A stretch of 64,000 nucleotides of DNA, taken from Minisyncoccota bacterium. GTDB lineage: Bacteria > Patescibacteriota > Minisyncoccia > Phycocordibacterales > UBA9973. Below the pieces are notes generated by a model. That model worked only from the letters and a program-made list of their open reading frames with translations. It searched no databases and was not told where the DNA came from. A program made the position numbers and the translations under genes. The stretch covers positions 196,917-260,916 of the forward strand of contig JBAZVG010000001.1 in NCBI GenBank assembly GCA_041661005.1. The letters run 5' to 3'. Positions 1-64,000 of this stretch are shown here, one piece after another. Positions within the stretch are counted from its first letter, which is position 1; every line of letters starts with the position of its first letter.

Positions 1-1006
<1,006 letters not shown>

Positions 1007-1105
1007 TTTTGAAAATAAAATAGTTCTTGAGAAAAGCCTTGCGCAGGAGCTTAGAAAATAAAAATGGTATTCCATTTATTATTTTCTTGAGCGACGAGCA
1101 GTTCG

Positions 1106-1123
1106 CTGGCGAAGCTTCGCCAG
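1106..1123. repeat. Perfect 18-bp palindrome CTGGCGAAGCTTCGCCAG in the 170-nt atpD-atpC spacer
   Basis: Read directly from the sequence. Centred on AAGCTT, as is the stem of the 72-bp intergenic repeat family. Confidence 0.5.
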
Positions 1124-1179
1124 ATAGATTGCTTTTCGAGAGAAGTTATTTTATTTTTAAAAATTAAAAGATTAAATAT

Positions 1180-1626
1180 ATGTCAAAACAATTAAAACTT
1201 AAAATAATTACCCCGGAACGCCTCATTTTGGAAGAAATGGTGGATCAAGTCAGCCTACCGACCACAGAGGGCGAAATAACTATTTTGCCGGAGCATATTC
1301 CGCTTATTTCCGGGCTTTCTGCCGGAGATGTGATAGCTTTCACAAATGGCGAACATGTGCCGATGGCAGTTGTAGGCGGATTCGTGGAGGTAAAGAATGG
1401 TAAAGATGGAACAACAGAAGTTGCCGTACTCGCTGATTTTGCCGAAACTATTGCCGAATTGACCGATGAGAAAATAATTCAGGCGAAAGCTCGCGCAGAA
1501 GAATTAAAGAAGCTGATGGAAAACAAAGAACATGTTGATTTCGAGCATTTCGAAGCTGAACTCGAACGCTCGCTCACACGCGTCAAAATCGCTGACAAGT
1601 GGAGAACAAGGAAATATAGAAAATAG
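1180..1626 (+). CDS. atpC: ATP synthase F1 epsilon subunit
   Basis: 148 aa; N-terminal beta-sandwich plus C-terminal helical hairpin pattern; lies immediately after atpD. Confidence 0.85.
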   Translation: MSKQLKLKIITPERLILEEMVDQVSLPTTEGEITILPEHIPLISGLSAGDVIAFTNGEHVPMAVVGGFVEVKNGKDGTTEVAVLADFAETIAELTDEKIIQAKARAEELKKLMENKEHVDFEHFEAELERSLTRVKIADKWRTRKYRK

Positions 1627-1737
1627 AACCTATTTTTAAGCTTGATTTTTCTTTTTTTTTAACATAACATCACTTTAAATGTTGTTCAAGCCCTCTTCTG
1701 GGCTTTTTGTCATAAACCTCAATCAATACTCAAAACT

Positions 1738-2754
1738 ATGCAAGAACAAAATCAGGGGCTCGTGCAAGAGCTTCAGGACGTTCAGACGTTTATCATTGGA
1801 GACAGTAAAATCGCGCTCGAAATGCGTATTCTCGCCAAGAAGCTTGGAGAAACTGATCACAAGGTTCTCATCCAAGGAGAAACTGGAGTTGGGAAAGAAA
1901 ACGCTGCCAGAGAAATTCACAAGAACGGACGCCAAGATAAACCGTTCGTGCCAGTGAATTGCTCGGCACTGCCTGAGAACCTTATCGAAAGTGAATTGTT
2001 TGGTCACAAGAAGGGTTCATTCACGGGTGCTATCGAGGACAGGAAAGGTTACTTTGAAACAGTCGAGGATGGCACTCTCTTACTCGACGAGATAGGAACA
2101 TTACCTTTACCTTCGCAGGTGAAAATCTTGCGAGTTCTTCAAGATGGGGTATTTAGTCCAGTTGGCGATCGACGTCCAATTCAACTCAAGGCGAGGGTTA
2201 TTGCCGGGACAAACATCGACCTTGAAAATGCGATACATAAAGGAGAGTTTCGCTCGGATCTTTTCCATCGTCTGAATGTGATTCCATTTTTTGTTCCGCC
2301 TCTGCGAGAACGTTTGGAGGATGTGCCTCTACTCGTTGAGCACTTTCTCAATAAGGAACAAGGAGAGGACAAACTCAAAAGATTCACTGCGGAAGCAATG
2401 GTGATGATGCAGGGCTATCACTGGCCAGGCAACATTCGTGAACTTGAGAATGCAGTTGCGCGTGCAGTGTTTTTCTCTAACGGAGAGATGGACATTAAGG
2501 TTGGGCACCTTTGTCTTCATCCCAAACTCAGAAATATGGATGAATCCGATCCTGTTTCTGGTGATGAGTTTAGGAGAGAGGGGAGGTTCATAAATTTTTA
2601 TGAGCTTGAAGAGCTCTATCTCCGAAAGCTCTTGGTAGAAGCAAGAGGAAATGTTTATCGGAGTGCCATCATTTCAGGTTTGCATCGTAACACCATCATA
2701 AGGCAGGTTAGTGAGTTCAAACTTGAACATTTGACTAATAAGCATAAAAAATAG
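1738..2754 (+). CDS. Sigma-54-dependent transcriptional activator (AAA+ enhancer-binding protein domain plus C-terminal Fis-type HTH, no N-terminal sensor domain; PspF-like)
   Basis: Motifs GETGVGKE (Walker A), GSFTGA (GAFTGA-like sigma-54 contact), LLLDEIG (Walker B), RVIAGTN and FRSDLFHRLNV. C-terminal HTH reads RSAIISGLHRNTIIRQV. Confidence 0.8.
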   Translation: MQEQNQGLVQELQDVQTFIIGDSKIALEMRILAKKLGETDHKVLIQGETGVGKENAAREIHKNGRQDKPFVPVNCSALPENLIESELFGHKKGSFTGAIEDRKGYFETVEDGTLLLDEIGTLPLPSQVKILRVLQDGVFSPVGDRRPIQLKARVIAGTNIDLENAIHKGEFRSDLFHRLNVIPFFVPPLRERLEDVPLLVEHFLNKEQGEDKLKRFTAEAMVMMQGYHWPGNIRELENAVARAVFFSNGEMDIKVGHLCLHPKLRNMDESDPVSGDEFRREGRFINFYELEELYLRKLLVEARGNVYRSAIISGLHRNTIIRQVSEFKLEHLTNKHKK

Positions 2755-2785
2755 TTAGAGGGCTACTAATTTAACCCTCGAAAAG
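2751..2785 (+). repeat. Conserved stop-codon-overlapping stem-loop ATAGTTAGAGGGYTACTAATTNAAYCCTCRAAAA (copy 1 of 2)
   Basis: Near-identical sequence recurs at 28574-28608, again overlapping a stop codon. GAGGG/CCCTC form the stem. Confidence 0.5.
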
Positions 2786-2825
2786 GCCAGTGCAACACCG
2801 AAAGGAAAAAAGTGCTGGCTTTTTA
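2786..2825 (+). terminator. Candidate rho-independent terminator after the EBP gene
   Basis: GCCAGTGC ... GTGCTGGC stem (with G-U pairs) followed by TTTTT. Confidence 0.45.
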
Positions 2826-2867
2826 GTTTTTTGTAGTTCTCGCTTGATTATTTAATTATTTAGATAT

Positions 2868-2884
2868 ATACTATATAATAGTAT
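2868..2884. promoter_or_regulatory. 17-nt perfect palindrome ATACTATATAATAGTAT (includes a TATAAT) upstream of the TA operon; putative promoter/operator
   Basis: Read directly from the sequence, about 25 nt upstream of the RHH antitoxin start. Confidence 0.4.
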
Positions 2885-2908
2885 TATAAGTTAATATTAT
2901 ATTATCAT

Positions 2909-3130
2909 ATGTCTACAATATCTGTGCCATTAAATTCAAAATTAGAGCAGTCCCTAGATTATTTAGTGAAATCAGGTGTTGCTGACAACAGAGCCGCAGT
3001 GATGCGAAAAGCTTTGACTCGCTTAACTGAAGATGAGGCAGTTTCTGCTGTTTTGCGCGCGGAGCAGGAAGTTAAAGATGGGTTAATTTTAAGAGGTGAT
3101 CTGAGAAAATTGGCTAAAAAAATAAAATAA
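2909..3130 (+). CDS. Ribbon-helix-helix (CopG/ParD-like) antitoxin
   Basis: 73 aa with an N-terminal beta-strand then two helices, typical of RHH. Lies directly upstream of a RelE-like gene with a 5-nt gap. Confidence 0.55.
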   Translation: MSTISVPLNSKLEQSLDYLVKSGVADNRAAVMRKALTRLTEDEAVSAVLRAEQEVKDGLILRGDLRKLAKKIK

Positions 3131-3135
3131 ATTTT

Positions 3136-3393
3136 ATGAAAGTAGCCTATACGCCAGCTTTTATTAAGCAATTTAACACTCTTTCGAAAGAACTTCAGGA
3201 AGAAGTTTTGGCAAAAATAGAGCTTTTCAAAGATCGAAATAATCATAAGATGCTGAAAGTTCATAAATTACACGGTAAGCATTCCTCAAAATATAGTTTT
3301 TCCATTGATTATAAAAATAGAATTGTTTTTATGTATCTAACAAAACAAGAGATTATCTGTTTATTTATTGGTGATCATGATATTTATAAATAA
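3136..3393 (+). CDS. RelE/ParE-family toxin (mRNA interferase)
   Basis: 85 aa. C-terminal KLHGKHSSKYSFSIDYKNRIVFMY...IGDHDIYK matches the RelE/ParE pattern (G..LRvg.yRiiY ... ighR.d.Y). Confidence 0.6.
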   Translation: MKVAYTPAFIKQFNTLSKELQEEVLAKIELFKDRNNHKMLKVHKLHGKHSSKYSFSIDYKNRIVFMYLTKQEIICLFIGDHDIYK

Positions 3394-3401
3394 TTTTTTA
3401 C

Positions 3402-4142
3402 ATGTCTAAATTTTACATTGTGGCGACGCCGATCGGGAATATGGGGGACATCACGCTTAGAGCTATCGAGACGCTTAAAAGCGTTGATTTGATATTGTGT
3501 GAAGATACGCGCGAGACAAAAAAAATTTTAGATAAATATGGAATAAATAAACCGACGATGAGCTATCCATCCGACGATGTAGTCGGAAAAGATAATAGAC
3601 AAAGTAAACTCGCAAAGATTCTTACTTTATTAGAAGAGGGAAAAAACTTAGCTTTAGTGTCAGATGCCGGCACGCCAACTATCTCAGACCCGGGTGCTAT
3701 GCTTGTTTCTAAGATTAAAGAAAAATTTAACCTCACCCCTTCGCCCCTCTCCTTGACAAGGAGAGGGGTTGGGGGAGAGGTGAGTGTTCAGGTGATTCCA
3801 ATTCCGGGCCCCTCGGCTGTCATCACTGCGCTTTCTGCTTCAGGACTGCCAACGCATGAATTTACTTTTCTTGGTTTTTTACCGCACAAAAAAGGTAGAG
3901 AGACTTTATTTAAAGAAATCGCTAGCGCAGAACGCACGATGGTTTTTTATGAATCTCCGCATAGAATTTTAAAAACTTTAGAGTCATTAATAAAATTTTC
4001 TCCAGAGAAGAAAGTTTGCATCGCGAGGGAGCTCACAAAAATTTACGAAGAATTTAAAACTGGAAGTCCTACTGAAGTTTTAGAATACTTAAATAAAAAT
4101 CCGATGAAACAAAAAGGGGAGTTTACGGTGATTGTGTCTTAA
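3402..4142 (+). CDS. rsmI: 16S rRNA (cytidine1402-2'-O)-methyltransferase
   Basis: N-terminus LYIVATPIGNMGDITLRA...LILCEDTR and the IPGPSAV motif. Carries an in-frame ~57-nt palindromic insertion (see repeat 3731-3786). Confidence 0.9.
   Translation: MSKFYIVATPIGNMGDITLRAIETLKSVDLILCEDTRETKKILDKYGINKPTMSYPSDDVVGKDNRQSKLAKILTLLEEGKNLALVSDAGTPTISDPGAMLVSKIKEKFNLTPSPLSLTRRGVGGEVSVQVIPIPGPSAVITALSASGLPTHEFTFLGFLPHKKGRETLFKEIASAERTMVFYESPHRILKTLESLIKFSPEKKVCIARELTKIYEEFKTGSPTEVLEYLNKNPMKQKGEFTVIVS
3731..3786 (+). repeat. In-frame G/C-rich hairpin insertion inside rsmI (CCCCTCTCC-TTGACAAG-GAGAGGGG core)
   Basis: Perfect 9-bp stem with 8-nt loop. It encodes an extra ~19 aa (NLTPSPLSLTRRGVGGEVS) between the conserved SDPG and PIPGPSA motifs. 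Related sequence occurs in purD at 61045-61085. Confidence 0.6.
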
Positions 4143-4192
4143 AATGATCGAGGGACGCACGGATGGCTCCGGTGCGTCCCTCTGACGATGCT

Positions 4193-4420
4193 TCAAGCGT
4201 ATTTCTTCAATAATTCAGGACCGCCATAATCCCTTGACAGGACGGCCGCGATTTTTTCACGTGTCTTGTCATCTACAAGCTCGGTAGATGATGGAACCTC
4301 TCGAAACAGCCTCCCACCTTTTCCAAATCTTTGTTCAGCTTCACGCCGAGCTAAAATTTGGTTGAGATTACCCTCGAATTCGTTAGATCCAAAGGTATTA
4401 GTATATATGTAGTTTGGCAT
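4193..4420 (-). CDS. Hypothetical protein (75 aa)
   Basis: ORF only; no recognisable motif. Confidence 0.3.
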   Translation of the reverse strand: MPNYIYTNTFGSNEFEGNLNQILARREAEQRFGKGGRLFREVPSSTELVDDKTREKIAAVLSRDYGGPELLKKYA

Positions 4421-4454
4421 AGAACAATTTTCCTTTCTTGCCTAACAATATACT

Positions 4455-4802
4455 CTATTTCAATTTATGTTTCAAGCAAGTAATTATAGACCAATCGAAT
4501 TTTCCTTTCTCTGCCAGGTATTTCATTTTGTCTAACGCCCAAATAGAGTCGTCTAAAACCTCATTGCATGCTTGATATAATTTTTTTGCTTCACTGGCGA
4601 GCTTTCTATATTCATATCTACCTTTATAAAATCCTTTAGGCATTTTTTCCCAGCCGTTCATTTTGTAATAACAATTTACTATCTCATGCACCGGGTTGAC
4701 AGCTTGTTTATGTTTCTGCAAATTCGCCAAATATCCACTGAATGGATTTTTTAATTCATCTTCAGAGCCGTTTTTTTTATCATCTTTCTCCATGCTATCC
4801 AT
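4455..4802 (-). CDS. Hypothetical protein (115 aa)
   Basis: ORF only. Confidence 0.35.
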   Translation of the reverse strand: MDSMEKDDKKNGSEDELKNPFSGYLANLQKHKQAVNPVHEIVNCYYKMNGWEKMPKGFYKGRYEYRKLASEAKKLYQACNEVLDDSIWALDKMKYLAEKGKFDWSIITCLKHKLK

Positions 4803-4909
4803 CCTTTTATTTTAGCATAAATATGATACCCGGTAGTGAAACTTGGCAAAGTTTTTTAAACGTGCTTCGCGCATTGCCAAGTTCTACTACCGGGTGATAT
4901 ATTACCTAT

Positions 4910-5923
4910 ATGGGTATCTTCACAAAAAGGTTGGGCATAGATTTAGGGACGGCGAATACCCTAGTGTTTTTGCCTGGCAAGGGAATAATTTTAAACGAGC
5001 CTTCGGTGGTGGCTGTTTCTGAACAAGACAATAAAATTTTAGCCATTGGTTTTGAGGCTAAAGATATGATCGGCAAAACTCCAGAGTCTATCATTACTTA
5101 TTGTCCAATGAAAGACGGAGTGATTGCAGACTATCGTGTTACGGAGGCGATGCTTCGTTATTTCATAAACAAAGCGATGGGGCGGTTTAATTTTTTTAAA
5201 CCCGATGTGATGGTTTCAGTTCCGGCGGGCGTTACTTCCACAGAAAGACGAGCTGTCATAGAGGCTACCATACGCGCAGGCGCTAAAAATGCTTACGTAG
5301 TGAAGGAGCCCATCTTGGCGGCCATCGGCGCCGGAATTCCAATCTATGAATCGAAGGGTCATATGGTGGTGGACATCGGTGGAGGCACGACGGACGTGGC
5401 TGTTATCTCACTCGGAGGAATCGTGGCTTCTACATCAGTTAAATGCGCTGGAAATAAAATAGACCAAGCCATAGCTGATTACATAAAGAAAACTTTCAAT
5501 TTGGCGATAGGTGATAGAACAGCCGAAGAAGTTAAAATAAAAATAGGTGCCGCAGTAATGCTCGAAGAAGAATTGAGTGTAACGATAAAAGGGCGAGATT
5601 TTATCCAAGGTTTGCCTAGATCTGCTCGCGTCGGAACGAATGAAATAGTAAAAGCCATAGATGGAGAATTAAGGCAAATTATAAAAGCGATTAAAGCTGT
5701 TTTGCAAGAAACTCCGCCGGAACTTGCTTCGGACATTATAGATCAAGGTATCATTATGACTGGTGGTTCGTCTCAATTGCGAAATTTTACAGACTTGGTT
5801 TTTCGCAAGACAGGCGTCAAGGCGGCGCTCGCCGAAGATCCTCTTTTTTGCGTGGTGAAGGGCACAGGCATAGCGCTCGAGCATTTGGATGTATATAAAA
5901 AAACAGTTTTAAGTAAAAAGTGA
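4910..5923 (+). CDS. mreB: Rod shape-determining protein MreB (actin-like ATPase)
   Basis: GIDLGTANTLVF phosphate-1 motif, DIGGGTTD, and 337 aa length. Confidence 0.9.
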   Translation: MGIFTKRLGIDLGTANTLVFLPGKGIILNEPSVVAVSEQDNKILAIGFEAKDMIGKTPESIITYCPMKDGVIADYRVTEAMLRYFINKAMGRFNFFKPDVMVSVPAGVTSTERRAVIEATIRAGAKNAYVVKEPILAAIGAGIPIYESKGHMVVDIGGGTTDVAVISLGGIVASTSVKCAGNKIDQAIADYIKKTFNLAIGDRTAEEVKIKIGAAVMLEEELSVTIKGRDFIQGLPRSARVGTNEIVKAIDGELRQIIKAIKAVLQETPPELASDIIDQGIIMTGGSSQLRNFTDLVFRKTGVKAALAEDPLFCVVKGTGIALEHLDVYKKTVLSKK

Positions 5924-6058
5924 GTTCTTCAAAAACAAAATAGCTACTTTTAAAAACCCGCATAAAATTCTGCTGAATTTTTGCTAAGACTTCGGCCCGT
6001 CGGCCTCCGTACGATTTTTAAAAGCACTATTTTATTTTTGAAGAATTGTTTAAACTAT

Positions 6059-6817
6059 ATGAAAATAAAAGAACATTTAGATAAAAATAATTTACATCAT
6101 GCTTATCTAGTAGAGGGCATACGTGAAGAGATTGTGTCGGAGATTTTTAATTTTTTGAAGGATTTAAACATTAAGACTTCCGGCAATCCTGATTTTTGCC
6201 ATATAACAATTGATAATTTTAAAATTGACGAGGCATTTGATCTGCGCGCCATGTCTTCAAATAAAAGCTTTGCCCTTGGCCATAGCCCTACGGGCGAGCC
6301 AGGCGAGGCTTCCTTTAAGAAAGTTTTCCTTGTTTGTGTGAACAGCTTTTCTTTAGATGCGCAGAATGTTTTGCTCAAAATGTTTGAAGAACCGATAGAG
6401 AACACGCATTTTTTTCTAGTTGTGCCAGATGTAAATGTTCTTTTGAAAACATTAGTTTCTAGATTTTATTTAATAAAAAATGAAAATTTAAATAATGAAA
6501 CAGAAGAAGCAGAGAAATTTATAAATATGTCTTTACAAAAGAGAATAGATTTTATAAAAGAATTGTTGTTAGAACCGGAGGAGAAAGATGAAGACGGGAA
6601 TGAAATTGTTCTTTTGGATTCATCTCGCTCAAAAGCACTGAAATTCTTGAATGCTCTGGAATTAACTCTGCATAAAAACCTAGTGTCAAGGGCGGGCTTT
6701 GACACTAGGTTTTTTGAGCAAATTTTCAAAGTCCGTGAATTTCTCCGTATGCCAGGTTCTTCCGCTAAAACTCTAATGGAGTCCGTGGCGTTGTTGATAC
6801 CGGAAAAAATATCTTAA
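6059..6817 (+). CDS. holB: DNA polymerase III delta' subunit-like (HolB), degenerate AAA+ fold
   Basis: HAYLVEG..., DNFKIDEAFDLR, NSFSLDAQNVLLKMFEEP and T.FFLVV match the delta' pattern (HAYLF ... AANALLKTLEEPP). The ORF extends to 5981 with a non-ATG start; 6059 is the first ATG in a good position. Confidence 0.55.
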   Translation: MKIKEHLDKNNLHHAYLVEGIREEIVSEIFNFLKDLNIKTSGNPDFCHITIDNFKIDEAFDLRAMSSNKSFALGHSPTGEPGEASFKKVFLVCVNSFSLDAQNVLLKMFEEPIENTHFFLVVPDVNVLLKTLVSRFYLIKNENLNNETEEAEKFINMSLQKRIDFIKELLLEPEEKDEDGNEIVLLDSSRSKALKFLNALELTLHKNLVSRAGFDTRFFEQIFKVREFLRMPGSSAKTLMESVALLIPEKIS

Positions 6818-6856
6818 AGATGAAATACAAAGTACGGGGCAGGCTGTAAAAAAGAC

Positions 6857-8581
6857 ATGGACAATATTAGTAAAAATAGAATATGTCAAAATTGTCGAGG
6901 TGAATTTGTAATCGAATCGGAGGATTTTAATTTCTACGAAAAGATGAAAGTTCCTGCGCCGACTTTTTGTCCGGAGTGTCGACTCATCAGGAGGCTTGTG
7001 TTGAGAAATGAGCGTATTTTATACAAACGTGAGTGTAATTTATGTAAAAAAAATATTATTTCGATTTATCATCAATCTGTACCTTTTCCAGTGTATTGTC
7101 TTCAATGCTGGTACGGCGATGGCTGGGATCCAGTTTCTTTCGGGCGGGACTATGACTTCTCTAGGCCCTTTTTTGAACAATGGAAAGGATTTTCCGATTC
7201 TGCTCCACGACTTGCTTTATGGCACAGAAATGCGATCAATTCCGATTACTCGAGCTTTGTAGGAGAGTCGAAGAATGTTTATTTATCAGTCTCGGTAGTT
7301 CTTGGATCAGAAAATGTATTTTATTCAAAATTTGTGGATAAATCAACGGATATTGTTGATTGTTTGAATATTAAAGACGGACAAATTCTTTATGAAGACA
7401 TAGAGGGCGAAAAAAATTACAATTGCCAGCACCTTTTCTTATCAAAGAATTGTATTGATTCTTTTTTTCTCGTTGACTGCACAAATTGCAGTAATTGTTT
7501 ACTTTCCCATAATTTGCGTAATAAAGAATTTTACATTCGTAATGTGAAATATTCAAAAGAAGAATATTTTAAAGAATTGGAAAAAATTAATTTAAAAAGC
7601 AGAGCGTCAAGAAAAATTTCATTGGAAGAATTTGAAAAAATCAAAATAAAATCTATTTATCGTTTTGCCAATATTGTAAAATCTGTGAACTCAACAGGGA
7701 ATAATCTTTTAAATGTTAAAAATTGTAAAAATTGTTTCGAAGTTTATGATGCTGAAAATTTAAAATATTGTTATCGGGTATTGAGATCTTTTAAAGATTC
7801 CATGGATACGAGTTATGGGATGAAATCTGAATTAATTTATGAATATATAACTGGCGCTAATACTGATTATAATGTGAAATTTTCTTCCTCTGGAATAAAT
7901 TATGTGCAAAATGCCGAATATACTGATTGTTGCATTAATTGTAATAATATTTTTGGTTGCATTTCTCTGAAGAATAAAGAAAACGCGGTTTTTAATAAAA
8001 TTTACACTAAAGAAGAATTTTTTAAACTTCGTGAAAAAATTATTGACCACATGAATGAAATGCCCTATGTTGACCAAAAGGGAAGAGTTTATAAATATGG
8101 AGAATTTTTCCCAATAGAATTGTCTCCGTTTGCCTACAATGAAACTTTGGCGCAGGAGATAGCTCCGATTACAGAGAAGCAAGCAAGCGCAGAAGGTTAT
8201 CCATGGCGCAAGTCGGACCAAAAGAATTTCAAAATTACAATTCCTGCGGAAGATATTCCAGACAACATCAATGAAGTAAGTGACAAAATTTTGAATGAAG
8301 TTTTGGGTTGCGCGCATGAAGGGAAATGTGAACATCAGTGTAATGAAGCTTTTCGCATAACCAATTATGAATTAAATTTTTATAAAAAACACAGTATACC
8401 ATTGCCGATTCTTTGTCAGAATTGCCGTTATTATGAAAGATCGAAAGTTATGCCATCACTCAAATTGTGGCACAGAAAGTGTATGAAAAAAGGTTGCGAA
8501 AATGAATTTGAAACCTCATATGCTCCAAATCGGCCGGAGATTATTTATTGTGAGCGTTGTTATCAGCAAGAAGTTTATTAA
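6857..8581 (+). CDS. Large cysteine-rich protein of unknown function (574 aa), paralog of 55332-57041
   Basis: ~40 Cys. N- and C-terminal modules read CxxC ... FY.KM.VP.PT.CP.CR, with internal C.NC.NCF.C..L.NK repeats. Clearly alignable end-to-end with the second copy. Confidence 0.8.
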   Translation: MDNISKNRICQNCRGEFVIESEDFNFYEKMKVPAPTFCPECRLIRRLVLRNERILYKRECNLCKKNIISIYHQSVPFPVYCLQCWYGDGWDPVSFGRDYDFSRPFFEQWKGFSDSAPRLALWHRNAINSDYSSFVGESKNVYLSVSVVLGSENVFYSKFVDKSTDIVDCLNIKDGQILYEDIEGEKNYNCQHLFLSKNCIDSFFLVDCTNCSNCLLSHNLRNKEFYIRNVKYSKEEYFKELEKINLKSRASRKISLEEFEKIKIKSIYRFANIVKSVNSTGNNLLNVKNCKNCFEVYDAENLKYCYRVLRSFKDSMDTSYGMKSELIYEYITGANTDYNVKFSSSGINYVQNAEYTDCCINCNNIFGCISLKNKENAVFNKIYTKEEFFKLREKIIDHMNEMPYVDQKGRVYKYGEFFPIELSPFAYNETLAQEIAPITEKQASAEGYPWRKSDQKNFKITIPAEDIPDNINEVSDKILNEVLGCAHEGKCEHQCNEAFRITNYELNFYKKHSIPLPILCQNCRYYERSKVMPSLKLWHRKCMKKGCENEFETSYAPNRPEIIYCERCYQQEVY

Positions 8582-8615
8582 ATTTAAAATTTATGATACA
8601 ATAAAATCATGCAAT

Positions 8616-8732
8616 CCCGTTAGAAGCCGCGGTCGCAGTATTATATAAAAATTATGAAGTGGAAAAATATAGAAATTAATAGTTTAATCAAGCACAGTTA
8701 CGGTTTATTGACCGCGACCTGCTTCTAACGGG
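8616..8732. mobile_element. MITE-like element: 12-bp perfect terminal inverted repeats CCCGTTAGAAGC/GCTTCTAACGGG flanked by a 7-bp direct repeat ATGCAAT
   Basis: Read from the sequence. The right-hand copy of the direct repeat is the frr start codon (ATGCAAT at 8733-8739); the left-hand copy is at 8609-8615. Confidence 0.55.
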
Positions 8733-9284
8733 ATGCAATACAATTTTTCAAACTTTAAAACAGAAATTAAAAAAGTAGGGGATTTTTTAAGCAAAGAATA
8801 TAGCCAATTAAATATTGGACGAGCGTCGCCTATGGTTTTGGACGGCGTTTCCGTAGAATCATACGGATCTCGTGTCCCGTTAAAAAACACCGCTTCTGTT
8901 TCCATTGAGGATCCGAAAACTTTGCGCGTGGTGCCTTGGGACAAGGGTCAAATAAAAGATATTGAAAAGGCTATCAATGCGGCCAATCTGGGGCTGTCAG
9001 TTGCGACCGATGATGCTGGTATTCGAGTTATTTTTCCACAGTTAACGACGGATACAAGGCAATCTCTCGTGAAAGTGCTGAAAGAAAAATTGGAGGAAAC
9101 CAGAATCACTGTGCGTCGCGAGCGTGAAAGTATTTGGAAAGACGTAGAAGCCAAAGAAAAGGAAGGCAAGCTGACCGAAGATGAAAAATTTAGAGCAAAG
9201 GAAGAATTACAAAAAATTATAGATGAAGCTAACAGAAACCTAGAGGCAAGTTTCGAAAAAAAGCAGAAAGAAGTCATGGGGTAG
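8733..9284 (+). CDS. frr: Ribosome recycling factor
   Basis: 183 aa. Pattern GRASPMVLDGV.VE.YG ... WDK ... IEKAI ... LGL ... IRV.FP.LT.D.R matches RRF. Confidence 0.9.
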   Translation: MQYNFSNFKTEIKKVGDFLSKEYSQLNIGRASPMVLDGVSVESYGSRVPLKNTASVSIEDPKTLRVVPWDKGQIKDIEKAINAANLGLSVATDDAGIRVIFPQLTTDTRQSLVKVLKEKLEETRITVRRERESIWKDVEAKEKEGKLTEDEKFRAKEELQKIIDEANRNLEASFEKKQKEVMG

Positions 9285-9296
9285 AGCCGTATGAAT

Positions 9297-9370
9297 CCCG
9301 TTAGAAATTATAGGGACATGAAAAATATAAATTACAATCAAATATTACTTTTGGGTGAATTTCTAACGGG
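9297..9370. mobile_element. MITE-like element, second copy: terminal inverted repeats CCCGTTAGAAAT/ATTTCTAACGGG flanked by a 6-bp direct repeat ATGAAT
   Basis: The right-hand ATGAAT (9371-9376) is the rseP start codon; the left-hand copy is at 9291-9296. Positions 11-12 of the inverted repeat covary relative to copy 1 (GC/GC versus AT/AT). Confidence 0.55.
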
Positions 9371-10477
9371 ATGAATATAATAATTTTTATCATAATGTTG
9401 TTGGTGTTGGTTCTCGTGCACGAAGCGGGACATTTTTTTACTGCAAAGAAATTTGGTATTCGGGTTGACGAATTTGGATTTGGTTTTCCGCCGAAGATAT
9501 TTGGCAAGAAATATGGTGAGACTGAATATAGTTTGAATTTACTACCCATCGGAGGTTTTGTGAAAATTTTTGGCGAGAACCCCGATGATGAAAACACTAA
9601 CGGGCCGGATGCTAGCCGAAGTTTCGTCAATAAAGCAAAATGGAAGCAAGCGATAGTCTTGGTCGCTGGAGTCACTGCAAATTTTTTATTGGCATGGCTT
9701 TTGTTTTCTGTTGGATTTATGTCTGGAATGCCTACATCAGTGGGTAGTCAGCCGAAAGGTATTAATTTAAATAATGTTTTTTTAACCATAGTTTCTGTTG
9801 CGCCGGATTCTCCAGCTGAAAAAGCAGGACTTAAAACTGGAGATAGGATTGCTGCTGTAGAAATTTTACCTTATACAATGGATGAGCTTAACACTGATGC
9901 TTTTAAAGCATTTATAGTTGCACATCCTCAAAAAGAGTTTGGAATAGAGTATTTAAGAGGTAAAGATGAATATACTCTTCATACAACAAAAGTCACTCCA
10001 ACTGCGGGTATTAATGGTGCACAGCCAATGATAGGCATATCTATGGATATGATCGGCACGGCTAAATTGCCCTTTTTTACAGCCCTAAAAGAGGGAATGG
10101 AGTTAACCCTATTTGTCACAAAAGGCACAGTTGTAGGGCTTTATGAGCTTATTGTAGGCAGTATACAAGGCAAAAGCGACCTTTTGTCATCCGTGACAGG
10201 TCCCGTGGGGATGGTGGGCATAGTAGGTGACGCTTATCAGTTTGGCTTCGTCTATCTTCTTTCTTTTGCCGCACTTATCTCAGTTAATCTTGCAATCATA
10301 AACTTACTTCCGTTTCCGGCGCTAGATGGCGGACGGCTTTTCTTTCTACTGATTGAGAAAATAAAAGGTTCACGAATAAATCCAAAGTTTGCCAATATGG
10401 CCAACATGATTGGTTTTGGTATTTTGATTTTGCTTATGGTTGTAGTCACTTTTCATGATGTAATTAAATTGTTCTAA
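9371..10477 (+). CDS. rseP: Site-2 protease / M50 zinc metalloprotease RseP family with PDZ domain
   Basis: HEAGHF (HExxH) in TM1, a PDZ region, and NLLPFPALDGGRL. Confidence 0.85.
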   Translation: MNIIIFIIMLLVLVLVHEAGHFFTAKKFGIRVDEFGFGFPPKIFGKKYGETEYSLNLLPIGGFVKIFGENPDDENTNGPDASRSFVNKAKWKQAIVLVAGVTANFLLAWLLFSVGFMSGMPTSVGSQPKGINLNNVFLTIVSVAPDSPAEKAGLKTGDRIAAVEILPYTMDELNTDAFKAFIVAHPQKEFGIEYLRGKDEYTLHTTKVTPTAGINGAQPMIGISMDMIGTAKLPFFTALKEGMELTLFVTKGTVVGLYELIVGSIQGKSDLLSSVTGPVGMVGIVGDAYQFGFVYLLSFAALISVNLAIINLLPFPALDGGRLFFLLIEKIKGSRINPKFANMANMIGFGILILLMVVVTFHDVIKLF

Positions 10478-10507
10478 AAATACTCTAACATTCTATAGAA
10501 TATTAGA

Positions 10508-11275
10508 ATGAAAAATCAAGGTAAAAAAATAAAATTAATTCACGAGATTCGAGCTGTTAAGAGCAGGAAGGAACTTGCATATATTGTAAAAGCGCAAAGA
10601 ATATCAGAAAAAGTATTAACAGATACTGTAAAAAAATTACGTACAGGCGTGACAGAACTTGAAATTGCGGATTTAATTAAAAAAGCATATATCAGCCATG
10701 GCGTAAATGTGTTATCTTTTCCGCCTATAGTCGCTTTTGGGAAAAATACCGCAAATATTCATCATGAACCCAACAAAACAAAATTAAAAAAAGGGAATAC
10801 TGTGATGTTTGATTTTGGATGCACAGTAAATCATTATTGTTCTGATATGACGCGGACATATTTCTGGGGTGAACCGAGTGCAAAGCAAAAGAAAATTTAT
10901 TTAATTGTTTTAGAAGCTCAAGAAATAGCTATTAGCAAAATAGAAAAGGGAGAGCGGCAGGCAAAGGTTATAGATAACGTAGCGCGAAAATTTCTTAATA
11001 AAAAATACAGAAATAAATCCGCCTCGGATCGACCGAGTCGAGACGGGTTTCCACATGGTCTTGGTCATGGAGTAGGTACTGTCATTCACGAATGGCCGAA
11101 TTTTAAACCAAAGAGTGAAGATATCCTTCCGACAGGATGCGTGATGACTATTGAGCCCGGACTATATTTCAAAGGTTTTGGCGGAATACGGATCGAAGAT
11201 ATGATTCTGATTACCAAAAATGGCTGCAAGAACCTAACCAATTTTCCTAAAGATTTAAAAAACGCAATTATATAA
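10508..11275 (+). CDS. M24-family metallopeptidase (Xaa-Pro dipeptidase / aminopeptidase catalytic domain only)
   Basis: Pita-bread fold motifs: FDFGC..N.Y.SD.TRT, HGLGHGVG.VIHE, EPG.Y and GIRIED. Confidence 0.75.
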   Translation: MKNQGKKIKLIHEIRAVKSRKELAYIVKAQRISEKVLTDTVKKLRTGVTELEIADLIKKAYISHGVNVLSFPPIVAFGKNTANIHHEPNKTKLKKGNTVMFDFGCTVNHYCSDMTRTYFWGEPSAKQKKIYLIVLEAQEIAISKIEKGERQAKVIDNVARKFLNKKYRNKSASDRPSRDGFPHGLGHGVGTVIHEWPNFKPKSEDILPTGCVMTIEPGLYFKGFGGIRIEDMILITKNGCKNLTNFPKDLKNAII

Positions 11276-11293
11276 AATAATCAAACTTTTTCC

Positions 11294-11366
11294 GGTACGA
11301 ATTTTTTTAAGCTTAAAAAATCCTGAAATTCTCTGCTCGTCAGCCTCGAAACCCCTCCAAAAGTTT
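11294..11366 (+). repeat. 72-bp intergenic repeat, copy 1 (GGTACGRATTTTTTTAAGCTTAAAAAATCCTGAAGTTYTCGGCTCGTCAGCCTCGAAACCCC..AAAAGTT)
   Basis: Three near-identical copies in this window (11294, 14908, 26738), all outside CDSs. Contains a perfect palindrome GATTTTTTTAAGCTTAAAAAAATC. Confidence 0.65.
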
Positions 11367-11416
11367 ATTATTTTATATATTTTGAAAAAAACAATTATCA
11401 AGGTATACTGTTTCCT

Positions 11417-12385
11417 ATGGCAAAAAAGAAGTTAAAAATTGGAGTGCTTTTTGGAGGAAAATCAGCGGAACATGAAGTTTCTATAAATTCAGCGCATAAT
11501 GTCATCAATGCTCTCGATAAAACTAAATATCAAATAACCCCAATAAAAATAAATATAAACGGGAAATTTAATTTGAATATTGTTAAAAATTTTGATGTGA
11601 TTTTTCCCGTGATGCACGGACCATTTGGTGAAGATGGCAGTATGCAGGGGCTTCTGAAACTTGCTGGAGTGCCGTTTGTGGGTGCGGGAGTATTAGGTTC
11701 AGCTGTTGGAATGGATAAAGATGTAATGAAAAGACTTTTGTTACAGGCAGGAATTCCGATAGGAAAATATATTACATTGAGAGACTATGAGCACATAGAT
11801 TTTAGTAAAGTAAAAAGAGATTTAGGGTTACCGGTTTTTATAAAACCGGCGAATATGGGTTCATCGGTAGGTGTCAGTAAGGTACGAAATGAAGAAGAAT
11901 GGGATAATGCTATAAAAGAGGCTTTTAAATTTGATACGAAAATAATTATAGAAAAATTTATTGATGGACGTGAAATCGAATGCGCAGTCTTGGGTAATAG
12001 TGATCCAAAAGCATCTATCCCAGGTGAAATTATAGCTAATCAAGAATTCTATTCTTACAATGCAAAATATATTGACGAAGGATATGTTATAGAAATTCCA
12101 GCAAAAATAGACAAAAAAACAACTAAAAAAGTTCAAGAGCTGGCGATTAAAGTTTTTAAAACTCTGAATTGTGAAGGTCTGGGGCGAGTGGATTCTTTTG
12201 TGACAAAAAATGGAGAAGTTTTTGTAAACGAAATAAACACGATACCTGGATTTACCAACATCAGTATGTATCCTAAATTATGGGAGGCGAGTGGAATACC
12301 ACAATCAAAACTTCTAGATAAATTGATTGATCTAGCGATAGAACGATTTGAAAAAGAACAGAAATTAAAAACCACAGTTGTCTGA
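11417..12385 (+). CDS. ddl: D-alanine--D-alanine ligase
   Basis: [16 protein letters not shown]-terminus and ATP-grasp motifs; 322 aa. Confidence 0.9.
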
Positions 12386-12391
12386 TATACT

Positions 12392-13600
12392 TTGAAAAAT
12401 AATTTACCTCTTTCCTATATTGAAATTTCTAAAAAGAATTTGATTCACAATATCAAACAATTTAGGAATTTAATAAAAGCGGGAACTAAGATTTCTGTAG
12501 CCATAAAAGGCAATGCTTATGGCCATGGACAAAATATCGTAGCAAAAATTCTTGAGCCACACGTAGATTATTTTCAAGTAAATAACGTGGAAGAGCTTGA
12601 ATCATTGCGTAAAATAAGTCAGAAAAAAGCTTTTGTTTTAGGGTATGTGCAAAATTCGGATTTACCACGTGCTATACGATCAAATTGTATTTTGACTGTC
12701 TTCTCTCTCGGTCAATTAAAAGAAATAAACAAGATATCAAAGAAGCTTAAAAAAATACAAGAAGTTTGTGTCCCAGTTGATGCATATTTAGGGCGTGAAG
12801 GATTTTTATTTAGTGACTTGGGCGAGATTTTCGAAGAAATAAAAAAATCTGGATACGTAAAATTTACAAGTATCTATGCGCATTTTGCAAATATTGAAGA
12901 TGTGTCAAATTTTACTCATGCGCAAAAACAGATTAAGGAATATGAAAAAGCTTTAGAATTGGCGAAAATGTTCGGTTTTGAAAACCCGCCTAGACCCGTT
13001 TCGACGCAAGGCGAGCTCGGCGAGGCTGGCCCGCCTAGACTCGGCGAGGCTGGTTTGCAAACACATATATCTGCCACTTCTGGAATTTTGGTTTATGAAA
13101 AAGATAGTGGAATTAATTCAATCGTGCGATTGGGTATCGGCGCATACGGCATGTGGCCATCAGAACATTTAAAAAAAGTTTATGAAAATGAAAAATTCAA
13201 TCTGAAACCAGTGTTGTCATGGAAAACAAAGATCGCGCAAGTAAAAATCTTAGAAAAAGGGAATACCGTTGGTTATGGATTGACCTATAAAACAAATCAG
13301 AAAACAAAAATAGCAATTATCCCTCAAGGATATGCCGATGGTCTAGATCGTGGTCTTTCAAACAAGGGAGAGGTTTTGATCGGGGGCGCTCGATGTAAAA
13401 TCATAGGCAGGGTATCGATGAATATGTTTGCGGTTAATGTAAATCATTTGTCAGTTGTTAAAGTCGGCGACGAAGTTGTGATTATCGGAATTCAAAATAA
13501 AGAGAAAATTACGGCAGAGCAGGTGGCGAAAAAATTAGATACGATAAATTATGAAATTACCACGCGGATAAGTTCTTTATTGCCGAGAGTTATTACGTAG
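12392..13600 (+). CDS. alr: Alanine racemase
   Basis: PLP-lysine motif AIKGNAYGHG and the C-terminal beta domain. Carries in-frame 45-nt and 24-nt repeat copies (12985-13053). Confidence 0.85.
   Translation: MKNNLPLSYIEISKKNLIHNIKQFRNLIKAGTKISVAIKGNAYGHGQNIVAKILEPHVDYFQVNNVEELESLRKISQKKAFVLGYVQNSDLPRAIRSNCILTVFSLGQLKEINKISKKLKKIQEVCVPVDAYLGREGFLFSDLGEIFEEIKKSGYVKFTSIYAHFANIEDVSNFTHAQKQIKEYEKALELAKMFGFENPPRPVSTQGELGEAGPPRLGEAGLQTHISATSGILVYEKDSGINSIVRLGIGAYGMWPSEHLKKVYENEKFNLKPVLSWKTKIAQVKILEKGNTVGYGLTYKTNQKTKIAIIPQGYADGLDRGLSNKGEVLIGGARCKIIGRVSMNMFAVNVNHLSVVKVGDEVVIIGIQNKEKITAEQVAKKLDTINYEITTRISSLLPRVIT
12985..13053 (+). repeat. In-frame 45-nt palindromic element (12985-13029) plus adjacent 24-nt deletion derivative (13030-13053) inside alr
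   Basis: CCCGCCTAGACCCGTTTCGACGCAAGGCGAGCTCGGCGAGGCTGG followed by CCCGCCTAGACTCGGCGAGGCTGG. Translated as PRPVSTQGELGEAG then PPRLGEAG. Other copies lie at 14046, 29298 and 54860. Confidence 0.75.
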
Positions 13601-13635
13601 TTGCTTTTTGTGGTTTTTTATACTAATATCTAAAT

Positions 13636-13794
13636 ATGTCACAAGATAGACTTATAAAACTTGCGTGTGGAACCTGCAAACGAGTAAATTACTGGTCCAG
13701 TAAAAACAAGAAGCTCGTAACTAAAAAAATCGAGCTCAAAAAGTATTGCAAATGGTGCCGAAAACAAACTAAGCACAAAGAAAGTAAAAAATAG
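13636..13794 (+). CDS. rpmG: 50S ribosomal protein L33
   Basis: 52 aa, MSQDRLIKLACGTCKRVNYWSSKNKK..ELKKYCKWCRKQTKHKE, with a CxxC...CxxC zinc ribbon. Below the ORF-track size cutoff. Confidence 0.8.
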   Translation: MSQDRLIKLACGTCKRVNYWSSKNKKLVTKKIELKKYCKWCRKQTKHKESKK

Positions 13795-13853
13795 ATTTTT
13801 AATGCTTTTCTGATATACTTAAAAGCGACCTAGTAAGGTCGTTTTTGGTTATA

Positions 13854-13928
13854 CGGGCGATTAGTTAAGTGGCATAACGAAGGCCTCCAAATCCTTTGTC
13901 GGGGGTTCGATTCCCTCATCGCCCGCCG
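13854..13928 (+). tRNA. tRNA-Trp (anticodon CCA)
   Basis: Acceptor stem GGGCGAT/ATCGCCC, anticodon loop CUCCAAA, T-loop TTCGATT. CCA is not encoded. Confidence 0.8.
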
Positions 13929-13965
13929 ATATATTTTATGAAATTTTTACTATCAATAAATTATA

Positions 13966-14883
13966 TTATTTGGTTAATAATTTCCGCTTTGTTTTTCGCT
14001 GTTGGTGAATTTTTGTCAGGCGAATTTTCTTAGAAGCCCGCCTAGACCCGCTTCGATGCGAAGCGAGCTCGGCGAGGCTGGCATCAAACCATTTTATTTC
14101 TTTATCGCGCTTAAACCATGTCATTTGACGTTTAGCGTATTTTAGAGTTTCAGTGACGACTTTTTCTGGCGTCGGTTTGTAGTATTCAAAACCCAATTCT
14201 TTCAGTCGTTTTTCTGACACACCATTCTTTTTTAACTTTTTAATTTCATTAAGTAAGCCATCTTTGAACATCTTTTTGACCCTTTTTTCTACTTTCTGTC
14301 TTAGTTTATCCTGCGGTAAATACAAGCCTATTTTTATAAATTTATACGGAGGAGACTTCTCCGTAATTTTTGGAACTTTACCGAGAGCTTTCACTATTTC
14401 AATTGCCCTGATTAATCTGATTTTATTTTTTGGGTCTATATTCTTTGCTCGCTCGGGGTCTATTCTTTTTAAATACTCAAATAATGCTATCGCTGATTTT
14501 GAGTATAGTTCTTTACGAAGCTTTTCATTTGGCGGAACTTCTGGGAAAATAATACCTTTAGTCATTGCATCAATGTAAAATCCCGTGCCTCCGCAAATTA
14601 TCGGAGTTTTACCTCGAGCGATTATTTCTTTTATTTTATCTTCAGCTAATTCTTTATATTGCGCTACAGTAAATTTTCTTTTAGGGTTCGCGATGTCTAG
14701 CAGATGATGGGGGACGCCTCGCATTTCTTTTCTTGTTATTTTTCCCGTGCCAATATCAAGGCCTTTGTAAACTTGTCGTGAATCAGCTGAAATTATTTCT
14801 CCATCTATTTTTTTAGCAATCTTTACGGCTAAATCACTTTTACCTGTAGCTGTTTGACCTAATATGATAATGATTGTGGGCAC
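13966..14883 (-). CDS. miaA: tRNA dimethylallyltransferase
   Basis: P-loop GQTATGKS, DSRQVYKGLDIGT(G)K. Likely GTG start at 14883 giving MPTIIIILGQTATGKS. The ORF track extends it to 15003 by reading through the intergenic repeat. The C-terminal tail contains an in-frame copy of the 45-nt element. Confidence 0.85.
   Translation of the reverse strand: MPTIIIILGQTATGKSDLAVKIAKKIDGEIISADSRQVYKGLDIGTGKITRKEMRGVPHHLLDIANPKRKFTVAQYKELAEDKIKEIIARGKTPIICGGTGFYIDAMTKGIIFPEVPPNEKLRKELYSKSAIALFEYLKRIDPERAKNIDPKNKIRLIRAIEIVKALGKVPKITEKSPPYKFIKIGLYLPQDKLRQKVEKRVKKMFKDGLLNEIKKLKKNGVSEKRLKELGFEYYKPTPEKVVTETLKYAKRQMTWFKRDKEIKWFDASLAELASHRSGSRRASKKIRLTKIHQQRKTKRKLLTK
14046..14090 (+). repeat. 45-nt palindromic element, copy within the miaA 3' region (read on the reverse strand as ASLAELASHRSGSRRA)
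   Basis: CCCGCCTAGACCCGCTTCGATGCGAAGCGAGCTCGGCGAGGCTGG, 45 nt, with internal hairpin CGCTTCG-ATG-CGAAGCG. Confidence 0.75.
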
Positions 14884-14907
14884 AGATTGAAAAACGAACT
14901 TTTTTTT

Positions 14908-14979
14908 GGTACGGATTTTTTGAAGCTTGAAAAATCCTGAAGTTCTCGGCTCGTCAGCCTCGAAACCCCGCAAAAAGTT
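14908..14979 (+). repeat. 72-bp intergenic repeat, copy 2 (in the miaA 5' leader / murA 3' flank)
   Basis: GGTACGGATTTTTTGAAGCTTGAAAAATCCTGAAGTTCTCGGCTCGTCAGCCTCGAAACCCCGCAAAAAGTTG. Confidence 0.65.
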
Positions 14980-15002
14980 GTTTTTTATTATTCGCCTCTG
15001 CA

Positions 15003-16538
15003 TTAATTTCCCTTGATTATTTTAATATCTGCGCCGATGGAATTCAATCGCTCGGCGATTTCTTCGTAACCACGATTTATCATATAAACGTTTCGTAGTA
15101 TTGAAGTGCCACTAGCTCCAAGCATTGAGATAAGTATTACCATTGATGGTCGTAAGGCCGGTGGGCAAACGACTTGAGCTCCCTTTAACGCTGTTCCGCC
15201 GTTGATATAGAGGCGATGTGGATCTGCGAGGGTAATATCTGCGCCTAGGCGGTTTAATTCAGTCAGATATATCGCGCGATTCTCATAAACCCAGTCATGG
15301 ATCATTGTTTGACCTTTGGCCTTTATGGCAATAGGCACAAAGAATGGCAGGTTGTCTATATTTATTCCGGGATAGGGATTGGAGTGTAATTTATCATAAA
15401 GAGCTTTTAGTTTGCTTGGGAAAATTTCTACATCTACTAATTTTGTTCGTCCATTAAAAGAATAATAAATTTTTGAAGCTTTGAATTTTAAATTCATTCT
15501 TTTTAGTTTTTCCAATTCTAAAGAAAGAAAGTCTATGGGGACGCGAGTGATGCTGAGTCTCGAGTCAGTGATAATTCCAGCAGAAATAAACATCATGGAT
15601 TCTATAGGGTCTTCACTGTTCCAATATTCTATATCTTTATTTATATTTGCTACGCCATGCACGGTCAGATTGGCAGTGCCGATACCTTCTATTTTTACAC
15701 CCAAAGCTTCAAGAAAAAAACAAACTTCTTGCACCATATAGTTTGCGCTGGCAAAGTTTATTTTTGTGGCGCCAGGTATAAGAGCAGAAGCCATCAAAAC
15801 ATTTTCACAGGCCGTGTCTCCAGATTCATACATTACTATTTCACTTGGTTTTAGTTTTCGTGAAGAGATTTCATAATTCTTTGCCGTAGTCTTTACTTTT
15901 ACCCCGAGTTTTTCTAGGGCGTAGATGTGGGCGGCTATTGTGCGTTTACCTAGATTGCATCCATGTGGATGGGGGAGAGAAAAGGTTGATAATTTATGAA
16001 TGAGTGGACCCATGAGCATTACGACTGAACGAGTTTTGACCGCTGACTCTATGTTTATATTTTCTAAATTAAATTTCTCTCCTGGTGTGATGGTTAAAGT
16101 ATTCTGGTTTAGCCATTTTATTGCGACCCCGATACTTTCGAGAATTTCAATGACCCGATACACTTCCTCGATTCGCGCTATGCCATGCAAGGTTGTTGTC
16201 CCCCTGTTTAAGAGCGAAGCGCAAAGAAGCCCGACCGAACCATTTTTAGAAAAATTAGTTTTGATAGTTCCACTTAATTTTTTCCCTCCATGCACTTCGA
16301 AATCGATCGAATCATTTATAGAAACTATTTGATGATCTAAAACATTGCTTATTTTTAAAAGTAATTCAGTTGTAAAATTTTGTTCGCCTTTTTCCATTCG
16401 GGGGATAGAACTTTGAGAAGTATTCAGCGCTTTAGCAAATTGCTCTTGAGTCATTCCGCGGTGTTCGCGCAATTCTTTGATAAAATAACCTATCTTTTGT
16501 TGTTCGGTCTGTACTGTTGATTTTATATTTTTTGTCAT
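15003..16538 (-). CDS. murA: UDP-N-acetylglucosamine 1-carboxyvinyltransferase (MurA) with an N-terminal HTH_XRE DNA-binding domain fusion
   Basis: N-terminal ~75 aa reads GYFIKELREHRGMTQEQFAKALNTSQSSIPRMEKGE (XRE HTH). The rest is an EPT fold with a GCNLGKR loop and ~420 aa MurA-like sequence. Confidence 0.8.
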   Translation of the reverse strand: MTKNIKSTVQTEQQKIGYFIKELREHRGMTQEQFAKALNTSQSSIPRMEKGEQNFTTELLLKISNVLDHQIVSINDSIDFEVHGGKKLSGTIKTNFSKNGSVGLLCASLLNRGTTTLHGIARIEEVYRVIEILESIGVAIKWLNQNTLTITPGEKFNLENINIESAVKTRSVVMLMGPLIHKLSTFSLPHPHGCNLGKRTIAAHIYALEKLGVKVKTTAKNYEISSRKLKPSEIVMYESGDTACENVLMASALIPGATKINFASANYMVQEVCFFLEALGVKIEGIGTANLTVHGVANINKDIEYWNSEDPIESMMFISAGIITDSRLSITRVPIDFLSLELEKLKRMNLKFKASKIYYSFNGRTKLVDVEIFPSKLKALYDKLHSNPYPGINIDNLPFFVPIAIKAKGQTMIHDWVYENRAIYLTELNRLGADITLADPHRLYINGGTALKGAQVVCPPALRPSMVILISMLGASGTSILRNVYMINRGYEEIAERLNSIGADIKIIKGN

Positions 16539-16548
16539 ATCAAACAGT

Positions 16549-16566
16549 ATATCTCATATATGAGAT
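16549..16566. promoter_or_regulatory. Perfect 18-bp palindrome TATCTCATATATGAGATA 11 bp upstream of the HTH-MurA start codon; candidate operator
   Basis: Read from the sequence. XRE-family HTH proteins typically bind such dyads. Confidence 0.4.
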
Positions 16567-16794
16567 AATGCAAGTTTATCGATTATCTGGAGTGTGGATA
16601 ACTCGCCAGAGGCGGGCAAGGTTTTATTTTAGCCCATGCCCCAGCGCTATTGACTTTTTTGCTAATATATGATAAGAAGAATGGGAAGTTCAAACTAACT
16701 GCTTTTTTAAAACCTGCAGTCAGGGTAATAGCTAAATCCTGAATGTTTAGGTAAGTTTAAAGCAACAAACGGACAGCACTTACAATCAGTAAAT

Positions 16795-17814
16795 ATGAGA
16801 AAGATCCAGTCCCTTATCGTGGCAGTGGCACTCGCGTGCTTCACGGCCCTAACCTCCGCTAACGCGGCGATGTCTGTGCAGGCGTTCTTTTCACCGGGAG
16901 TGCCCACAGATTCAACCAACAACCTGTCGAGCCAGCAGAACAAAATGGCTTTTCTCGACGCTGGCAACCTCGTGGGCGGAGCCTACGAGACAAATCCGGT
17001 GGCGATGAATCTCCCGAAGGTGCTGAAGATCGGGGATGTGTTGCGTTTCCGGCCGGGCTTTCCTGGTTGGCTTGCAGTGCCGACTTCGTCGGGACCGGAT
17101 GCATATGGCGCTCGTCTCTTCTGCATGGTGAAGGTCACCAGCACGGAGGCGAATGTGAATCCACGCCGGGTTCGGGTTCGCACATGGACGCCTCTGAATG
17201 ACGGTGTCCTTTGGTCAACCAACTGGTTGGCCAGCGAGACCATCACCATGTCGTCAACCCTAACGGGCCGTAAGTATGGCCCTGATGGAGTTCGAGGTGG
17301 ATCGGATGATCAGCCGTTCAGTTCCGGAACCTCGGACCTGAACTTCAACGAACTCATCACGGTCGGTCCCAGGATATTCCTTGACGTCTTCAATCAAGAA
17401 GATTTAAGTCTTGCGCTCAACTACTGGGATGGCAAAAGGCCCATGGAGTTACACGTCGAGGTCACGGTTTACGCCGCAGACATGGTGACGGTGCTCGGAA
17501 GGAAGGAAATTGTCCTCACCGCGCGGCCGTATCTCTTGATCGACCGTGGTGGTCTCAACTCCGAGATTCGGTACGTTCGCATGGAGAGTGAACGGGCGAA
17601 AAACTACCAGCTAATGTCATCGCTGTGGCCTGGAGGCGGTTACTCTGACGTTCCAGCCGGAGGACTTCTGCATGATGGCAGTGTTTACACGAACACCAAT
17701 CTTGCCGATCGTCAGTTCTTCGGAGTCCGGGAGACGTCGGTCTCGGCAGCGGGGTTAAGGTCGGCAACGTCGGCTTCAAAACCTTCCAGTGGAGTCGAAA
17801 GCGGAAATGAGTAA
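16795..17814 (+). CDS. Secreted hypothetical protein (signal peptide), encoded in a GC-rich (~57%) block
   Basis: N-terminus MRKIQSLIVAVALACFTALTSANA. Codon usage and GC differ from the surrounding AT-rich genome. Confidence 0.6.
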   Translation: MRKIQSLIVAVALACFTALTSANAAMSVQAFFSPGVPTDSTNNLSSQQNKMAFLDAGNLVGGAYETNPVAMNLPKVLKIGDVLRFRPGFPGWLAVPTSSGPDAYGARLFCMVKVTSTEANVNPRRVRVRTWTPLNDGVLWSTNWLASETITMSSTLTGRKYGPDGVRGGSDDQPFSSGTSDLNFNELITVGPRIFLDVFNQEDLSLALNYWDGKRPMELHVEVTVYAADMVTVLGRKEIVLTARPYLLIDRGGLNSEIRYVRMESERAKNYQLMSSLWPGGGYSDVPAGGLLHDGSVYTNTNLADRQFFGVRETSVSAAGLRSATSASKPSSGVESGNE

Positions 17815-17998
17815 GATGATGAATATGTTATGGGGGCGAGCGGATATCCCAATCGCCCCAGAGTTAGCGAGATGTGTGTCTCGCCTGATGAGCTCAAAAG
17901 AGCGAAAACTCTTGACAAACAATTGACTTTATGCTAGCGTGAGTAAATTGATAATTAATTAATAGGTCGCAGGTAATTATAAAGTAATAAATAAATAT

Positions 17999-18922
17999 AT
18001 GAGCAAGACAATAAAGACTTTTTTGAAATATGGATTTGTGGCAATTGTCGCTATTTTTATAGCCTTTTTGTCGTCAGTCGCTTTTGCTATAGATGAGGTA
18101 AATGTTAATCCAGCAAGTGATTCGGAAAATGGTAATGAAAACGCAAATCCAGGAAGTGGTTCAGAAAGAGGTAGTGAGGTAAATGTTAATCCAGGAAATG
18201 GTTCAGAAAACGGTAATGAAGGTGGAAATGTGGATACAATCCCTGGCGATGTAACTCCTCCAGATGGTGGACCTACCGGAGATAGCTCTGGCAGTAGAAG
18301 TACTGGTAGTAGCAGAACAAGCACCCAGAATATTTCTGACATTAAAGTTACGCTTGTTGGTTCTTCTGTCTCTATAACTAATCTCGTTCGCGGAGGTACT
18401 TACACTATTTCTTGGGACGCATCAGTTCAAAACGCAGACACTTCTATTAGTTTAGTTTCTTCTTATGGTTCAAATATTTTAATCGGCACAAGCAAGAATG
18501 CAAACGGTGCTAATACTTTAAATTGGACTGTTCCCACATATCTAGCTCTCGGTACTTACACTTTACGCTTTACGGATTCTAGTAATCGAATGACCGACGC
18601 TTCGAACGTGTATAGGATAGTATCTCGAAGATCTTCTAACGCAGGCGCAGAAGCTCTAGGAACTGGTGGCGGAAATTTAATTGACACAGATGGAGAATCC
18701 TCAACTGTTTCGCCTGATGAAACAGAAGTTTTACCATCGGAAGATTCGCAAATTTCGGACGAGACTTCTCCCGTAGATCAGACAGCCGCAGTTGGAAATG
18801 CTTTTACAGATTTCTTGAGTAATAAGTATATTTTGTGGTTCTTTGTTCTTCTACTTATCATTGTTGGCGCTCTTTTTTTTCAAGAACGCAAAGATAGCGA
18901 TAAATTCCCTTTTAACAAGTAA
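17999..18922 (+). CDS. Cell-surface repeat protein (signal peptide, EVNVNP.(S/N).SENGNE repeats, Ser/Thr/Gly-rich, C-terminal TM anchor)
   Basis: N-terminal TM/signal, three imperfect ~20-aa repeats, C-terminal hydrophobic ILWFFVLLLIIVGALFF. Confidence 0.6.
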   Translation: MSKTIKTFLKYGFVAIVAIFIAFLSSVAFAIDEVNVNPASDSENGNENANPGSGSERGSEVNVNPGNGSENGNEGGNVDTIPGDVTPPDGGPTGDSSGSRSTGSSRTSTQNISDIKVTLVGSSVSITNLVRGGTYTISWDASVQNADTSISLVSSYGSNILIGTSKNANGANTLNWTVPTYLALGTYTLRFTDSSNRMTDASNVYRIVSRRSSNAGAEALGTGGGNLIDTDGESSTVSPDETEVLPSEDSQISDETSPVDQTAAVGNAFTDFLSNKYILWFFVLLLIIVGALFFQERKDSDKFPFNK

Positions 18923-18944
18923 TTGTTTTACTAAACATTCAAAA

Positions 18945-18980
18945 ACAGCCTCGACTAACGTCGAGGCTGTTTTTGTTTTT
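18945..18980 (+). terminator. Rho-independent terminator
   Basis: ACAGCCTCGAC-TAAC-GTCGAGGCTGT followed by TTTTGTTTTT. Confidence 0.7.
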
Positions 18981-19054
18981 GATCTATGAATGATAATTTC
19001 AAGTTTTTCTTTGGCGGCATTCAAAATAAAATTAGTTTTCATAAATTTTTTAAT

Positions 19055-19249
19055 TTATGAAGGACCAATTTTCTGAATGTTATATTTTTTTACTTTATTT
19101 ATGACAAATCCAATAATTAATCCGATTAAACTAAATATGACGACCGGAGTGATGAACAAAATAATTTTAAAACCAATCATAGAGTCAGTAAATCCTGGAA
19201 TCCAACTAAGAAATAAAACAGGAATAATCCATAGACAGAATTCAACCAC
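19055..19249 (-). CDS. Small hydrophobic protein (64 aa, 2 TM), hypothetical
   Basis: ORF only; strongly hydrophobic. Confidence 0.3.
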   Translation of the reverse strand: MVEFCLWIIPVLFLSWIPGFTDSMIGFKIILFITPVVIFSLIGLIIGFVINKVKKYNIQKIGPS

Positions 19250-19267
19250 TGCGATTGAAAGTTGTAA

Positions 19268-19450
19268 TTAATTTTCACATCCGTTTGGTCCACCAGGAGA
19301 AGTATGGCAATTAGTTATATTACTGTAAATTCCGAAAATTATTCCAATGCATAAACCAATGAGCAACCCCTTTTTAGTTATTGACATATTTTTGTTATTT
19401 AATGATAGATTTTTTGTATATTTTAAAATAATTAAAAAATCTTCTTCCAA
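19268..19450 (-). CDS. Small membrane protein (60 aa), hypothetical
   Basis: ORF only. Confidence 0.25.
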   Translation of the reverse strand: MEEDFLIILKYTKNLSLNNKNMSITKKGLLIGLCIGIIFGIYSNITNCHTSPGGPNGCEN

Positions 19451-19506
19451 TTATATTCTATATGGCAATTAATCTCAAGCTAGTGCAAAGGAAAAGAATC
19501 AAACTC

Positions 19507-20046
19507 TCATAATTTCCAGAAGTTGATAATTTTTATAAATTTTTCCACATTCTTTGAAATTCTAATTATATATTTAACTCTATTTTTCTTTATGTCCAAG
19601 ACTTTTCTTGCTTTTATTGCAAAGCCAATTTCTTGGAGCATATCCTCTATATCTCTAATTAGAGTATAACAAACTGACGTAAAATTTACCATTTTGTAGC
19701 CTCGATCACTATAGATTGATCCGTCTGTTTGGAATAATCCTCGCAAACATTCTTTTCTATAAACCTTATTTTCCTTGATCCAGCTAGGCACGCCTACCTT
19801 CTGTTTAATTTTTGAACCACCTTTAGCTCCCCATCCCAATATTTTTTCTAAATCATTTGAATAAATACATATGTCTAAGGCATTAACTCGATCTGTGATA
19901 GAAATTTTGTTTTGAGTAAAAATTATTTTTAGATTTTTAATTATATTTTCTACAATTAGAGGATACTTTTTATCACAAGTAATTCTAAGTCTAACAGCTC
20001 TTCCATTTGGATTCGACAAATTACCATCCCCGAGAGCTATGCCCAT
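19507..20046 (-). CDS. LAGLIDADG-family homing endonuclease (double-motif, free-standing)
   Basis: Two LAGLIDADG motifs: IMGIALGDGNL and LRGLFQTDGSIY. The ORF track starts it at 20127, but that extension is antisense to tRNA-Leu, so the internal ATG at 20046 is more plausible. Confidence 0.7.
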   Translation of the reverse strand: MGIALGDGNLSNPNGRAVRLRITCDKKYPLIVENIIKNLKIIFTQNKISITDRVNALDICIYSNDLEKILGWGAKGGSKIKQKVGVPSWIKENKVYRKECLRGLFQTDGSIYSDRGYKMVNFTSVCYTLIRDIEDMLQEIGFAIKARKVLDIKKNRVKYIIRISKNVEKFIKIINFWKL

Positions 20047-20086
20047 TATGTAGGCTATAGATTTTTTATTATTTATATGAGGCAAG

Positions 20087-20170
20087 TGCCGGGAGGGAGA
20101 CTCGAACTCCCACGGGGTTGCCCCCAAACGATTTTGAGTCGTTCGCGTAAACCAATTCCGCCATCCCGGC
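20087..20170 (-). tRNA. tRNA-Leu (anticodon CAA), type II with long variable arm
   Basis: Reverse complement reads GCCGGGA ... anticodon loop CUCAAAA ... variable stem GGGG-GCAA-CCCC ... T-loop TTCGAGT ... TCCCGGC-A. Confidence 0.8.
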
Positions 20171-20211
20171 TATAATTTTTATTTTACTTTACTTTATGAT
20201 AAAATACAATC

Positions 20212-21198
20212 ATGTCCAACATATATTCAAATTCAATTTTTTGGGTAGATACAGACAAAATCAAACCTAACCCCTACCAACCCAGAAGAGATTTCGATGA
20301 ATTACGGTTGCAAGATTTGGCAGATTCCATAAAACAATACGGCGTGCTCCAACCGCTGACAGTTTCTCGCGTAGAAAAAGAAAAAGAAGGAGGCGGGCTA
20401 GTGACTGAATATGAATTGATTGCCGGAGAGCGCAGATTGCGCGCGGCTATCTTGGCTCATGTTTTGCAAGTGCCTGTCATCATACGTGAGGGAGATACAG
20501 CAATTATGAAGCTGGAGCTTGCTATCATTGAAAATTTGCAACGTGAAGATTTGAACGTAGTTGATCGCGCTCGCGCCTTTTTCCGATTAGCAAGCGAATT
20601 TAAATTTACTCACAATGAAATCGCAAAAAAAATGGGACGAAGCAGGGAATATGTTTCCAATTCTTTACGTATTTTGACTTTGCCGGAAGAGATTTTAACT
20701 GGCTTAAGGGATGGCAAGATTACCGAGGGTCATACTCGGCCGATACTAATGCTTGCCGATCACCCAGAAGAACAGTTGGTTTTGTTCAAAGAAATTGTTT
20801 ACAAGAAAATCACGGTGCGTGAGGCTGAAAAATTGGCGAGAAAAATAGCTTACGATCGAGTGCGCAAGAAAGAATTCATGCCCGATCCAGAAATAATTGA
20901 GCTCGAAGAAGAATTCCAAGAAAAATTAGGCACTCGAGTTCATATAGACAGAAAAGAGTTGGGCGGGCAAATTAAAATTGATTTTTTTTCCACCGAAGAT
21001 CTGCGATCTATTTTAGATTTGATAAGCAAGTCGAGCACTGAAAAAGCCCCGAACGAAATGCTTGAGAATTATATTGCTGGTGAAGAAGCAAAAACGTCAA
21101 CACCATCGAGCGATGAAACGCCGATAGACGACAGATCAAAAGAGGAAAAAAAAGAAGATGATGCCGACCTTTACAATATTTCTAATTTTAGCGTTTAA
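20212..21198 (+). CDS. parB: Chromosome partitioning protein ParB/Spo0J
   Basis: ParB box reads ..QPRR.F....L..L..SI...G.LQP..V ... LIAGERRLRAA. Confidence 0.85.
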   Translation: MSNIYSNSIFWVDTDKIKPNPYQPRRDFDELRLQDLADSIKQYGVLQPLTVSRVEKEKEGGGLVTEYELIAGERRLRAAILAHVLQVPVIIREGDTAIMKLELAIIENLQREDLNVVDRARAFFRLASEFKFTHNEIAKKMGRSREYVSNSLRILTLPEEILTGLRDGKITEGHTRPILMLADHPEEQLVLFKEIVYKKITVREAEKLARKIAYDRVRKKEFMPDPEIIELEEEFQEKLGTRVHIDRKELGGQIKIDFFSTEDLRSILDLISKSSTEKAPNEMLENYIAGEEAKTSTPSSDETPIDDRSKEEKKEDDADLYNISNFSV

Positions 21199-21212
21199 GA
21201 AGTGCAAAATAT

Positions 21213-23465
21213 CTATATCTCAATCTTCTTTATTTTGTGGGGGTTATGCATGGGGCAAGATTTATTGGAGCAACGTTCTGGGATAGTTTTGGTGCCTTCC
21301 ATCATCAGACTGCCACATTCTTTACATATCGCGCCAGTTGGTTTTGCCTTGATCGCAAACTTGCATTTGGGATAGTTTGAACAAGAATAAAAAATACCAA
21401 ATCGTCCACGACGTTCACTGATATCTCCTGTTTTACAAAGGGGACACAACACGCCAGTTCTCTTTTTTGCTTCATCTGCTTCATCGCTTTTGATAAATTT
21501 ACATTTTGGATAACGTGAGCAAGAAATAAATGTGCCAGTGCCATCGCGTCTTTCTCTGACAACAAGTTTTCCACCACCAGATTTACCTTTTTTTTCACCG
21601 CATTCTGGACATATTTCTCCGGTTTCTGCTGGACCTTTTAATTCTGTGCCGTCGAGCATAAGGGCTCCATCACAATCAGGATATTTGGAACAAGAATAAA
21701 ATTTACCTGCGCGAGAAAGTTTTATTATCATTTCGGATCCGCATTTCGGGCATTTTATGTTTGAGGGCGCTGATCCCAAGTTTGTCGCTTTTTCCAATTT
21801 TTCTTTTGATTTTACTTCCTTTAGAAAAGGTCCGTAAAAATCTCTCAGAGTTTTTTCATATTCGCGTTCTCCTCTCGATATCTCGTCAAGCTCGTCTTCC
21901 ATTTCTGCTGTAAAACTATCTGAAATATAATTCATAAAATGTTTTTCCAAAAAATCTGAAACAACTTCACCGACATCAGTGGGGAATAATGTTTTTCCTT
22001 CTTTGTTCACATAACCTCTCTCTTCAATTGTTTTCATGATGGATGCATATGTGGACGGTCTGCCTATCCCTCTAGCTTCTAATTCTTTGACCAGTCCTGC
22101 TTCGCTGTATCTGTCGGGTGGCAGGGTGAATTTTTCTTCATTTACGAGATCAAGTAGTTTCAACTCTTCTTCTGCTTTGCACACTGGTAGTTCTACATCA
22201 TCGCCTCGAGCGTCGCTATCCACCTTGAGCCATCCAGGAAAAAGCAGACGGGAACCATTGATGGAAAAATCTGGCAAGTCCTCATGTCCTTTTATAACGG
22301 CTGAAATTTTAGTTTTCAATAATTTTGCGTCAGTCATCTGCGAGGATATGGCGCGCTCCCAGATCAATCTATACAATTTGTCTTGCTCATCAGTGCCTAC
22401 AATCATATTTGTTATGTGCGTTGGACGTATGGCCTCATGCGCTTCCTGGGCGTTTTTTGATTTTGTTTTGTAAATTCTAGCTTCAGCATATTCTTTTCCA
22501 TATTTATTTTGGATAAAAGAAATTATTTGCGTTTGCGCAGCTGCAGATAAGTTTGTGCTGTCGGTTCGCATATATGTGATATGTCCAGCCTCGTAAAGTT
22601 TCTGCGCTATTTGCATGGTGCGAGAAGGTGAATACCCGAGACGTGAACTCGCTGTTTGTTGCAATGTAGAAGTGGTAAAAGGCGCGCGGGGCGAACGTTT
22701 CTGTTCAGATTCCTTTACCCCACTAACAATCCATGTGCCGGCTTTACCCTCGGTCATTATTTTTTGTACTAATTTTTCATCTCGTGGTTCTTCTGAACAT
22801 TCTAGAGTAATTTTTTCCCCTCCTGCCTGAGGAGGGGTGCCCTTTAGGGCGGGGTGGTGGGAGGTTTCAAACAGTCCGAATATTTTCCAATATTTCTCTG
22901 GAACAAAGGCGCGGATTTCACGTTCACGTTCCATTACTATGCGAAGCGCAGGGGACTGCACGCGTCCGGCAGAAAGTCCGTATCGCACTTTTTTCCAAAT
23001 AAGTCCCGAAAGGTCATAGCCCACAAGACGGTCCAAGACTCGGCGCGCCTCTTGCGCCTTTCTTAATGCTGTGTCTATCTGGCGTGGATGTTGCAGGGCT
23101 TCTTCTACGGCTTCTTTAGTAATTTCATGAAAAGTTACTCGCTCAATGGGGGCTTTTACTTTTTTATCTTCTTTTAAAAGAGTTTCTATATGCCAAGCAA
23201 TGGCTTCTCCTTCGCGATCAGGGTCGGTCGCTAAAATTATTTCTTTCGCCTTTTCCGCCAATCCTTGCAATTCGTGCACAATTTTTTCTTTACCTTTAGA
23301 AATTTCATAATGCGGAATAAAACCTCCTTCGATATCAATTGCTATTTTATTTGATTTCGGTAAATCACGAATATGTCCGACAGATGCACGCACAGTAAAA
23401 GCGCCTTCCAAATATTTTTCAATCGTCTTTGCTTTTGATGGTGACTCAACAATTAATAATTTCAT
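21213..23465 (-). CDS. topA: DNA topoisomerase I
   Basis: TOPRIM N-terminus MKLLIVESPSKAKTI, active-site region, C-terminal C4 zinc ribbons; 750 aa. Confidence 0.9.
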   Translation of the reverse strand: MKLLIVESPSKAKTIEKYLEGAFTVRASVGHIRDLPKSNKIAIDIEGGFIPHYEISKGKEKIVHELQGLAEKAKEIILATDPDREGEAIAWHIETLLKEDKKVKAPIERVTFHEITKEAVEEALQHPRQIDTALRKAQEARRVLDRLVGYDLSGLIWKKVRYGLSAGRVQSPALRIVMEREREIRAFVPEKYWKIFGLFETSHHPALKGTPPQAGGEKITLECSEEPRDEKLVQKIMTEGKAGTWIVSGVKESEQKRSPRAPFTTSTLQQTASSRLGYSPSRTMQIAQKLYEAGHITYMRTDSTNLSAAAQTQIISFIQNKYGKEYAEARIYKTKSKNAQEAHEAIRPTHITNMIVGTDEQDKLYRLIWERAISSQMTDAKLLKTKISAVIKGHEDLPDFSINGSRLLFPGWLKVDSDARGDDVELPVCKAEEELKLLDLVNEEKFTLPPDRYSEAGLVKELEARGIGRPSTYASIMKTIEERGYVNKEGKTLFPTDVGEVVSDFLEKHFMNYISDSFTAEMEDELDEISRGEREYEKTLRDFYGPFLKEVKSKEKLEKATNLGSAPSNIKCPKCGSEMIIKLSRAGKFYSCSKYPDCDGALMLDGTELKGPAETGEICPECGEKKGKSGGGKLVVRERRDGTGTFISCSRYPKCKFIKSDEADEAKKRTGVLCPLCKTGDISERRGRFGIFYSCSNYPKCKFAIKAKPTGAICKECGSLMMEGTKTIPERCSNKSCPMHNPHKIKKIEI

Positions 23466-23519
23466 ACTGCTAGAACAGTATTACACGAAATAGTTTTGCA
23501 ATGCAAATTTATGTAAATT

Positions 23520-24383
23520 TTAATTTAATTTTATCTCACTCATTTCTTCTTTAATAAGTCCTTTGATTTCCATAACCGTCAGTAAAGCGTTAGCGTTTGG
23601 AATTGGCATTTTCATAGTGCGAATTAAATAATCTCTTTGCATAGGCTCTCTTAATAATTTAACAACGGTTTTCTCTTCTGGCGATAAATCTTCAAAAAGT
23701 CTTTTTTGTTTTTCTTCATCTTTGGCTAATTTAAAACCAAGTGCTTCCAACACGTCTTCAGAGCAAGTGATGGGGGTCGCGCCTTGATGAAGTAGTCTGT
23801 TTGTTCCTTTTGAATTGGAAGAGAAAATTGATCCAGGCACTACCAGTAAATCTCTATTGTATTCTGTCGTGAGTCGCGCAGTGATAAGGGTGCCAGATCG
23901 CTCTTCGGCTTCTATTATTAACACAGCTTTTGAAATGCCTGCCATAAGTCTGTTGCGCATTGGAAAACTCCATTGAGTTGCTTTGAAGTCAGGTTCGAAT
24001 TCTGAAATTAAACATCCACCATTTTCAACTATTTCATTTATCAATCGCACGTTCGTTTTCGGATACATTGCTTCGTCGGAGAGTCCAGAACCCGGGAAGA
24101 CGATAGTCGTGAGTCCCGTTTGCATTGCTTTTTTGTGTGCGATTGTGTCTATGCCTATGGCAAAACCGGAGACTATCACTATGGGATAGCCTTTTAGACC
24201 CGCAATTATTTTCTCACAAGCTTCGCGTCCATAGGTAGTAAACTTGCGCGAGCCTACCACGCATAAGTAAATTAAATTTTCGTCAGTAGGTAAGTCGCCT
24301 ATGATCCAAAGGTCTTCTGGGGGTTGGGGAATTTCTAGAAGTGCTTTTGGGAATTTATTTTTTGGTAGTTTTCTGATTTGCAT
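23520..24383 (-). CDS. dprA: DNA processing protein DprA (Smf)
   Basis: Rossmann-like DprA core GSRKFTTYG ... VVSGFAIGID..AHKKAM ... ERSGTLITA. Confidence 0.85.
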   Translation of the reverse strand: MQIRKLPKNKFPKALLEIPQPPEDLWIIGDLPTDENLIYLCVVGSRKFTTYGREACEKIIAGLKGYPIVIVSGFAIGIDTIAHKKAMQTGLTTIVFPGSGLSDEAMYPKTNVRLINEIVENGGCLISEFEPDFKATQWSFPMRNRLMAGISKAVLIIEAEERSGTLITARLTTEYNRDLLVVPGSIFSSNSKGTNRLLHQGATPITCSEDVLEALGFKLAKDEEKQKRLFEDLSPEEKTVVKLLREPMQRDYLIRTMKMPIPNANALLTVMEIKGLIKEEMSEIKLN

Positions 24384-24523
24384 GTTACGCGAGAAATATC
24401 TTTTAAAAACCGCACATAATTTTCTGCTGAAAATTTGTTATGCTCGGCGCGCCCGCCTGCGCAATGCTTTTTAAAAGTTATTTCTCGCTTCACATTATAG
24501 CAAGTTTGATATACAATATGAAT

Positions 24524-25792
24524 ATGCTAGACATAAAATTTATTCGTGAAAATAAGGATATCGTGCAAGCGGGGGCTAAAAAAAAGCATGTGGATATCGA
24601 TATTGAAAAGCTTATAACTCTCGACGATGAACGATTAAAAGAACTTAAAGAAGTAGAAGATCTTCGAGCGGAAGTCAATCGAGTGTCGAATGACATAGCT
24701 CGTGACCAAGATTCCGCGCTCAAAATCCAACTGATTGAAGAAATGCGTACCGTCAAAGAAGATATCAAGGCTAAAGAAGAAAAATTAAAAAAAACGATAG
24801 AGGAATGGCAAAAAATAATGTTGCAGGTTCCAAACGTGCCGGATATGTCAGTGCCGGAAGGTGATGGTGAAGAAAACAATAAAGAAATTTTGACCTGGGG
24901 AGAGAAACCTAGATTTGATTTTACTCCCAAAGATCATGTCGAGTTGATGTTGAAGCTGGATATGGTTGATTTTGAAAGAGGCGTGAAAGTTCACGGTTTT
25001 CGAGGTTATTTTTTGAAAAACGATGGAGCGGAACTTTCTTGGGCGATTTGGAATTATGCCCGAAAGTTTTTTGGAGAAAAAAAATTCAGTACTTTTATTG
25101 CCCCAGCAATCGTACGCAAGCAACATCTATACGGCACAGGACATTTACCTGGCGGAGCAGAAGATATTTATCAGACACAAGACGAGGATTATTTATCTGG
25201 TACAGCAGAAATACCAATGATGGGATATCATAGCAACGAAATCATAGGGAAAGAAGAATTACCAAAAAGATATCTAGCATTTTCACCATGTTTTAGAAGG
25301 GAAGCCGGAGCGCATTCAAAAGACACGAAAGGGCTCATAAGAGTGCAGGAATTTTATAAGTTAGAGCAACTTATACTTTGTGAAGCAAGTCACACCGAAT
25401 CAGTAAAATATCATGAAGAAATAAATAGAAATTTCGAAGAATTTTTAGAATCTCTCGATATTCCTTATCGTCGGTTAGAGATTTGCACAGGAGATTTAAA
25501 ATCTGCGCATGTAAAAAGCTATGACACCGAAGCTTGGATTCCATCGCAAAATCAATACCGTGAGCTTTCTAGCGCTTCGTATTATCATGACTTTCAGGCG
25601 AGAAGATTTAATATTCGCTACAAAGACGAAGCTGGAAAATATCATTTTGTTCACTCACTCAATAGTACCGCTGTGGCAACTCCGAGAATCCTCGTGGCAA
25701 TTGTAGAAAATTTTCAACAAGCAGACGGCTCTGTAAAAATTCCGGAAGTCTTGAGGAAATACATGGGCGATAGGGAGTTCATAACGAAATAA
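24524..25792 (+). CDS. serS: Seryl-tRNA synthetase
   Basis: N-terminal coiled coil (MLDIKFIREN...) and class II motifs FRREAG and GLIRVQEF. The ORF-track start at 24440 is probably too far upstream. Confidence 0.9.
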   Translation: MLDIKFIRENKDIVQAGAKKKHVDIDIEKLITLDDERLKELKEVEDLRAEVNRVSNDIARDQDSALKIQLIEEMRTVKEDIKAKEEKLKKTIEEWQKIMLQVPNVPDMSVPEGDGEENNKEILTWGEKPRFDFTPKDHVELMLKLDMVDFERGVKVHGFRGYFLKNDGAELSWAIWNYARKFFGEKKFSTFIAPAIVRKQHLYGTGHLPGGAEDIYQTQDEDYLSGTAEIPMMGYHSNEIIGKEELPKRYLAFSPCFRREAGAHSKDTKGLIRVQEFYKLEQLILCEASHTESVKYHEEINRNFEEFLESLDIPYRRLEICTGDLKSAHVKSYDTEAWIPSQNQYRELSSASYYHDFQARRFNIRYKDEAGKYHFVHSLNSTAVATPRILVAIVENFQQADGSVKIPEVLRKYMGDREFITK

Positions 25793-25816
25793 AACGATTC
25801 GTTTGAATAAAATGAG

Positions 25817-26710
25817 ATGCAAAAGAAAAATATTTTAAATTCTCCACGGCTTTTGGAGTTAAAAAAACACAGGCGTAAGATTTTTTTAGGGAAAATCGCA
25901 TTTTATGTATTTGTATTTTTGGCAATTTCTTTCGGGTTGACTTACGCATCTCGCATTTCTGTTTTAAATATTGGTTCAATAGAAGTATCGGGCAATAAAG
26001 TTGTAGATACCGAAACTATTAAAATGGTCGTTAAGAAAGAAATTAACGGATATTACCTTTGGTTTTTTCCCAAAACGAACGTTTTGTTTTATCCAAAAGA
26101 CAAAATTAAAAATGCACTCAGAGAGAATTTTGCAAGGCTCCAAAACGTAAATTTATCAATTAAAGAAGATAAAATTTTAAAAATAGATTTGACTGAACGC
26201 ATAGTGAAATACACATGGTGCGGAAATACGGTTGACTCGACGGTCGGATTGGGAGAGGGCGACACAACGAGCCAAAAGGAAAAATGTTATTTTATGGATG
26301 CAGAAGGTTATATTTTTGACGAAGCGCCGTATTTTTCCGGTGAAGTTTATTTTAAATTTTACGGAACCACTGATTCAAACTCTGATGAACCATCGGGATC
26401 TTATTTCTTGAAAGAGAATTTTGGAAAATTAGTTTCATTTAAAAAAACACTGGAAAACATCGGGCTCGTGCCTGCGAAACTATACAAAAAAGACAACGGG
26501 GATATCGAATTTTTCCTTTCTAGGAAGAACTCAGTATCTATCGGCCCTAAAATAATTTTTAAAATTGATTCTGATTTCCAGAAGATAGCTGAAAATTTAG
26601 AAGTGGCTCTTGACACGGAACCTCTTTTGTCGGATTTTAAGAATAAATACTCTTCTCTGTTATATATTGATTTAAGGTTTGGAAATAAGGTATACTATAA
26701 GTTTAAGTAA
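25817..26710 (+). CDS. Cell division protein FtsQ/DivIB-like (single N-terminal TM plus POTRA)
   Basis: Basic N-terminus, one TM, then ISVLNIGSIEVSGNKVVDTETIK (POTRA-like). Confidence 0.5.
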   Translation: MQKKNILNSPRLLELKKHRRKIFLGKIAFYVFVFLAISFGLTYASRISVLNIGSIEVSGNKVVDTETIKMVVKKEINGYYLWFFPKTNVLFYPKDKIKNALRENFARLQNVNLSIKEDKILKIDLTERIVKYTWCGNTVDSTVGLGEGDTTSQKEKCYFMDAEGYIFDEAPYFSGEVYFKFYGTTDSNSDEPSGSYFLKENFGKLVSFKKTLENIGLVPAKLYKKDNGDIEFFLSRKNSVSIGPKIIFKIDSDFQKIAENLEVALDTEPLLSDFKNKYSSLLYIDLRFGNKVYYKFK

Positions 26711-26737
26711 ACTCTTTATCGGTATATCTTTTTCTAG

Positions 26738-26810
26738 GGTACGGATTTTTTTAAGCTTAAAAAATCCTGAAGTTTTCGGCTCGTCAGCCTCAAAACCCCC
26801 TAAAAAAGTT
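26738..26810 (+). repeat. 72-bp intergenic repeat, copy 3
   Basis: GGTACGGATTTTTTTAAGCTTAAAAAATCCTGAAGTTTTCGGCTCGTCAGCCTCAAAACCCCCTAAAAAAGTT. Confidence 0.65.
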
Positions 26811-26837
26811 ATCCCTCAATGAGTTTACTTTATTTTT

Positions 26838-27959
26838 ATGCAAAATTTTTGGAAAAAATTAAAAAAGCCCGCCTTGCCTGACGGAAGTCGAGGCAGGCCA
26901 TTTTTCTGCCTTGCGCCGATGTCAGATGTCACTGATATCGCTTTTCGTCACATGTTGGCAAAATATGGCAAAAATAGGGAAAATAAAGATAGAGTTGTTT
27001 TTTGGACAGAGTTTGTGTCTGCTGATGGTTTGTGCAATAAATTTGCCAGACAAAAGTTGGCACACATGCTGGTCTTCTCGGAATCTGAAAGGCCAATTGT
27101 GGCGCAAATTTTTGGCGCTAATCCGGAAAATATGAAGAAAGCTTGCCAATATGTCGCAAATCTTGGCTTTGATGGGATAGATATAAATATGGGTTGCCCA
27201 GATAAATCAGTCGTGAGTCAGGGGGCTGGCGCAGGGTTGATTAAAAATCCAGAACTTGCGCGACAGATTATCAAAGCAGTTCATGCGGGTATAAAATCAG
27301 CTGGACGAGACATACCTGTGTCAGTGAAAACTAGAATTGGTTTTAATAAAGAAGAAATTGATCGCTGGATACCAGAATTATTAAAAGAAGATATTTCTGC
27401 TTTGACGATTCACTTGCGCACAGCCAAAGAGCTTTCACTCGTTCCAGCCAATTGGGAACATATCAAAAAAATAAAGAAACTTATAGAAAAAAGTGGGAAA
27501 AATATTTTGCTGATAGGCAACGGTGATGTGAAAGATTTAAAAGATGCAGAAGAAAAAGCCTCGAAATATGGCTGTGATGGGGTGATGATAGGTCGCGGAG
27601 TTTTTGGCAATCCGTGGTTTTTTGATTCCACTAGAAAAATGGAAAACGGTAGTGAATTTTATGTCCCCGAGGGTCCCGCTTTGTGTCCCTTAATGCGCCC
27701 AAAGAAGGGCGCAGGGGCAGAAAATTCACTACCGTTTTCCATTATACGAGAAAAACTTCAAGTCCTCATAGAGCATACGCAAATTTTTGATAAAGAACTT
27801 GCGATACCTAAACATAAAAATTTTGATGTAATGAAAAAACATTTCAAGGCTTATGTGAATGGTTTTGATGGCGCCAAAGAACTTCGAATAAAATTAATGG
27901 AAACTGAAAATTCGAAACAAGTTGAAAAGATAATAAATGATTTTTTGGAAACAAACTGA
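26838..27959 (+). CDS. dus: tRNA-dihydrouridine synthase
   Basis: FMN-binding TIM barrel motifs LAPMSDVTD.AFR and GFDGIDINMGCP. Carries an in-frame ~106-nt inverted-repeat insertion (27638-27743). Confidence 0.85.
   Translation: MQNFWKKLKKPALPDGSRGRPFFCLAPMSDVTDIAFRHMLAKYGKNRENKDRVVFWTEFVSADGLCNKFARQKLAHMLVFSESERPIVAQIFGANPENMKKACQYVANLGFDGIDINMGCPDKSVVSQGAGAGLIKNPELARQIIKAVHAGIKSAGRDIPVSVKTRIGFNKEEIDRWIPELLKEDISALTIHLRTAKELSLVPANWEHIKKIKKLIEKSGKNILLIGNGDVKDLKDAEEKASKYGCDGVMIGRGVFGNPWFFDSTRKMENGSEFYVPEGPALCPLMRPKKGAGAENSLPFSIIREKLQVLIEHTQIFDKELAIPKHKNFDVMKKHFKAYVNGFDGAKELRIKLMETENSKQVEKIINDFLETN
27638..27743 (+). repeat. In-frame ~106-bp palindromic element inside dus: 23-bp perfect terminal inverted repeats AATGGAAAACGGTAGTGAATTTT / AAAATTCACTACCGTTTTCCATT
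   Basis: Read from the sequence. Its GC-rich palindromic core GCGCCCAAAGAAGGGCGC is translated in frame as ..MENGSEFYVPEGPALCPLMRPKKGAGAENSLPFSI.. Confidence 0.7.
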
Positions 27960-28065
27960 GTCAAAGTTTGACTAAATACATATTTTTGTGTTAAAATAAA
28001 TCTGGAGATAGTTATCCATTTTGTGATGCAAATCAGCACTACAAAAAGAAAAAGGGTAGCTCACA

Positions 28066-28581
28066 ATGAAGAATATGATCCTTAACAATGCGGTATTGCA
28101 GAGTTTTGGTAAAACGGACAAGCGGTGGTGGATGAAGGTATTAAACCTAAGCTTGGTAACTCAAGAATATGCCACAAAACTTCCCAAATCGGTGAAATTT
28201 CCCACTTTTGAATGTCACACGATATGTAGGGCAATCGCCAAGCATATTCATGGATTAAAGGTAGTTGATGGTTACTATGTGGGAGTAGCTCAACAACACA
28301 GAAATGGCAAAGTCGTAGCGCAATTACAATATTGTGAGCATTCGTGGTTGGTCACACCGAGTGGTTCCATTATTGATCCATATCCGGTTGGATGTCTGGC
28401 AACCAATCCAATTCTGGTGGTGAACCGAGGTAAATACAAAAACTTCGGGGGAGACCTTTATTGGCCGGACAGATTCATCACCAAGAAAGTATGCACTCAA
28501 AGACTGCGCGAAAAAGTGAAAATTCTATCGCGTATTGCCAAAGAGGCTGAGAAACACGCTCGACGCTCCGAGCATAGTTAG
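28066..28581 (+). CDS. Hypothetical protein (171 aa, Cys/His-containing)
   Basis: ORF only. Confidence 0.45.
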   Translation: MKNMILNNAVLQSFGKTDKRWWMKVLNLSLVTQEYATKLPKSVKFPTFECHTICRAIAKHIHGLKVVDGYYVGVAQQHRNGKVVAQLQYCEHSWLVTPSGSIIDPYPVGCLATNPILVVNRGKYKNFGGDLYWPDRFITKKVCTQRLREKVKILSRIAKEAEKHARRSEHS

Positions 28582-28608
28582 AGGGTTACTAATTAATCCT
28601 CAAAAAAA
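28574..28608 (+). repeat. Conserved stop-codon-overlapping stem-loop (copy 2 of 2), followed by a terminator hairpin
   Basis: ATAGTTAGAGGGTTACTAATTAATCCTCAAAAAAA, then AGCTAGC-taaacaaaat-GCTAG plus TTTTTTT (28608-28637). Confidence 0.5.
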
Positions 28609-28663
28609 GCTAGCTAAACAAAATGCTAGTTTTTTTAGTTATATATAAGGTATAATCATTTCT

Positions 28664-29722
28664 ATGCACGACTTGGCATTATATCGCAAATATCGGCCGA
28701 AAAACTTCAAGGAAGTCTTGGGGCAAGATCATATCGTAAAAGTGCTGGAAAGCTCTGTAGAAGCCAACAAGGTTTCCCACGCATACCTTTTTGTAGGTTC
28801 GCGTGGCACAGGCAAAACTTCCGTCGCCAGAATTTTTGCAAATGAAATCGGTGTATCAGCCAATGACTTATATGAGATAGACGCCGCCAGCAATAGGGGA
28901 ATCGAAGATATAAAAGAATTGCGTGATGGCGCGCGAGTATTGCCTTTTGATTCAAAATACAAAGTTTATATAATCGACGAAGTGCATATGCTCTCCAAAG
29001 ACGCTTGGGGTGCGTTATTGAAGACCCTAGAAGAACCTCCAAAACATGTTATTTTTATTCTAGCTACCACTGAGTTTCATAAAGTGCCTGAGACTATTAT
29101 CTCACGCTGTCAGGTTTTCACTTTCAAAAAAGCATCAGACGTAGTTTGTAAAAAAATGCTGACTGATGTTGGGAAGAAAGAAGGTTTCGATTTGGATGCC
29201 GGCTCGGCCGAGCTTTTAGCTGTATTATCTGATGGATCGTTCAGGGATGGATTGGGAGAGTTGCAAAAAGTTTTGAATTTCAGTGGAAGTAAGAAAACCC
29301 GCCTAGACTCGGCGAGGCTGGTCAATAGAGAAGATGTTGAAAAAATAACCGGCGCGCCAAAGGCGACTTTGGTAAATGATTTTATTTCAGCAATTGCAGA
29401 AAAAAATATTGAAAAAGGAATATCTGTCGTGCGATCTGCGGCTGAAGAAAATTTAGATATGGAATTATATTTGAAACTCATTATCGCAAAATTCCGTATG
29501 GCGATAATTTTGCGATACGCGCCAAAATTAAAAGGAGAGATGATAGGGGATTTATCTGAAGCTGATTTAGAATTTCTGCAGATTTTAATAAAAGAAAGTG
29601 GGGAGATGTTTAATTCTTCTACTCTAGCGACACTTTTAGAAGCTTATCAGAATATAGATAATGCGTTTATTACCGAGTTACCACTGGAGCTTGCGTTAGT
29701 GAAGATTTTAAGCAAAGAGTAA
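28664..29722 (+). CDS. dnaX: DNA polymerase III gamma/tau subunit (short form)
   Basis: YRKYRP..F.EV.GQ.H ... HAYLF.G.RGTGKTS.ARI.A ... AWGALLKTLEEPP. Carries an in-frame 24-nt repeat copy. Confidence 0.85.
   Translation: MHDLALYRKYRPKNFKEVLGQDHIVKVLESSVEANKVSHAYLFVGSRGTGKTSVARIFANEIGVSANDLYEIDAASNRGIEDIKELRDGARVLPFDSKYKVYIIDEVHMLSKDAWGALLKTLEEPPKHVIFILATTEFHKVPETIISRCQVFTFKKASDVVCKKMLTDVGKKEGFDLDAGSAELLAVLSDGSFRDGLGELQKVLNFSGSKKTRLDSARLVNREDVEKITGAPKATLVNDFISAIAEKNIEKGISVVRSAAEENLDMELYLKLIIAKFRMAIILRYAPKLKGEMIGDLSEADLEFLQILIKESGEMFNSSTLATLLEAYQNIDNAFITELPLELALVKILSKE
29298..29321 (+). repeat. 24-nt short form of the 45-nt element inside dnaX (translated TRLDSARL)
   Basis: CCCGCCTAGACTCGGCGAGGCTGG, identical to the short copy in alr. 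Confidence 0.7.
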
Positions 29723-29725
29723 TAT

Positions 29726-30586
29726 TTAAAAATAACTATTCGCCTTTACTAATTCTTTGAAGTCACTAAACATTCTTTCTGCTGTTATTCTTCCTCCAGC
29801 ACCAGGACCTTCTATAATTTTTTTACCATTAATATACAAAACGTTATTTACACCTTTTGGAAACCAAGAAATGTCTTCAAATTTAATAAATCCTGCTTTA
29901 ATTTCTTTTTTATTCAAAAGTACAGAGCATCGAAGACTTTGATTATATTTTTGTAATTTTATATCTTCAGTTTTGATTGTGCGTTTGTAAAGTTTGGAAT
30001 GATTGGCAAGTATCAGTGTTTTATAAATTACGTCTTTCAATTCGTTTTCAATAACTTCTTCAAAGTTTTTTGAACTTGGCTCAGCGAAACCATTTCCCAA
30101 TACTTCTCTATATAGTTGTTCCTTAGAAACTCCTGTACTTAATTTATCACTTATATAATTCAGCGTTCCATTTGCTATAACTTTAATTTCTTTCATTTTA
30201 TTTTTATTTTCTGTAATTGCATTTAAAATTCCAGAATTACCTCCGACTGTCGCTGAATATTTTATTAGTTTTTTAAATTTTTTAATCAGCTCCCAGTTAT
30301 TAGCTAAAAAAGCTTTTTCACAAGTTATAATCTTTGCATTTTTTTGTAATGCATTTAAATAGTATTTAGACGCATCTTCTCCTTTACCTTTACTGGGTAT
30401 AGCTATAAAAATATACGTGTCTGAATCTAAATATTTTTCAAGATTTTGATTTTCATCAATCTTTAAATTATTAGCATCAAATATGCCATTGGTTTTGACA
30501 ATGAAATTTTCCGCTAAGTTTTTCTCGTTAAGAATCTTATGCAATTCTTTTCCCACGTTTCCATATCCAATAAGTATAATTTTCAT
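29726..30586 (-). CDS. Homoserine dehydrogenase-family protein (putative)
   Basis: N-terminal Rossmann MKIILIGYGNVGKELHKIL ... ITCEKA (compare vvTANKA); C-terminal region resembles the HSDH catalytic domain. Weak call. Confidence 0.4.
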   Translation of the reverse strand: MKIILIGYGNVGKELHKILNEKNLAENFIVKTNGIFDANNLKIDENQNLEKYLDSDTYIFIAIPSKGKGEDASKYYLNALQKNAKIITCEKAFLANNWELIKKFKKLIKYSATVGGNSGILNAITENKNKMKEIKVIANGTLNYISDKLSTGVSKEQLYREVLGNGFAEPSSKNFEEVIENELKDVIYKTLILANHSKLYKRTIKTEDIKLQKYNQSLRCSVLLNKKEIKAGFIKFEDISWFPKGVNNVLYINGKKIIEGPGAGGRITAERMFSDFKELVKANSYF

Positions 30587-30695
30587 GCTTATCTAGTATA
30601 TCAGAATTACATATGGCAAGGGGACTTTGAAAGATTAAAAAGATATCTAGTTTTTTCTAAAAATTTATGTTATAAATTAAGTGTTTTTAAGATAT

Positions 30696-30766
30696 TGGGG
30701 GATCGTCTAATGGTAGGACACATCCCTTTGAAGGATGTTATTTTGGTTCGAGTCCAAGTCCCCCAG
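30696..30766 (+). tRNA. tRNA-Gln (anticodon UUG)
   Basis: Acceptor TGGGGGA/TCCCCCA, anticodon stem-loop CATCC-CUUUGAA-GGATG, T-loop TTCGAGT. GC content jumps immediately at its 3' end. Confidence 0.8.
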
Positions 30767-32446
30767 CACGTTTGGACTCACAGAGGCGGATGCCTCATTT
30801 GGCCCTTTCGACAGGCCAGTATTTTCAGGTTCGATTGGCTTGTTTTCGGTTTCTGTATCCGACATGGACTTTTCGAGGATGAAGAACGGTTCGCGGGCTT
30901 CAATGCTCAGCTTTTTGGCCTTCAAAGTTAGGTTCGATCCGAATGTCACCAGCATCTCCTCTTTGGTCTTCGCATCGCCGTTCGCGAACCGCTCCCGAGC
31001 GGTCGAGGCAAATTCAAACGTGTCTTCGGACAGTTTTAACTGCTGCTCAATCCGCTTCCCGGCATCCTGAAGCAACTCCTCCAAAGCGGACTTTTCTTTG
31101 AGTAGCTTCACCCTCCTCTGACCGTATTCCTCATCCGATAGCTGGCTTCCGTCTGCGTTGCTGGACGAGGTTTTCAGACCCACCAGATTGTCGATTTCCT
31201 GCAAGCACGCTCGATATGCCTTCTGCTGGGCTTCGATGATGGCGCTTTGCTCCATGCTCTCCTTCGCGTGCAATTCATGGAGGAATTTGATGCAGTAGGC
31301 TTTGAATTTCTCGGAAATATGGATGCGGCCAAGATATTCACGAATCTGCCTTTCGAGATCAAATGCACTCACACTCTTCTGCGGACAAGATGGACGTTTG
31401 CTTTTTGAACAATGGTAATAGGTGTAGTGAAGGAAGAGCGGGTTCGTCATTTCTTCGATCGATGTCTGGCAGCGCGGGCAGGCGTTTCGCTTGCGGTAGG
31501 CAAACTTGAACCGGCATTGGCCACACATGACCTGGTGCTTTTCCTCAGCGGTCACCATCCGGTCACACTCGCCACAACGGATGAGGCCGGTGAAAGCAAA
31601 TTCAAAGTGCGATTGAGGCCGCGGACTGCCGTTGCGGCCAAGCAAAGTCTGCACCCGGTCATATTCCGCTTCGGTGATCATCGGCTCGTGCTTTCCCTGA
31701 TACCACTTGTTGCTGCCGTTTGGATATTCAAACCAGCCGTAATAGAAGGGCTTGGTGAAGATCTGGTAGATGGCGCTTCGGCAAAGAGGCTTGCCACCCA
31801 TCTTGCGCGTTGGCCTCGTGCGGAAGGCCCACTCTTTGTTGGCGATTTCCAGAATTCTCGGCGGGGTGTAGAGGCCGGTCAGCATCAAATCCCACATGCG
31901 ACGGAGCAGAGGAAAACGCTCCGGATCTTTGACCAGAGTGTTTTCGCCCGTCAGCTTGTCGGTGTGGTTCAAGTAGCCTGCCGGGGCGACGCCGGGATAC
32001 CAGCCGTTTTCGGTCTTGGTCTTGAGTCCCCGTTTTACGTTTTTGCTCAGGTCGTCCACGTATTTCTGCGCCATGCCGAATTCGATATACATGAGGATGA
32101 TATTGTCATCTTCACGGGCGTAAGTCTGGGCCGGGGTCATGATCCTGATGCCATGCTGTTTGATGCCCCAGATGATGGAACCTCCGTCCACCGGATTACG
32201 CGCCAGACGATCAAGTTTCCAGCAGATGACGCCGGCAGCTTCACCACGGTAAAGGCGTTGCATCATCTGATTGAACACCGGGCGCCCCGGATCTTTTGCG
32301 GATTTCGACTCGGTCAATACTTCGACAACTTGTAAATTTAACTTGGCCGCCAACTGCTCCAATTCGCGGGTTTGGGATTCAATGGAAAGAATCTGCCGGT
32401 CTTCGGCTTCGGATGATTTGCGACAATAGATGAAGTATCCTGACAT
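30707..32446 (-). CDS. Large serine recombinase (integrase of a tRNA-Gln-associated island)
   Basis: N-terminal resolvase catalytic domain IYCRKSSEAEDRQ..SIESQ ... LDRLARN, a recombinase domain, a zinc ribbon CGECDR...CGQC...CPRC, and a coiled coil. Its 3' end overlaps the tRNA-Gln 3' half on the opposite strand. Confidence 0.8.
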   Translation of the reverse strand: MSGYFIYCRKSSEAEDRQILSIESQTRELEQLAAKLNLQVVEVLTESKSAKDPGRPVFNQMMQRLYRGEAAGVICWKLDRLARNPVDGGSIIWGIKQHGIRIMTPAQTYAREDDNIILMYIEFGMAQKYVDDLSKNVKRGLKTKTENGWYPGVAPAGYLNHTDKLTGENTLVKDPERFPLLRRMWDLMLTGLYTPPRILEIANKEWAFRTRPTRKMGGKPLCRSAIYQIFTKPFYYGWFEYPNGSNKWYQGKHEPMITEAEYDRVQTLLGRNGSPRPQSHFEFAFTGLIRCGECDRMVTAEEKHQVMCGQCRFKFAYRKRNACPRCQTSIEEMTNPLFLHYTYYHCSKSKRPSCPQKSVSAFDLERQIREYLGRIHISEKFKAYCIKFLHELHAKESMEQSAIIEAQQKAYRACLQEIDNLVGLKTSSSNADGSQLSDEEYGQRRVKLLKEKSALEELLQDAGKRIEQQLKLSEDTFEFASTARERFANGDAKTKEEMLVTFGSNLTLKAKKLSIEAREPFFILEKSMSDTETENKPIEPENTGLSKGPNEASASVSPNVLGDLDSNQNNILQRDVSYH

Positions 32447-32532
32447 GGAAATGGGTGATTAAAATAAGGGAGGCGGGCGACCTTGGAGCCTGCATCCCTA
32501 TGCTAACGTACCGGCAAAATACGTCAATGAGG

Positions 32533-32796
32533 TCACTGGCTAAGACGGTTCTCGTCGGGCTCCTTGTCTGAACCCGGCTGCTTCAGAATCCCGAAGAAGC
32601 GAAGTAGACGCACAGCGATTTCTTGGATCTCGTCGTCGCTAAGACGCTTACCGAACTCCTCTTGGTAAATGGCTCTGAACTCCTCGATAGCTTCACGACT
32701 TAGTTGTTGTGGTGTTTTCATATCGTCCACTTTACTTGCTGTTACTCTTCGGCAAAGGACGGAAGAATTGCCACATACGGCATGTCCGCATTGCAC
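32533..32796 (-). CDS. Small helical hypothetical protein upstream of the recombinase (possible directionality or regulatory factor)
   Basis: ORF only; the likely true start is an internal Met (MKTPQQLSREAIEEF...). Confidence 0.3.
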   Translation of the reverse strand: MQCGHAVCGNSSVLCRRVTASKVDDMKTPQQLSREAIEEFRAIYQEEFGKRLSDDEIQEIAVRLLRFFGILKQPGSDKEPDENRLSQ

Positions 32797-33024
32797 TTGG
32801 AACTAGAATTCGGGGCACCTCCCTTGACGAATAGCGAGTTTCGTGCTTAAATACGAAAACCTTCCACCGAGTTCAAGAAGCTCGGTGTTTAATAGGTTTG
32901 CCATTTCTGGCAAAGGTTCCCGCCTTTGGTATTTTTACCATTGAGATATGGTGGTGTCGTGGAACTCGCATTGGGTTCCTCCGCTTCCACACTGATGACT
33001 TCACTTCAACTTCCAAACTATTTG

Positions 33025-33366
33025 CTATCTAATCGAAAACGCCTGACTCTTTCTCAAGAAGAGGTCGCATTTCTGTTGGGAGCGGGAAGGCGGCGTATTG
33101 TCCACCTTGGTCGTCGCGGCGAGCGTGACCCGCGAGAGGCGGTTGCCGGCATCGTCGTAGGCGTATGACTCAGCCGAACCGTCGGAATATGCGGCGTTGG
33201 TGAGGCGGGACAGGGGGTCGTGGGAATGCTCGAAAGTGGCGCCATTTACTTGCGATATCGCAAGGATAATGCAACCGCAGGCCAAAACGTAAACAGCGGT
33301 AAACATAATACACCTCATACTAGTTATTGTTAAATACGTTAAATACGATTCGGATAACCAACCCAA
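33025..33366 (-). pseudogene. Fragment: signal peptide plus a single YD/RHS repeat (YAYDDAGNRL), likely a remnant of an RHS-family protein
   Basis: Hydrophobic N-terminus MFTAVYVLACGCIILAISQVNGA, then a YxYDxxGRL-type repeat, then an unrelated tail. Confidence 0.4.
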
Positions 33367-33471
33367 TCATTGTAATCGAAATAACTAACCACATAGGTGG
33401 AAGAAGCGGCCCATCATGACCGAAAAATAAACCACGTAAAAACGAAATTATCTGCTGGATTGTTTGCTTTT

Positions 33472-34962
33472 TCATGGAAGCTGAAAGAGATTTATATAAG
33501 CGTTCACACCCTGTTGAATTTGATCGCCTCGCAGTTGGAAAAGATTTAACGTATAGGTGTTCAAAAAAACAGCGCTATACGAAGTCAAAGCATCATCAAC
33601 AGACTGCCACGCCTCAAGCGGATTATGTAGTGCATACGTCAGGTTCTCGTCAATGTGCATAATACTTTCACCCAGAGTGCTGAAATCGACGCCCCGAGCA
33701 CGCAATTCGGCCTGACTTGATTGGAAAACGCCGTAAACAGTGGAGGCCCTTGCAGTTAATCTGAGCGTGCGACCGATACCATGAAGGTCGATAACGTTTC
33801 CCGGTGATAATCGCAGTTGTCCAATCGTAACTCGACCGTATCCCGTATCCACATACAGTTCGAGCCGCGAACCAATTTCGCGCAACAGCCATTCAATCGA
33901 TTCTCTTGGCAAATCGCCAAAATTTAATTGACCGAATATATTGCCTGAGGTTGTTCCTCCTTCCTGCGCCGACAAGCCACTTACATCAAGCCATTTCAAA
34001 GGATTGTTCAGCGCATACACATAGCGATTCAAACTCTGCCCGTCGCTGTCCTTCCCAGTAACTGGGTCTTTAGTGGCAAATCGGCCCAGTTGCGGGCTGA
34101 AATAGCGAGCGCGGGCATGATAAAGACCATTACCGTCATCCATGATACCATACCGCCCCAGATAACGGAAGGGCTGCGGAGAATCCCCCTCGGAATTCGC
34201 CACGACGCCAAACGAATCAAACGCGTAGGCGTCGGTTTCGTCTCCGTTGGTGTTGAATGAATCATTCCCACCGATGGACTGAACTTGATGCGAATACAGT
34301 TTGTTAATCAGACGTTCGCGTTCCATGAACTGCTCTGGTTGCAGAAATGGACGATCCCAGCGTAAGTAGTGTTTGAAATAAATACATCTGAGAATGGTTC
34401 GCATCTCTGACGCACTAACGAGTACACGCTGATCTGGTAAGAGCACCATTAAGTCTGCTGGATAACTTGTCTGTCCATCGTAAGTTTGAAGAACTGGATA
34501 ATGGTAAGCAAAATCCACGGTGCGAAATCCGAGTCGCTTGAAATACCCGATCAGTTTGTCGTCGGGCTCCCATTGTTGGGAACTATTCCGCCTCCGTGCT
34601 ACCTCAAACACAATGGAAAAACCAGGTGGGTAGTTCTGTGCGAGAAACTGTTCTATACTCCTAATAGCACGACTTGGCAAAAGGCCAGGCCGTTTGGAGT
34701 CGCGAATGCATAGATACTCAAAGAAGAAAAGTTGTTCCTCTATGAAAAAGCTGTACTGCAAATATCCCACAACGGTGTGGTCATTTTGAAGTGCAAAGCA
34801 TTTGAACTCATCGGCGAGAACTTCTTTGCTGTGCTCGATCCAATAGAGAATCTGGCGCTCTGGATTCTGAGCTTCCGGCAGTATGGTTTCCCGGTAGATA
34901 CTCAAAGCTGCATACAAGCGATTCTTCCCGCGATTTGTCCGGTCGATTGGCTTAAGAAACAT
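33472..34962 (-). CDS. Chimeric protein: N-terminal GNAT-like fold, RHS repeat-associated core domain, C-terminal ~170-aa variable (toxin-like) domain
   Basis: The core reads PFRYLGRYGIMDDGNGLYHARARYFSPQLGRFATKDPVTGKDSDGQSLNRYVYALNNPLKWLDVSGL, which matches the RHS core consensus (..Y.ARYYDP..GRF.S.DP ... N.Y.Y..NNP....DPSGL). The N-terminus FSIVFEVARRR..KLIGYFKRLGF is GNAT-like. Confidence 0.55.
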   Translation of the reverse strand: MFLKPIDRTNRGKNRLYAALSIYRETILPEAQNPERQILYWIEHSKEVLADEFKCFALQNDHTVVGYLQYSFFIEEQLFFFEYLCIRDSKRPGLLPSRAIRSIEQFLAQNYPPGFSIVFEVARRRNSSQQWEPDDKLIGYFKRLGFRTVDFAYHYPVLQTYDGQTSYPADLMVLLPDQRVLVSASEMRTILRCIYFKHYLRWDRPFLQPEQFMERERLINKLYSHQVQSIGGNDSFNTNGDETDAYAFDSFGVVANSEGDSPQPFRYLGRYGIMDDGNGLYHARARYFSPQLGRFATKDPVTGKDSDGQSLNRYVYALNNPLKWLDVSGLSAQEGGTTSGNIFGQLNFGDLPRESIEWLLREIGSRLELYVDTGYGRVTIGQLRLSPGNVIDLHGIGRTLRLTARASTVYGVFQSSQAELRARGVDFSTLGESIMHIDENLTYALHNPLEAWQSVDDALTSYSAVFLNTYTLNLFQLRGDQIQQGVNAYINLFQLP

Positions 34963-35287
34963 AGATAATTGTTAATTATCCGTGATGTGGGCGAGATGTC
35001 TTGTTCGGAAATGTGTGTTTCGTATCCGACATTGCGGTAGTCAGTGCAGGAGACCAAGGAAGATGTTGCTAGTCTGCTGGATTCCTCTCTCTTGGTTCTT
35101 CGCAAGACAGTGTTCTGTCACAAAAGTGATCGAATTACAGTGGGCTTTTGTTTTCGGAGCGAGGCTTTGATAACGGATTTCTGGTGCATACACATACCAC
35201 AGCCTAATGTTTTTGAATTACTGGTCTATGAGTTATGATTGTCCTCCTGCGAGATTTATAGAGAAATAGTTTGCTGGATGAGGGCGT

Positions 35288-35761
35288 ATGTTGAGGTATA
35301 TGCATATTTGGTGCTATAATGAGAACATGTGGGTTATTTATGCATTTATAGCTGCATTGTTGTGGGGTCTTGATTATGCACTTACAGAAAAAGTACTAAA
35401 CAGGATTACATTCTCGACATTGCTCAGTATTGAGTTGTTTTTCGGTCTGCTTGGTATGCTCTTGTTGGGGCTTTTACGGGGGACGTATTGGAAAGACTGG
35501 TCAGTGATTCTCTCTTCCCAAAAGATAATATGGCACGTTGTTATAATTGTGCTTGTGTTCAACATCGCCAACACTTTTATCGTTCTTTCCATTGGAAACA
35601 AGAACGCCACCCTTGCGGGCTTAATTGAGATTTCTTACCCCTTGTTTATTGCCGTTTTTTCGTGGTTCTTGTTCAAGGAGAGCCATGTTAACCTATGGAC
35701 AGGAATTGGTGCGGTATTGGTGTTTAGCGGGATTGGGTTGATCTACTACGTCAACAAATGA
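35288..35761 (+). CDS. EamA/DMT-family transporter half (4-5 TM), hypothetical
   Basis: Hydrophobic protein with an EamA-like WGLDYALTEK region; 157 aa, likely a fragment. Confidence 0.4.
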   Translation: MLRYMHIWCYNENMWVIYAFIAALLWGLDYALTEKVLNRITFSTLLSIELFFGLLGMLLLGLLRGTYWKDWSVILSSQKIIWHVVIIVLVFNIANTFIVLSIGNKNATLAGLIEISYPLFIAVFSWFLFKESHVNLWTGIGAVLVFSGIGLIYYVNK

Positions 35762-35862
35762 AGAGGAAAAGGGACGCTCATCCTTGCCGGCGTCGGCAAA
35801 TAAGAAAAAGGGCGACCCGATTGGATCGCCCTTGTGATTAGTAGTCTTCCGGCACCCAAGCG

Positions 35863-36240
35863 GTGAGTTTGTTTGAGCAGGCAATTTTGGTCGCTCAAGC
35901 ATTACATGATTTGCGATATGAAGGATTCTGGATGGGTAGTCTTGGTGTCCTTTATATGGAAGAAAAGCACTACAAGGACGCGGAAGCTTTCTTGCAACGC
36001 GCTTTGGCAATCGCTATTCAAATAGGTGACCAACGTTACGAAGGAACGCATTTGAGTTGGCTTGGGGATTTATACACCACGACGGGCCAATTTCAGAAAG
36101 CTCGTGAATGCCTTGAAAGGGCCGTGAAATTGGCAGAGGATCTGCAGATTGAATCATGGATTCAGCAGCGCAAAGCGAAAATTGAGAAATTGGAACGTTT
36201 GGAGAAGGAGGCGGGTGACCACGCTCGTCCTCAAATCTGA
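35863..36240 (+). CDS. TPR-repeat protein fragment
   Basis: Three TPR-like helical repeats (..AE.FLQRALAIA...GDQRYEG..L..LGDLY...GQFQKA.E.LERA..LA). Confidence 0.4.
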   Translation: MSLFEQAILVAQALHDLRYEGFWMGSLGVLYMEEKHYKDAEAFLQRALAIAIQIGDQRYEGTHLSWLGDLYTTTGQFQKARECLERAVKLAEDLQIESWIQQRKAKIEKLERLEKEAGDHARPQI

Positions 36241-36855
36241 TTGGACCTTATTGGACAAAGCTCGAACTCTTTTCGATGAACATCGAAGTGATACGCAGAA
36301 AACGATGCCGATGAACCGACCGGATGATTTCACCGTCGCGCTCGGTGATTTGGATGGGGGCAACCGCAGATGCGCGTTTGAAACGGGGAAGACGATGGGA
36401 TTCCATCCATCCACGGTAACGAAGATCAAGCTCCTAATGTAGGAGGCGGGGTTTGCGCACTGCGCCAAGTCACATAATCTCGGTGATGTTTCAGTATAAT
36501 CATTGGAAGCAAATTGTCACTATTACATTAACACTCTGCAATCCTAGCTTGACGGACAATAGGCACTTACTTACGGATAAACGATAAAAGCCCCTTCGGG
36601 GTGTTGGATGATGAATAATGGATGTTCAAACGCGCCAATATCGTAGCACAAAAAAAACTCCGAATACATACAATGACGTATTCGGAGTCACGCTTTGATA
36701 CAACCAACAGATGCGTGATTCTTGTTGGGCGACCCTTTGGTCCGCTCAAGGCTCGGGTAGATCCAAGAGAAGCCGAGTTAAGACGAGGTTATCCCAGGGA
36801 ACTCGGACTGCTGGGACACACATTATAGCACAGGTAAGTGGCAATGTGTCATCAT

Positions 36856-37581
36856 CTAAACATTGTCGTCTTGATTTAGTCCACCCCTTACCTCCGCTAG
36901 CCTCCGCGACAGAGACAGCAATTCGTCTTCCATTCCAAAATATGACCAGTCCTGAATGTAGCGGGTGTAGAACGAGTAAATGCCAGCACTGAATCCGTTC
37001 AATAGCCTATCCGATATCCACTCATTTCCAAACTCAATACGGAAATCATCGAGAATGTCATCATTCTTGAGTCTTAAGAGTTCCGCAGCTTCGCCTTCAA
37101 CTGCGTCTTGGCACAACGCTAAAACCTCTCGACAGCGTTGCCTGATGTCTAACTGGTGCGTCGGAATACGGGTCCAGTTATGGCGTTCGGAGAGGTGGAG
37201 GTCATCTCTAAAGCATCCAAGGAGTGTATCGTTAGTCGCCAATTCTTCCCAGATCTTCCGGGCTCTTGGAGTGACCGTAATTGCGTCGCCTGGACTCAAT
37301 AAAGATGGTGCATACCCTCTGTCAGATTCAATCAAGCGTTCGGCATATAATTCATCGAGCATGTCGCTCATCTGCTCTGGCTTTTTCGCGAAATAGCTAG
37401 CACCAATTGCATTCATGGCATCCAACGTCCATGGCGACCGTGTGCGCTCTTCAACGAATGGTTCCACCAGTCGGCGATGAGAATGCGGCTGCCACAACGG
37501 CAGCAGATGGGGAATCAACCAGCGCTTGCCACCCGGCCATTTGAGCGGTGGCCGGTTCTCCGTTGTGCTCGTAATCGGCAA
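36856..37581 (-). CDS. Hypothetical protein with an N-terminal remnant of a D12-class (Dam-like) adenine MTase motif
   Basis: PLKWPGGKRWLIPHLLPL....RLVEPFVE matches the Dam N-terminal motif (KWAGGK..L...I......Y.EPF.GGG), but the rest is unrelated. Confidence 0.35.
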   Translation of the reverse strand: MPITSTTENRPPLKWPGGKRWLIPHLLPLWQPHSHRRLVEPFVEERTRSPWTLDAMNAIGASYFAKKPEQMSDMLDELYAERLIESDRGYAPSLLSPGDAITVTPRARKIWEELATNDTLLGCFRDDLHLSERHNWTRIPTHQLDIRQRCREVLALCQDAVEGEAAELLRLKNDDILDDFRIEFGNEWISDRLLNGFSAGIYSFYTRYIQDWSYFGMEDELLSLSRRLAEVRGGLNQDDNV

Positions 37582-37743
37582 GGCTGGAGAGAAGTCACGC
37601 GAGTTGTGACTGACGACAGAAACACGCCTTTGAAATGGGCGTAGATGAGTGCGGCTGCCCGTTCTGCTTTGTGACCATAGGCTCGAACATCGTCCAGTCC
37701 TCTCAGCATTTTAAATGAGAGTGATTACTTGCAATTATCCTTG

Positions 37744-37766
37744 CTTGCAATGAAAAAAATTGCAAG
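37744..37766. promoter_or_regulatory. Dyad CTTGCAAT-N7-ATTGCAAG (plus an extra TTGCAAT half-site at 37729) upstream of an extended -10 (TGATATAAT ~37787-37795) preceding the putative REase gene
   Basis: Read from the sequence. Confidence 0.4.
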
Positions 37767-37801
37767 TTTATAACTTTCTAGGAAAGTGATATAATCCCAA
37801 C

Positions 37802-38638
37802 ATGTCTAGTAATTTAATCGGAAAAACAGAAGCTATCAATTTTCTTAATGTATCAGAAAAAGATTTTAAAAATTACCATGAATCTAGTAAAGAAATAGAA
37901 GGTCAAAAAATATCAGGAAGATGGTATTTTGATAAACAAAAATTAGAAGAATGGAAAAAATTAAAGGGAGAAAGAACCATATTTTTAACTATTAGTGAAT
38001 ATGAAAAATGTTTTCAATTTGCAATTAAAATGGTTTATGGAGGACTTTCTCTTAATGGAATAAGAGGACAAAGAACAGAGGTTCAAGCAGCAGACGATGT
38101 TATTTTAGGAATTCTTGCAGAACATGCTGTTAAGAATTTTCTAAAAAATAAATTCTCAATCGAAATAGAATTAGACGAAGAAGTTCACCCAGAACGTATT
38201 ACCCCTCAAGACTTTGATAAAATCAAGGTAAATAATGTTTTCAAAACACCTAAAATAGGTGTGGGTATCAAAGCAAGTAAAATGAAAAACGCCTTTTTGG
38301 TTTTAGGAGGTAATGAAGTAGACCTCAAGGAAAGAAGAAGTGATGTTTATGTATTTGCCAGAGTAGGTTTACCAAGCGACCACTTATTTAGGATTTTACG
38401 AGACCATTCATTCTTTAAACAAGTAAGAGAATTTATGGATAAAGATAAAAAATTTAGAAAAATAGAATTACTAAAACCAATTCCAATATGGATATGTGGT
38501 TTTACATACAAAGAAGAGTTAGAAAAAGTAACTGAAATTCCGGGTCAAGAATTTGCAAATGGGTATAGATATGTTAAGTCTGTAAGTAAACTTCACAACT
38601 CAGACCAAGACTGGAAAAATCTTATAAAAAAACTTTAA
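37802..38638 (+). CDS. Putative type II restriction endonuclease with N-terminal excisionase/MerR-type HTH (HTH_17-like)
   Basis: Convergent with and abutting a C5-MTase gene (2-nt gap). N-terminus LNVSEKDFKNYHES..ISGRWYFDKQKLEEWKK matches the (G)RW.F....L..W pattern. No clear PD-(D/E)xK motif could be assigned by eye. Confidence 0.5.
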   Translation: MSSNLIGKTEAINFLNVSEKDFKNYHESSKEIEGQKISGRWYFDKQKLEEWKKLKGERTIFLTISEYEKCFQFAIKMVYGGLSLNGIRGQRTEVQAADDVILGILAEHAVKNFLKNKFSIEIELDEEVHPERITPQDFDKIKVNNVFKTPKIGVGIKASKMKNAFLVLGGNEVDLKERRSDVYVFARVGLPSDHLFRILRDHSFFKQVREFMDKDKKFRKIELLKPIPIWICGFTYKEELEKVTEIPGQEFANGYRYVKSVSKLHNSDQDWKNLIKKL

Positions 38639-38639
38639 T

Positions 38640-39647
38640 CTAGTATGCCATGGCTAGGGACAACCTAGGTTGTGTAGCTTGTTGCGTTTGTCCATTCAGC
38701 ACCTCCTGAATATTGTTCGCAATTCTACCAATGACAGAAATACTTACGGAATTACCGAATTGTTTATATAAATGTGAATCTGAAATATTTGGTAATTTAT
38801 AGGAATTAGGAAAACCTTGTAGGCGAGCACATTCTCTTGGTGTTAACTTTCGTATACCACGAGAATCCCTTACTAAGGGGACATTATGACCTCCTGTACC
38901 CATATTTGCAGTTAAAGTAGGACATACTCCACTTTTATTATGTCTTATATATTGTCGTCTCCATTGATAGACATCTCCAATTTCAAAATCGTACTTTTTT
39001 AACTTTTCAAACAAAGGTTTGTCGTTATAATAGTATTTCTGATCAATAAATTCTGGCTTTTCCAAAATATCTAAAACAGTTTTATTTCTTTCAATTTTTT
39101 CAGGAAATTCAAAACTATTAATATATCCAGTATCTTTTCTAAAACCAACAATATATATCCGCTCTCTGTTTTGGGGAACATTCCCATAATGCATACTATT
39201 TAATATTTCAGCTTTAACATCATAACCAAGCTCATCCAATGTTTTCAGAATGACACGAAATGTATTTCCATTATCATGATTATAAAGATTTTTTACATTT
39301 TCTAAAAGAAAGCCAATGGGTTTTCTTTCATCAATTATTCTTGCAACATCAAAAAATAAATTACCCCTGTCATCTTTAAATCCATGACGATAACCAGCAA
39401 TAGAAAATGCCTGACATGGGAATCCACCCAATAAAAAATCAAATTGGGGTAAATCACTAATTTTAATTTTTCTTATATCCTCAACAGTTAAAGCTGTATC
39501 TTTAAAATTTAGATCGTAAGTATCTTTGCATTTAGGTTCAAAATCATTAGCAAAGACTGTATTAAAGCCAGCTTTTTCAAAGCCAATTCTTATACCTCCG
39601 ACTCCCGCAAATAAGTCTATTGTTCTATATTTTTTTACATTTGCCAT
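38640..39647 (-). CDS. DNA (cytosine-5)-methyltransferase
   Basis: Motifs I DLFAGVGG, IV GFPCQAFS, VI ENVKNL, VIII QNRERIYIVG, X RKLTPRECARLQGFP. Confidence 0.9.
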   Translation of the reverse strand: MANVKKYRTIDLFAGVGGIRIGFEKAGFNTVFANDFEPKCKDTYDLNFKDTALTVEDIRKIKISDLPQFDFLLGGFPCQAFSIAGYRHGFKDDRGNLFFDVARIIDERKPIGFLLENVKNLYNHDNGNTFRVILKTLDELGYDVKAEILNSMHYGNVPQNRERIYIVGFRKDTGYINSFEFPEKIERNKTVLDILEKPEFIDQKYYYNDKPLFEKLKKYDFEIGDVYQWRRQYIRHNKSGVCPTLTANMGTGGHNVPLVRDSRGIRKLTPRECARLQGFPNSYKLPNISDSHLYKQFGNSVSISVIGRIANNIQEVLNGQTQQATQPRLSLAMAY

Positions 39648-39718
39648 TGATTATAATTATAACATTATCCCTTTAAAAAAGCAGCAATCAACTTTTACAG
39701 TTATGTTATAATGCTTTT

Positions 39719-40084
39719 ATGAGTGATGAAGAGAATAGTATAAATAGACTAGGCATTGACCAGACTAGTTTGGGGAAACTAAAACCTGAAGATCTTAATA
39801 ATGCAAAAACTGCTGGAATGGTTTTAAATTACTTAACCTCTCTAGAGTCTGAAAATACTCAACTTAAAACAAAAAATGAAACCTTGAGTACTTATGTGAG
39901 TAGTTATAATAATCAAAAAAATAATTCAAAAATTGCTGCAACTTTATCTTTAATTTCAGTTGTCTCTATTGGTTTTGCAATAAATATTCTTACAAGTGAT
40001 AGTAAAAATTATGGAGGTTATATACTTTTAATCATTGGTATTGTGCTGCAGTTATATAGTACCTATTTAACTTATAAAGAATGA
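39719..40084 (+). CDS. Hypothetical membrane protein (2 C-terminal TM)
   Basis: ORF only. Confidence 0.35.
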   Translation: MSDEENSINRLGIDQTSLGKLKPEDLNNAKTAGMVLNYLTSLESENTQLKTKNETLSTYVSSYNNQKNNSKIAATLSLISVVSIGFAINILTSDSKNYGGYILLIIGIVLQLYSTYLTYKE

Positions 40085-40386
40085 GATATATTTTTAATAC
40101 ATCAGGTGAATACGTGGCCTTTATTTCAGGAGATAATTTATTTAATCTGAACTGCGATTGGATTGGTTTTATTTTAAACGGCAATGAAGTTTATTCATCA
40201 AACGATTTATCTTTTATTGGCTATATTAGTGCAGATGATAGAATCTTAGGTAAAAGAAATGATTTACGTAAACTTCGTCCATTACGACCACTTCGTCCAT
40301 TACGACCACTTCGTCCATTACGACCACTTCGCAGACTAAGAATGCTTAGAGTGCCTTATCCATGGTTTGATGTGTTTGAAAAATAA
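40081..40386 (+). CDS. Hypothetical protein with (LRP)n tandem repeat
   Basis: The ORF contains RKLRPLRPLRPLRPLRPLRRLRMLR, encoded by a 9/18-bp DNA tandem repeat (40272-40335). Confidence 0.3.
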   Translation: MRYIFNTSGEYVAFISGDNLFNLNCDWIGFILNGNEVYSSNDLSFIGYISADDRILGKRNDLRKLRPLRPLRPLRPLRPLRPLRRLRMLRVPYPWFDVFEK

Positions 40387-40476
40387 TATATTACGGTTCC
40401 CACGTCGCACCAAACACCAAGCCAGCAAAAATTTTTATAAAATTTTATGTAACAATTCTATTTCTAAAACGTCTAT

Positions 40477-40962
40477 ATGATTATGAAAAACAATTTAAAA
40501 ATAATTATGGTAGTACTCGTTTTAACTATTGTTGGTATTTTTATCTATTATTACAAAACAAAACCTACACCTATCAATGAAGAAGTTCCAATAGTAACAG
40601 AAGACTCAATAAAAGGTTGCTATGTGGCCAAACTTGCGAAGGATATTTATACTCTCACTATTTCGTCTCAAAGTGGTGAATCCTTTGAGGGTAAACTTTC
40701 GTTTAAGAATTTTGAAAAAGACAGCTCAAGCGGTACATACAAAGGCACATATAAAGATGGAATTCTTTTAGGAAACTATTCTTTCCAATCCGAAGGAATG
40801 TTTTCTGTTATGCAGGTGATATTTAAAAAGTCGGGAAATGGTTTTGTTCGAGGATACGGAGATACGATTCAAGGAGGAACTCGTTTTGTTGACATAAACA
40901 AGATTACCTATGATTTATCTTATGTGTTCGAAACATCCACAGAGTGTATAATTACTAATTAA
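40477..40962 (+). CDS. Membrane-anchored hypothetical protein (N-terminal TM, Gly/Ser-rich ectodomain)
   Basis: ORF only. Confidence 0.4.
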   Translation: MIMKNNLKIIMVVLVLTIVGIFIYYYKTKPTPINEEVPIVTEDSIKGCYVAKLAKDIYTLTISSQSGESFEGKLSFKNFEKDSSSGTYKGTYKDGILLGNYSFQSEGMFSVMQVIFKKSGNGFVRGYGDTIQGGTRFVDINKITYDLSYVFETSTECIITN

Positions 40963-40969
40963 TTAAATT

Positions 40970-41590
40970 ATGAAAAACAAAACACAAATATTTTATATGC
41001 ATGGCGGAATGACCTTTAAAAATAGAAAGGATTATTTGTCTTATCTAAAAAACAAGAAAATTTCGACTGAAAAGAAAATAAGGTGGAGTGATGATTATTT
41101 AGATAAAGAATTAGGTAAAAATTTTGAAATCATTAGGCCGAGAATGCCTTTACAGGAAGATGCCAAGTATGAAGATTGGAAAATATTTTTTGAAAGATAC
41201 TTTCCTTTTTTAAGAAATAATCTAATTTTGATTGGTGCTTCTTTGGGTGGAATTTTTTTAGCAAAATATTTATCTGAACATAAATTCCCAAAAAAGATAT
41301 TATCGACATATTTAATTTGTCCGCCTTTTGACGATACAGTTATGGGAGAGGATTTAGTTGGGGGATTTAAACTTAAATCTAACTTATCTTTACTTGAGAA
41401 AAATGCAGGGAATCTTTATTTATTATTTTCTAAAGACGATGATATTGTTCCTGTGTCTCATGCTAAAAAATATGAAGGAAAATTAAAAAACGCAAAAATA
41501 ATAATCTATAAAAGTAAAAACGGACACTTTAAAATATCTAAGTTTCCAGAAGTTGTGAAGATGATAAAAAGTGATTTTAAGAAAATGTGA
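40970..41590 (+). CDS. Alpha/beta-hydrolase-fold serine hydrolase (GASLGG nucleophile elbow)
   Basis: LILIGASLGGIF matches a GxSxG motif; ~200 aa hydrolase with downstream Asp/His candidates. Confidence 0.55.
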   Translation: MKNKTQIFYMHGGMTFKNRKDYLSYLKNKKISTEKKIRWSDDYLDKELGKNFEIIRPRMPLQEDAKYEDWKIFFERYFPFLRNNLILIGASLGGIFLAKYLSEHKFPKKILSTYLICPPFDDTVMGEDLVGGFKLKSNLSLLEKNAGNLYLLFSKDDDIVPVSHAKKYEGKLKNAKIIIYKSKNGHFKISKFPEVVKMIKSDFKKM

Positions 41591-41949
41591 TTGCGTGAAT
41601 TATCAAGACGTCAAAATTTAAATAAAAAATGAAGAGGGCGCCCCGTAGTGACGAGGCGCCTCTTGTAATTTGGGCGGTGGGATTATGCCCAGATGAACCT
41701 CCTTTTGCGGAAGGTCGCAAAAATTCTTCTCAGAGGCTGTTTTCTGAAGTGATCCAGCCTGAGTTGCCGGACCGTGTTATCTTCACGATTTGCAATCTGA
41801 TGGTTCTGATTACTTTTCATGCTATCTATACTTGGGTTGTTGTGGTTTTCTGACTGTAACCGTCTTCACAAGAAGAGCGATTCAAACAAATTATATAATT
41901 TTATTAGAAAAAAGCAAGGTACTACTAAATCTCTAGAAATACACTCAGC

Positions 41950-42270
41950 TTGAAAGTCTGCTATAATGGAAATATGAAAAAACCATTTTATTTTGCGGGG
42001 GTGGCAGTGGCATATATTGTGTTGATAGTTTCGGGTATCAATTTTATGGGCAACATTATGCAAAATCAAGAGGAAACAATATTCATCCCGATGGCTATGT
42101 TAAGTCTGTTTGTATTATCAGCCGCAATTATGGGATTTTTATTTTTATCTGAACCTCTACAGCTACTTATAGAAAATCGAAGGCAAGAAGCTGTCGTTTT
42201 CTTTGCTAAAATTGTGGGGATTTTTGCTTGTTTTGTGGCTATTTTTACAATTTTACTTTTTTTGTTTTAA
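41950..42270 (+). CDS. Small integral membrane protein (3 TM), hypothetical
   Basis: ORF only. Confidence 0.4.
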   Translation: MKVCYNGNMKKPFYFAGVAVAYIVLIVSGINFMGNIMQNQEETIFIPMAMLSLFVLSAAIMGFLFLSEPLQLLIENRRQEAVVFFAKIVGIFACFVAIFTILLFLF

Positions 42271-42293
42271 TTTCATTTTGATAGAATCATTTC

Positions 42294-42968
42294 ATGAGTA
42301 TGGATATCAAAATCACAAGTGAGGTTGAGATGGTGGCGGGATTCATTGCAAATAAAATTATAAATCAAATCGATCTAGGTAAAAAAGTTTTGTTTTTTGC
42401 GTCGGGTGGTTCAGCTATCGCTGTGACATCCGAGATGGCAAAAATTATTAAGCAACATTCGCATCAAAATTTAACTGTCATACTTGCTGACGAACGTTTT
42501 GGATCAATTGGTCATAAAGATTCAAATTGGCAACAACTTTTGGATAAAGGTTTTGATTTGCCACAGGCGAAACTTATACCCATAATAACCGGAAAAGATA
42601 TTATCGAGACAACACAAGAATTCAACGTTACGCTTGAAAAAGAATTGAAAAAGGCAGATTATAAGATTGGCTTGTTCGGGGTAGGTAAAGATGGACATAC
42701 AGCAGGTATATTGCGGAACAGTGAGGCTGTAAAGAGCCAAAATTGGGCTTGTAGCCATGTTGTGCCACCATTTGAACGTGTCACCATAACAACCAAAACA
42801 ATACTGAAATTAGACGAAGCAGTGCTTTGGGCGCAAGGTAATGAAAAATGGAAAATTATAGAAGAGCTACGTGATGATGATATCGATATAAATACACAGC
42901 CAGCGCAAATTTTGAAAAAGGTTCCAATATTAACAATATTTACAGATTATCCCGGTAGTAGAGTATAG
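42294..42968 (+). CDS. pgl: 6-phosphogluconolactonase
   Basis: FFASGGSA ... LADERF ... GVGKDGHTAG match Pgl/NagB-family motifs; lies in an operon with gnd and zwf. Confidence 0.75.
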   Translation: MSMDIKITSEVEMVAGFIANKIINQIDLGKKVLFFASGGSAIAVTSEMAKIIKQHSHQNLTVILADERFGSIGHKDSNWQQLLDKGFDLPQAKLIPIITGKDIIETTQEFNVTLEKELKKADYKIGLFGVGKDGHTAGILRNSEAVKSQNWACSHVVPPFERVTITTKTILKLDEAVLWAQGNEKWKIIEELRDDDIDINTQPAQILKKVPILTIFTDYPGSRV

Positions 42969-42999
42969 CTCGCTACGGGACAGGTAAAAAATAAAAATT

Positions 43000-43908
43000 A
43001 TGAAAATAGCAATCACTGGTTTAGGAAGAATGGGGAAGCAAATTGCAAAAAAGCTTCATGAAGATGGATTTGAAGTTATCGTTCACAACAGAAGTCAAAG
43101 TTCCATTGAAGAAATGAAATTATTGGGAATGACTCCGGCTTACACAAAAGAGGAAGTGGTAAATTTATTTAAAAAAGAACGTGTCATCATTTGGATGATG
43201 GTTCCATCGGATGCAGTAGATCAAGAATTAAATGAGTGGCTTAAAATTATTCCCAAAAACAGTATTTTGATTGATGGAGGAAATTCAGATTTTCGTCTTA
43301 CAAAAAAAAGGGCTTTGAGGGTTTTGAAAATGGGTTCTACTTTGCTCGATGTTGGGACTAGTGGGGGAATCTGGGGTTATAAAAATGGATTTTCGATGAT
43401 GGTGGGTGGAGACAAAGAATCATTTAAAAAAATAGAGCCTATCTTGAAAACATTAGCCAAGCCAGAAGGCGCGTATTTTCATTTTGGAGAAAGTGGCGCC
43501 GGGCATTATGTAAAAATGACACATAATGCTATCGAATACGGCATGATGGAGTCTTTAGCAGAAGGGTATAGATTATTAAAAGAAGGGCCATATAAAAAGA
43601 TAAATTTAGCGGAAGCTGGAGATGTTTGGCAACATCATAGTGTCGTTACTTCGTGGCTCAATGAGCTGACACGTGATGCATTAAAAGAAAATCCGGAATT
43701 AAAAGGGATAGAAGGATTCGTAGCAGAGAGTGGCGAGGCGCGCTGGGCGTTAGAGACTGCAAGGAAATTAAAAATAGAAACGCCTTCAATCAGCGCGGCG
43801 TTTGGTGTGCGAGTCGCTTCTCAAAAAGGTAAGGTTAATTTTACCACAAAACTTCTAGCTGCTATGCGCAATTCTTTTGGCGGGCACAATATAAATAAAA
43901 ATAAATGA
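43000..43908 (+). CDS. gnd: 6-phosphogluconate dehydrogenase (decarboxylating), short ~300-aa form
   Basis: N-terminal Rossmann MKIAITGLGRMGKQIAKKL ... NRS and the GGNS..... substrate-binding region. Confidence 0.8.
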   Translation: MKIAITGLGRMGKQIAKKLHEDGFEVIVHNRSQSSIEEMKLLGMTPAYTKEEVVNLFKKERVIIWMMVPSDAVDQELNEWLKIIPKNSILIDGGNSDFRLTKKRALRVLKMGSTLLDVGTSGGIWGYKNGFSMMVGGDKESFKKIEPILKTLAKPEGAYFHFGESGAGHYVKMTHNAIEYGMMESLAEGYRLLKEGPYKKINLAEAGDVWQHHSVVTSWLNELTRDALKENPELKGIEGFVAESGEARWALETARKLKIETPSISAAFGVRVASQKGKVNFTTKLLAAMRNSFGGHNINKNK

Positions 43909-44945
43909 GAAAAAGTGAAGCAACTTATATAATTTTCGGAGCCTCCGGAGATTTATCCAGACGTTATTTAATGCCAGCTATCAAGCAGGTAAAGGCTTTG
44001 AACCATGAAGGCGCTGTCGTTCATGTTTCTCGTAAAGATTACAGAAATTTAAAAAATTTAATTACCGGGAAGGGAGAGAAAATATTCCATTTAGCCATTC
44101 CGCCAGAGGCGGTATCGGGTGTTATCGAAATAATCAGCAACAACTTTGGTAAGGACGATATAAAAATAATGCTTGAAAAACCTTTCGGTAAAGATTTAAA
44201 ATCTGCGCAGAGTTTGGTAGAAAGTATTGATAGATATTTCCTTGAAGATCAGATTTATAGAGTGGATCATTATTTAGCGAAAAGATCGATGCAAAAAGTA
44301 ATAGAGGAAAAATGGAGAAAAGAAAATATTGCCAATATTGAAATAATCGCTAGTGAAAAAATAGATATAGAGGGACGGGCTAATTTTTATGAGCAGACTG
44401 GGGCGTTAAAAGATTTTGTGCAAAGCCATCTTCTTGAAATGCTCTCGGTGGTTCTCTCTGGAAGTTTCGAAACCGTCCGCCGTTATAACGCATTAAAAAA
44501 TTTAGAGGTTGTCTGCGATGTTACGAGTCACGAATGTGTAAAAAGGGGTCAATATGAGGGGTATCGTGACGAAGTAAGTAATATGACCAGCATGACGGAA
44601 ACTTTTGTTTCAATTAATCTAGTATCAAATGATCCAGTTTGGCGCGGAGTGTCCATGACTCTTTCGACCGGTAAAGCCATGAGTGAGAAATTGACGCAAA
44701 TAAAAATTAAATATAGAGACGGTAGCAAGAAAATTTTTAATATTGAACATGAACCAGATGCTTATGAGAGAGTTATCTCTGCCGCAATATTAAGGAATCA
44801 TGATTTATTTATATCAAGCGGGGAAGTATTAGAAACTTGGAGAATTTTAGACGCCATACAGAAAACTTGGGAAAAACATCAGGATGATCTAATAATTTAC
44901 AAAAAGGGTAGCGCGATCGATGAAGTGATAAATGCTCACATTTAG
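43905..44945 (+). CDS. zwf: Glucose-6-phosphate 1-dehydrogenase (compact form)
   Basis: IIFGASGDLSRRYLMPA (compare FGATGDLA.RKL.PA), EKPFGKDLKSAQSL, YRVDHYLAKRSMQ (compare RIDHYLGKE). Start overlaps the gnd stop. Confidence 0.75.
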   Translation: MRKSEATYIIFGASGDLSRRYLMPAIKQVKALNHEGAVVHVSRKDYRNLKNLITGKGEKIFHLAIPPEAVSGVIEIISNNFGKDDIKIMLEKPFGKDLKSAQSLVESIDRYFLEDQIYRVDHYLAKRSMQKVIEEKWRKENIANIEIIASEKIDIEGRANFYEQTGALKDFVQSHLLEMLSVVLSGSFETVRRYNALKNLEVVCDVTSHECVKRGQYEGYRDEVSNMTSMTETFVSINLVSNDPVWRGVSMTLSTGKAMSEKLTQIKIKYRDGSKKIFNIEHEPDAYERVISAAILRNHDLFISSGEVLETWRILDAIQKTWEKHQDDLIIYKKGSAIDEVINAHI

Positions 44946-44960
44946 TGCTACAATATAGGA

Positions 44961-46049
44961 ATGTTTTTTACTGAGCCTATCCGTAATTTCTATAGTCGGT
45001 TTGAACGGCCAATTTCTTCCCTTTCTCTAATTTTGGGATTTATTTTTGATGTATTCACTTTAAAACGCGTAGATGCGTTTTGGGAAAATGCTTGGATTTT
45101 TGGTTACCTTGTAATAATTGGAATTTTTATAACACTCATTCATATCAAAGAAAACGAAATCGGTGGCGAGAGAAATCCCGGTAAGGCTCATTTTTGGTAT
45201 GTAAACATACTACAATTTTCCTTTGGTGGAGTTTTTTCCGCTTTTTTGATTCTATATTTTAGGAGCGCGGACATAATGGTAGCATGGCCATTTATCGCTC
45301 TTTTAGCTGCTATTTTTATTGCTAATGAATTTTTTAAAAAGCATTATATTAGGCTCAGTTTTCAGATAAGCTTCTTTTTCCTTTCAATTTATTGGTTTGC
45401 AATTTTCTTAGTGCCGGTTTTGCTTCACAAGATCAATGCGTGGATATTTTTGCTTTCCGGGCTGATCAGTCTCGTGGCGATTTCATTTTATGTTACAGTT
45501 TTATTTTATTTTACCAAGGGAAAGTTTATAAAAAGTAAAGAATTGATTGTATTACTGATCTCGAGTATTTTTATTTTAGTCAATGTGTTATATTTCACAA
45601 ACTTAATTCCGCCGATTCCACTTTCGCTCAAAGATGGTGGTATTTATCATTCTGTGCAAAAAAACAAAGAAGGAAATTACAAAGTTACCTATGAAGACTA
45701 TGGCTGGATGGGATATTTTAAATTATACCCAGATTTTAAAAAGAAAAATGGAGAACCTGTGTATGTTTTTAGCGCTATTTTTTCTCCCAAAAATCTAAAT
45801 ACTGTTATTGTCCACGAATGGCAGCATTATGATGAAATGGAGAGCAGGTGGACGACAGAGAGCATGATAAAGTTGCCTGTAATCGGCGGGCGAGATGGAG
45901 GTTTCAGGACATATTCAATGAGAACAAATGTAGCACTCGGAAAATGGCGGGTAAATGTAAAGACCGAATCCGGCCAAATCATTGGACGTCAGCGTTTCAA
46001 CATCGTGCTGGTGGATACAGATCCGACACTCACGACTGCGGTAAAATAG
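44961..46049 (+). CDS. Polytopic membrane protein with a C-terminal soluble domain, hypothetical
   Basis: ~7 TM segments followed by a ~150-aa hydrophilic domain. Confidence 0.5.
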   Translation: MFFTEPIRNFYSRFERPISSLSLILGFIFDVFTLKRVDAFWENAWIFGYLVIIGIFITLIHIKENEIGGERNPGKAHFWYVNILQFSFGGVFSAFLILYFRSADIMVAWPFIALLAAIFIANEFFKKHYIRLSFQISFFFLSIYWFAIFLVPVLLHKINAWIFLLSGLISLVAISFYVTVLFYFTKGKFIKSKELIVLLISSIFILVNVLYFTNLIPPIPLSLKDGGIYHSVQKNKEGNYKVTYEDYGWMGYFKLYPDFKKKNGEPVYVFSAIFSPKNLNTVIVHEWQHYDEMESRWTTESMIKLPVIGGRDGGFRTYSMRTNVALGKWRVNVKTESGQIIGRQRFNIVLVDTDPTLTTAVK

Positions 46050-46578
46050 AAAGGAGCTTTTCTAAACCTTGTTCATCAAAAAGAATTGTCTTTAGGTTTG
46101 GATATTTTTTAAAATCCAGATTCGCAAAATGTTTCGCTTTATCGTCAACAAAGATTACCTGCTCATCTTTATGTTTAGCGCATATTTTCTCTATTGCTTC
46201 TTTCTTACTATCTGACACTACAGTAATTTTTGAAAAAAGTGTCTCTATACGGGCTCTCTTTATTTTATCTGATTGAAATTCTCTATCGCCAAAACTTACG
46301 ATATAGCAATTCTCCCGTCCCAGTTTTTTTATTATTTTGAGTAAATCCTGGTTTATAAATTCTTCGCTATTTTTAAGTATTTTTTCATACCAATTCAAAT
46401 TTACAGAAAATTTATTTAGCAATTCTTTCAATGAAAAACCTTTTCCTTGCAGATTTTCTACATATTCTTCTACCGCTACGCGAGAAATACCAGCTTTTTC
46501 CAGAGAAGAACGCAAATGCTCTTTAAATCGCGGAGTGCTATGAAACAACACATCATCAAAATCAAAAATAAATTTCAT
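46030..46578 (-). CDS. HAD-superfamily hydrolase
   Basis: Motif I FDFDDVL (DxDx[TV]) at the N-terminus and a C-terminal FVDD motif IV. Confidence 0.6.
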   Translation of the reverse strand: MKFIFDFDDVLFHSTPRFKEHLRSSLEKAGISRVAVEEYVENLQGKGFSLKELLNKFSVNLNWYEKILKNSEEFINQDLLKIIKKLGRENCYIVSFGDREFQSDKIKRARIETLFSKITVVSDSKKEAIEKICAKHKDEQVIFVDDKAKHFANLDFKKYPNLKTILFDEQGLEKLLSILPQS

Positions 46579-46591
46579 ATTACGTAATATA

Positions 46592-47572
46592 TTACTTATA
46601 TATTATTTTCTTAATACACTCTGCTAGTTTTTGAGAATCGTGGCGGATAAATCCTCTCGTCGCTTTCATTTTTTCATCATATTGGGGCTTGAACATTACA
46701 TCAGATAAAAGTTCGGCGTGAATTACTTTGTCATTACTAAGATCATCGTTTACTAGAACTCCTTTTCCTTCTTCTAATTCATATAATTTTGTTTGCTCAG
46801 CGCTTGGTTTTTTATTGTTTACCAAGATGATGTCGACAGATTTTCCTAAATATTTTTCAATATCTTTAACATAATCGCTTACTTTCCAGCCAGAAGTGTG
46901 TTCGAGTTTATTTGTTAGATTCACAGGAAAAATTATCTTCGCTCTACTTTTTGCAATAGCTTCTTTAAAACCACGCACGATAAGGTTCGGTATGACAGAA
47001 CAATAGTAATTGCCGGGACCAAGAATAATCACATCAGCATTGATTATGGCGTCTTTTGCGTGTTTGTTTAAAGAAATATCTTTTTGATAAAACATTTTAT
47101 CTATACCATATTTCTTTACATCAGGATCATTTTGAATATTATCTTCACCTTCTATTATTTTTCCGTTTAAAAGCGACATTGAGAGCTTGGCAGGATCATG
47201 GGTAATGGGCACGACCTTTCCTTTTATTTTTAGAATTTCAGAAGCCACCTCTACTCCTTCGGCAAAATTTCCTGTGACTTTTTCTAAAGCGGCAAGGAAA
47301 ATATTACCAAAACTGTGTCCAGAGAGACCGCCATTTTCAAATCTATAACTCATGAGTTCTCGAACTACGTTGCTATGTTCGGAAAGAGCAACAAGGCACT
47401 GCCTCACGTCTCCAGGAGGTAGAACTCCGAGCTCGTCTCGCAATACTCCGGTCGAACCTCCATCATCTGCCATGGAAACAAGGGCAGTAATAGAAATATT
47501 TTCCAAATTCTTCAGCCCTGACAGAACAGTATAACTTCCAGTACCTCCGCCCACAGTGACTACATTTTTCAT
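46592..47572 (-). CDS. YvcK/CofD-family (UPF0052) gluconeogenesis factor-like protein
   Basis: VVTVGGGTGSYTVLSGLK N-terminal motif and GPG(N/S) motifs. The ORF extends to 47611 with a non-ATG start. Confidence 0.75.
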   Translation of the reverse strand: MKNVVTVGGGTGSYTVLSGLKNLENISITALVSMADDGGSTGVLRDELGVLPPGDVRQCLVALSEHSNVVRELMSYRFENGGLSGHSFGNIFLAALEKVTGNFAEGVEVASEILKIKGKVVPITHDPAKLSMSLLNGKIIEGEDNIQNDPDVKKYGIDKMFYQKDISLNKHAKDAIINADVIILGPGNYYCSVIPNLIVRGFKEAIAKSRAKIIFPVNLTNKLEHTSGWKVSDYVKDIEKYLGKSVDIILVNNKKPSAEQTKLYELEEGKGVLVNDDLSNDKVIHAELLSDVMFKPQYDEKMKATRGFIRHDSQKLAECIKKIIYK

Positions 47573-47617
47573 TCTTAAATAATAGCCTAAATTCGTTAAT
47601 TTTGCTATCATTTTGCC

Positions 47618-49459
47618 ATGTGTGGCATTGTTGGATACATAGGAAAAAGAGAAGCGTGGCCGGTCTTAGTCAAAGGATTGGAGCGGTTGGAATACCGTGG
47701 TTATGACTCCGCAGGGATCGCATTATTGGAAAATGGTGTTTTTTCAGTTTTTAAAAAGAAGGGTAGAGTTGTAGAATTGTCTAAATTTGTAAAAAATAGC
47801 CATGAACTTTCAGGTGGAGTTGGCATCGCGCATACACGTTGGGCAACGCATGGTGTGCCATCAGACAAAAATGCTCATCCGCATTTATCAAACGGTGGAG
47901 ATATTGTAATAGTTCACAATGGCATAATTGAAAATTATCTTTCTATAAAAAAAGCATTGACAGAAAAAGGATACAGATTTAAAAGTGATACTGATACAGA
48001 AGTTTTGGCGAACTTAATTGAAGACATTAAAAAAAATGCAAAAGTTGACATAACTGAGGCTGTGCGGTTGGCGTTAGCGCAAGTCGTCGGCGCTTATGCC
48101 ATATTAGTTTTATCGAAAGATGAACCTGATACCATGATTGTCGCAAAAGTAGGTAGTCCGGCTGTTATCGGCGTCGGTAAGGGTGAATTTTTTATTGCTT
48201 CGGACGCTACACCTATTGTCGAACATACAAATAAAGTTATTTATTTAGAAGACGGAGAAATTGCCATAATAAAAAACGGCAAGCTTTTCATTAAAACAGT
48301 TCAAAACAAAATAATCAAAAATCCTTATATTCATAGACTAAAAACTAAGATTGAAGAATTAGAAAAAGGAGGTTTTCCGCATTTTATGTTGAAAGAAATT
48401 TTCGAACAGCCGGAATCTTTGCGTAATACCATACGAGGCAGAATTATTTTAGAAAAAGGTAGCTTTAAATTTGGCGGACTTGAAAAATTTTCAAAAAAAT
48501 TAAAAAATTTAAATAGTTTGACTATAGTGGGGATGGGGACAGCTCGTTTTGCTGGACTTGTCGGTGAATATGCGTTTGAAGAATTGTCTGGAATTCCAAC
48601 AAAAGTGGAATACGGTTCAGAATTTACTTATCGCGATGTTGCCAAACATTCCAATGCTGGACTGTTAGCCATCTCGCAATCAGGAGAAACTGCAGACACA
48701 TTGAATGCCATAAAAAAAGCTAAAAAAGAAAAAATGCTAACTTTGGGAATTGTAAATGTTATCGGTTCAAGTATCGCGCGAGAGGTAGATGCCGGTATTT
48801 ATAATCATGTGGGCGGAGAAACGGCTGTAGCTTCTACTAAAGCATCAACATCGCAAGTTTTGCTTCAGATAATGCTGGCTATTTATCTGGGAAGAATGCG
48901 TGACCTTCCCAAATCCAAAGGTCAGGAAATTATAAAAGAAATACAAAAACTTCCAGAATTAGTCGAGCAAATTTTGAAAAACGCGAATTTGATTAAAAAA
49001 TTGGCGCAAAAATACAAAAAATATAATAATTTCTTTTTTTTGGGACGTAAATATAATGTTGCCACCGCAATGGAGGGAGCCTTAAAAATGAAAGAGTGTT
49101 CTTATATTCACACCGAAGGAACTAATTCAGCAGAACTTAAACACGGTCCTATTTCTCTGATAGATAAAAATTTCCCCTCAGTTGTTATTGTGCCGACTGA
49201 CAGTATGTATGAAAAAAATAAAAGTTCCATACAAGAGATCAAGGCTCGTGGAGGGTTGGTGATAGCTCTCACGACTTTCGGCAATAAAGATCTGGAAAAT
49301 ATCGCCGATGATGTGATCTACATTCCAGAAACTCTTGAAATGTTGACTCCAATTCTAGCTTTTATACCAATGCAACTTTTAGCTTATTATATATCAGTGG
49401 AACGCGGTAACGATGTCGACAAACCGCGCAACCTAGCAAAAAGTGTAACTGTGGAGTAA
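47618..49459 (+). CDS. glmS: Glutamine--fructose-6-phosphate aminotransferase
   Basis: MCGIVGY N-terminal nucleophile, two SIS domains, C-terminal ...VE end; 613 aa. Confidence 0.9.
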   Translation: MCGIVGYIGKREAWPVLVKGLERLEYRGYDSAGIALLENGVFSVFKKKGRVVELSKFVKNSHELSGGVGIAHTRWATHGVPSDKNAHPHLSNGGDIVIVHNGIIENYLSIKKALTEKGYRFKSDTDTEVLANLIEDIKKNAKVDITEAVRLALAQVVGAYAILVLSKDEPDTMIVAKVGSPAVIGVGKGEFFIASDATPIVEHTNKVIYLEDGEIAIIKNGKLFIKTVQNKIIKNPYIHRLKTKIEELEKGGFPHFMLKEIFEQPESLRNTIRGRIILEKGSFKFGGLEKFSKKLKNLNSLTIVGMGTARFAGLVGEYAFEELSGIPTKVEYGSEFTYRDVAKHSNAGLLAISQSGETADTLNAIKKAKKEKMLTLGIVNVIGSSIAREVDAGIYNHVGGETAVASTKASTSQVLLQIMLAIYLGRMRDLPKSKGQEIIKEIQKLPELVEQILKNANLIKKLAQKYKKYNNFFFLGRKYNVATAMEGALKMKECSYIHTEGTNSAELKHGPISLIDKNFPSVVIVPTDSMYEKNKSSIQEIKARGGLVIALTTFGNKDLENIADDVIYIPETLEMLTPILAFIPMQLLAYYISVERGNDVDKPRNLAKSVTVE

Positions 49460-49482
49460 AATTAATTTTAATATAAAAATTT

Positions 49483-50709
49483 ATGCAAAAAAACACCAAA
49501 AAAATTGAAGGAAAATTTATTAAAGCTTTAACTTTTGATTTACAAAAAGATGGCTGGGACAAAAGCCGTGGCTTTGTCATGCGTGATGTATCGATGCCAG
49601 TTTTAAATGAAAAAAGTAATCCCGAAGATTCAATTTCTGTTATCGTAAAAATACGATACGCAGGTGTCTGTGGTTCTGATAGGGGACTTTGGCATAGGAC
49701 ATCTTTTAAAGATTTAGTTCATAGTTCTCTTGAAAAAGAGGGAAAAACTATGAGGATAACCGGACATGAATTTGTGGGAGAAATTGTAGAAGCTGGCAGT
49801 ATGGTGAAAAATCTTTATTATGATAAAGATCCACAAAATAAAGCAAAAATAGAAGTCGGCGGTCTCGTGTCTGGAGATTCTCATGTCACATGCGGGCGTT
49901 GCTATCAATGCAGGATAGGTGAAGGACATGTTTGTCTAAATGAGTCAATTCTTGGGATTTCCATTGATGGTATTTTTGCGGAGTATGTAAAAATTCCAGC
50001 AAAAAATTTATGGGCAGTGGATGAAAGTCGTCTTCGTACTGAAATTGCATCTATCTATGATCCATTTGGTAATGCCGTCCATGCGACAACAAAGGTAGAT
50101 TTTCGCGGACAACGGGTGGCTATTTTTGGTTGCGGACCTATTGGATTATTTTCGATTTTGCTAGCGCGCAATTTTGGCGCGGCAAAAATTATTGCTGTAG
50201 ATATACTTCCCGAAAATTTAAAAATGGCAAAAGAGCTGGGCGCGCATGAAACTATTCTTATTCCAGAAACTAAAAAAGAAAATAATTGGGAAAGTGATAA
50301 GTCTGTGGTTGATCAAATCATGAAATTAACCTATGGCAAAGGTGTGGATGTGTCCATGGAAATGTCTGGAGCTTTTTCATCAGTAAATAATGCTATCGAT
50401 AGCACTCGTCGCGGGGGTGACGTCATATTTTTTGGAATCAAAGATGGTGATCTGGTAATACCAAAATTTTCCCGTGTTATTGTGCGAGGTTTGACCATGC
50501 ATAACATTATCGGCCGTGAAATCTTTCGCACATGGCAAATAGCGCAACGTATTTTGAATGATAAAAGTAATGGAATTCAAGATGCCATTTGGAATATAAT
50601 TCTAAAAAGTGGGAAGGGAACTATTTTATCGTTTAAAGATTTTACACCTGAAAGTTTTGAAAAAGCAATGAACGAAAATCCAAAAATTATTTTCAAAATT
50701 AACGGCTAA
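49483..50709 (+). CDS. tdh: L-threonine 3-dehydrogenase (zinc-dependent MDR family)
   Basis: GHEFVGEIVEAG and CGRCYQCRIGEGHVC zinc motifs, GCGPIGL Rossmann fold; followed by kbl. Confidence 0.75.
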   Translation: MQKNTKKIEGKFIKALTFDLQKDGWDKSRGFVMRDVSMPVLNEKSNPEDSISVIVKIRYAGVCGSDRGLWHRTSFKDLVHSSLEKEGKTMRITGHEFVGEIVEAGSMVKNLYYDKDPQNKAKIEVGGLVSGDSHVTCGRCYQCRIGEGHVCLNESILGISIDGIFAEYVKIPAKNLWAVDESRLRTEIASIYDPFGNAVHATTKVDFRGQRVAIFGCGPIGLFSILLARNFGAAKIIAVDILPENLKMAKELGAHETILIPETKKENNWESDKSVVDQIMKLTYGKGVDVSMEMSGAFSSVNNAIDSTRRGGDVIFFGIKDGDLVIPKFSRVIVRGLTMHNIIGREIFRTWQIAQRILNDKSNGIQDAIWNIILKSGKGTILSFKDFTPESFEKAMNENPKIIFKING

Positions 50710-50787
50710 AAAATACCTGTCCCGTACTAAATTTTTGAGTAAAACAAATGGTCAATATTAATAACAATTTAAAATTTTAGTACTGGG

Positions 50788-51120
50788 ATGGATATAAAAT
50801 CAAATAAAGAAAATAAAAGTTGTGCGATAAAGTTTACAGCCGAAGAAAATTGTAAAATTTTGGGCCGAGCATACCTTTATATTGTGTTCAACGATTTACA
50901 CAAAGAACCTTTTGGATTTATGGAGGACGTCTTTGTGGAGGAAAAAAATCGTGGCAAAGGCATTGGAACAAAACTTGTAAATGAAGTAATAGCCGAAGCA
51001 AAGAAACAAAATTGTTATAAAATTATCTGTACAAGTCGTTATGAAAAACCCGAAGTTCATTCATTATATAAAAAGCTTGGTTTTAAAGATCATGGTAAAG
51101 AATTTAGAATAGATTTATAA
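50788..51120 (+). CDS. GNAT-family N-acetyltransferase
   Basis: FVEEKNRGKGIGTKLV...YKKLGF match motif A/B. Confidence 0.6.
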   Translation: MDIKSNKENKSCAIKFTAEENCKILGRAYLYIVFNDLHKEPFGFMEDVFVEEKNRGKGIGTKLVNEVIAEAKKQNCYKIICTSRYEKPEVHSLYKKLGFKDHGKEFRIDL

Positions 51121-51132
51121 TAGTAAAACTAT

Positions 51133-52356
51133 ATGTATTCAAAAAAATTGATTCAAGATATTGAGAATGAGTTAAAAGCGCTTCAACAGGCCGGTAAATT
51201 TAAAGTTGAAAGGGAATTAGAGGGTGCGCAGGGTCCGGAAGTGGAAATAAATAGTAAGAAAGTTCTAATGTTTGCCTCCAATAATTACTTGGGTTTAGCA
51301 AATCATCCTGAAATAGTTAAAGCGAGCAAAGAAGCGATAGATAAATATGGTTTTGGACTTTCTTCTGTGCGTTTTATTTCTGGTACTGAAACGATACACA
51401 AAATTTTAGAAAAGAAATTGTCAGAATTTTTAGGCACAGAAGACGTCATTCTATATTCTACAAATTTTATGGCAAATTTAGGATTTTTTGCGACTATTAC
51501 CAATGAAGCTTTAGGTAGCACAGAATATATAGACGCTATTTACAGTGATGAACTAAACCATGCTAGCATTATTGATAGCTTCAAGCTTTGTAAAAAAGAA
51601 AATGTTGTGAAAAGAATTTATCCACATGGTGATTTGGTTGCATTAGAAAAAATACTTGAAGAAGATGAAACTAAAAACTACCGATTTAAAATCATTGTTA
51701 CGGATGGAGTTTTTTCGATGGAAGGATATTTAGCGCAACTACCAAAAATTGTGGAGCTTTCAAAGAAATACGAGACATTAGTCTTTGTGGATGATGCGCA
51801 TGCTATAGGGGTGCTCGGTAAAACAGGCGCAGGTACGCCAGAGCATTTCGGTCTTCACGGAAAAATTGATGTCCTCTCTGGAACTTTTGGTAAAGCGCTC
51901 GGTGGAGCAGTCGGTGGATATATCGCGGGTAAAAAAGAAATTATAGAATTACTTCGTCAAAAATCCCGCACTTATCTTTTTTCAAATTCTGTACCTCCAT
52001 CTGTAGTTATCGCTTCTATTAGGGCATTAGATTTATTAAAAGAAAAACCAGAACTTCTAAAAAAAGTTAGAGAAAATTCAGAATATTTTAGAAATGGAGT
52101 CAAGAAAATGGGTTTTAATGTTTTAGAGGGTGATCATCCGATAGTGCCAGTCATGCTCGGTGATGCTGCTAAAACTCAAGAAATGAGTAAAAAACTATTA
52201 GAAAAAGGCCTTTTTGTTGTAGGTCTTTGGTTTCCAGTTGTGCCAGAAGGTACAGCTAGACTGCGTTTTCAGCTTTCCGCCGCGCATACCCGTGAACAGA
52301 TAGATCAAGCGCTAAAAATAATGGGAGAGGTTGGTAAAGAAATGAAAATAGTATAA
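51133..52356 (+). CDS. kbl: 2-amino-3-ketobutyrate CoA ligase (glycine C-acetyltransferase)
   Basis: PLP-dependent AOS family: FASNNYLGLANHP ... DDAHA.G ... SGTFGKALGG. Confidence 0.85.
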   Translation: MYSKKLIQDIENELKALQQAGKFKVERELEGAQGPEVEINSKKVLMFASNNYLGLANHPEIVKASKEAIDKYGFGLSSVRFISGTETIHKILEKKLSEFLGTEDVILYSTNFMANLGFFATITNEALGSTEYIDAIYSDELNHASIIDSFKLCKKENVVKRIYPHGDLVALEKILEEDETKNYRFKIIVTDGVFSMEGYLAQLPKIVELSKKYETLVFVDDAHAIGVLGKTGAGTPEHFGLHGKIDVLSGTFGKALGGAVGGYIAGKKEIIELLRQKSRTYLFSNSVPPSVVIASIRALDLLKEKPELLKKVRENSEYFRNGVKKMGFNVLEGDHPIVPVMLGDAAKTQEMSKKLLEKGLFVVGLWFPVVPEGTARLRFQLSAAHTREQIDQALKIMGEVGKEMKIV

Positions 52357-52365
52357 TATGTCAGT

Positions 52366-55335
52366 ATGATTTCACGGATATATGTGATACCTAAAAACGA
52401 AGCAACCAAGGCAGATTCTTATTTGATTGACTCTAAATTATCTAAAAAAGAACTTGTAAAACTAGCTCAGACACTTACTAATCCTATTTTGGAGGATTAT
52501 TTTATAGACGAATCTCCAAGAGTTGGAAACTTTTCCCATGCAATCGAAATAGGATTTTTACCGGGGGTCACAGATAATGTCGGCCATACAGTCAAAGAAA
52601 TTGCGACAGATATGCTTCATCTAAAAAAGAATTTCAGTTTGGCGGTTTATACCTCCAAGATTTTTTTTATTAATTCACACGGCCTTGAAGACGCCCAGAA
52701 ACACTCTCTTACTTTATACAATCCGCTTATTGAAAGAGCCCTTTTTGTAGAGATAAAATCCGGAAAAATAGATTTGCCAAATAAAATACCTGAAGTTGTT
52801 TTAAGAAAAGGTGTGTCAATTTTACCTGTTTCACTTTCAGTGTCAGATGAAGAACTTATAAAAATAGGGAAAGAAGGAATACTGGACGAGACAAATTTAC
52901 GCAGGGGACCTTTAGCGCTTGATCTATCTTCAATGCAAGCTATTCAAAAATATTTTTCTTCGCTAAAAAGAAACCCGACTGATATAGAGCTCGAATCTCT
53001 AGCTCAAACTTGGTCAGAACATTGCAAGCACACTATTTTTGCAAATGAAATAGATGATATTAAAGATGGCTTGTATAAAACTTACATAAAAGGGGCGACA
53101 AATTTAATAAGAAAACAAAAGACAGAGAGAGGTCAGCAGGATTTTTGTGTTTCTGTTTTTAGTGATAATGCTGGCGGAATAATTTTTGATGAAGATTATT
53201 TAATAACACACAAAGTCGAAACCCATAACAGCCCTTCGGCTCTCGATCCATTTGGTGGAGCAATCACAGGCATAGTAGGGGTGAATCGCGACACAATCGG
53301 CTTTGGATTGGGCGCCAAACCGATAGCCAATACTTATGGATTTTGTTTTGGTAATCCGGAAGATACAAGACCGCTTTTTCGAGATAAAGAGCAGAAACAA
53401 AGAATGCTTTTACCGAAACGCATCATGGAAGGGGTGGTAAAGGGAATAAACGTCGGAGGAAACTGCTCCGGGATTCCGACTCTTTCTGGATTTATCAAAT
53501 TTGACGATAGATATAGGGGGAAACCTTTGGTTTTTGCCGGAACTGTTGGATTAATTCCAAGAAACTTATCTATCCATGGAGGGAAAAAACAACTATCGCA
53601 TGAAAAACAGGCACGAGTAGGGGATTATATAGTTATGGTTGGTGGAAGGGTAGGACTCGATGGAATACATGGAGCCACTTTTTCTTCCGTAACTATGGAT
53701 TCGACTTCTCCTGCGACAGCAGTGCAGATAGGAGATCCGATAACTCAAAAGAAACTTAGCGATAGCATCGTCAAAGAAGCGCGCGATATGAATTTATATA
53801 CTAGCATCACAGATAACGGTGCTGGTGGGCTGTCATGTTCAGTATCCGAGATGGCAAAAGAATGCGGTGGAGCAAAAGTTTTCATAGAAAAAATACCACT
53901 TAAATATCCAGGTCTTCTTCCTTGGGAAATTTGGATTTCTGAATCGCAAGAACGAATGACTTTGTCTGTTCCAAAAAATAAATGGAAAATGTTCCAAAAG
54001 TTGATGGAAAGTCGGGGGGTAGAAGCGATTGTGATTGGAGAATTCACAAATTCTGGAAAAGTTATCGTGCAATATAAAGGAAAAAAAATTATGGATATAG
54101 ATATGGAGTTTTTGCACAACGGATTGCCGAAACATTATTTAAACACTACTCCAGTGATAATCAAAAATCTTGAGCCTGCATTACCTAAAGGTCTATCACG
54201 CACAAAGGTTCTAGAAAAATTGTTAGGTGAAAAAAATATCAGCGGATTTGCTTTCATTTCCGAGCAGTATGACCACGAGGTGCAAGCATCTTCCGTGTTA
54301 AAACCGTTGTCCGGGAGGGGACGTATTAATACCGACAGTCAAATTTTTCGTCCGGTTTTGAATTCAAACAAAGGAGTTGTGTTGTCATCCTCAAGCTATC
54401 CTTCATACGGAGACATAAGCTCTTATGACATGGCATCTTGCGCGCTCGATACTGCAATTCGAAACATAATTGCATCAGGTGGTACGCTTTCACACCTTGC
54501 GATACTAGATAATTTCTGCTGGTGCTCATCAAATGATCCGAAACGGCTATACCAGCTTGTAGAGGCTGTAAAGGCTTGTCATGACACAGCTATCGGCTAC
54601 GGGACGCCGTTTATCTCTGGTAAAGACAGTATGTTCAATGATTTTAAAGGATATGATGAAAAAGGTAATCCTGTTTCTATCTCCATCCCGCCAACCCTTT
54701 TGATTTCTGCGATTAGTGTAATGCCTGATTTATATAAAACAGTTTCACCAGAATTTAAAAATAGTGGGGATATAATTTATTTACTGGGAGAAACGCATGA
54801 TGAATTAGGCGCAAGCGAATATTATAAACTTTTGGTAAAACAAGAGGGGAATAATGCAACCCACCTAGACCCGCTTCGATGCGAGGCGAGCTCGGCGAGG
54901 CTGGTAGGCAATAGTGTGCCAAAAGTTAATTTAGAAAAAAATCTAAAAACTTATTTAGCGTTAGAGAAGGCTATTCAAAAAGAACTGTTAGCTTCTTCGC
55001 TTTCTGTAACTTCCGGAGGCTTTGGAATCGCCTTAACTAAAGCATCTATTGGTGGAATGCTCGGATGTGAAATAAACATCAAAAACATGCTGGGGGGCTC
55101 AAATTTGGCCGATGTGAAGCTTTTTTCTGAAAGCCAGGGTAGGATATTGGTTTCTGTATCTCCTAAAAACACAAAGCAGTTTGAAAGAATAATGCAGGAA
55201 ATTCCTTGTGCTAAACTTGGAAAAGTAACAAAAAATGATAAGTTTGTAATTTTAGATGGTAAAGATAAAATTGTCGAAACAAATATTAAAAAATTGCACG
55301 CCATTTATCATAAATTTTCGAATTCACAACAATGA
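52366..55335 (+). CDS. purL: Phosphoribosylformylglycinamidine synthase subunit PurL with a large-type N-terminal (PurS-like) domain; glutaminase encoded separately
   Basis: RNPTDIELESLAQTWSEHCKHTIF (compare NP.DIEL.M.AQ.NSEHCRHKIF), VETHNSPSALDPFGGA, AIR-synthase-like domains; 989 aa. Carries an in-frame 45-nt element at 54860-54904. Confidence 0.85.
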   Translation: MISRIYVIPKNEATKADSYLIDSKLSKKELVKLAQTLTNPILEDYFIDESPRVGNFSHAIEIGFLPGVTDNVGHTVKEIATDMLHLKKNFSLAVYTSKIFFINSHGLEDAQKHSLTLYNPLIERALFVEIKSGKIDLPNKIPEVVLRKGVSILPVSLSVSDEELIKIGKEGILDETNLRRGPLALDLSSMQAIQKYFSSLKRNPTDIELESLAQTWSEHCKHTIFANEIDDIKDGLYKTYIKGATNLIRKQKTERGQQDFCVSVFSDNAGGIIFDEDYLITHKVETHNSPSALDPFGGAITGIVGVNRDTIGFGLGAKPIANTYGFCFGNPEDTRPLFRDKEQKQRMLLPKRIMEGVVKGINVGGNCSGIPTLSGFIKFDDRYRGKPLVFAGTVGLIPRNLSIHGGKKQLSHEKQARVGDYIVMVGGRVGLDGIHGATFSSVTMDSTSPATAVQIGDPITQKKLSDSIVKEARDMNLYTSITDNGAGGLSCSVSEMAKECGGAKVFIEKIPLKYPGLLPWEIWISESQERMTLSVPKNKWKMFQKLMESRGVEAIVIGEFTNSGKVIVQYKGKKIMDIDMEFLHNGLPKHYLNTTPVIIKNLEPALPKGLSRTKVLEKLLGEKNISGFAFISEQYDHEVQASSVLKPLSGRGRINTDSQIFRPVLNSNKGVVLSSSSYPSYGDISSYDMASCALDTAIRNIIASGGTLSHLAILDNFCWCSSNDPKRLYQLVEAVKACHDTAIGYGTPFISGKDSMFNDFKGYDEKGNPVSISIPPTLLISAISVMPDLYKTVSPEFKNSGDIIYLLGETHDELGASEYYKLLVKQEGNNATHLDPLRCEASSARLVGNSVPKVNLEKNLKTYLALEKAIQKELLASSLSVTSGGFGIALTKASIGGMLGCEINIKNMLGGSNLADVKLFSESQGRILVSVSPKNTKQFERIMQEIPCAKLGKVTKNDKFVILDGKDKIVETNIKKLHAIYHKFSNSQQ
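54860..54904 (+). repeat. 45-nt palindromic element copy inside purL (translated THLDPLRCEASSARL)
   Basis: CCCACCTAGACCCGCTTCGATGCGAGGCGAGCTCGGCGAGGCTGG. Confidence 0.75.
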
Positions 55336-57041
55336 AAGCTGAAACAAAAATCTGTCAAAACTGTAAAAAGGATTTCGTCATCGAATCGGATGATTTTGGA
55401 TTTTATAAAAAGATGGGTGTACCGGTGCCGACTTTTTGCCCTGACTGTAGGTTTCAAAGAAGACTTTTATTTAGAAATAATCGAGTGTTTTATAAACGCG
55501 AGTGTGCTTTTTGTAAGAAAGTAGTTCTAAGTTTATATAATAAGGATCGTCCTTTTATAGTTTATTGTCATGATTGCTGGTTTTCAGATAAATGGGATGT
55601 AATGAGTTATGGACGTGATTATGATTTTTCAATTCCATTTTTTAGACAATTTCAATTACTCCAAAAAGCAGTACCCAGAGCAAACTTATACCAAACAAAT
55701 TTCGTTTCAAGTGAATATTGTAATTACGGACTAGATTTTAAAGAATGTTATCTTTTATTTGGAGGTCATAATAACGAGCGAGTTTATTTTGGCAATCAGG
55801 TTTTTGATTCCCGTGATTCCTTTGATATTGCATTCTCAGCAACAAATGAACTTAGCTATGAAATTTTCGAGGGTAAAAGTTTAAACAAAGTTGTTTATAG
55901 TTCTTATTCAAAAGATTGTATAGACAGCCATTATCTAATTTTTTGCAAAAATTGCATTAATTGTTTTGGTTGTATCGGGCTGGTAAATAAGCAATATTAT
56001 ATTTGGAATATCCCACATTCGAAAGCAAGTTATGAAAAGTTCATTAAAGAAAATCAAGGAAGCTATACAAGGCACCTTGAAAATTTAAGAAAACTTCAGG
56101 AATTGAAATTAGAATTACCACACAGATATGCGAGAGTATACCAATCTGTAAATTCTGACGGTGATGATATTAGAAGATGTAGAAATACCCACATGGCTTT
56201 CACGTCCAGTGATGCGGAAAACTCCAAACATCTTTTTTTTTGCGTAAGAGGCGCAAACGAGTGCTATGATAATTCTTTTCAGGGTACAGGTAGTGAACTC
56301 TTATATGAAATAGCCCACGGTTTCGGTGGTTCCAGAAGTATTGTCGGTGTCGGAAATTTTAGTAATCAAGATTCACAATATAATGAGGAATGCCACGATT
56401 GTTTAAATATTTTTGGATGCGAAGGATTGCGAAAGAAACAATATTGTATTTTGAATAAACAATATAGTAAGGAAGAGTATGAAAAAATATTACCTAAAAT
56501 AATTGTGCATATGAAAAGCACGAGAGAATATGGTGAATTTTTCCCTAGTAATTTATCTCCGTTTTCATACAACGAAACTATTGCGCAAGAATATTTTCCT
56601 TTAAACAAAGAAGACGCCCTAAAACAAGGTTTTCTATGGCAGGACAGTGAAGCCAGGAATTATAAAATTGATATAGAAAATCAGGATATACCGGATAACA
56701 TCCAAGATGTTACGGAAAATATAGTGAGTAAAGTGATTGCTTGCGGACACGAAGGTAAATGCAAACATCAATGTACTGAGGCATTTAAAATTGTCTCTGA
56801 AGAATTTAAATTCTATAAAAAAATGAATTTGCCCTTGCCTAGACTATGTCCGAATTGTAGACATTATCAGCGTATCAATTTAAGAAATCCATTGAAACTT
56901 TGGGAGAGAGTTTGCATGTGCGAAAAAGAAAATCATTTTCACGGGCAAGAAAAATGTGTAGTAGAATTCAAAACGAGCTATGCATCAGACAGACCAGAAA
57001 TAGTGTATTGTGAAAAATGTTATCAACAAGAAATTTATTAA
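55332..57041 (+). CDS. Large cysteine-rich protein, paralog of 6857-8581, embedded in the pur operon
   Basis: 569 aa; N- and C-terminal modules and internal Cys repeats are collinear with the first copy. ATGA overlap with the purL stop codon. Confidence 0.8.
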   Translation: MKAETKICQNCKKDFVIESDDFGFYKKMGVPVPTFCPDCRFQRRLLFRNNRVFYKRECAFCKKVVLSLYNKDRPFIVYCHDCWFSDKWDVMSYGRDYDFSIPFFRQFQLLQKAVPRANLYQTNFVSSEYCNYGLDFKECYLLFGGHNNERVYFGNQVFDSRDSFDIAFSATNELSYEIFEGKSLNKVVYSSYSKDCIDSHYLIFCKNCINCFGCIGLVNKQYYIWNIPHSKASYEKFIKENQGSYTRHLENLRKLQELKLELPHRYARVYQSVNSDGDDIRRCRNTHMAFTSSDAENSKHLFFCVRGANECYDNSFQGTGSELLYEIAHGFGGSRSIVGVGNFSNQDSQYNEECHDCLNIFGCEGLRKKQYCILNKQYSKEEYEKILPKIIVHMKSTREYGEFFPSNLSPFSYNETIAQEYFPLNKEDALKQGFLWQDSEARNYKIDIENQDIPDNIQDVTENIVSKVIACGHEGKCKHQCTEAFKIVSEEFKFYKKMNLPLPRLCPNCRHYQRINLRNPLKLWERVCMCEKENHFHGQEKCVVEFKTSYASDRPEIVYCEKCYQQEIY

Positions 57042-57045
57042 AATA

Positions 57046-57900
57046 ATGAAAAATAAAAAACTACATTCGCATAGCTCAGTATTTTCGGCAAAAAAGCCTC
57101 GGATTATAATAATGTCCGGTTACGGACTTAATTGTGAAGAAGAAACAAAATTCGCTTTTGAGACGACAGGTGGAATTGCGAATATTGTGCATATCAATGA
57201 CCTTATCGCTAAACCGAAGATGCTTTCACAATATCAAATACTGGTTTTTCCGGGAGGGTTTTCTTATGGCGATGATACTGGTAGTGGAAAAGCTTATGCA
57301 AATAAATTTAAAAATCATCTAGAAAAAGAACTAGAGGAATTCTTATCTCGCGACACTCTCACTATAGGTATTTGTAACGGATTTCAAATCATAACTAATT
57401 TAGGAATTTTACCCGGTGCGTTAACGCATAATAAAAATGGTAAATATATCGACCGTTGGGTGGACCTGACCACCTCCACAGGAAGCTCCAGTGTGTCAAA
57501 GGAAGTTAGTCCATGGCTTAAAGATATTAAAAGTATATCGCTTCCGATAGCGCACGGCGAAGGGCATTATGTTGTTGACCCAAAGAAATACAAAGAATTA
57601 GAAAAAAATAACCAGATAGCTTTTAAATATACCAAAGGGGAAATTTGTAAATTTCAAAATCTCGAAAAAAATCCTAATGGCTCGGAACATGACATTGCGG
57701 GAGTTTTGGCATATAATGGTAGGGTATTGGGAATGATGCCCCATCCGGAAAGGGCCATGTTTTCACACCAGAGTCCGTTGTGGTCCCTCGACAAAACTCG
57801 GGATAAACAGAAAATAAAAAAGGAAGGAATAGGTTTACAAATTTTTAAAAACGCAGTTAATTATTTCAAGAATCATGAGAAAAATTTCTTAGGAAAATAA
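57046..57900 (+). CDS. purQ: Phosphoribosylformylglycinamidine synthase glutaminase subunit
   Basis: Class I GATase: RIIIMSGYGLNCEEET, FPGGFSYGDD, GICNGFQ and a catalytic His region. The ORF track begins it at 57010 with a non-ATG codon. Confidence 0.8.
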   Translation: MKNKKLHSHSSVFSAKKPRIIIMSGYGLNCEEETKFAFETTGGIANIVHINDLIAKPKMLSQYQILVFPGGFSYGDDTGSGKAYANKFKNHLEKELEEFLSRDTLTIGICNGFQIITNLGILPGALTHNKNGKYIDRWVDLTTSTGSSSVSKEVSPWLKDIKSISLPIAHGEGHYVVDPKKYKELEKNNQIAFKYTKGEICKFQNLEKNPNGSEHDIAGVLAYNGRVLGMMPHPERAMFSHQSPLWSLDKTRDKQKIKKEGIGLQIFKNAVNYFKNHEKNFLGK

Positions 57901-57931
57901 ACTTTTTCTAAGAAATTTTTAGAAAATTACT

Positions 57932-59365
57932 ATGAAAGATTTAAACGAAAAGTGCGCAGTATTTGGAATTTTTGGAGACAAAAATTCTTTAGAAAATAGA
58001 ATTGCAAGAGAGACATATTTCGGATTATTTTCTTTACAACATCGCGGACAGGAACATTCGGGGATTGCGACGACTGACGGTGAAAGACTTCACATGCACA
58101 AAAGCTCAGGCTTGGTAAGTCAAATTTATACTGAAGAAATTTTAAAAAAACTTCCCGGTTTTGCCGCCATTGGACACAATCGCTATTCTACATCCAATGG
58201 AAATCATGTCGAATACGCCCAGCCATTTCTTTACGATAATCTTTTTGCTTTTGGGCATAATGGCAATTTGCCGAGCACGGCAAAATTGGTTGAATTCTTA
58301 AAAAAAAATAATGAAATATCAAAAAATCTTTCTGATTCACAACTCATGACGCAAGCCATCGGTGTATATGTAAAAAAAGGAGAATCACTCGCTGACTCTA
58401 TTGAAAAAACTTACCCACTTTTTACTGGAGCGTTCTCTTGTGTAGTGCTGGGATTAAACGAACTGATAGCTTTTCGCGATTCGTGTGGTATTCGCCCGCT
58501 TATTTTAGGTAAAAGAGGGAACGAAACAATCATATGTTCTGAGACATGCGCGTTAAACACTCTCGGAGCAGAATTCATAAGGGAAATAGATCCCGGAGAA
58601 ATGGTTATTGTCACAAAAAATGGCATTAAAAGCAGAAAAATAGCCAAAGCCAAGCCAAAATTTGATATTTTTGAATTTGTTTATTTTGCTCGTTATGACA
58701 GCATGATGCTCGGCAAATCTGTTTACGAAGTTAGAAAAAACTTAGGACGCATGCTCGCGCGTCAAAACAAAACACAGAATAAAATTAACAGCGGAGTAAA
58801 CGATGTCGACATGATAATTCCCGTGCCGGAATCAGCCATATCGGCCTCGATCGGCTACGCAGAAGAATCAGGCATACCATTTGAAATGGCTATTTCTAAG
58901 AACCGTTATATTAATCGCACTTTTATCGAACCCACCCAAGAGATTCGAGCGGAAAAAGTGAAATTAAAACTCTCTCCACTCAAAAGCGTAATCTTTGGAA
59001 AAAAAATTGCGGTAATGGATGATTCGATAGTGCGAGGCACAACTAGCAAGCAAATTGTAAAAATGCTTTTTGAAGCAGGCGCAAAAGAAGTGCATTTCTT
59101 GGTGAGTTCTGCGCCGATACGTTTCCCTGATTTTTACGGTATTGATACCCCGAATCAAAAAGAACTTATTGCTTCAAAGAAGACAATAAAAGAAATCTGT
59201 AAATTCCTTGGAGCGACATCACTTTCATATTTATCAATTGACGGAATGGTGTCTGCAACGGGGTTACCCAAAGAATGTTTTTCGCTTGCTTCTTTTGATG
59301 GAGTTTATCCGGTTGATATTCATGAACGCGCCAAAGAGATAAATTACGATGTCCCAAAAGACTAA
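57932..59365 (+). CDS. purF: Amidophosphoribosyltransferase
   Basis: N-terminal MKDLNEKCAVFGIFG (Ntn Cys) and a PRTase domain with DDSIVRGTT. Confidence 0.9.
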   Translation: MKDLNEKCAVFGIFGDKNSLENRIARETYFGLFSLQHRGQEHSGIATTDGERLHMHKSSGLVSQIYTEEILKKLPGFAAIGHNRYSTSNGNHVEYAQPFLYDNLFAFGHNGNLPSTAKLVEFLKKNNEISKNLSDSQLMTQAIGVYVKKGESLADSIEKTYPLFTGAFSCVVLGLNELIAFRDSCGIRPLILGKRGNETIICSETCALNTLGAEFIREIDPGEMVIVTKNGIKSRKIAKAKPKFDIFEFVYFARYDSMMLGKSVYEVRKNLGRMLARQNKTQNKINSGVNDVDMIIPVPESAISASIGYAEESGIPFEMAISKNRYINRTFIEPTQEIRAEKVKLKLSPLKSVIFGKKIAVMDDSIVRGTTSKQIVKMLFEAGAKEVHFLVSSAPIRFPDFYGIDTPNQKELIASKKTIKEICKFLGATSLSYLSIDGMVSATGLPKECFSLASFDGVYPVDIHERAKEINYDVPKD

Positions 59366-59957
59366 AATAAAATTGGCAATTCTTATTTCCGACGCTGGCA
59401 CTGGCACTAATCTCCAAGCTATAATTGACGGAATCGAGAATGGAAAAATTAATGCAGAAATATGCGCAGTGATTTCCGACAAAATTGAAACGCAGGGATT
59501 GGAACGCGCTAGAAAACACAATTTAAAAATTGAAATTTGCTCAAAAAAAGAAGCCCTACTTCCGCTCTTAAAAAAATTAAATCCAAATTATATTTGCCTT
59601 GCTGGTTGGAAGCAGATTATTTTAGATGAAGTAATCCTCGCATATCCGAATAAAATTTTAAATTTACACCCGGGGCTTATTCCGAACACTATTGGTGGAG
59701 ATGTGAAAAATCCCGATGGCACAGACGCGCTTTGGAACAAGGGAATGCTCACAACCAAAGCTATTCAAAATTTTTTAGATCAAAAGTCTACCTTTGCAGG
59801 ATCATCAATCCATTTTTTGACGTTAAATTTTGATTTTGGTCCGGTTCTGGATAGAACTTTTGAAAAAATTCAAGCTGGAGATACTGTGGAATCTTTGTAT
59901 AGAAGGCTAAAGAAAAAAGAAAATAACTTATACGTAGAAGTTTTATCCCGCTTATAG
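59349..59957 (+). CDS. purN: Phosphoribosylglycinamide formyltransferase
   Basis: KLAILISDAGTGTNLQAI ... LAGWKQII ... NLHPGL(IP). Confidence 0.85.
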   Translation: MSQKTKIKLAILISDAGTGTNLQAIIDGIENGKINAEICAVISDKIETQGLERARKHNLKIEICSKKEALLPLLKKLNPNYICLAGWKQIILDEVILAYPNKILNLHPGLIPNTIGGDVKNPDGTDALWNKGMLTTKAIQNFLDQKSTFAGSSIHFLTLNFDFGPVLDRTFEKIQAGDTVESLYRRLKKKENNLYVEVLSRL

Positions 59958-59975
59958 CGGGACCCCGCCAAGGCG

Positions 59976-61280
59976 GTGGGAAAAATTAACCAAATGAAAC
60001 AAGATAAACGAAAAATTTTAATAATTGGCGGCGGAGGAAGAGAACATGCAATAGGATGGAAAATTACCCAGTCTGAAAGGTCAGTGGACCTGTATTTTGC
60101 TCCTGGAAACGCGGGAACAGCTCAAATTGGAACAAATTTGCTTATCATGGCAACGAATGTATCAGGGCTCTTAAATTTCGCAAAGGAAGAGAAAATAGAT
60201 CTAATATTGGCTTTGCCTGACGATCCTCTTGCTCTCGGTATAGTTGATGAATTTCAAAAAGCGGGTATGCGAATTTGGGGTCCAACAAAGAGAGCGAGTG
60301 AGCTTGAGTGGTCTAAAGCATATGCTAAAGATTTAATGAAAAGACATAAAATCCCAACTGCGAAACACGAAGTTTTTACTAACTTTGAAAAAGCAAAAAC
60401 ATATATTGAAAAAGGGTCATTACCTATTGTGATCAAAGCAAGTGGGCTGGCGCTCGGGAAAGGCGTGACAGTCGCGCAAACGAAAGAGGAAGCCGTCGAA
60501 GCGCTTCATAAAATATTGGTAGATAAAATTTTTGGAAATGCCGGTAATGAAGTTGTGATTGAAGAATATCTATCCGGTATTGAAATTTCAATTCACGCAA
60601 TTTCTGATGGAAAATCATGGAAAATTTTTCCATCATCGCAAGATCACAAACGCATATTTGACGGAAATGTGGGTCCGAACACTGGCGGAATGGGAGTTAT
60701 TGCGCCACTGCCTTTTGTAGATGATAAACTTATGTTGCAAATTGAAAAAGAAATAATTAAACCCACCATAGATGGAATGAGAGAAGAGGGAAGACCGTTT
60801 GTTGGCATTTTGTATCCAGGAATAATGCTTACCAACGAAGGTCCGAAGGTATTTGAATTTAACGCGCGTTTTGGCGATCCAGAAACACAAGTCTATATGC
60901 GATTGCTTGATACGGATATTCTCGATATTATTGACGCCAGTATTGATGGTAAAATTTCTAACTTAGACATCCAGTGGAAAAAAAATAAATATGCCTGCAA
61001 TATTGCGCTGGCTTCAGCCGGTTATCCGGGAAATTATGAGAAGGGGAACCCCATCCTCCTTGAGGAGGGGGGAGGGGGTGGTGACATCATAATCTTTCAC
61101 GCCGGTACAAAAATAGAAAACAATAAACTTGTCACCAACGGCGGGCGAGTTCTGGGAGTCAGTGCCGTAGGTGATACTTTAAAAGAAGCGCTTAAGAAAG
61201 CATATAAAGCAATAGATAAAATTTCTTTTGCGGGGATGCAATATAGAAAAGATATCGGCAAAATTGCTCTTAAATTGTAA
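59976..61280 (+). CDS. purD: Phosphoribosylamine--glycine ligase
   Basis: ILIIGGGGREHAIGWKI N-terminus, ATP-grasp fold, C-terminal domain. Confidence 0.9.
   Translation: MGKINQMKQDKRKILIIGGGGREHAIGWKITQSERSVDLYFAPGNAGTAQIGTNLLIMATNVSGLLNFAKEEKIDLILALPDDPLALGIVDEFQKAGMRIWGPTKRASELEWSKAYAKDLMKRHKIPTAKHEVFTNFEKAKTYIEKGSLPIVIKASGLALGKGVTVAQTKEEAVEALHKILVDKIFGNAGNEVVIEEYLSGIEISIHAISDGKSWKIFPSSQDHKRIFDGNVGPNTGGMGVIAPLPFVDDKLMLQIEKEIIKPTIDGMREEGRPFVGILYPGIMLTNEGPKVFEFNARFGDPETQVYMRLLDTDILDIIDASIDGKISNLDIQWKKNKYACNIALASAGYPGNYEKGNPILLEEGGGGGDIIIFHAGTKIENNKLVTNGGRVLGVSAVGDTLKEALKKAYKAIDKISFAGMQYRKDIGKIALKL
61045..61085 (+). repeat. G-rich hairpin segment in purD (CCTCC-TTGA-GGAGG GGGGAGGGGGTGGTGA) related to the rsmI insertion
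   Basis: Shares the CTCCTTGA..GGAG.GGGG..GGGGGAG.GGTGA pattern with 3731-3786 and is translated LLEEGGGGGD. It may be partly native linker. Confidence 0.4.
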
Positions 61281-61572
61281 AAATAAAAAGAGCCGTCCCT
61301 CTGGGTGGGACGGCTCGGGTTGAAATTGATGTCTGTTTGTTGTGCTTGTACTGGAAGCACTGCCATTTTAGGCGGAGGTGGTACCCAGTCTTGTTCAAAA
61401 ACACCGTGATATTTTGAATTAAATTGGGAACCTCTTCCGTTTGTTTGGACCAATAAAACTTGAACAACAGTCGAAATTATGCGACAGAAAAGTCCGCATA
61501 CCGACTGGTAAAAGAAGAACAGCATACTTAGTGAGGACTATAACACAGAAAAGATAAATAAATCAAGTAAAT

Positions 61573-62937
61573 CTATCTATCCCAATTAAAAAAGTGCTCG
61601 CGGTCAGGACCGGTGCCGACGGAGATGATTTTCACATCGAGATCGGCTAGTTCAGCTTTTATATATTTTAAATACGAGGCTAATTCTTTTGAAACTTTCT
61701 TTTTGTCTCTTACCCCATAATTAGCTTTTCCCCAGCCGGGTATTTCTTCTGTCACTACGCTTTTTATTTCACTTAAGTAAAGCGGGAATTCCTTGAAATT
61801 TTTCCCAGCATTGTTTTTGTATCCAGTCACAACTTTCACTTTATCGCTCAGGCAGATATCGGCCTTATTTATAAAAATTTTATTGGCGCCCGATAAGGTA
61901 ATCGCATAACGAAGCGCAAACAGATCGAGCCAGCCACACATACGAGGTCTTCCAGTCGTAGCTCCGAATTCATGTCCAGCATTTTGAAAAAGTTTTTCTA
62001 GAGCTTCGTCTTTGATTCTAGAAGGAAAATTTCCACCACCCACTTTAGTAGTATAAGCTTTAATAACTCCATATATATTTCTGATTGCAGTATGAGGCAC
62101 ACCCAAACCGAGACACGCATTCGCCGGCAGGGTATTACTGCTTGTGACATTTGGATAATCTCCAAAATCAATATCAAGCATGACAGCTTGCGCTCCCTCG
62201 GCTAAAATATTTTTACCCTCGCGCAATCGTGTTTGAATCAAAAATGCTAAATCGCAAATTTGTAATTTTTTCATTTCTTTCACAGCTTTCAGCCATTTTT
62301 CTTTTGTTTCTTTTATTTTTTCTACAGGAATTTCAAAACCATACTTCTCTTTATACATATTCAAGATATTCATGTGGAATTCCGCAAGAGCTGTTTCTTT
62401 TTGTTCAAAATCAGAAAGAAGTATGTCGCCGATTAGAAGCCCTCTTCGAGCTCGCACATCGCTATAAGCAGGACCGATACCTCTTGAAGTCGTGCCTATT
62501 TTTGTTCCTAGTTTATTTCTGCGATATTCGTCAGCCTGATCTAAAAACGGATGTAAATATGAAACTAATTTTGCGCGATTAGAAATATAAAGACAAGAGG
62601 CAACATCAAACCCTAAACTTTTCAATTGGGACATTTCTGCCGTCAATGACACAGCATCGACTACGACACCATTGCCAATATATAATTCTATATTTTTTTG
62701 CAAACATCCAGAAGGCACGATATGTCCGATGAAAGTCACATCGCCCAATTTGAGAGTGTGTCCGGCATTTGCTCCGCCTTGGAAACGCGCTACCCCCGAA
62801 TAATCACCCCTCGATAGAAGCTCATCTATATTTTTTCCTTTTCCCTCGTCTCCCCATTGCAGGCCGACAACTACATCAACAAATCCATGTCGAGACGATG
62901 AGCGAGCTTTTTTATTTTTTACAATTTTACTTTTCAT
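61573..62937 (-). CDS. purA: Adenylosuccinate synthetase
   Basis: QWGDEGKGK P-loop, GIGP and TTGR motifs; ~20-aa N-terminal extension in the ORF track. Confidence 0.9.
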   Translation of the reverse strand: MKSKIVKNKKARSSSRHGFVDVVVGLQWGDEGKGKNIDELLSRGDYSGVARFQGGANAGHTLKLGDVTFIGHIVPSGCLQKNIELYIGNGVVVDAVSLTAEMSQLKSLGFDVASCLYISNRAKLVSYLHPFLDQADEYRRNKLGTKIGTTSRGIGPAYSDVRARRGLLIGDILLSDFEQKETALAEFHMNILNMYKEKYGFEIPVEKIKETKEKWLKAVKEMKKLQICDLAFLIQTRLREGKNILAEGAQAVMLDIDFGDYPNVTSSNTLPANACLGLGVPHTAIRNIYGVIKAYTTKVGGGNFPSRIKDEALEKLFQNAGHEFGATTGRPRMCGWLDLFALRYAITLSGANKIFINKADICLSDKVKVVTGYKNNAGKNFKEFPLYLSEIKSVVTEEIPGWGKANYGVRDKKKVSKELASYLKYIKAELADLDVKIISVGTGPDREHFFNWDR

Positions 62938-62940
62938 AAT

Positions 62941-64000
62941 CTAGTTTCCAATACTATAATTAGGAGCTTCTTTTGTAATTATGACATCGTGCGGATGACT
63001 TTCTGTCATACCAGACTGCGTAATTCTAACAAATTTTGCTTTTTTCTGCAGAGCCTCAATATTTTTTGCTCCACAATACCCCATGCCAGCTCTAAGTCCT
63101 CCAACGAGCTGATAAACAACTTCGGAAAGACCGCCTTTGAAAGACACCCTACCCACAATGCCCTCAGGCACAAGTTTTTTAATATCATCTTCCGCGTCTT
63201 GGAAATATCTATCCTTTGAGCCTTGATGCATAGCTTCGATTGAACCCATACCACGGTATGTTTTATATTTTCTGGCTTCTAAGATTATTGTCTCACCCGG
63301 AGATTCTTCTACTCCGGCAAAAATAGAACCGGCCATAACCGAACTTGCCCCAGCGGCGATAGCTTTTGGAATGTCTCCAGTATGCCGTATTCCTCCGTCA
63401 GCGATAATCGGCACACCAGATCCTTTTATCGCTCTAGCAACTTCATACACAGCAGAAAATTGCGGAAAACCAACGCCAGCGATCACCCGAGTGGTGCAAA
63501 TTGACCCCGGACCGATGCCAACTTTTACCGCATCAGCTCCAGCCAGCACCAAGTCTTTTGCCGCATCTCCGGTAGCGATATTTCCGACTATAACTTCTAA
63601 TTTTGGAAATATTTTTTTTATTTTCTTTAACATCTCGATCACCCCCTTGGAATGACCATGAGCCGTATCTATAACTATCGCATCAACTCCATTTTGTTCG
63701 AGCTCTTTGACTCTCTCTAAAGTATCAGCTGTCACTCCGACTGCAGCGCCCACTCGCAGACGTCCGAGACTATCTCTGCAGGAATTCGGGCGGGATTTCA
63801 CTTTCATTATATCTTTATAAGTAATGAGACCGATAAGCTTGTTTTGTTTATCAACCAAAGGCAATTTTTCAACTTTATATTTTGTAAGTATTTTTTCTGC
63901 ATCGGCTAGATTTGTGCCTAGACTGCCGGTTATTAAATTTTTCTTGGTCATAATTTCTCCGACAGGAAGCTCTAAATTTTTCTGAAACCTCAAATCTCGA
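62941..64000 (-). CDS. guaB: IMP dehydrogenase, 3'-portion (gene continues beyond the window end)
   Basis: GIGPGSICTTR, GGIR..GD, one CBS-domain segment near the window edge. The reading frame is open to position 64000 (TTG at 63993 is not the true start). Confidence 0.8.
   Translation of the reverse strand, partial: RDLRFQKNLELPVGEIMTKKNLITGSLGTNLADAEKILTKYKVEKLPLVDKQNKLIGLITYKDIMKVKSRPNSCRDSLGRLRVGAAVGVTADTLERVKELEQNGVDAIVIDTAHGHSKGVIEMLKKIKKIFPKLEVIVGNIATGDAAKDLVLAGADAVKVGIGPGSICTTRVIAGVGFPQFSAVYEVARAIKGSGVPIIADGGIRHTGDIPKAIAAGASSVMAGSIFAGVEESPGETIILEARKYKTYRGMGSIEAMHQGSKDRYFQDAEDDIKKLVPEGIVGRVSFKGGLSEVVYQLVGGLRAGMGYCGAKNIEALQKKAKFVRITQSGMTESHPHDVIITKEAPNYSIGN

What the first reader, a model, noticed from the sequence alone, without database searches (positions are those of the whole stretch)
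1738..2754. Stand-alone sigma-54 enhancer-binding protein (AAA+ plus Fis HTH, no sensor domain) in a minimal genome
All EBP hallmarks are present, including the GAFTGA-like GSFTGA loop, so this protein should require RpoN. It lacks any N-terminal regulatory domain (like PspF), implying constitutive activity or control by a partner protein. No rpoN or obvious -24/-12 promoter (TGGCAC-N5-TTGC) was found in this window. The one near-match at 16811 has the wrong spacing and is inside a CDS. Whether the organism has sigma-54 at all, and what this activator drives, is an open question.
Basis: partly seen in the sequence, partly recalled or inferred. Interest (0 to 1): 0.5.

Follow-up and report, generated by a model that had tools for sequence, protein, structure and literature searches.

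The report
Sensor-less sigma-54-type activator in a CPR bacterium
The gene is a real, intact sigma-54-type AAA+ activator without a sensor domain, and it belongs to a so-far undescribed family found in Parcubacteria-type ultra-small bacteria, a group where sigma-54 is reported to be almost absent; whether this genome has sigma-54 could not be checked.

Summary
Observation confirmed. ORF 1738..2754 (+) encodes a 338-aa enhancer-binding protein (EBP). It has a canonical AAA+ sigma-54-interaction domain, a GSFTGA loop, no sensor domain and a divergent Fis-type HTH. The window holds no rpoN and no credible -24/-12 promoter.

New context. The source is a Candidatus Paceibacterota (CPR) genome with an 813-kb contig. 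The gene is not a one-off:
- Positional orthologues sit in the same atpC|rsmI slot in three further lineages.
- Three sister genomes lack the gene.
- It evolves 2-12 times faster than its neighbours, yet its sigma-54-contact loop is almost frozen.
- A profile search shows about 50 clusters of sensor-less 317-364-aa EBPs (plus two truncated entries and one ParB_N fusion), the named ones from Parcubacteria lineages.
- Most of these carry an unusual active site (Asp74 with Walker B "NE"), and some sit next to, or are fused to, a ParB-like protein. The window protein keeps the ancestral canonical motifs.

A published survey found sigma-54 in only 5 of 2,177 CPR genomes and the EBP family in 30.

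Verdict: a functional EBP. Sigma-54 dependence (about 0.5) and a sigma-54-independent role (about 0.4) remain unresolved, because the rest of the genome could not be fetched. It is a new member of a known kind, of moderate interest.

The parts
1738..2754 (+). CDS of the 338-aa sensor-less EBP (AAA+ domain plus a divergent Fis-type HTH)
   Evidence: The ORF is listed. The AlphaFold2 model has mean pLDDT 90.1, and Foldseek matches FlrC, NtrC1 and FleQ at TM about 0.9.
1792..2286 (+). AAA+ sigma-54-interaction core (residues 19-183). It includes Walker A at 1876-1899, N74 at 1957-1959, Walker B at 2077-2094, the L2 loop at 2152-2175 and R172/R178 at 2251-2271.
   Evidence: Pfam PF00158 at E = 1.1e-60. 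These positions are invariant in alignments A1 and A3. Coordinates verified.
2014..2031 (+). L1 loop GSFTGA (GAFTGA-type sigma-54 contact loop)
   Evidence: Translation verified. The surrounding residues 84-104 are 90% identical to P0002 with dN 0.04, against 55% identity for the whole protein. GSFTGA occurs in 30 of the 95 homologues where the loop could be located.
2305..2517 (+). AAA+ lid domain (residues 190-260) with sensor II GNIRE at 2428-2442
   Evidence: Pfam AAA_lid_14 at E = 5.7e-21. Coordinates verified.
2596..2715 (+). Divergent Fis/NtrC-type helix-turn-helix (residues 287-326), preceded by a disordered linker at 2518-2595
   Evidence: A profile built from homologue C-termini aligns at residues 289-329 with 17.9 bits. 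AlphaFold2 predicts helices 287-301, 306-313 and 317-326 with pLDDT of 95 or more, and a linker at 271-280 with pLDDT below 50. Pfam HTH_8 gives no hit. This region is only 34% identical to P0002.
1642..1670 (+). Putative sigma-70-type promoter of the EBP gene (TTGATT, a spacer of 16-17 nt, then an A/T-rich -10 region)
   Evidence: The sequence is shown. The block is conserved in position in L002, L092 and L096, which have better -10 elements with an extended TG. This is an inference; the promoter-scan tool did not list it.
1688..1709 (+). Leader hairpin AAGCCC-TCTTCT-GGGCTT followed by a T-run, about 30 nt before the start codon. It could be the atp operon terminator, a leader attenuator, or both.
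   Evidence: The terminator scan lists it. It is conserved in four genomes, with stem covariation in L096 (AAGTCT/AGACTT). The formal pair count is weak: one compensatory pair among four sequences.
2786..2832 (+). Intrinsic terminator of the EBP gene: GCCAGTGC, an 18-nt loop, GTGCTGGC, then T-runs
   Evidence: The sequence is. RNAfold pairs 2786-2793 with 2812-2819. Equivalent terminators follow the gene in L002, L092 and L096.

Best explanation
**What is shown.** The gene encodes an intact bacterial enhancer-binding protein (EBP) under purifying selection. It has a clade-specific 18-residue N-terminus, a canonical AAA+ sigma-54-interaction domain, a lid, a flexible linker and a divergent Fis-type HTH. 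It belongs to a family of sensor-less EBPs whose named members come from Parcubacteria-type CPR lineages. In this lineage it occupies a fixed slot between atpC and rsmI. It has been inherited vertically, lost repeatedly and has evolved fast.

**What is inferred about mechanism.**
- Having no sensor domain, the protein probably assembles into an ATP-hydrolysing hexamer by default.
- It would then be controlled mainly through its own expression. Its promoter is followed by a conserved terminator-like leader hairpin.
- It binds DNA through the HTH.
- It uses the GSFTGA L1 loop to remodel a sigma-54-RNA polymerase closed complex at one or a few -24/-12 promoters lying outside this window. That requires an rpoN gene elsewhere on the 813-kb chromosome.

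**Confidence.** About 0.95 that this is a functional EBP-type AAA+ protein. About 0.5 that it works through sigma-54.
For: **Canonical domain and residues**
- Every residue invariant across 42 EBPs is present.

**Selection against a syntenic orthologue** (dS saturated)
- dN is 0.39 overall.
- dN is only 0.04 in the L1 region (90% identity).
- dN is 0.24 in the AAA+ core.

**Motif state**
- GSFTGA is a common natural variant. It is also listed among variants judged competent for sigma-54 activation in Desulfovibrio vulgaris.
- The window clade keeps the ancestral N74 / Walker B DE state. That state is found in 324 of 326 ordinary EBPs.

**Positional orthology**
- Orthologues occupy the same slot in L002, L092/L093 and L096/L097.
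- All four carry their own promoter block, leader hairpin and terminator.

**Established knowledge:** outside special cases that have lost the loop (TyrR, Rhodobacter NtrC), GAFTGA-bearing EBPs act through sigma-54. Deleting the regulatory domain of negatively controlled EBPs (NtrC1, DctD) gives constitutive activity.
Against: - No rpoN was found in the 64-kb window. None was found in 284 kb of CPR DNA around family members and sister loci, although the same query finds Desulfobulbus rpoN at E = 1.6e-94.
- No intergenic -24/-12 site above chance appears in the window. None appears within 10 kb of six other family members.
- Meheust et al. 2019 report sigma-54 in 5 CPR genomes of 2,177, against 30 with the EBP family.
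- The gene is a single-gene unit among housekeeping genes, with no cargo or target operon.
- The recognition helix of the HTH is poorly conserved between orthologues (34% identity). That is unexpected if a fixed upstream activating sequence is bound.
- Most family members have a derived ATPase site and some have a ParB-like partner. This suggests the family can work without sigma-54.
Confidence: 0.5

Rival explanations
1. Orphan EBP with a sigma-54-independent job. On this view the genome, like nearly all surveyed CPR genomes, has no rpoN. The protein is kept because its ATP-driven, DNA-bound ring and its L1 loop act on something else. Candidates are sigma-70 RNA polymerase (as FleQ, TyrR and NtrX-type relatives do) or a DNA-bound partner such as the ParB-like protein linked to the main branch of the family.
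For: - The published CPR survey found sigma-54 in 5 genomes against 30 with the EBP family, out of 2,177.
- No rpoN and no -24/-12 promoters appear in any of the CPR DNA held here.
- The gene has no cargo genes in its slot.
- The family's main branch has a conserved, derived active site. It carries D74 with Walker B NE in 43 of 51 members, against 2 of 326 ordinary EBPs.
- In L098 and L099 the gene lies 10-16 bp after a ParB-like gene, and P0402 is a fusion of the two.
- The GAFT[DG]A loop is conserved in that branch too, so loop conservation in this family does not by itself indicate sigma-54.
- The HTH recognition helix drifts fast.
Against: - The window protein is canonical at every sigma-54-specific position, and its L1 region is the slowest-evolving part.
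- No ParB-like paralogue lies next to it. The only ParB in the window is the chromosomal one, 26% identical to the partner type.
- The Meheust table lists only 921 widespread families, so a divergent CPR-only RpoN family would not be counted.
- To my knowledge, no GAFTGA-bearing EBP has been shown to work without sigma-54.
Confidence: 0.4
2. Decaying relic. On this view an EBP inherited or acquired from a sigma-54-bearing ancestor is no longer useful and is on its way to being lost.
For: - It is the fastest-evolving protein in its neighbourhood: 55% identity against 72-96%, and dN 0.39 against 0.03-0.20.
- It has been lost from three sister genomes.
- The HTH falls below the Pfam threshold.
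- The start codon has no obvious Shine-Dalgarno sequence in this genome.
Against: - The reading frame is intact in four lineages whose synonymous sites are saturated.
- All catalytic residues are retained, and the L1 region has dN 0.04.
- The AlphaFold2 model is confident, including the HTH.
- The promoter, leader and terminator are conserved.
- About 50 family clusters are maintained across Parcubacteria lineages.
Confidence: 0.07

Closest known systems
PspF (E. coli phage-shock activator)
   Same: A sensor-less EBP of similar size, with an AAA+ domain and a C-terminal Fis-type HTH. All PspF functional residues (K42, N64, F85, T86, D107, E108, R162, R168) have counterparts here.
   Different: - It scores well below the PspF equivalog cutoffs: 233.6 against 443.55 bits and 194.9 against 529 bits.
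- There is no divergent pspA operon and no PspA-type negative regulator nearby.
- The only pspA-like -24/-12 site, at 2929-2914 (-), lies inside an unrelated inserted ORF.
Response-regulator EBPs of the NtrC1 / DctD / AtoC / 'NtrX' type
   Same: These are the closest full-length relatives (43-46% identity). The window protein starts where their receiver-to-AAA+ linker sits (NtrC residues 121-460).
   Different: The receiver domain is absent, so control by phosphorylation is impossible. The nearest such relative, in L008, is a 446-aa ORF.
DNA-binding-domain-less or minimal EBPs in small genomes (Chlamydia CtcC, Helicobacter FlgR). Recalled from knowledge, not tested here.
   Same: They show that reduced genomes can keep a single sigma-54/EBP pair with a simplified activator.
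   Different: Those organisms have a documented rpoN, and their activators keep a receiver domain. Here the sensor is missing, an HTH is present, and rpoN is unverified.
EBP-family proteins that act without sigma-54 (TyrR, Rhodobacter NtrC, Brucella NtrX; FleQ at sigma-70 promoters; Dickeya VfmH)
   Same: They have the same domain family. They are precedents for EBP-type proteins regulating without sigma-54. VfmH carries GAFTDA and showed no sigma-54 interaction.
   Different: From knowledge, the classical sigma-54-independent members have lost the GAFTGA loop. The window protein retains an intact GSFTGA loop.
Main branch of the CPR sensor-less EBP family (for example P0392, P0397, P0399, and the fusion P0402)
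   Same: - The length and domain order are the same.
- They share the N-terminal 'QE.Q..P..IG.S..A..R.FA' and C-terminal 'FGL..LV..LK' signatures.
- P0392 occupies the same atpC|rsmI slot.
   Different: The main branch has D74, Walker B NE and mostly GAFTDA. It is often paired with, or fused to, a ParB-like protein. The window clade keeps N74, DE and GSFTGA, and has no such neighbour.

Membership tests
Bacterial enhancer-binding proteins (sigma-54 activators, Pfam PF00158) | AAA+ domain with Walker A, Walker B, sensor I and II and arginine fingers | tested here: met
   PF00158 at E = 1.1e-60. K53, D117, E118, T158, N159, R172, R178 and R234 are all conserved. Foldseek gives TM about 0.9 to FlrC, NtrC1 and FleQ.
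Bacterial enhancer-binding proteins (sigma-54 activators, Pfam PF00158) | GAFTGA-type L1 loop that contacts sigma-54 region I | tested here: met
   GSFTGA at residues 93-98. It is a frequent natural variant and is conserved in P0002, P0256 and P0391.
Bacterial enhancer-binding proteins (sigma-54 activators, Pfam PF00158) | C-terminal Fis-type HTH (HTH_8) for binding upstream activating sequences | tested here: inconclusive
   Pfam HTH_8 gives no hit. A homologue-derived profile aligns at residues 289-329 with 17.9 bits, and AlphaFold2 predicts a confident three-helix bundle.
Bacterial enhancer-binding proteins (sigma-54 activators, Pfam PF00158) | Co-occurrence with rpoN in the same genome | not testable with these tools
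   rpoN is absent from the 64-kb window and from 284 kb of related CPR loci.
Bacterial enhancer-binding proteins (sigma-54 activators, Pfam PF00158) | A -24/-12 (GG-N10-GC) target promoter | tested here: inconclusive
   There is no enrichment (42 against 41.2). All 25 best PWM sites lie in CDSs and the maximum equals that of shuffles. No site within 10 kb of six other family members exceeds 11 bits. Targets could lie elsewhere in the genome.
PspF (TIGR02974 / NF008622 equivalogs) | Score above the curated equivalog cutoff | tested here: not met
   233.6 bits against a cutoff of 443.55, and 194.9 against 529.
PspF (TIGR02974 / NF008622 equivalogs) | Divergent pspABC operon, with PspA as negative regulator | tested here: not met
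   The neighbours are atpC, a ParD/RelE-like pair, rsmI and mreB. There is no PspA family hit in the window ORFs scanned.
NtrC-type two-component response regulators | N-terminal receiver (REC) domain | tested here: not met
   There is no PF00072 hit. Only 18 residues precede the AAA+ core, and the 111-bp upstream spacer leaves no room for one.
   The window protein scores 480 bits against profile A5, while REC/GAF EBPs score 366 or less. The A4 alignment shows the signatures. Named members come from Zambryskibacteria, Paceibacterota, Doudnabacteria and the Parcubacteria group.
   The window protein has N74, DE and GSFTGA. It belongs to the canonical minority: 8 of 51 members with DE.

The most novel reading that the evidence does not exclude
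On this reading, a whole family of sensor-less EBPs has been kept for a long time in Parcubacteria-type CPR bacteria that have no sigma-54. The members keep an intact GAFTGA-type loop and are often paired or fused with a ParB-like protein. The window protein would be the ancestral-state representative of an AAA+ ring whose L1 loop engages a target other than sigma-54. This would be a sigma-54-independent use of the enhancer-binding-protein machine.
Probability: 0.35. Interest if true: 0.75.

Novelty: new member of a known kind. Interest (0 to 1): 0.45.

Why it matters
Sigma-54 with its ATP-dependent activators is the one bacterial transcription system that works like a eukaryotic enhancer, and EBPs are regarded as inseparable from sigma-54.

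CPR bacteria have tiny genomes, few regulators and, by published counts, almost no sigma-54.
- **If rpoN is present in this closed 813-kb genome,** it would be a very small natural sigma-54 regulon: one sensor-less activator in a CPR organism. That would make an attractive minimal model.
- **If rpoN is absent,** a conserved family with an intact GAFTGA-type loop would show that the EBP motor has a second, sigma-54-independent use.

Either answer can be obtained with a single HMM search on genomes that are already public.

Tried and rejected
1. **Fetching the rest of the source contig.** The look-up of encoding contigs returned only a 2.6-kb Logan contig for the EBP and nothing for a gene near the window's end.
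2. **Genome-contig scan with the two-sequence alignment.** It was not informative about CPR.
3. **Literature searches for sigma-54 or rpoN in CPR/Patescibacteria.** Nothing specific turned up apart from the Meheust 2019 family table. Its supplements give no per-lineage breakdown.
4. **Recent horizontal insertion into two genomes.** This was my working idea. I rejected it once the exhaustive search and context look-ups showed positional orthologues in more distant genomes and a wider family.
5. **A mobile or phage origin.** There are no relatives in viral contigs, and GC3 is only slightly above that of the neighbours.
6. **A known defence module.** PADLOC matches only the generic AAA+/HTH part of RtcR/PspF-type models, and the ParB-like partner has no hit.
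7. **GAFTDA as evidence of a pseudo-EBP.** Rejected, because GAFTDA occurs in 48 of 326 ordinary EBPs and in a D. vulgaris EBP listed as a sigma-54 regulator.
8. **P0013 as a third clade member.** Rejected: its contig has 60% GC, it sits next to a T2SS-F gene, and only the core is similar.
9. **The pspA-like site at 2929-2914 (-) as the target promoter.** It is judged probably chance. It lies in the first codons of a window-specific inserted ORF and is not conserved in L002.
10. **Formal covariation test of the leader hairpin.** With only four sequences and a one-base alignment shift, the support is weak.

Full report
**1. The observation**

ORF 1738..2754 (+) is real and encodes 338 aa.
- Pfam finds the sigma-54 interaction domain at E = 1.1e-60 (residues 19-183) and the AAA+ lid at 5.7e-21 (residues 190-260).
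- NCBIfam aligns it to the central and C-terminal parts of NifA, NorR, NtrC, AtoC, PspF and others, always far below the equivalog cutoffs.
- The best solved relatives are the FleQ, NtrC1, FlrC and PspF AAA+ domains.

Aligned with E. coli PspF, every functional residue has a counterpart:

| PspF residue | Window residue |
|---|---|
| K42 | K53 |
| N64 | N74 |
| F85 / T86 | F95 / T96 (in GSFTGA) |
| D107 / E108 | D117 / E118 |
| R162 / R168 | R172 / R178 |

GSFTGA is not a degraded loop. Thirty of the 95 homologues where the loop could be located carry it.

There is no sensor domain. Only 18 residues precede the core, and only 111 bp separate the gene from atpC.

The C-terminal HTH is the one soft spot.
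- Pfam HTH_8 does not hit, even on the isolated fragment.
- A profile made from homologue C-termini aligns at residues 289-329.
- An AlphaFold2 model (mean pLDDT 90.1) shows a disordered linker at 271-280 followed by three confident helices at 287-326.
- The model superposes on sigma-54 activator AAA+ domains at TM about 0.9 and rmsd about 2 Å.

**2. rpoN and promoters in the window**
- tblastn with E. coli RpoN finds nothing.
- Pfam scans of 40 larger ORFs give only housekeeping, island and purine-synthesis genes.
- TGGCAC-N5-TTGC with up to two mismatches occurs 42 times against 41.2 expected.
- An approximate position-weight scan recovers the E. coli pspA promoter as the top hit of its locus. 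In the window it places all 25 best sites inside CDSs, and its maximum equals that of shuffles.

**3. Where the gene comes from**

The identical protein is annotated at NCBI as a sigma-54 dependent regulator of a Candidatus Paceibacterota MAG, on an 813,355-bp contig.

A 52-55% identical protein, P0002, lies in another MAG in the same order: atp operon, atpC, EBP, rsmI, small genes, mreB, holB, frr, rseP. The ParD/RelE-like pair at 2909..3393 and the 574-aa ORF at 6857..8581 are insertions specific to this window.

The syntenic neighbours are 72-96% identical between the two genomes, but the EBP is only 55% identical. With dS saturated, dN is 0.39 for the EBP against 0.03-0.20 for the neighbours. 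The constraint is very uneven:

| Region | Amino-acid identity | dN |
|---|---|---|
| L1 region | 90% | 0.04 |
| AAA+ core | 67% | 0.24 |
| HTH | 34% | 0.82 |

**4. Presence and absence**

AtpC has more than 120 close relatives among Paceibacterota. Three such genomes have atpC followed directly by rsmI or mreB, with no EBP.

An exhaustive HMMER search then found more positional orthologues:
- P0256 (57% identical) lies in the same slot.
- P0392 (about 39% identical) also lies in the same slot, in a more distant genome.
- The Zambryskibacteria copy, P0306, follows the same SLT_2-L31-RF1 block that precedes the atp operon elsewhere.

On four concatenated housekeeping proteins:
- The three canonical-type genomes group together (61% bootstrap).
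- The P0392 genome is the most distant (76-79% identity).
- The EBP-less genomes are closer to the window (80-83%) than the P0392 genome is.

The simplest reading is an old gene at this position that has been lost repeatedly. My interim idea of a recent insertion is rejected.

**5. The family**

A profile of 13 sensor-less relatives separates about 40 further clusters from ordinary REC/GAF-EBPs (378-515 bits against 366 or less). Nearly all are 317-364 aa. The exceptions are two truncated entries and the 582-aa fusion P0402. Named members are from Doudnabacteria, the Parcubacteria group, Paceibacterota and Zambryskibacteria.

Across 51 members:
- The Walker A lysine, sensor I, both arginines and sensor II are invariant.
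- Forty-three have Walker B "NE" instead of "DE", nearly always together with Asp at the PspF-N64 position.
- Thirty-seven have GAFTDA or GAYTDA.

For comparison, among 326 ordinary EBPs Walker B is DE in 324, while loops with Asp at the fifth position (GAFTDA-type) are common (48). GAFTDA also occurs in a D. vulgaris EBP listed as a sigma-54 regulator. Dickeya VfmH carries GAFTDA and showed no sigma-54 interaction. So the loop variant is uninformative, whereas the D74/NE site is a true derived feature of the main branch.

In two distant members the gene lies 10-16 bp after a ParB-like gene, and P0402 is a ParB_N-AAA+-HTH_8 fusion. That ParB-like protein is only 26% identical to the window's chromosomal ParB, and none lies next to the window gene.

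The window clade (window, P0002, P0256, P0391) keeps the ancestral N74, DE and GSFTGA state.

**6. Sigma-54 in CPR**

Meheust et al. [quoted passage not shown] Their table gives 5 CPR against 792 non-CPR genomes for sigma-54, and 30 against 891 for the EBP family. Their text gives 2,177 CPR genomes. That table covers only 921 widespread families, so a divergent CPR-only RpoN family would be missed.

In the 284 kb of CPR DNA I hold around family members and sister loci there is no RpoN homologue, although the same query detects Desulfobulbus rpoN at E = 1.6e-94. No intergenic -24/-12 site above 11 bits lies within 10 kb of any of seven family genes.

**7. Transcription unit**

All four slot-sharing genomes have the same layout: a conserved sigma-70-like promoter block, then a hairpin with a T-run, then the start codon, and a clear intrinsic terminator after the gene. 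The hairpin stem appears to covary, but with four sequences the formal support is weak. For a sensor-less activator, control at the level of its own expression is plausible. This step is an inference.

**8. Verdict**

The protein is a functional, canonical, sensor-less EBP. It is not PspF, because it fails the equivalog cutoffs and has no psp genes nearby. It is not a response regulator, because it has no receiver domain. It is a member of a Parcubacteria family that, as far as my searches go, has not been described.

I could not settle whether it acts through sigma-54.
- **For sigma-54:** the canonical motifs and the frozen L1 loop.
- **Against:** the near-absence of sigma-54 in CPR surveys, the lack of promoters or rpoN in all the DNA available, the fast-drifting HTH, and a family whose main branch seems to have moved to another partner.

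My estimates are 0.5 for sigma-54-dependent activation, 0.4 for a sigma-54-independent role and 0.07 for a decaying relic. One HMM search of the already public closed genome would decide it.

Noticed in passing
window 2909..3130 and 3136..3393 (+): An AT-rich two-gene insertion between the EBP and rsmI. It is a weak ParD-like antitoxin (TIGR02606, 22.4 bits) plus a RelE/StbE-like toxin (TIGR02385, 16.6 bits), both below cutoff. It is absent from the syntenic loci L002, L092 and L096.
   Followed up: partly
window 2929..2914 (-): The site TGGCACAGATATTGTA closely resembles the E. coli pspA sigma-54 promoter (TGGCACGCAAATTGTA). It lies about 160 bp from the EBP stop codon, inside the first codons of the antitoxin-like ORF, and points toward the EBP 3' end. 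It is not conserved in L002 and is probably chance.
   Followed up: partly
window 1642..1709 (+); L002 7068-7172; L092 9880-10000; L096 9868-10000: The leader of the EBP gene is conserved in four genomes. A sigma-70-like promoter block is followed by a short hairpin and a T-run, with apparent stem covariation (AAGCCC/GGGCTT against AAGTCT/AGACTT). It could be an attenuator or a shared atp terminator.
   Followed up: partly
L098 3974-5905; L099 9059-10969; protein P0402: The main branch of the CPR EBP family has D74, Walker B NE and GAFTDA. In two loci its gene lies directly downstream of a divergent ParB-like gene, and in P0402 the two are fused (ParB_N-AAA+-HTH_8). The pair is not in PADLOC. 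Its function is unknown.
   Followed up: partly
window ~30,700..39,650: A higher-GC island (0.44-0.49 against 0.385 overall). It holds a serine recombinase at 30707..32446 (-) abutting tRNA-Gln 30696..30767, an RHS-associated-core protein at 33472..34962 (-) and a C5 cytosine methylase at 38640..39647 (-). It is probably an integrated element.
   Followed up: no
window 52,366..63,993 and 43,000..44,945: De novo purine genes (purL-like, GATase_5, purF-like, purD, purA, guaB) and pentose-phosphate genes (gnd, zwf). From general knowledge this is unusual for CPR bacteria, which mostly lack nucleotide biosynthesis. A purL-like gene also follows alr in L096.
   Followed up: no
window 15003..16538 (-): A MurA-type enolpyruvyl transferase (EPSP_synthase fold) carrying an N-terminal Xre-type HTH_3 domain (residues 17-68). 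The orthologues in L089 and L090 are shorter (439 and 484 aa).
   Followed up: no
window 6857..8581 (+): A 574-aa cysteine-rich ORF with no Pfam or NCBIfam hit, inserted between holB and frr. It is absent at that position in L002, L089, L090 and L096.
   Followed up: no
window 19507..20127 (-) and tRNA-Leu 20086..20170 (-): A LAGLIDADG-type ORF immediately downstream of tRNA-Leu. As called, it overlaps the tRNA gene.
   Followed up: no
L091 (Logan ERR14822417), 1446-2405: Another sensor-less EBP (P0013, 319 aa, no HTH hit), directly after a T2SS-F/PilC-type gene on a 60% GC contig. It is an unrelated, PilR-like context.
   Followed up: partly

What the first reader, a model, noticed from the sequence alone, without database searches (positions are those of the whole stretch)
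3731..3786. Second in-frame hairpin family: a G-rich stem-loop inserted in rsmI, with a related segment in purD (61045-61085)
rsmI has about 19 extra residues (NLTPSPLSLTRRGVGGEVS) between the universally conserved SDPG and P(L/I)PGPSA motifs, where orthologs have only ~14 residues. The extra residues are encoded by CCTCACCCCTTCGCCCCTCTCC-TTGACAAG-GAGAGGGGTTGGGGGAGAGGTGAG, which has a perfect 9-bp stem. purD has a similar CCTCC-TTGA-GGAGGGGGGAGGGGGTGGTGA encoding EEGGGGGD. These G-runs are anomalous in a ~35% GC genome. This is a second, distinct family of translatable palindromic insertions.
Basis: partly seen in the sequence, partly recalled or inferred. Interest (0 to 1): 0.65.

Follow-up and report, generated by a model that had tools for sequence, protein, structure and literature searches.

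The report
Translated mobile hairpin inserted in rsmI
A 52-57-base G+C-rich hairpin repeat, also found in cyanobacteria, Ignavibacteria and about ten other phyla, has landed in frame in a surface loop of the rRNA methyltransferase RsmI of a tiny-genome Paceibacteria (CPR) bacterium, and in related bacteria that same loop carries many other unrelated hairpin repeats.

Summary
Window 3730-3784 (+) is a compound hairpin: a 12-bp perfect inner stem plus outer arms ACCTCACCCC/GGGGAGAGGT (RNA MFE -40.6 kcal/mol, z = -6), the most stable in the 64 kb. It adds 18 codons to rsmI. These residues have no counterpart in E. coli RsmI or in many 76-84%-identical orthologs. The AlphaFold model shows them as a low-confidence loop.

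It belongs to a dispersed hairpin family. The exact core with the same arms occurs in Nostocales, Ignavibacteria, Bacteroidota, Chloroflexi, Armatimonadota, Bathyarchaeia and several CPR groups. It is mostly intergenic there, but lies in long ORFs in 14 of 20 CPR copies.

I found a further related copy in topA (a 12-codon insertion present in only 2 of 121 close orthologs). The purD segment is related, but it is a same-length replacement or remnant, not extra residues, and its hairpin is weak.

The rsmI loop is a hot spot. Among 76 orthologs, 30 carry a perfect stem of at least 8 bp there, drawn from at least 10 unrelated hairpin sequences, several of which recur elsewhere.

Best reading: a REP/RPE-like selfish palindromic element tolerated in a permissive loop. 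No target-site duplication, no canonical G-quadruplex and no Rfam family were found. The mobilising enzyme is unknown.

The parts
3402..4142 (+). rsmI (16S rRNA C1402 2'-O-methyltransferase), the host gene, 246 aa
   Evidence: ORF. 100% identical to P0001, named RsmI, Pfam PF00590. Aligns end to end with E. coli RsmI 5HW4 except for the insert.
3731..3784 (+). The 54 nt (18 codons, LTPSPLSLTRRGVGGEVS) that are extra relative to empty alleles
   Evidence: Codon-level comparison of filled and empty alleles. Protein alignments. Residues 108-125 are unmatched in 5HW4. Residues 113-125 have pLDDT below 50 and lie in coil between helix 97-108 and strand 129-134.
3730..3739 (+). Left outer arm ACCTCACCCC
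   Evidence: Conserved across phyla. Position -1 relative to CCTCACCCC is A in 63 of 68 complete copies.
3740..3743 (+). Spacer TTCG, which matches the loop of a small extra hairpin present in fuller copies (GCC-TTCG-GC in L204; GCCTTTGGC in L218)
3744..3768 (+). Core hairpin CCCCTCTCCTTG-A-CAAGGAGAGGGG (12-bp perfect stem)
   Evidence: Exact pattern CCCCTCTCCTTNNNAAGGAGAGGGG found in 120 or more stretches of GTDB genomes.
3772..3781 (+). Right outer arm GGGGAGAGGT (a variant of the consensus GGGGTGAGGT; one A.A mismatch with the left arm)
   Evidence: The same variant arm occurs in Ignavibacteria copies L142, L161 and L162.
22817..22864 (-). Related G-rich two-hairpin element in topA. On the coding strand it reads CCTCCCACCACCCC-GCCCTAAAGGGC-A-CCCCTCCTCAGGCAGGAGGGG. 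The 12 inserted codons (PALKGTPPQAGG) occupy + strand 22818-22853.
   Evidence: 118 of 120 close TopA orthologs lack the 12 residues; the window and one 87%-identical relative have them. The layout matches the left arm + small hairpin + core of the Bacteroidota/cyanobacterial copies.
61047..61084 (+). purD segment AACCCCATCCTCCTTGAGGAGGGGGGAGGGGGTGGTGA (NPILLEEGGGGGD): a divergent or remnant G-rich element replacing the native loop, with no net extra length
   Evidence: In L203 the purD insertion contains a near-identical segment followed by a topA-like element. In L204 purD carries a canonical family member at the same site.
59976..61280 (+). purD (phosphoribosylamine-glycine ligase), host gene of the remnant
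   Evidence: P0121 is 100% identical and named purD.
21213..23465 (-). topA (DNA topoisomerase I), host gene of the third copy
   Evidence: Pfam PF01131/PF01751/PF01396 in orthologs.

Best explanation
The rsmI hairpin is a copy of a very small, non-autonomous, REP/RPE-like palindromic mobile element. Its layout is 10-nt terminal arms ACCTCACCCC/GGGGTGAGGT enclosing an 11-12-bp G+C-rich stem-loop and, in fuller copies, a second small hairpin.

It entered the turn between the helix that follows the SDPG motif and the strand that precedes PGPSA. This surface loop of RsmI tolerates extra residues. Because the element is polypyrimidine/polypurine, it has almost no stop codons (4 of 6 frames are open in this copy). 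It is therefore simply translated, giving 18 extra, probably disordered residues.

Shown:
- the insertion itself;
- membership of a dispersed family that spans phyla;
- a recent rare insertion of a relative in topA;
- absence of a target-site duplication;
- nucleotide-level conservation of the stems.

Inferred:
- the element is selfish or neutral at this site rather than functional;
- the concentration of different hairpins at this loop reflects mainly tolerance of the protein (survivorship);
- mobilisation works on single-stranded hairpin DNA by a trans-acting HUH/Y1-type enzyme, as for REPs and IS200/IS605. No such enzyme was looked for successfully.
For: Insertion:
- Presence/absence among orthologs that are 76-92% identical.
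- The insert is unmatched in E. coli RsmI.
- It is a low-confidence loop in the model.

Family and mobility:
- The exact core with conserved arms occurs in 148 copies from about 10 phyla.
- Other CPR genes carry it in all three reading frames (PLSLxRRG, PSPxxGEG, PLLxKERG). 14 of 20 CPR copies lie in long ORFs, against 20 of 128 elsewhere.
- A canonical copy sits in a 651-aa ORF (L014) and in purD (L204).
- The topA relative is present in only 2 of 121 close orthologs.
- Near-identical 50-52-nt copies occur in Ignavibacteria.

Permissive-loop reading:
- The left junction of the various hairpins ranges over about 5 codons.
- All 81 orthologs stay in frame without stops.
- Other hairpin families at the site also have copies elsewhere.

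Other points:
- No TSD.
- Intragenic in-frame REPs and RPEs are a documented phenomenon (PMC3733652; PMC10969869).
Against: - Copy number is low. There is 1 canonical copy in this 64 kb, and 9 in 844 kb of Paceibacteria DNA, 6 of them at the two sites used to fetch the DNA. Active transposition within these genomes is therefore not demonstrated.
- No transposase was identified. The only recombinase in the window is a large serine recombinase of an integrated island.
- 30 of 76 orthologs have a hairpin at exactly this loop and almost none elsewhere in the gene. Element stems are invariant (13 of 13 codons identical) while only 49-58% of same-amino-acid codons are identical in the flanks. Both facts are also what selection for a structure at this site would give.
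- The RsmI tree is too weak to count independent gains.
Confidence: 0.6

Rival explanations
1. A hairpin at this position of the rsmI mRNA (or DNA) is itself selected, whatever its sequence. Possible roles are a processing or stability element, or a translational pause between the two halves of the fold. Mobile hairpins are merely the raw material that fills this need.
For: - Unrelated hairpins occupy the same loop in many orthologs. There are 36 perfect hairpins of at least 8 bp at the site, against a handful elsewhere in the gene (sequences).
- Even short alleles carry 20-26-nt perfect palindromes.
- Stems are invariant while flanking synonymous sites are about half changed.
- The three one-sided stem substitutions are all C-to-U opposite G, which keeps pairing only in the sense RNA or top strand.
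- The right arm contains a Shine-Dalgarno-like AAGGAG (seen directly in the sequence).
Against: - Truly empty alleles are common and occur among close relatives (for example L011, L019, L034, L039; P0019, P0021 and P0024 at 84% identity).
- The same elements sit in other genes and in intergenic DNA.
- No compensatory double changes were seen.
- In purD the hairpin has decayed while the G-run persists.
- No Rfam family and no terminator signature.
Confidence: 0.2
2. The palindrome arose in place through fold-back or template-switch replication errors, or through inversion between short inverted repeats, rather than by arrival of a pre-existing element.
For: - In several short alleles one arm is the native coding sequence. 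In ATCTACGCTATAGCGTAGAT, GTAGAT encodes the native V-D of the strand.
- L017 has the inner part of the element inverted relative to asymmetric outer arms, a flip/flop form.
- Arms tend to stay symmetric.
Against: For this element the 52 nt are unrelated to the flanking rsmI sequence. They are nearly identical to copies in other genes, other genomes and other phyla. In-place generation cannot produce that.
Confidence: 0.07
3. The extra residues are an adaptive, lineage-specific protein loop, for example an Arg/Gly-rich contact to 16S rRNA. On this view the DNA palindrome is incidental.
For: The peptide PSPLSLxRRGVGGEV is conserved in about 29 of 120 orthologs, and it is basic and Gly-rich.
Against: - The conservation is at the nucleotide level, beyond what the peptide requires.
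- The variable residue is the one encoded by the loop.
- The same DNA is read in three different frames in other proteins.
- The inverted form gives an unrelated peptide at the same site (L017).
- The segment is modelled as disordered.
Confidence: 0.05
4. The G-runs act through G-quadruplex formation.
For: There are runs of 4-6 G in all three copies. Two-tetrad motifs are possible, and topA has four G3+ tracts if a 9-nt loop is allowed.
Against: No G3+ x4 motif with loops of 7 nt or fewer exists in the whole window on either strand. In rsmI the G-rich arm is fully engaged in a -40 kcal/mol hairpin.
Confidence: 0.03

Closest known systems
Rickettsia palindromic elements (RPE; Ogata et al. 2000, 2002, as summarised in PMC10969869 and PMC3733652)
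   Same: Palindromic repeats in a reduced genome. They are inserted in frame in unrelated housekeeping genes, translated, located in tolerated surface regions, and have no known transposase.
   Different: RPEs are about 100-150 bp and are reported from Rickettsia. This element is about 50-57 nt (up to about 110 with extra hairpins), G+C-rich in an A+T-rich CPR genome, low in copy number, and shared across many phyla. Sequence relatedness to RPE families was not tested.
Intragenic REPs of the GTAG/CGTC super-families (Di Nocera et al. 2013, PMC3733652), thought to be mobilised by RAYT tyrosine (HUH) transposases
   Same: Short G+C-rich imperfect palindromes that sometimes lie entirely inside ORFs and encode 20-30 residues. 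They have no target-site duplication. Some other hairpins at the same rsmI site do carry these tags (GTAG in L031/L079, CGTC in L033/L037).
   Different: The G-rich element has neither a GTAG nor a CGTC tag. It has a nested two- or three-hairpin layout with 10-nt outer arms. It is not abundant in the genome. No RAYT was found or searched for successfully.
Small dispersed repeats (SDR) of heterocystous cyanobacteria (Elhai et al. 2008, Genome Research; recalled from memory, the paper is not held in the library)
   Same: Tiny hairpin-forming mobile repeats, often nested within one another and within larger elements. Most copies of the present core are in Nostocales, some nested in larger inverted repeats.
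   Different: SDRs were described as 21-27 nt and essentially confined to one cyanobacterial subgroup. Whether any SDR equals this core could not be checked.
G+C clusters of yeast mitochondrial DNA, including the optional in-frame cluster of VAR1 (from memory)
   Same: G+C-rich palindromes in an A+T-rich genome. They are optional and in frame in a protein gene, with presence/absence polymorphism.
   Different: An organellar system, with unrelated sequence, spreading by gene conversion in crosses.
Coding palindromes in Nematomorpha mitochondrial genes (PMC6649704)
   Same: Perfect inverted repeats inside protein-coding sequence.
   Different: According to the abstract shown, both arms there encode conserved protein regions and the repeats reach 284 bp. 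Here the whole hairpin is extra sequence.

Membership tests
In-frame protein-coding palindromic repeats (RPE-like, functional class) | Palindromic or hairpin-forming repeat unit | tested here: met
   12-bp perfect stem plus outer arms; MFE -40.6 kcal/mol, z -6.
In-frame protein-coding palindromic repeats (RPE-like, functional class) | Inserted within a conserved ORF, in frame, absent from orthologs | tested here: met
   18 codons absent from empty alleles and from E. coli RsmI. In topA, 12 codons are absent from 118 of 120 orthologs.
In-frame protein-coding palindromic repeats (RPE-like, functional class) | Several copies dispersed in different genes | tested here: met
   Copies in rsmI, topA, the purD remnant (window), a 651-aa ORF (L014), purD (L204) and other CPR ORFs. 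Copy number per genome is low.
RPE families of Rickettsia (sequence families RPE-1 to RPE-10) | Sequence homology to an RPE consensus; length about 100-150 bp | tested here: not met
   Length is 52-57 nt.
GTAG/CGTC-tagged REPs (Di Nocera 2013) | GTAG or CGTC tetranucleotide at one end of the stem-loop | tested here: not met
   The element starts with ACCTCACCCC and ends with GGGG(T/A)GAGGT. No such tag is present.
GTAG/CGTC-tagged REPs (Di Nocera 2013) | High copy number in the genome and an associated RAYT/tyrosine transposase gene | not tested
   Only 64 kb of the 813-kb genome was available. 9 canonical copies in 844 kb of related DNA. No systematic transposase search was possible.
Classical MITE (DDE transposase derived) | Terminal inverted repeats | tested here: met
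   10-nt arms ACCTCACCCC/GGGGTGAGGT.
Classical MITE (DDE transposase derived) | Target-site duplication flanking the element | tested here: not met
   Direct repeats of 2-5 nt at three boundary definitions are at chance level in 68 complete copies.
Curated structured RNA family (Rfam 15) | Score at or above a family's gathering threshold | tested here: not met
   Only 3 tRNAs in the window. E-value mode gives only generic miRNA-like hairpin noise far below threshold. Nothing in 10 other loci that carry the element.
Intrinsic terminator | G+C-rich stem-loop followed by a T-run | tested here: not met
   No terminator-like call at the hairpin. The downstream sequence is GTGTTCAGGTGATTCC.
G-quadruplex motif | Four G-tracts of 3 or more G with loops of 1-7 nt | tested here: not met
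   None in the window on either strand.
Cyanobacterial SDR elements (Elhai 2008) | Sequence identity to SDR1-8 consensus | not testable with these tools

The most novel reading that the evidence does not exclude
Paceibacteria (CPR) genomes are colonised by many families of ultra-small, translatable hairpin elements that repeatedly land in the same few protein loops. The RsmI helix-strand turn holds at least 10 unrelated hairpins; purD and a roughly 280-aa gene have similar hot spots.

One of these families is a 50-nt, T/Y-shaped G-rich element with 10-nt arms that is shared almost unchanged by bacteria of about 10 phyla and by Bathyarchaeia. That would mean inter-phylum transfer of one of the smallest known mobile elements, by a still unknown hairpin-recognising mechanism. 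It might be linked to DNA uptake by episymbiotic CPR cells from neighbours such as Ignavibacteria.
Probability: 0.3. Interest if true: 0.8.

Novelty: new variant of a known kind. Interest (0 to 1): 0.62.

Why it matters
- In-frame palindromic repeats have so far been regarded as a curiosity of Rickettsia and a few REP-rich proteobacteria. Finding them in the ultra-small genomes of the Candidate Phyla Radiation shows that selfish hairpin DNA can persist where intergenic space is almost absent, by hiding in protein loops.
- The same core is shared across phyla.
- The rsmI loop gives a natural series of alleles: empty, filled with different hairpins, flipped and decayed. This series makes several questions directly testable. 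How do such elements move? Do mRNA hairpins inside genes matter? How do proteins acquire new loops?
- Practically, these insertions inflate and fragment protein alignments and can mislead annotation and phylogenies of CPR genomes.

Tried and rejected
- Rfam at gathering and at E-value thresholds gave nothing beyond tRNAs and hairpin noise.
- Literature searches for CPR/Patescibacteria coding palindromes, and for the sequence strings themselves, found no description. Elhai 2008 could not be read.
- G-quadruplex: no canonical motif.
- Terminator: none.
- Target-site duplication: none.
- Covariation: stems are almost invariant, so there are no double compensatory changes to count. Adding the L003 variant misaligned and was uninformative.
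- A single-gene NJ tree with Fitch parsimony gave 21 changes against 29 for shuffles. This is too weak to count gains.
- A covariance-model census was abandoned because MAFFT left the right arm ragged. A regex census of arm pairs was used instead.
- Pfam on the GC-rich islands of the window found a serine recombinase and a C5 methylase, but no IS200/IS605- or RAYT-type enzyme.
- In viral contigs, the element in L207 lies in an intergenic spacer. It was not pursued further.

Full report
**1. What is in the window**

The window is 38.5% G+C. Its RsmI, PurD and TopA are identical or closest to proteins of Candidatus Paceibacterota/Nomurabacteria, and the RsmI match sits on an 813-kb contig.

At 3730-3784 (+), inside rsmI (3402-4142), lies ACCTCACCCC-TTCG-CCCCTCTCCTTG-A-CAAGGAGAGGGG-TTG-GGGGAGAGGT-GAG. 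The outer arms pair imperfectly. As RNA the structure has MFE -40.6 kcal/mol, against -23.9 +/- 2.8 for shuffles. It is the most stable 60-nt window of the whole 64 kb.

Neither Rfam nor the terminator scan recognises it. No canonical G-quadruplex motif exists in the window.

**2. It is an insertion, and it is translated**

- Among 120 RsmI proteins that are 76-100% identical, and 81 orthologous DNA loci, the stretch between SDPG and PxPGxxA ranges from 28-29 residues to 45.
- Codon alignment shows AAA TTT AA(T/C) followed directly by G.. GT. CA. in empty alleles. In the window, 54 extra nucleotides sit in between.
- E. coli RsmI (5HW4) aligns on both sides and leaves window residues 108-125 unmatched, between the helix ...HLVRTCRE and the strand IRVVPLPG.
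- An AlphaFold2 model places residues 113-125 in a coil with pLDDT below 50, between helix 97-108 and strand 129-134.
- All 81 orthologs, whatever they carry at this site, stay in frame without stops.

**3. It belongs to a dispersed family that crosses phyla**

Hits include:
- many Nostocales cyanobacteria;
- Ignavibacteria/Melioribacteraceae, Bacteroidota, Chthonomonadaceae and Dehalococcoidia;
- Leptospirales, Desulfobacterales, Fibrobacteres and a gammaproteobacterium;
- Bathyarchaeia;
- CPR groups: Nomurabacteria, Falkowbacteria, Uhrbacteria and Saccharibacteria.

The flanks are conserved as well. In 68 complete copies the core is enclosed by CCTCACCCC and GGGGTGAGG. An A precedes the left arm in 63 of 68 and a T follows the right arm in 63 of 68. 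The spacers are either 2-4 nt or hold an extra small hairpin such as GCCCTATCGGGC or TGTCCGGAGGACG. Half forms (one arm plus the core) are as common as complete forms (78 against 68).

The simple two-stem form of the window, with the variant arm GGGGAGAGGT, is almost identical in Ignavibacteria (L142, L161 four times, L162).

No target-site duplication is detectable. Nine viral contigs also carry the core.

**4. Coding context**

Of 20 CPR copies of the exact core, 14 lie inside long ORFs. Of 128 copies from other phyla, only 20 do. The same DNA is read as PLSLxRRG, PSPxxGEG or PLLxKERG depending on frame. The window copy is open in 4 of 6 frames.

In 844 kb of Paceibacteria DNA that was fetched through genes rather than through the pattern, there are 9 canonical copies. 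Seven are coding: five in rsmI, one in purD and one in a 651-aa ORF. The family is therefore low in copy number in these genomes.

**5. The other two copies in the window**

*topA (21213-23465, minus strand).* The coding strand carries CCTCCCACCACCCC-GCCCTAAAGGGC-A-CCCCTCCTCAGGCAGGAGGGG at 22817-22864. This is the left arm + small hairpin + core layout of the fuller family members. Among 120 close orthologs (75-87% identical), 118 have a 35-residue segment here. Only the window and one other sequence have 12 more residues, PALKGTPPQAGG. This is the cleanest sign of a recent insertion in this lineage.

- The segment NPILLEEGGGGGD has no extra length: 32 residues against a mode of 33.
- The hairpin is weak (z -2.1).
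- In orthologs L201 and L202 the left arm is mutated, while the G-run GAGGAGGGGGGAGGGGGTGGTGA is unchanged.
- The segment is still related to the family. In L203 the same purD site holds a near-identical segment followed by a topA-like element. In L204 it holds a canonical ACCTCACCCC...GGAGGTGAGG element. Several other orthologs have 5-30 extra residues of the same G-rich type.

I read the window's purD segment as a decayed or partly deleted copy that replaced the native loop.

**6. The rsmI loop is a hot spot for unrelated hairpins**

At the same turn, other orthologs carry quite different stem-loops:
- TCCAGCAAGG..CCTTGCTGGA;
- GGTCGGACCTT..AAGGTCCGACC;
- GTAGTCGGAGTACC..GGTACTCCGACTAC (GTAG-tagged);
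- CGTCAAAGACGGTCTTTGACA.. (CGTC-tagged);
- GCTAGGCAAGACCTAGC;
- TCTGCTATCGCAGA;
- short perfect palindromes such as ATCTACGCTATAGCGTAGAT;
- tandem pairs of elements.

Of 76 complete genes, 30 have a perfect stem of at least 8 bp at this site (36 hairpins in all). Everywhere else in the gene there are 18 hairpins, 11 of them one conserved small hairpin, TCCGACGATGTCGTCGGA, about 30 codons upstream.

Several of these families recur elsewhere in the sampled DNA. The L031 type occurs three times within 3 kb. The L022 type occurs in L025 and L059. Overall, 159 perfect hairpins (stem of 10 bp or more) were found in 808 kb, against 8 in shuffles, and 87 of them lie inside long ORFs.

The left junction of the inserts varies over about five codons. 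That fits independent hits filtered by what the protein tolerates better than it fits a single precise target.

The distribution of the G-rich type on an RsmI tree is patchy (21 parsimony changes; shuffles give a mean of 29 and a minimum of 22). A single 230-residue tree is weak evidence, however.

**7. Variation of the rsmI copy**

- WIN, L078, L001, L005, L215 and L217 share the junctions and differ mainly in the 3-nt loop.
- L216 and L218 have an additional small hairpin in the left spacer. The window's TTCG spacer equals the loop of that hairpin (GCC-TTCG-GC in L204), which suggests decay from a three-part form.
- L017 has the inner part inverted relative to the asymmetric arms, giving an unrelated peptide, PNPSPYQGEGRRGEV.
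- In four orthologs, all 13 stem codons are identical in all six pairs. In the 3' flank only 49-58% of codons for the same amino acid are identical.
- On six orthologous copies, 99.2% of cells pair. There are no double compensatory changes. Three one-sided changes are all C-to-U opposite G, and one change breaks a pair.

So the nucleotide sequence, not just the peptide, is held constant. The data cannot say whether this comes from selection on a structure, from homogenisation among copies, or from recent spread.

**8. Interpretation**

The best-supported reading (about 0.6) is a REP/RPE-like selfish palindromic element sitting in a permissive loop and translated because it lacks stops.

Three features resemble substrates of HUH/Y1 enzymes (REP/RAYT, IS200/IS605): the lack of a TSD, the hairpin-within-hairpin layout, and the flip/flop forms. 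This step is inference only. No such enzyme was found in the window, where the only recombinase is a serine recombinase of an integrated island.

The main rival (about 0.2) is that a hairpin at this place in the mRNA is itself useful. The site's occupancy and the invariant stems fit this. Common empty alleles in close relatives, the same elements in other genes and in spacers, and the decayed purD hairpin speak against it.

In-place palindrome generation may explain some short alleles whose arm is native sequence. It cannot explain an element shared with other phyla. An adaptive peptide loop and a G-quadruplex role are poorly supported.

**9. Relation to what is known**

In-frame palindromic repeats are documented for Rickettsia RPEs and for intragenic GTAG/CGTC REPs (PMC10969869, PMC3733652). 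Functionally this is the same kind of thing.

It fails the defining tests for several families:
- RPE: length does not match;
- tagged REPs: no GTAG or CGTC tag;
- classical MITEs: no TSD;
- any Rfam family: no match.

Identity with cyanobacterial SDR elements could not be checked. My literature searches found no description of coding hairpin repeats in CPR bacteria, of this cross-phylum core, or of a multi-family hot spot in one protein loop. Those searches cover open-access text only.

I therefore rate it a new variant of a known kind, with moderate to high interest.

Noticed in passing
window 12979-13068, 14028-14091, 54852-54915 (also perhaps 6253-6312 and 26867-26919): Another GC-rich hairpin family (CCCGCCTAGACCCGCTTCGATGCGAGGCGAGCTCGGCGAGGCTGG...) lies inside long ORFs 12392-13600 (+), 13966-15003 (-) and 52366-55335 (+).
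   Followed up: no
window 6674-6714 in ORF 5981-6817; L003 13574, L031 13014, L028 5945, L039 11534, L059 15324: A second hairpin hot spot. The same position of a roughly 250-280-aa gene ('..LHxK..[hairpin]..FD(I/V)..F..') carries different perfect hairpins in different genomes, including CGTC/TGTCAAAGAC-type ones.
   Followed up: partly
window 3570-3587 (rsmI): A small hairpin TCCGACGATGTAGTCGGA encodes SDDVVG. It is conserved as TCCGACGATGTCGTCGGA in 11 orthologs and lies in a 6-residue segment absent from E. coli RsmI. Residues 61-66 have pLDDT below 50.
   Followed up: partly
window 30696-37600: A GC-rich island (44-49% GC against 38%) starts at a tRNA gene (30696-30766) and encodes a large serine recombinase (30710-32446, minus strand). 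It is probably an integrated mobile element. A second GC-rich block at 16.8-17.8 kb (ORF 16795-17814) has no Pfam hit.
   Followed up: partly
window 38643-39647 (-): A C-5 cytosine DNA methyltransferase (PF00145, E = 4e-97) lies next to the island.
   Followed up: no
window 4149-4181 and 61290-61316: GC-rich hairpins lie just after the stop codons of rsmI (GAGGGACGCAC..GTGCGTCCCTC) and purD (GAGCCGTCCC..GGGACGGCTC). Both contain GGGACG/CGTCCC and neither has a clear T-run.
   Followed up: no
window 4833-4890: An intergenic long hairpin begins with GTAG (GTAGTGAAACTTGGCAA...TTGCCAAGTTCTACTAC). It may be a GTAG-tagged REP-like element.
   Followed up: no
L207 5475, L211 9198, L214 4488, L213 241 (viral contigs): In four viral contigs the 'left arm + core' half element is followed by the same 40-nt sequence, (A/T)TTTC(T/C)A(T/C)TTTAAACAATCTT(C/T)AAA(T/A)TTCAACCCTTCGGA. 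This suggests a larger conserved unit in these phages. No Rfam hit.
   Followed up: partly
L084, L086, L113, L146, L159, L194 (cyanobacteria): In Nostocales the G-rich element is often nested inside a larger inverted repeat (..GAGTGCAATACAC.. / ..GTGTATTGGACTC..), as if it were carried within a MITE.
   Followed up: no
L142 1463-1510 and L156 2825-2872 (Ignavibacteriaceae, Melioribacter): The element lies within a long open frame (554 and 960 codons), 63 codons before its end, in what looks like the same gene in both genomes. In-frame copies may therefore not be limited to CPR.
   Followed up: no

What the first reader, a model, noticed from the sequence alone, without database searches (positions are those of the whole stretch)
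8609..8739. MITE-like element with 12-bp terminal inverted repeats and a 7-bp target-site duplication inserted exactly at the frr start codon
The arrangement is ATGCAAT | CCCGTTAGAAGC ...93 bp... GCTTCTAACGGG | ATGCAAT. The right-hand ATGCAAT begins frr (M-Q-Y). The left-hand copy is a perfect duplicate, as expected for a target-site duplication created by transposition. The interior is AT-rich and has its own sub-terminal inverted repeats (CGCGGTCGC / GACCGCGAC). The insertion separates frr from its upstream region by 117 bp, so the element must provide or allow translation initiation. Alternatively, it acts as a hairpin that sequesters the start.
Basis: seen in the sequence. Interest (0 to 1): 0.8.

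Follow-up and report, generated by a model that had tools for sequence, protein, structure and literature searches.

The report
Mobile hairpin element on gene starts
The hairpin in front of frr is a recent insertion of a small non-coding mobile element; its family is widespread in uncultivated bacteria, lands on start codons far more often than site availability predicts, and rebuilds the start codon it splits.

Summary
ATGCAAT | 12-bp inverted repeat ... | ATGCAAT sits at the frr start.

Four relatives (Frr 87-90% identical) have a single ATGCAAT, and a frr-to-peptidase gap of 5-14 nt. Both copies are therefore insertions.

Two collection scans hit their 120-locus limits. They gave 134 further copies from genomes and 125 from metagenomes. 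The copies come mainly from Patescibacteria, but also from Omnitrophota, Planctomycetota, Desulfobacterota and viral contigs.

Across the family the true target duplication is 4 bp (consensus TNNA; 5 bp at frr). The element ends in Y...R, and the terminal R plus the duplicated TG rebuilds ATG or GTG.

- 34-49% of copies abut a start codon; 2-5% is expected from site availability.
- Copies are oriented relative to the gene.
- About half carry a short ORF ending 4 nt before, or overlapping, the gene's start. This is about three times the shuffle expectation and was replicated in an independent sample.

I read it as a MITE family. Expression is probably kept by translational coupling in a genome that is rich in leaderless-type promoters and poor in Shine-Dalgarno motifs. 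No transposase was found.

The parts
8594..8602 (+). Extended -10-like box TGATACAAT. Its TACAAT ends 6 nt before the left-hand ATG (8609). It is probably the native frr promoter, giving a leaderless transcript.
   Evidence: The same box lies at the same distance from the frr ATG in four relatives that lack the element. 22 of 58 genes in the window have TANNNT 5-8 nt before the start, and only 3 of 58 have an SD-like motif. The transcription start itself is inferred, not measured.
8610..8614 (.). Left copy of the target-site duplication of element 1 (TGCAA). Together with A8609 it preserves the original start codon.
8615..8733 (+). Element 1 (119 bp): T + CCCGTTAGAAGC ... GCTTCTAACGGG + A. The terminal A (8733) is the first base of the rebuilt frr start codon.
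   Evidence: Element boundaries come from the family-wide flank analysis. The element is absent from four relatives.
8628..8634 (+). 5' half of the inner stem (CGCGGTC). It pairs with 8710-8716 (GACCGCG). The 4-nt bulge ACCT at 8717-8720 marks the gene-proximal side.
   Evidence: The same inner stem, with compensating changes (CGCGATC/GATCGCG, CGCGGAC/GTCCGCG), and the [A/T]CCT bulge recur in copies from other phyla.
8609..8623 (+). Mini-ORF from the retained original start codon: AUG CAA UCC CGU UAG (MQSR*). It stops inside the 5' arm.
8654..8728 (+). Internal 24-codon ORF (MKWKNIEINSLIKHSYGLLTATCF*). Its TAA stop (8726-8728) lies in the 3' arm, 4 nt before the frr ATG. Candidate bridging ORF.
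   Evidence: Family-wide enrichment of such ORFs.
8734..8738 (.). Right copy of the duplication (TGCAA), which is bases 2-6 of frr.
8733..9284 (+). frr (ribosome recycling factor, 183 aa), intact.
9292..9295 (.). Left copy of the 4-bp duplication (TGAA) of element 2. With A9291 it keeps the original start codon of the peptidase gene, 6 nt after the frr stop.
9296..9371 (+). Element 2 (76 bp): T + CCCGTTAGAAATT ..48.. AATTTCTAACGGG + A. The terminal A (9371) is the first base of the rebuilt start codon of the M50 peptidase gene.
   Evidence: Relatives have a frr-to-peptidase gap of only 5-14 nt.
9291..9374 (+). 27-codon bridging ORF through element 2 (MNPVRNYRDMKNINYNQILLLGEFLTG*). Its TGA overlaps the peptidase ATG (ATGA).
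9372..9375 (.). Right copy of the duplication (TGAA), which is bases 2-5 of the peptidase gene (9371-10477).

Best explanation
Both hairpins flanking frr are copies of a non-autonomous DNA transposon (a MITE). The family has termini YCCCGTTAGAA(RY)...(RY)TTCTAACGGGR, a length of about 30-160 bp, no coding capacity for a transposase, and a 4-bp target duplication of consensus T-N-N-A (5 bp at frr).

When the target is A|TGNA at a gene's first codons, the left copy keeps the old ATG. The right copy, together with the element's own terminal purine, rebuilds ATG (T...A ends) or GTG (C...G ends). The gene therefore survives intact, directly against the 3' end of the element.

Shown here: the structure, the empty sites, the family, the excess at start codons, the fixed orientation relative to the gene, and the excess of short ORFs that end at the gene's start.

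Inferred: (a) Mobilisation is by a DDE-type transposase supplied in trans. (b) The position on start codons results from a target consensus (RTNNAY) that fits ATGNAY, combined with survival only of insertions that rebuild gene signals in a very compact genome. An additional intrinsic preference for gene starts is possible. (c) Expression of the downstream gene is kept by translational coupling. Ribosomes start at the retained upstream ATG (a leaderless 5' AUG for frr, re-initiation after frr for the peptidase) or at an internal ATG. They read through and melt the hairpin. They terminate at the TAA in the 3' arm, 4 nt before the gene's ATG, or at a TGA overlapping it, and then re-initiate. (d) The orientation bias reflects loss of copies whose sense transcript would carry U-tracts after stems, that is, terminator-like features.

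The confidence of 0.7 is for the whole statement. On their own I put MITE identity at about 0.85 and the coupling mechanism at about 0.45.
For: Structure: 12-14-bp perfect arms and flanking repeats for both copies; 0 of 100 shuffles give such a pair.

Insertions: four relatives have a single ATGCAAT and a frr-to-peptidase gap of 5-14 nt.

Target duplication: in register 6 the four central positions match in 98-111 of 134 copies, against 78 and 59 for the outer two. This was replicated at 93-109 of 125, against 60 and 45. The bases just outside the CCCG/CGGG arms are complementary (C..G 145, T..A 106 of 266), and 166 of 266 copies have a perfect 4-bp duplication.

Start codon rebuilt by the element's own terminal base: 13 copies have ATG on the left and GTG on the right (examples L022, L049, L113).

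Start-codon excess: 67 of 136 and 43 of 125 copies abut an ORF of at least 60 codons. Start-codon sites make up 2-5% of tolerated sites in the window; P is about 1e-51.

Orientation: sequence markers 40:6, replicated at 22:3. T-runs on the sense strand number 15 against 50 on the other strand, and 8 against 35 in the second sample.

Bridging ORFs of at least 12 codons: 34 of 66, against 12.6 +/- 2.9 in dinucleotide shuffles (maximum 20 in 300). On the opposite strand, 3 against 17 at 16 codons or more. Replicated at 20 of 43 against 7.3 +/- 2.4. Both window copies have one.

Genome context: SD-like motif in 3 of 58 genes; a -10-like box 5-8 nt before the start in 22 of 58. Many insertion sites elsewhere have TATAAT 6-8 nt before the retained ATG.

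Coupling by termination-reinitiation needs overlaps or very short gaps (PMC6728339, PMC10666635: titles and abstracts as listed).
Against: No autonomous element or transposase with these termini was found in about 1.9 Mb of flanking DNA, so the mobilising enzyme is unknown.

About half of the start-adjacent copies have no bridging ORF of 12 codons or more, so coupling cannot be the only way expression is kept.

The mini-ORF from the retained frr start codon stops after 4 codons, inside the 5' arm.

No promoter was detected inside the elements.

The 13-25-fold excess at start codons exceeds what the target consensus explains. Even if only RTGNRY sites are allowed, 26% is expected against 49% observed. 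How far selection accounts for the rest was not measured.

The orientation markers and the bridging-ORF statistic were first noticed in the same sample they were tested on; the second sample is the only clean test.

The expected-share calculation uses this one window as a proxy for all genomes.

There are no expression data.
Confidence: 0.7

Rival explanations
1. The element, or its transposition machinery, actively targets translation or transcription start sites. One candidate target is the melted promoter region of leaderless genes, where the transcript starts at the start codon. Alternatively, the element has been co-opted as a regulatory or 'punctuation' module, for example a hairpin cut by RNase III or another nuclease to release an mRNA for a translation system specialised in leaderless messages.
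For: There is a 13-25-fold excess at start codons. About 20 of the 67 start-adjacent insertion sites in the first sample have a TANNNT box 6-7 nt upstream of the retained ATG, so the duplication covers +2 to +5 of the predicted transcript. Both window insertions, which are absent from relatives with 87-90% identical Frr, are on start codons. The orientation is fixed. RNase III is among the nucleases retained in Patescibacteria (PMC12641178).
Against: Element 2 and many other copies sit at internal operon genes with no promoter. About half of all copies are elsewhere: intergenic, on stop codons, or in frame inside genes. The stem includes the first two bases of the start codon, so a cut at the base of the stem would not give a 5'-AUG. 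A second, unrelated-looking MITE in the same window also rebuilds the signal it split, a -10 box, which points to survivorship. No RNA data are available.
Confidence: 0.2
2. It is a REP/REPIN-like palindromic element, or another hairpin element spread by a single-strand (HUH/RAYT-type) or other non-DDE mechanism, rather than a classical cut-and-paste MITE.
For: No transposase with matching ends was found. Very small copies exist that are little more than the two arms, 30-40 nt long. The strong strand and orientation bias is typical of single-strand transposition. The ends are conserved across phyla.
Against: There are regular 4-bp direct repeats whose sequence matches the single copy at empty sites. 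From my own knowledge, REP/REPIN and IS200/IS605-type elements do not duplicate their target. The duplication also has a palindromic consensus, as expected for a dimeric DDE enzyme. No conserved GTAG tetranucleotide is present in this family.
Confidence: 0.08
3. It is a conserved cis-regulatory leader of frr (an attenuator, thermometer or riboswitch-like hairpin) and not mobile DNA.
For: The hairpin is stable and includes the first bases of the start codon.
Against: It is absent from the frr leader of four relatives. It is present in front of many unrelated genes, inside ORFs and in viral contigs. The interiors are unrelated between copies. There is no Rfam match.
Confidence: 0.02
4. It is a chance inverted repeat with a chance flanking repeat.
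For: None beyond the AT-rich context.
Against: 0 of 100 shuffles give a pair, and there are hundreds of copies with the same ends elsewhere.
Confidence: 0.01

Closest known systems
Bacterial MITEs in general (e.g. Correia/CREE elements of Neisseria, RUP of Streptococcus pneumoniae, MITEAba12 of Acinetobacter; PMC3184786, PMC6382973, PMC3049150 appeared; their properties as stated here are from my own knowledge)
   Same: Terminal inverted repeats, short target-site duplication, 30-160 bp, no transposase, many dispersed copies, presence/absence between relatives, co-transcription with neighbouring genes as a hairpin.
   Different: Described families are confined to a genus or family. This one keeps the same 10-12-bp ends across Patescibacteria, Omnitrophota, Planctomycetota, Desulfobacterota and viral contigs. 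A third to a half of copies lie exactly on a start codon and rebuild it with the element's own last base. The orientation relative to the gene is fixed. No parent IS is known.
Rickettsia palindromic elements (RPE) (own knowledge)
   Same: Palindromic mobile elements that can sit in frame inside conserved protein genes and be translated. Here they are read as PVR(S/N)...SNG or PLE...LTG inside SecA-like, RsmH-like and other ORFs (the protein names are my reading of the flanking sequence).
   Different: In-frame copies are a minority here (about 10 of 136). Most copies are at gene boundaries. The lineage and sequence are different.
Mycobacterial interspersed repetitive units (MIRU) (own knowledge: intercistronic repeats carrying small ORFs whose ends overlap the flanking genes)
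   Same: An intercistronic repeat that carries a short ORF which starts at or near the upstream gene's end and stops at or overlapping the downstream start, preserving translational coupling.
   Different: MIRUs are tandem direct repeats without terminal inverted repeats or a target duplication. The present elements are mostly single hairpin insertions, although two loci carry two adjacent copies.
REP / REPIN elements mobilised by RAYT transposases (own knowledge)
   Same: Short hairpin-forming repeats, often in transcribed intergenic regions, with no transposase inside.
   Different: REPINs leave no target duplication and carry a conserved GTAG. Here a 4-bp duplication is the rule, and its sequence matches the single copy at the empty sites.
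IS1380 family insertion sequences (own recollection of ISfinder summaries: ends 'CC', duplication 4-5 bp)
   Same: The ends start with CC(CC)G, and the duplication is 4 bp (5 bp at frr).
   Different: This is only a lead from memory. No IS1380-type transposase or matching IS end was examined.

Membership tests
MITE (miniature inverted-repeat transposable element) | Terminal inverted repeats | tested here: met
   12-14 bp perfect arms in both window copies. Positions 11-12 co-vary between the two arms in 62-64 of 66 copies. The terminal bases are complementary in 251 of 266 copies.
MITE (miniature inverted-repeat transposable element) | Target-site duplication of fixed length flanking the element | tested here: met
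   4-bp duplication, consensus TNNA. It is 5 bp at frr. The duplicated bases occur once in relatives.
MITE (miniature inverted-repeat transposable element) | Small size and no transposase gene inside | tested here: met
   65-160 bp in the scanned range, median 101, with copies of 30-40 bp seen as well. Only short ORFs of up to about 30 codons occur inside.
MITE (miniature inverted-repeat transposable element) | Multiple dispersed copies | tested here: met
   2 copies in the window; more than 120 loci in each of two collections, with several loci carrying 2-5 copies.
MITE (miniature inverted-repeat transposable element) | Presence/absence at orthologous sites (empty sites) | tested here: met
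   Both window copies are absent from L122, L123, L125 and L127.
MITE (miniature inverted-repeat transposable element) | A cognate autonomous IS with the same ends | tested here: inconclusive
   None was found in about 1.9 Mb of flanks. Solo ends are decayed copies, and long pairs enclose housekeeping genes. Whole genomes could not be scanned.
REP / REPIN | No target-site duplication; conserved GTAG; association with a RAYT gene | tested here: not met
   A duplication is present and verified against empty sites. There is no GTAG in the arms. RAYT association is not testable with the DNA held.
Integron attC site | Inverse core RYYYAAC at the 5' end and core GTTRRRY at the 3' end of the imperfect palindrome (own knowledge of the definition) | tested here: not met
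   The order is the reverse here: GTTAGAA lies in the 5' arm and TTCTAAC in the 3' arm on either strand. In addition, the flanks are direct repeats.
Any Rfam RNA family | Covariance-model score above the gathering threshold | tested here: not met
   Window 8000-10000, E-value mode: only four chance-level hits to microRNA and HIV models, all far below threshold.
Rickettsia palindromic elements | In-frame insertion in protein-coding genes | tested here: met
   About 10 copies lie in long ORFs, all with lengths that are multiples of 3 and no stop. Homology to RPE consensus sequences was not tested, so this is a likeness in behaviour, not membership.
MIRU-like intercistronic repeats | Small ORF whose ends overlap or abut the flanking genes | tested here: met
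   Bridging ORFs in 34 of 66 and 20 of 43 start-adjacent copies, about three times the shuffle expectation. The tandem-repeat nature of MIRUs is not met: most copies are single.
IS1380-derived MITE | Ends and duplication length matching an IS1380-family member; a related transposase in the same genomes | not tested
   This is only a recollection that IS1380 ends are CC and its duplication is 4-5 bp.

The most novel reading that the evidence does not exclude
The family is not merely tolerated at start codons. Either its transposition machinery recognises initiation sites (for example the open promoter complex of leaderless genes, by analogy with start-site targeting by some eukaryotic retroelements), or it has become a host-used module that sets translation of the downstream gene through hairpin plus bridging-ORF coupling in bacteria that lack Shine-Dalgarno-led initiation.
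Probability: 0.22. Interest if true: 0.8.

Novelty: new variant of a known kind. Interest (0 to 1): 0.6.

Why it matters
If this holds, it describes a mobile element whose end sequence and duplication length let it split a start codon, a stop codon or an overlapping ATGA junction without destroying either gene. That may explain how such an element can spread in the smallest and most gene-dense bacterial genomes.

It gives a natural test case for how translation starts in Patescibacteria. This window at least shows almost no Shine-Dalgarno motifs and many promoters of the leaderless type.

It also matters practically. The elements break assemblies (one public contig ends inside element 1). They add false N-terminal extensions or short insertions to predicted proteins. 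They mark recent genome change between closely related uncultivated lineages. Their presence with identical ends in several phyla and in viral contigs points to horizontal spread.

Tried and rejected
1. Intron-like or bypass-like interruption of genes. Deleting the element plus duplication never joined two halves of one protein. The long 'restored' frames were gene boundaries, e.g. gyrB|gyrA and def|fmt.

2. Promoter inside the element. The consensus scan found none at 8450-9450. -10-like hexamers are not more frequent on the gene strand than on the other strand. The spacing between the TTAGAA of the 5' arm and the A/T-rich box after the internal GGGA motif varies from 9 to 24 nt.

3. RNA-specific pairing test (G-U versus A-C mismatches next to the arms). 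Too few mismatches to decide: 4 versus 1.

4. All-against-all BLAST of interiors to define orientation. Almost no significant pairs; the interiors are too short and diverse.

5. Reading only from the retained left ATG. 18 of 47 copies read through, against 7 expected, and there were no in-frame fusions in the first sample. Splitting by context gave 13 of 27 in coupled contexts against 5 of 20 in others, which I judged suggestive only; no significance test was run on this split.

6. Search for the autonomous element. Solo ends, pairs 400-5000 bp apart with matching duplication, and protein families recurring near copies all led to decayed copies or housekeeping genes. L021 has about 320-nt inverted repeats around a 686-aa predicted secreted protein (my reading of its N-terminus), not a transposase.

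7. Literature by exact sequence and by topic: nothing on this family.

8. BLAST against annotated plasmids and phages: only chance AT-rich matches.

Full report
**What is in the window.** It reads ATGCAAT (8609-8615), CCCGTTAGAAGC (8616-8627), 93 nt, GCTTCTAACGGG (8721-8732), ATGCAAT (8733-8739). The ATG at 8733 opens a 183-aa ORF that is a ribosome recycling factor (PF01765). With the flanking AT the perfect arms are 14 nt. As RNA the region folds at -44.3 kcal/mol, z = -5.05.

AATTTCTAACGGG | ATGAAT at 9291-9376. Its right-hand ATG (9371) is the start of the next gene, an M50 peptidase. Its left-hand ATG lies 6 nt after the frr stop. The paired pattern occurs twice in the window and in none of 100 dinucleotide-preserving shuffles. 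No Rfam family matches.

**Both copies are insertions.** The window comes from a Candidatus Paceibacterota (Nomurabacteria-like) genome; the identical Frr is on an 813-kb contig. I fetched the frr locus of four relatives whose Frr is 87-90% identical.

- All four have one ATGCAAT at the frr start.
- All four have the same TGATACAAT box ending 6 nt upstream of that ATG.
- All four have only 5-14 nt between the frr stop and the peptidase start.

Its own refutation criterion, a conserved leader in all relatives, is not met. One public contig of the same strain ends inside element 1, which is the typical assembly break at a repeat.

**The family.** These came from many Patescibacteria lineages (Nomura-, Sacchari-, Kerfeld-, Kaiser-, Doudna-, Moranbacteria and others). 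They also came from MAGs labelled Omnitrophota, Planctomycetota, Deltaproteobacteria/Desulfobacterota and others. The same scan of metagenome contigs also stopped at 120 loci, and 15 IMG/VR viral contigs carry copies. Some labels on non-Patescibacteria MAGs could be binning errors. However, the GC-rich copies with a distinct interior subfamily argue that the spread is real.

**The real duplication and the real ends.** Aligning the six bases on each side of 134 copies, the four central positions are identical in 98-111 copies. The outermost two are identical in only 78 and 59. In 125 independent copies the numbers are 93-109 against 60 and 45. When the second base of the right flank is C instead of T, the matching left-flank base is C too (examples), so that position belongs to the duplication and not to the repeat arm. 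The single bases directly outside CCCG/CGGG are complementary in 251 of 266 copies (C..G 145, T..A 106).

The element is therefore YCCCGTTAGAA...TTCTAACGGGR, and the duplication is 4 bp, consensus T-N-N-A. It is perfect in 166 of 266 copies, most often TGAA, TAAA, TCAA or TCCA. The frr copy is the only one in the first sample whose best repeat register is 7. That is, it has a 5-bp duplication (TGCAA) extended by the element's terminal T...A and by one coincidental base on each side. Positions 11 and 12 of the arms vary between copies but stay complementary. Many copies share an inner GC-rich stem with compensating changes and a 4-nt bulge [A/T]CCT on the gene-proximal side.

**Association with gene boundaries.** In the first sample, 67 of 136 copies directly abut the ATG or GTG of an ORF of at least 60 codons. 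In the second sample, 43 of 125 do. In 13 copies with C...G ends, the left flank keeps ATG while the rebuilt start is GTG. This shows that the first base of the new start codon is the element's own last base.

Using the window as a model genome (58 genes, 88% coding), start-codon sites are 2-5% of all sites that fit YNNR, TNNA or RTNNAY and do not interrupt a gene. They are 26% if only RTGNRY sites are allowed. The observed 49% differs from these with P about 1e-51 and 5e-9 respectively.

Of 240 copies with enough flank, 107 abut a start codon. In 38, the duplication contains the stop codon of the upstream gene. Nineteen of those are ATGA overlaps, where one insertion separates two overlapping genes and leaves both intact (contexts).

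About ten copies lie inside long ORFs. All have lengths that are multiples of three and contain no stop. They are read as PVR(S/N)...SNG or PLE...LTG inside ORFs whose flanking sequences look like SecA, RsmH, a dTDP-glucose dehydratase and exonuclease III. One division/cell-wall gene cluster (my reading of ORFs resembling MurG, FtsW and MurD; L179) carries at least three copies, including a 30-nt one in frame in a MurD-like ORF. No case of an interrupted gene that would need splicing or bypass was found.

**Orientation and short ORFs.** The arms are palindromic, but the interiors are not. Two markers were seen in gene-oriented listings: a GGGN motif in the 5' part and the [A/T]C[C/T]T bulge next to the 3' arm. 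These favour one orientation 40:6 and 22:3 in the independent sample. Runs of five or more T are rare on the gene strand (15 against 50, and 8 against 35). Copies that would place U-tracts after stems in the mRNA are therefore missing.

The 3' arm reads ..TTC TAA CGG G|ATG in one frame, ..TCT AAC GGG|ATG in the gene's frame, and ..CTA ACG GGA TGA in the third when the gene starts ATGA. Ribosomes coming through the element in the first or third frame therefore stop 4 nt before, or overlapping, the gene's start.

ATG-initiated ORFs of at least 12 codons that end in this way exist in 34 of 66 start-adjacent copies. Dinucleotide-preserving shuffles of the interiors give 12.6 +/- 2.9, with a maximum of 20 in 300. 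For the TAA frame, ORFs of at least 16 codons number 17 on the gene strand and 3 on the opposite strand. The independent sample gives 20 of 43 against 7.3 +/- 2.4.

Both window copies have such an ORF. Element 2 has 9291-9374, 27 codons from the retained ATG, with TGA overlapping the peptidase ATG. Element 1 has 8654-8728, 24 codons from an internal ATG, with TAA 4 nt before the frr ATG. The retained frr ATG opens only MQSR*.

**Genome context.** In the window only 3 of 58 predicted genes have an SD-like motif. 22 of 58 have a TANNNT box 5-8 nt upstream of the start codon. This is the arrangement expected for leaderless mRNAs, but it is inferred from sequence only. The same arrangement precedes the retained ATG at about 20 of the 67 start-adjacent insertion sites in the first sample.

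For frr the conserved TGATACAAT box predicts a transcript that begins at the retained ATG (8609). In relatives the peptidase gene follows frr by 5-14 nt. At that distance translation is expected to depend on termination-reinitiation (PMC6728339, PMC10666635: titles and abstracts as listed). An 80-nt insertion would break that dependence unless an ORF bridges it, and one does.

**Interpretation.** The structure, the duplication, the empty sites and the copy number make this a MITE family. I give that about 0.85 on its own.

The mobilising enzyme is unknown. No transposase recurs near copies, solo ends are decayed copies, and pairs 0.4-5 kb apart with the same duplication enclose housekeeping genes. 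From memory, ends beginning CC with a 4-5-bp duplication resemble the IS1380 family. This was not tested.

I consider translational coupling through the element the most likely way expression is kept, at about 0.45. It accounts for the ORF excess and for the orientation bias. But half of the copies lack such an ORF, and there are no RNA data.

The excess at start codons may come from three sources. One is a palindromic target consensus (RTNNAY) that fits ATGNAY. Another is survival of only those insertions that rebuild what they split. The third is a real preference for initiation sites. A second MITE family in the same window supports the survival argument. It lies at 4829-4894, with ends CCCGGTAGTGAAAC.. 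and duplication TGATA, and is absent from three relatives. It sits inside the extended -10 box upstream of mreB, and its duplication rebuilds that box next to the gene.

**Comparison and novelty.** The kind, a bacterial MITE, is known. Three things set this family apart from what I could find or recall.

- Identical ends across several phyla and in viral contigs.
- Insertion geometry that rebuilds start codons with the element's own terminal base, seen at a third to a half of copies.
- Orientation and bridging-ORF signatures that point to selection at the level of translation, in an organism with almost no Shine-Dalgarno motifs.

Full-text searches by exact sequence and by topic found no description of it. 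It has no match in annotated plasmids or phages.

It behaves partly like Rickettsia palindromic elements (in-frame copies) and partly like mycobacterial MIRUs (ORFs abutting the flanking genes). It fails the REP/REPIN and attC definitions. I rate it a new variant of a known kind, with interest 0.6.

Noticed in passing
window 4824-4899: A second MITE-like family. The element is at 4829-4894, with arms CCCGGTAGTGAAACTTGGCAA / TTGCCAAGTTCTACTACCGGG, flanked by TGATA/TGATA. Three relatives have a single TGATA at this site. The insertion lies inside the extended -10-like box (TGATATATT) upstream of mreB, and the duplication rebuilds the box next to the gene.
   Followed up: partly
window 27638-27743: Inverted repeat with 23-nt perfect arms (AATGGAAAACGGTAGTGAATTTT) and a GC-rich 60-nt loop. 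It lies in frame inside the ORF 26838-27959. Its core AACGGTAGTGAA resembles the ends of the second family. It is possibly an in-frame copy of a third element.
   Followed up: no
window, all predicted gene starts: Only 3 of 58 genes have an SD-like motif. 22 of 58 have a TANNNT box 5-8 nt upstream of the start codon, often as TGnTAnnnT. This suggests that leaderless mRNAs dominate in this organism.
   Followed up: partly
L035, L058, L062, L097, L114, L115 (4813) and three metagenome copies: A subset of start-adjacent copies has the conserved hexamer ACYTGT (or ACTTGC) directly left of the 5' arm, instead of a copy of the start codon, so there is no direct repeat. The origin is unknown.
   Followed up: no
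many copies, e.g. L001, L002, L007, L046, L058; window 9312-9316: An internal motif (A)ACGGGAT lies 14-33 nt from the 5' end. It repeats the element's own 3' terminus and can pair with the 5' arm. Related mini-elements of 30-40 nt exist (L032 5123-5160, L055 2207-2236, L179 9739-9768).
   Followed up: partly
L179 7180-9768: In one cluster of cell-wall and division genes (my reading of the ORFs: gltX, murG, ftsW, murD), copies sit on the murG-like start as an in-frame N-terminal extension (MNPVRNS...VSNG, then the GTG start). A copy also sits in frame inside the murD-like ORF, and another lies next to the gltX-like gene.
   Followed up: partly
L185 1075-1332; L036 7674-7895: Two copies directly adjacent to each other, 6 nt apart, in front of one gene. 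In L185 they lie upstream of a gene that looks like prfA.
   Followed up: no
L021 2046-2369 and 4832-5155: About 320-nt inverted repeats, each containing one copy of the element, flank the gene for a 686-aa protein that looks secreted. This may be an invertible or duplicated segment.
   Followed up: partly
L121 1-27 (Logan SRR18595301): A public contig of the same strain ends inside element 1. This illustrates that these repeats break short-read assemblies.
   Followed up: yes
window 8616-9370: frr is bracketed by two copies in the same orientation, so an outer left end and an outer right end enclose a 755-bp unit containing only frr. Whether such a unit could move as a composite was not examined.
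   Followed up: no
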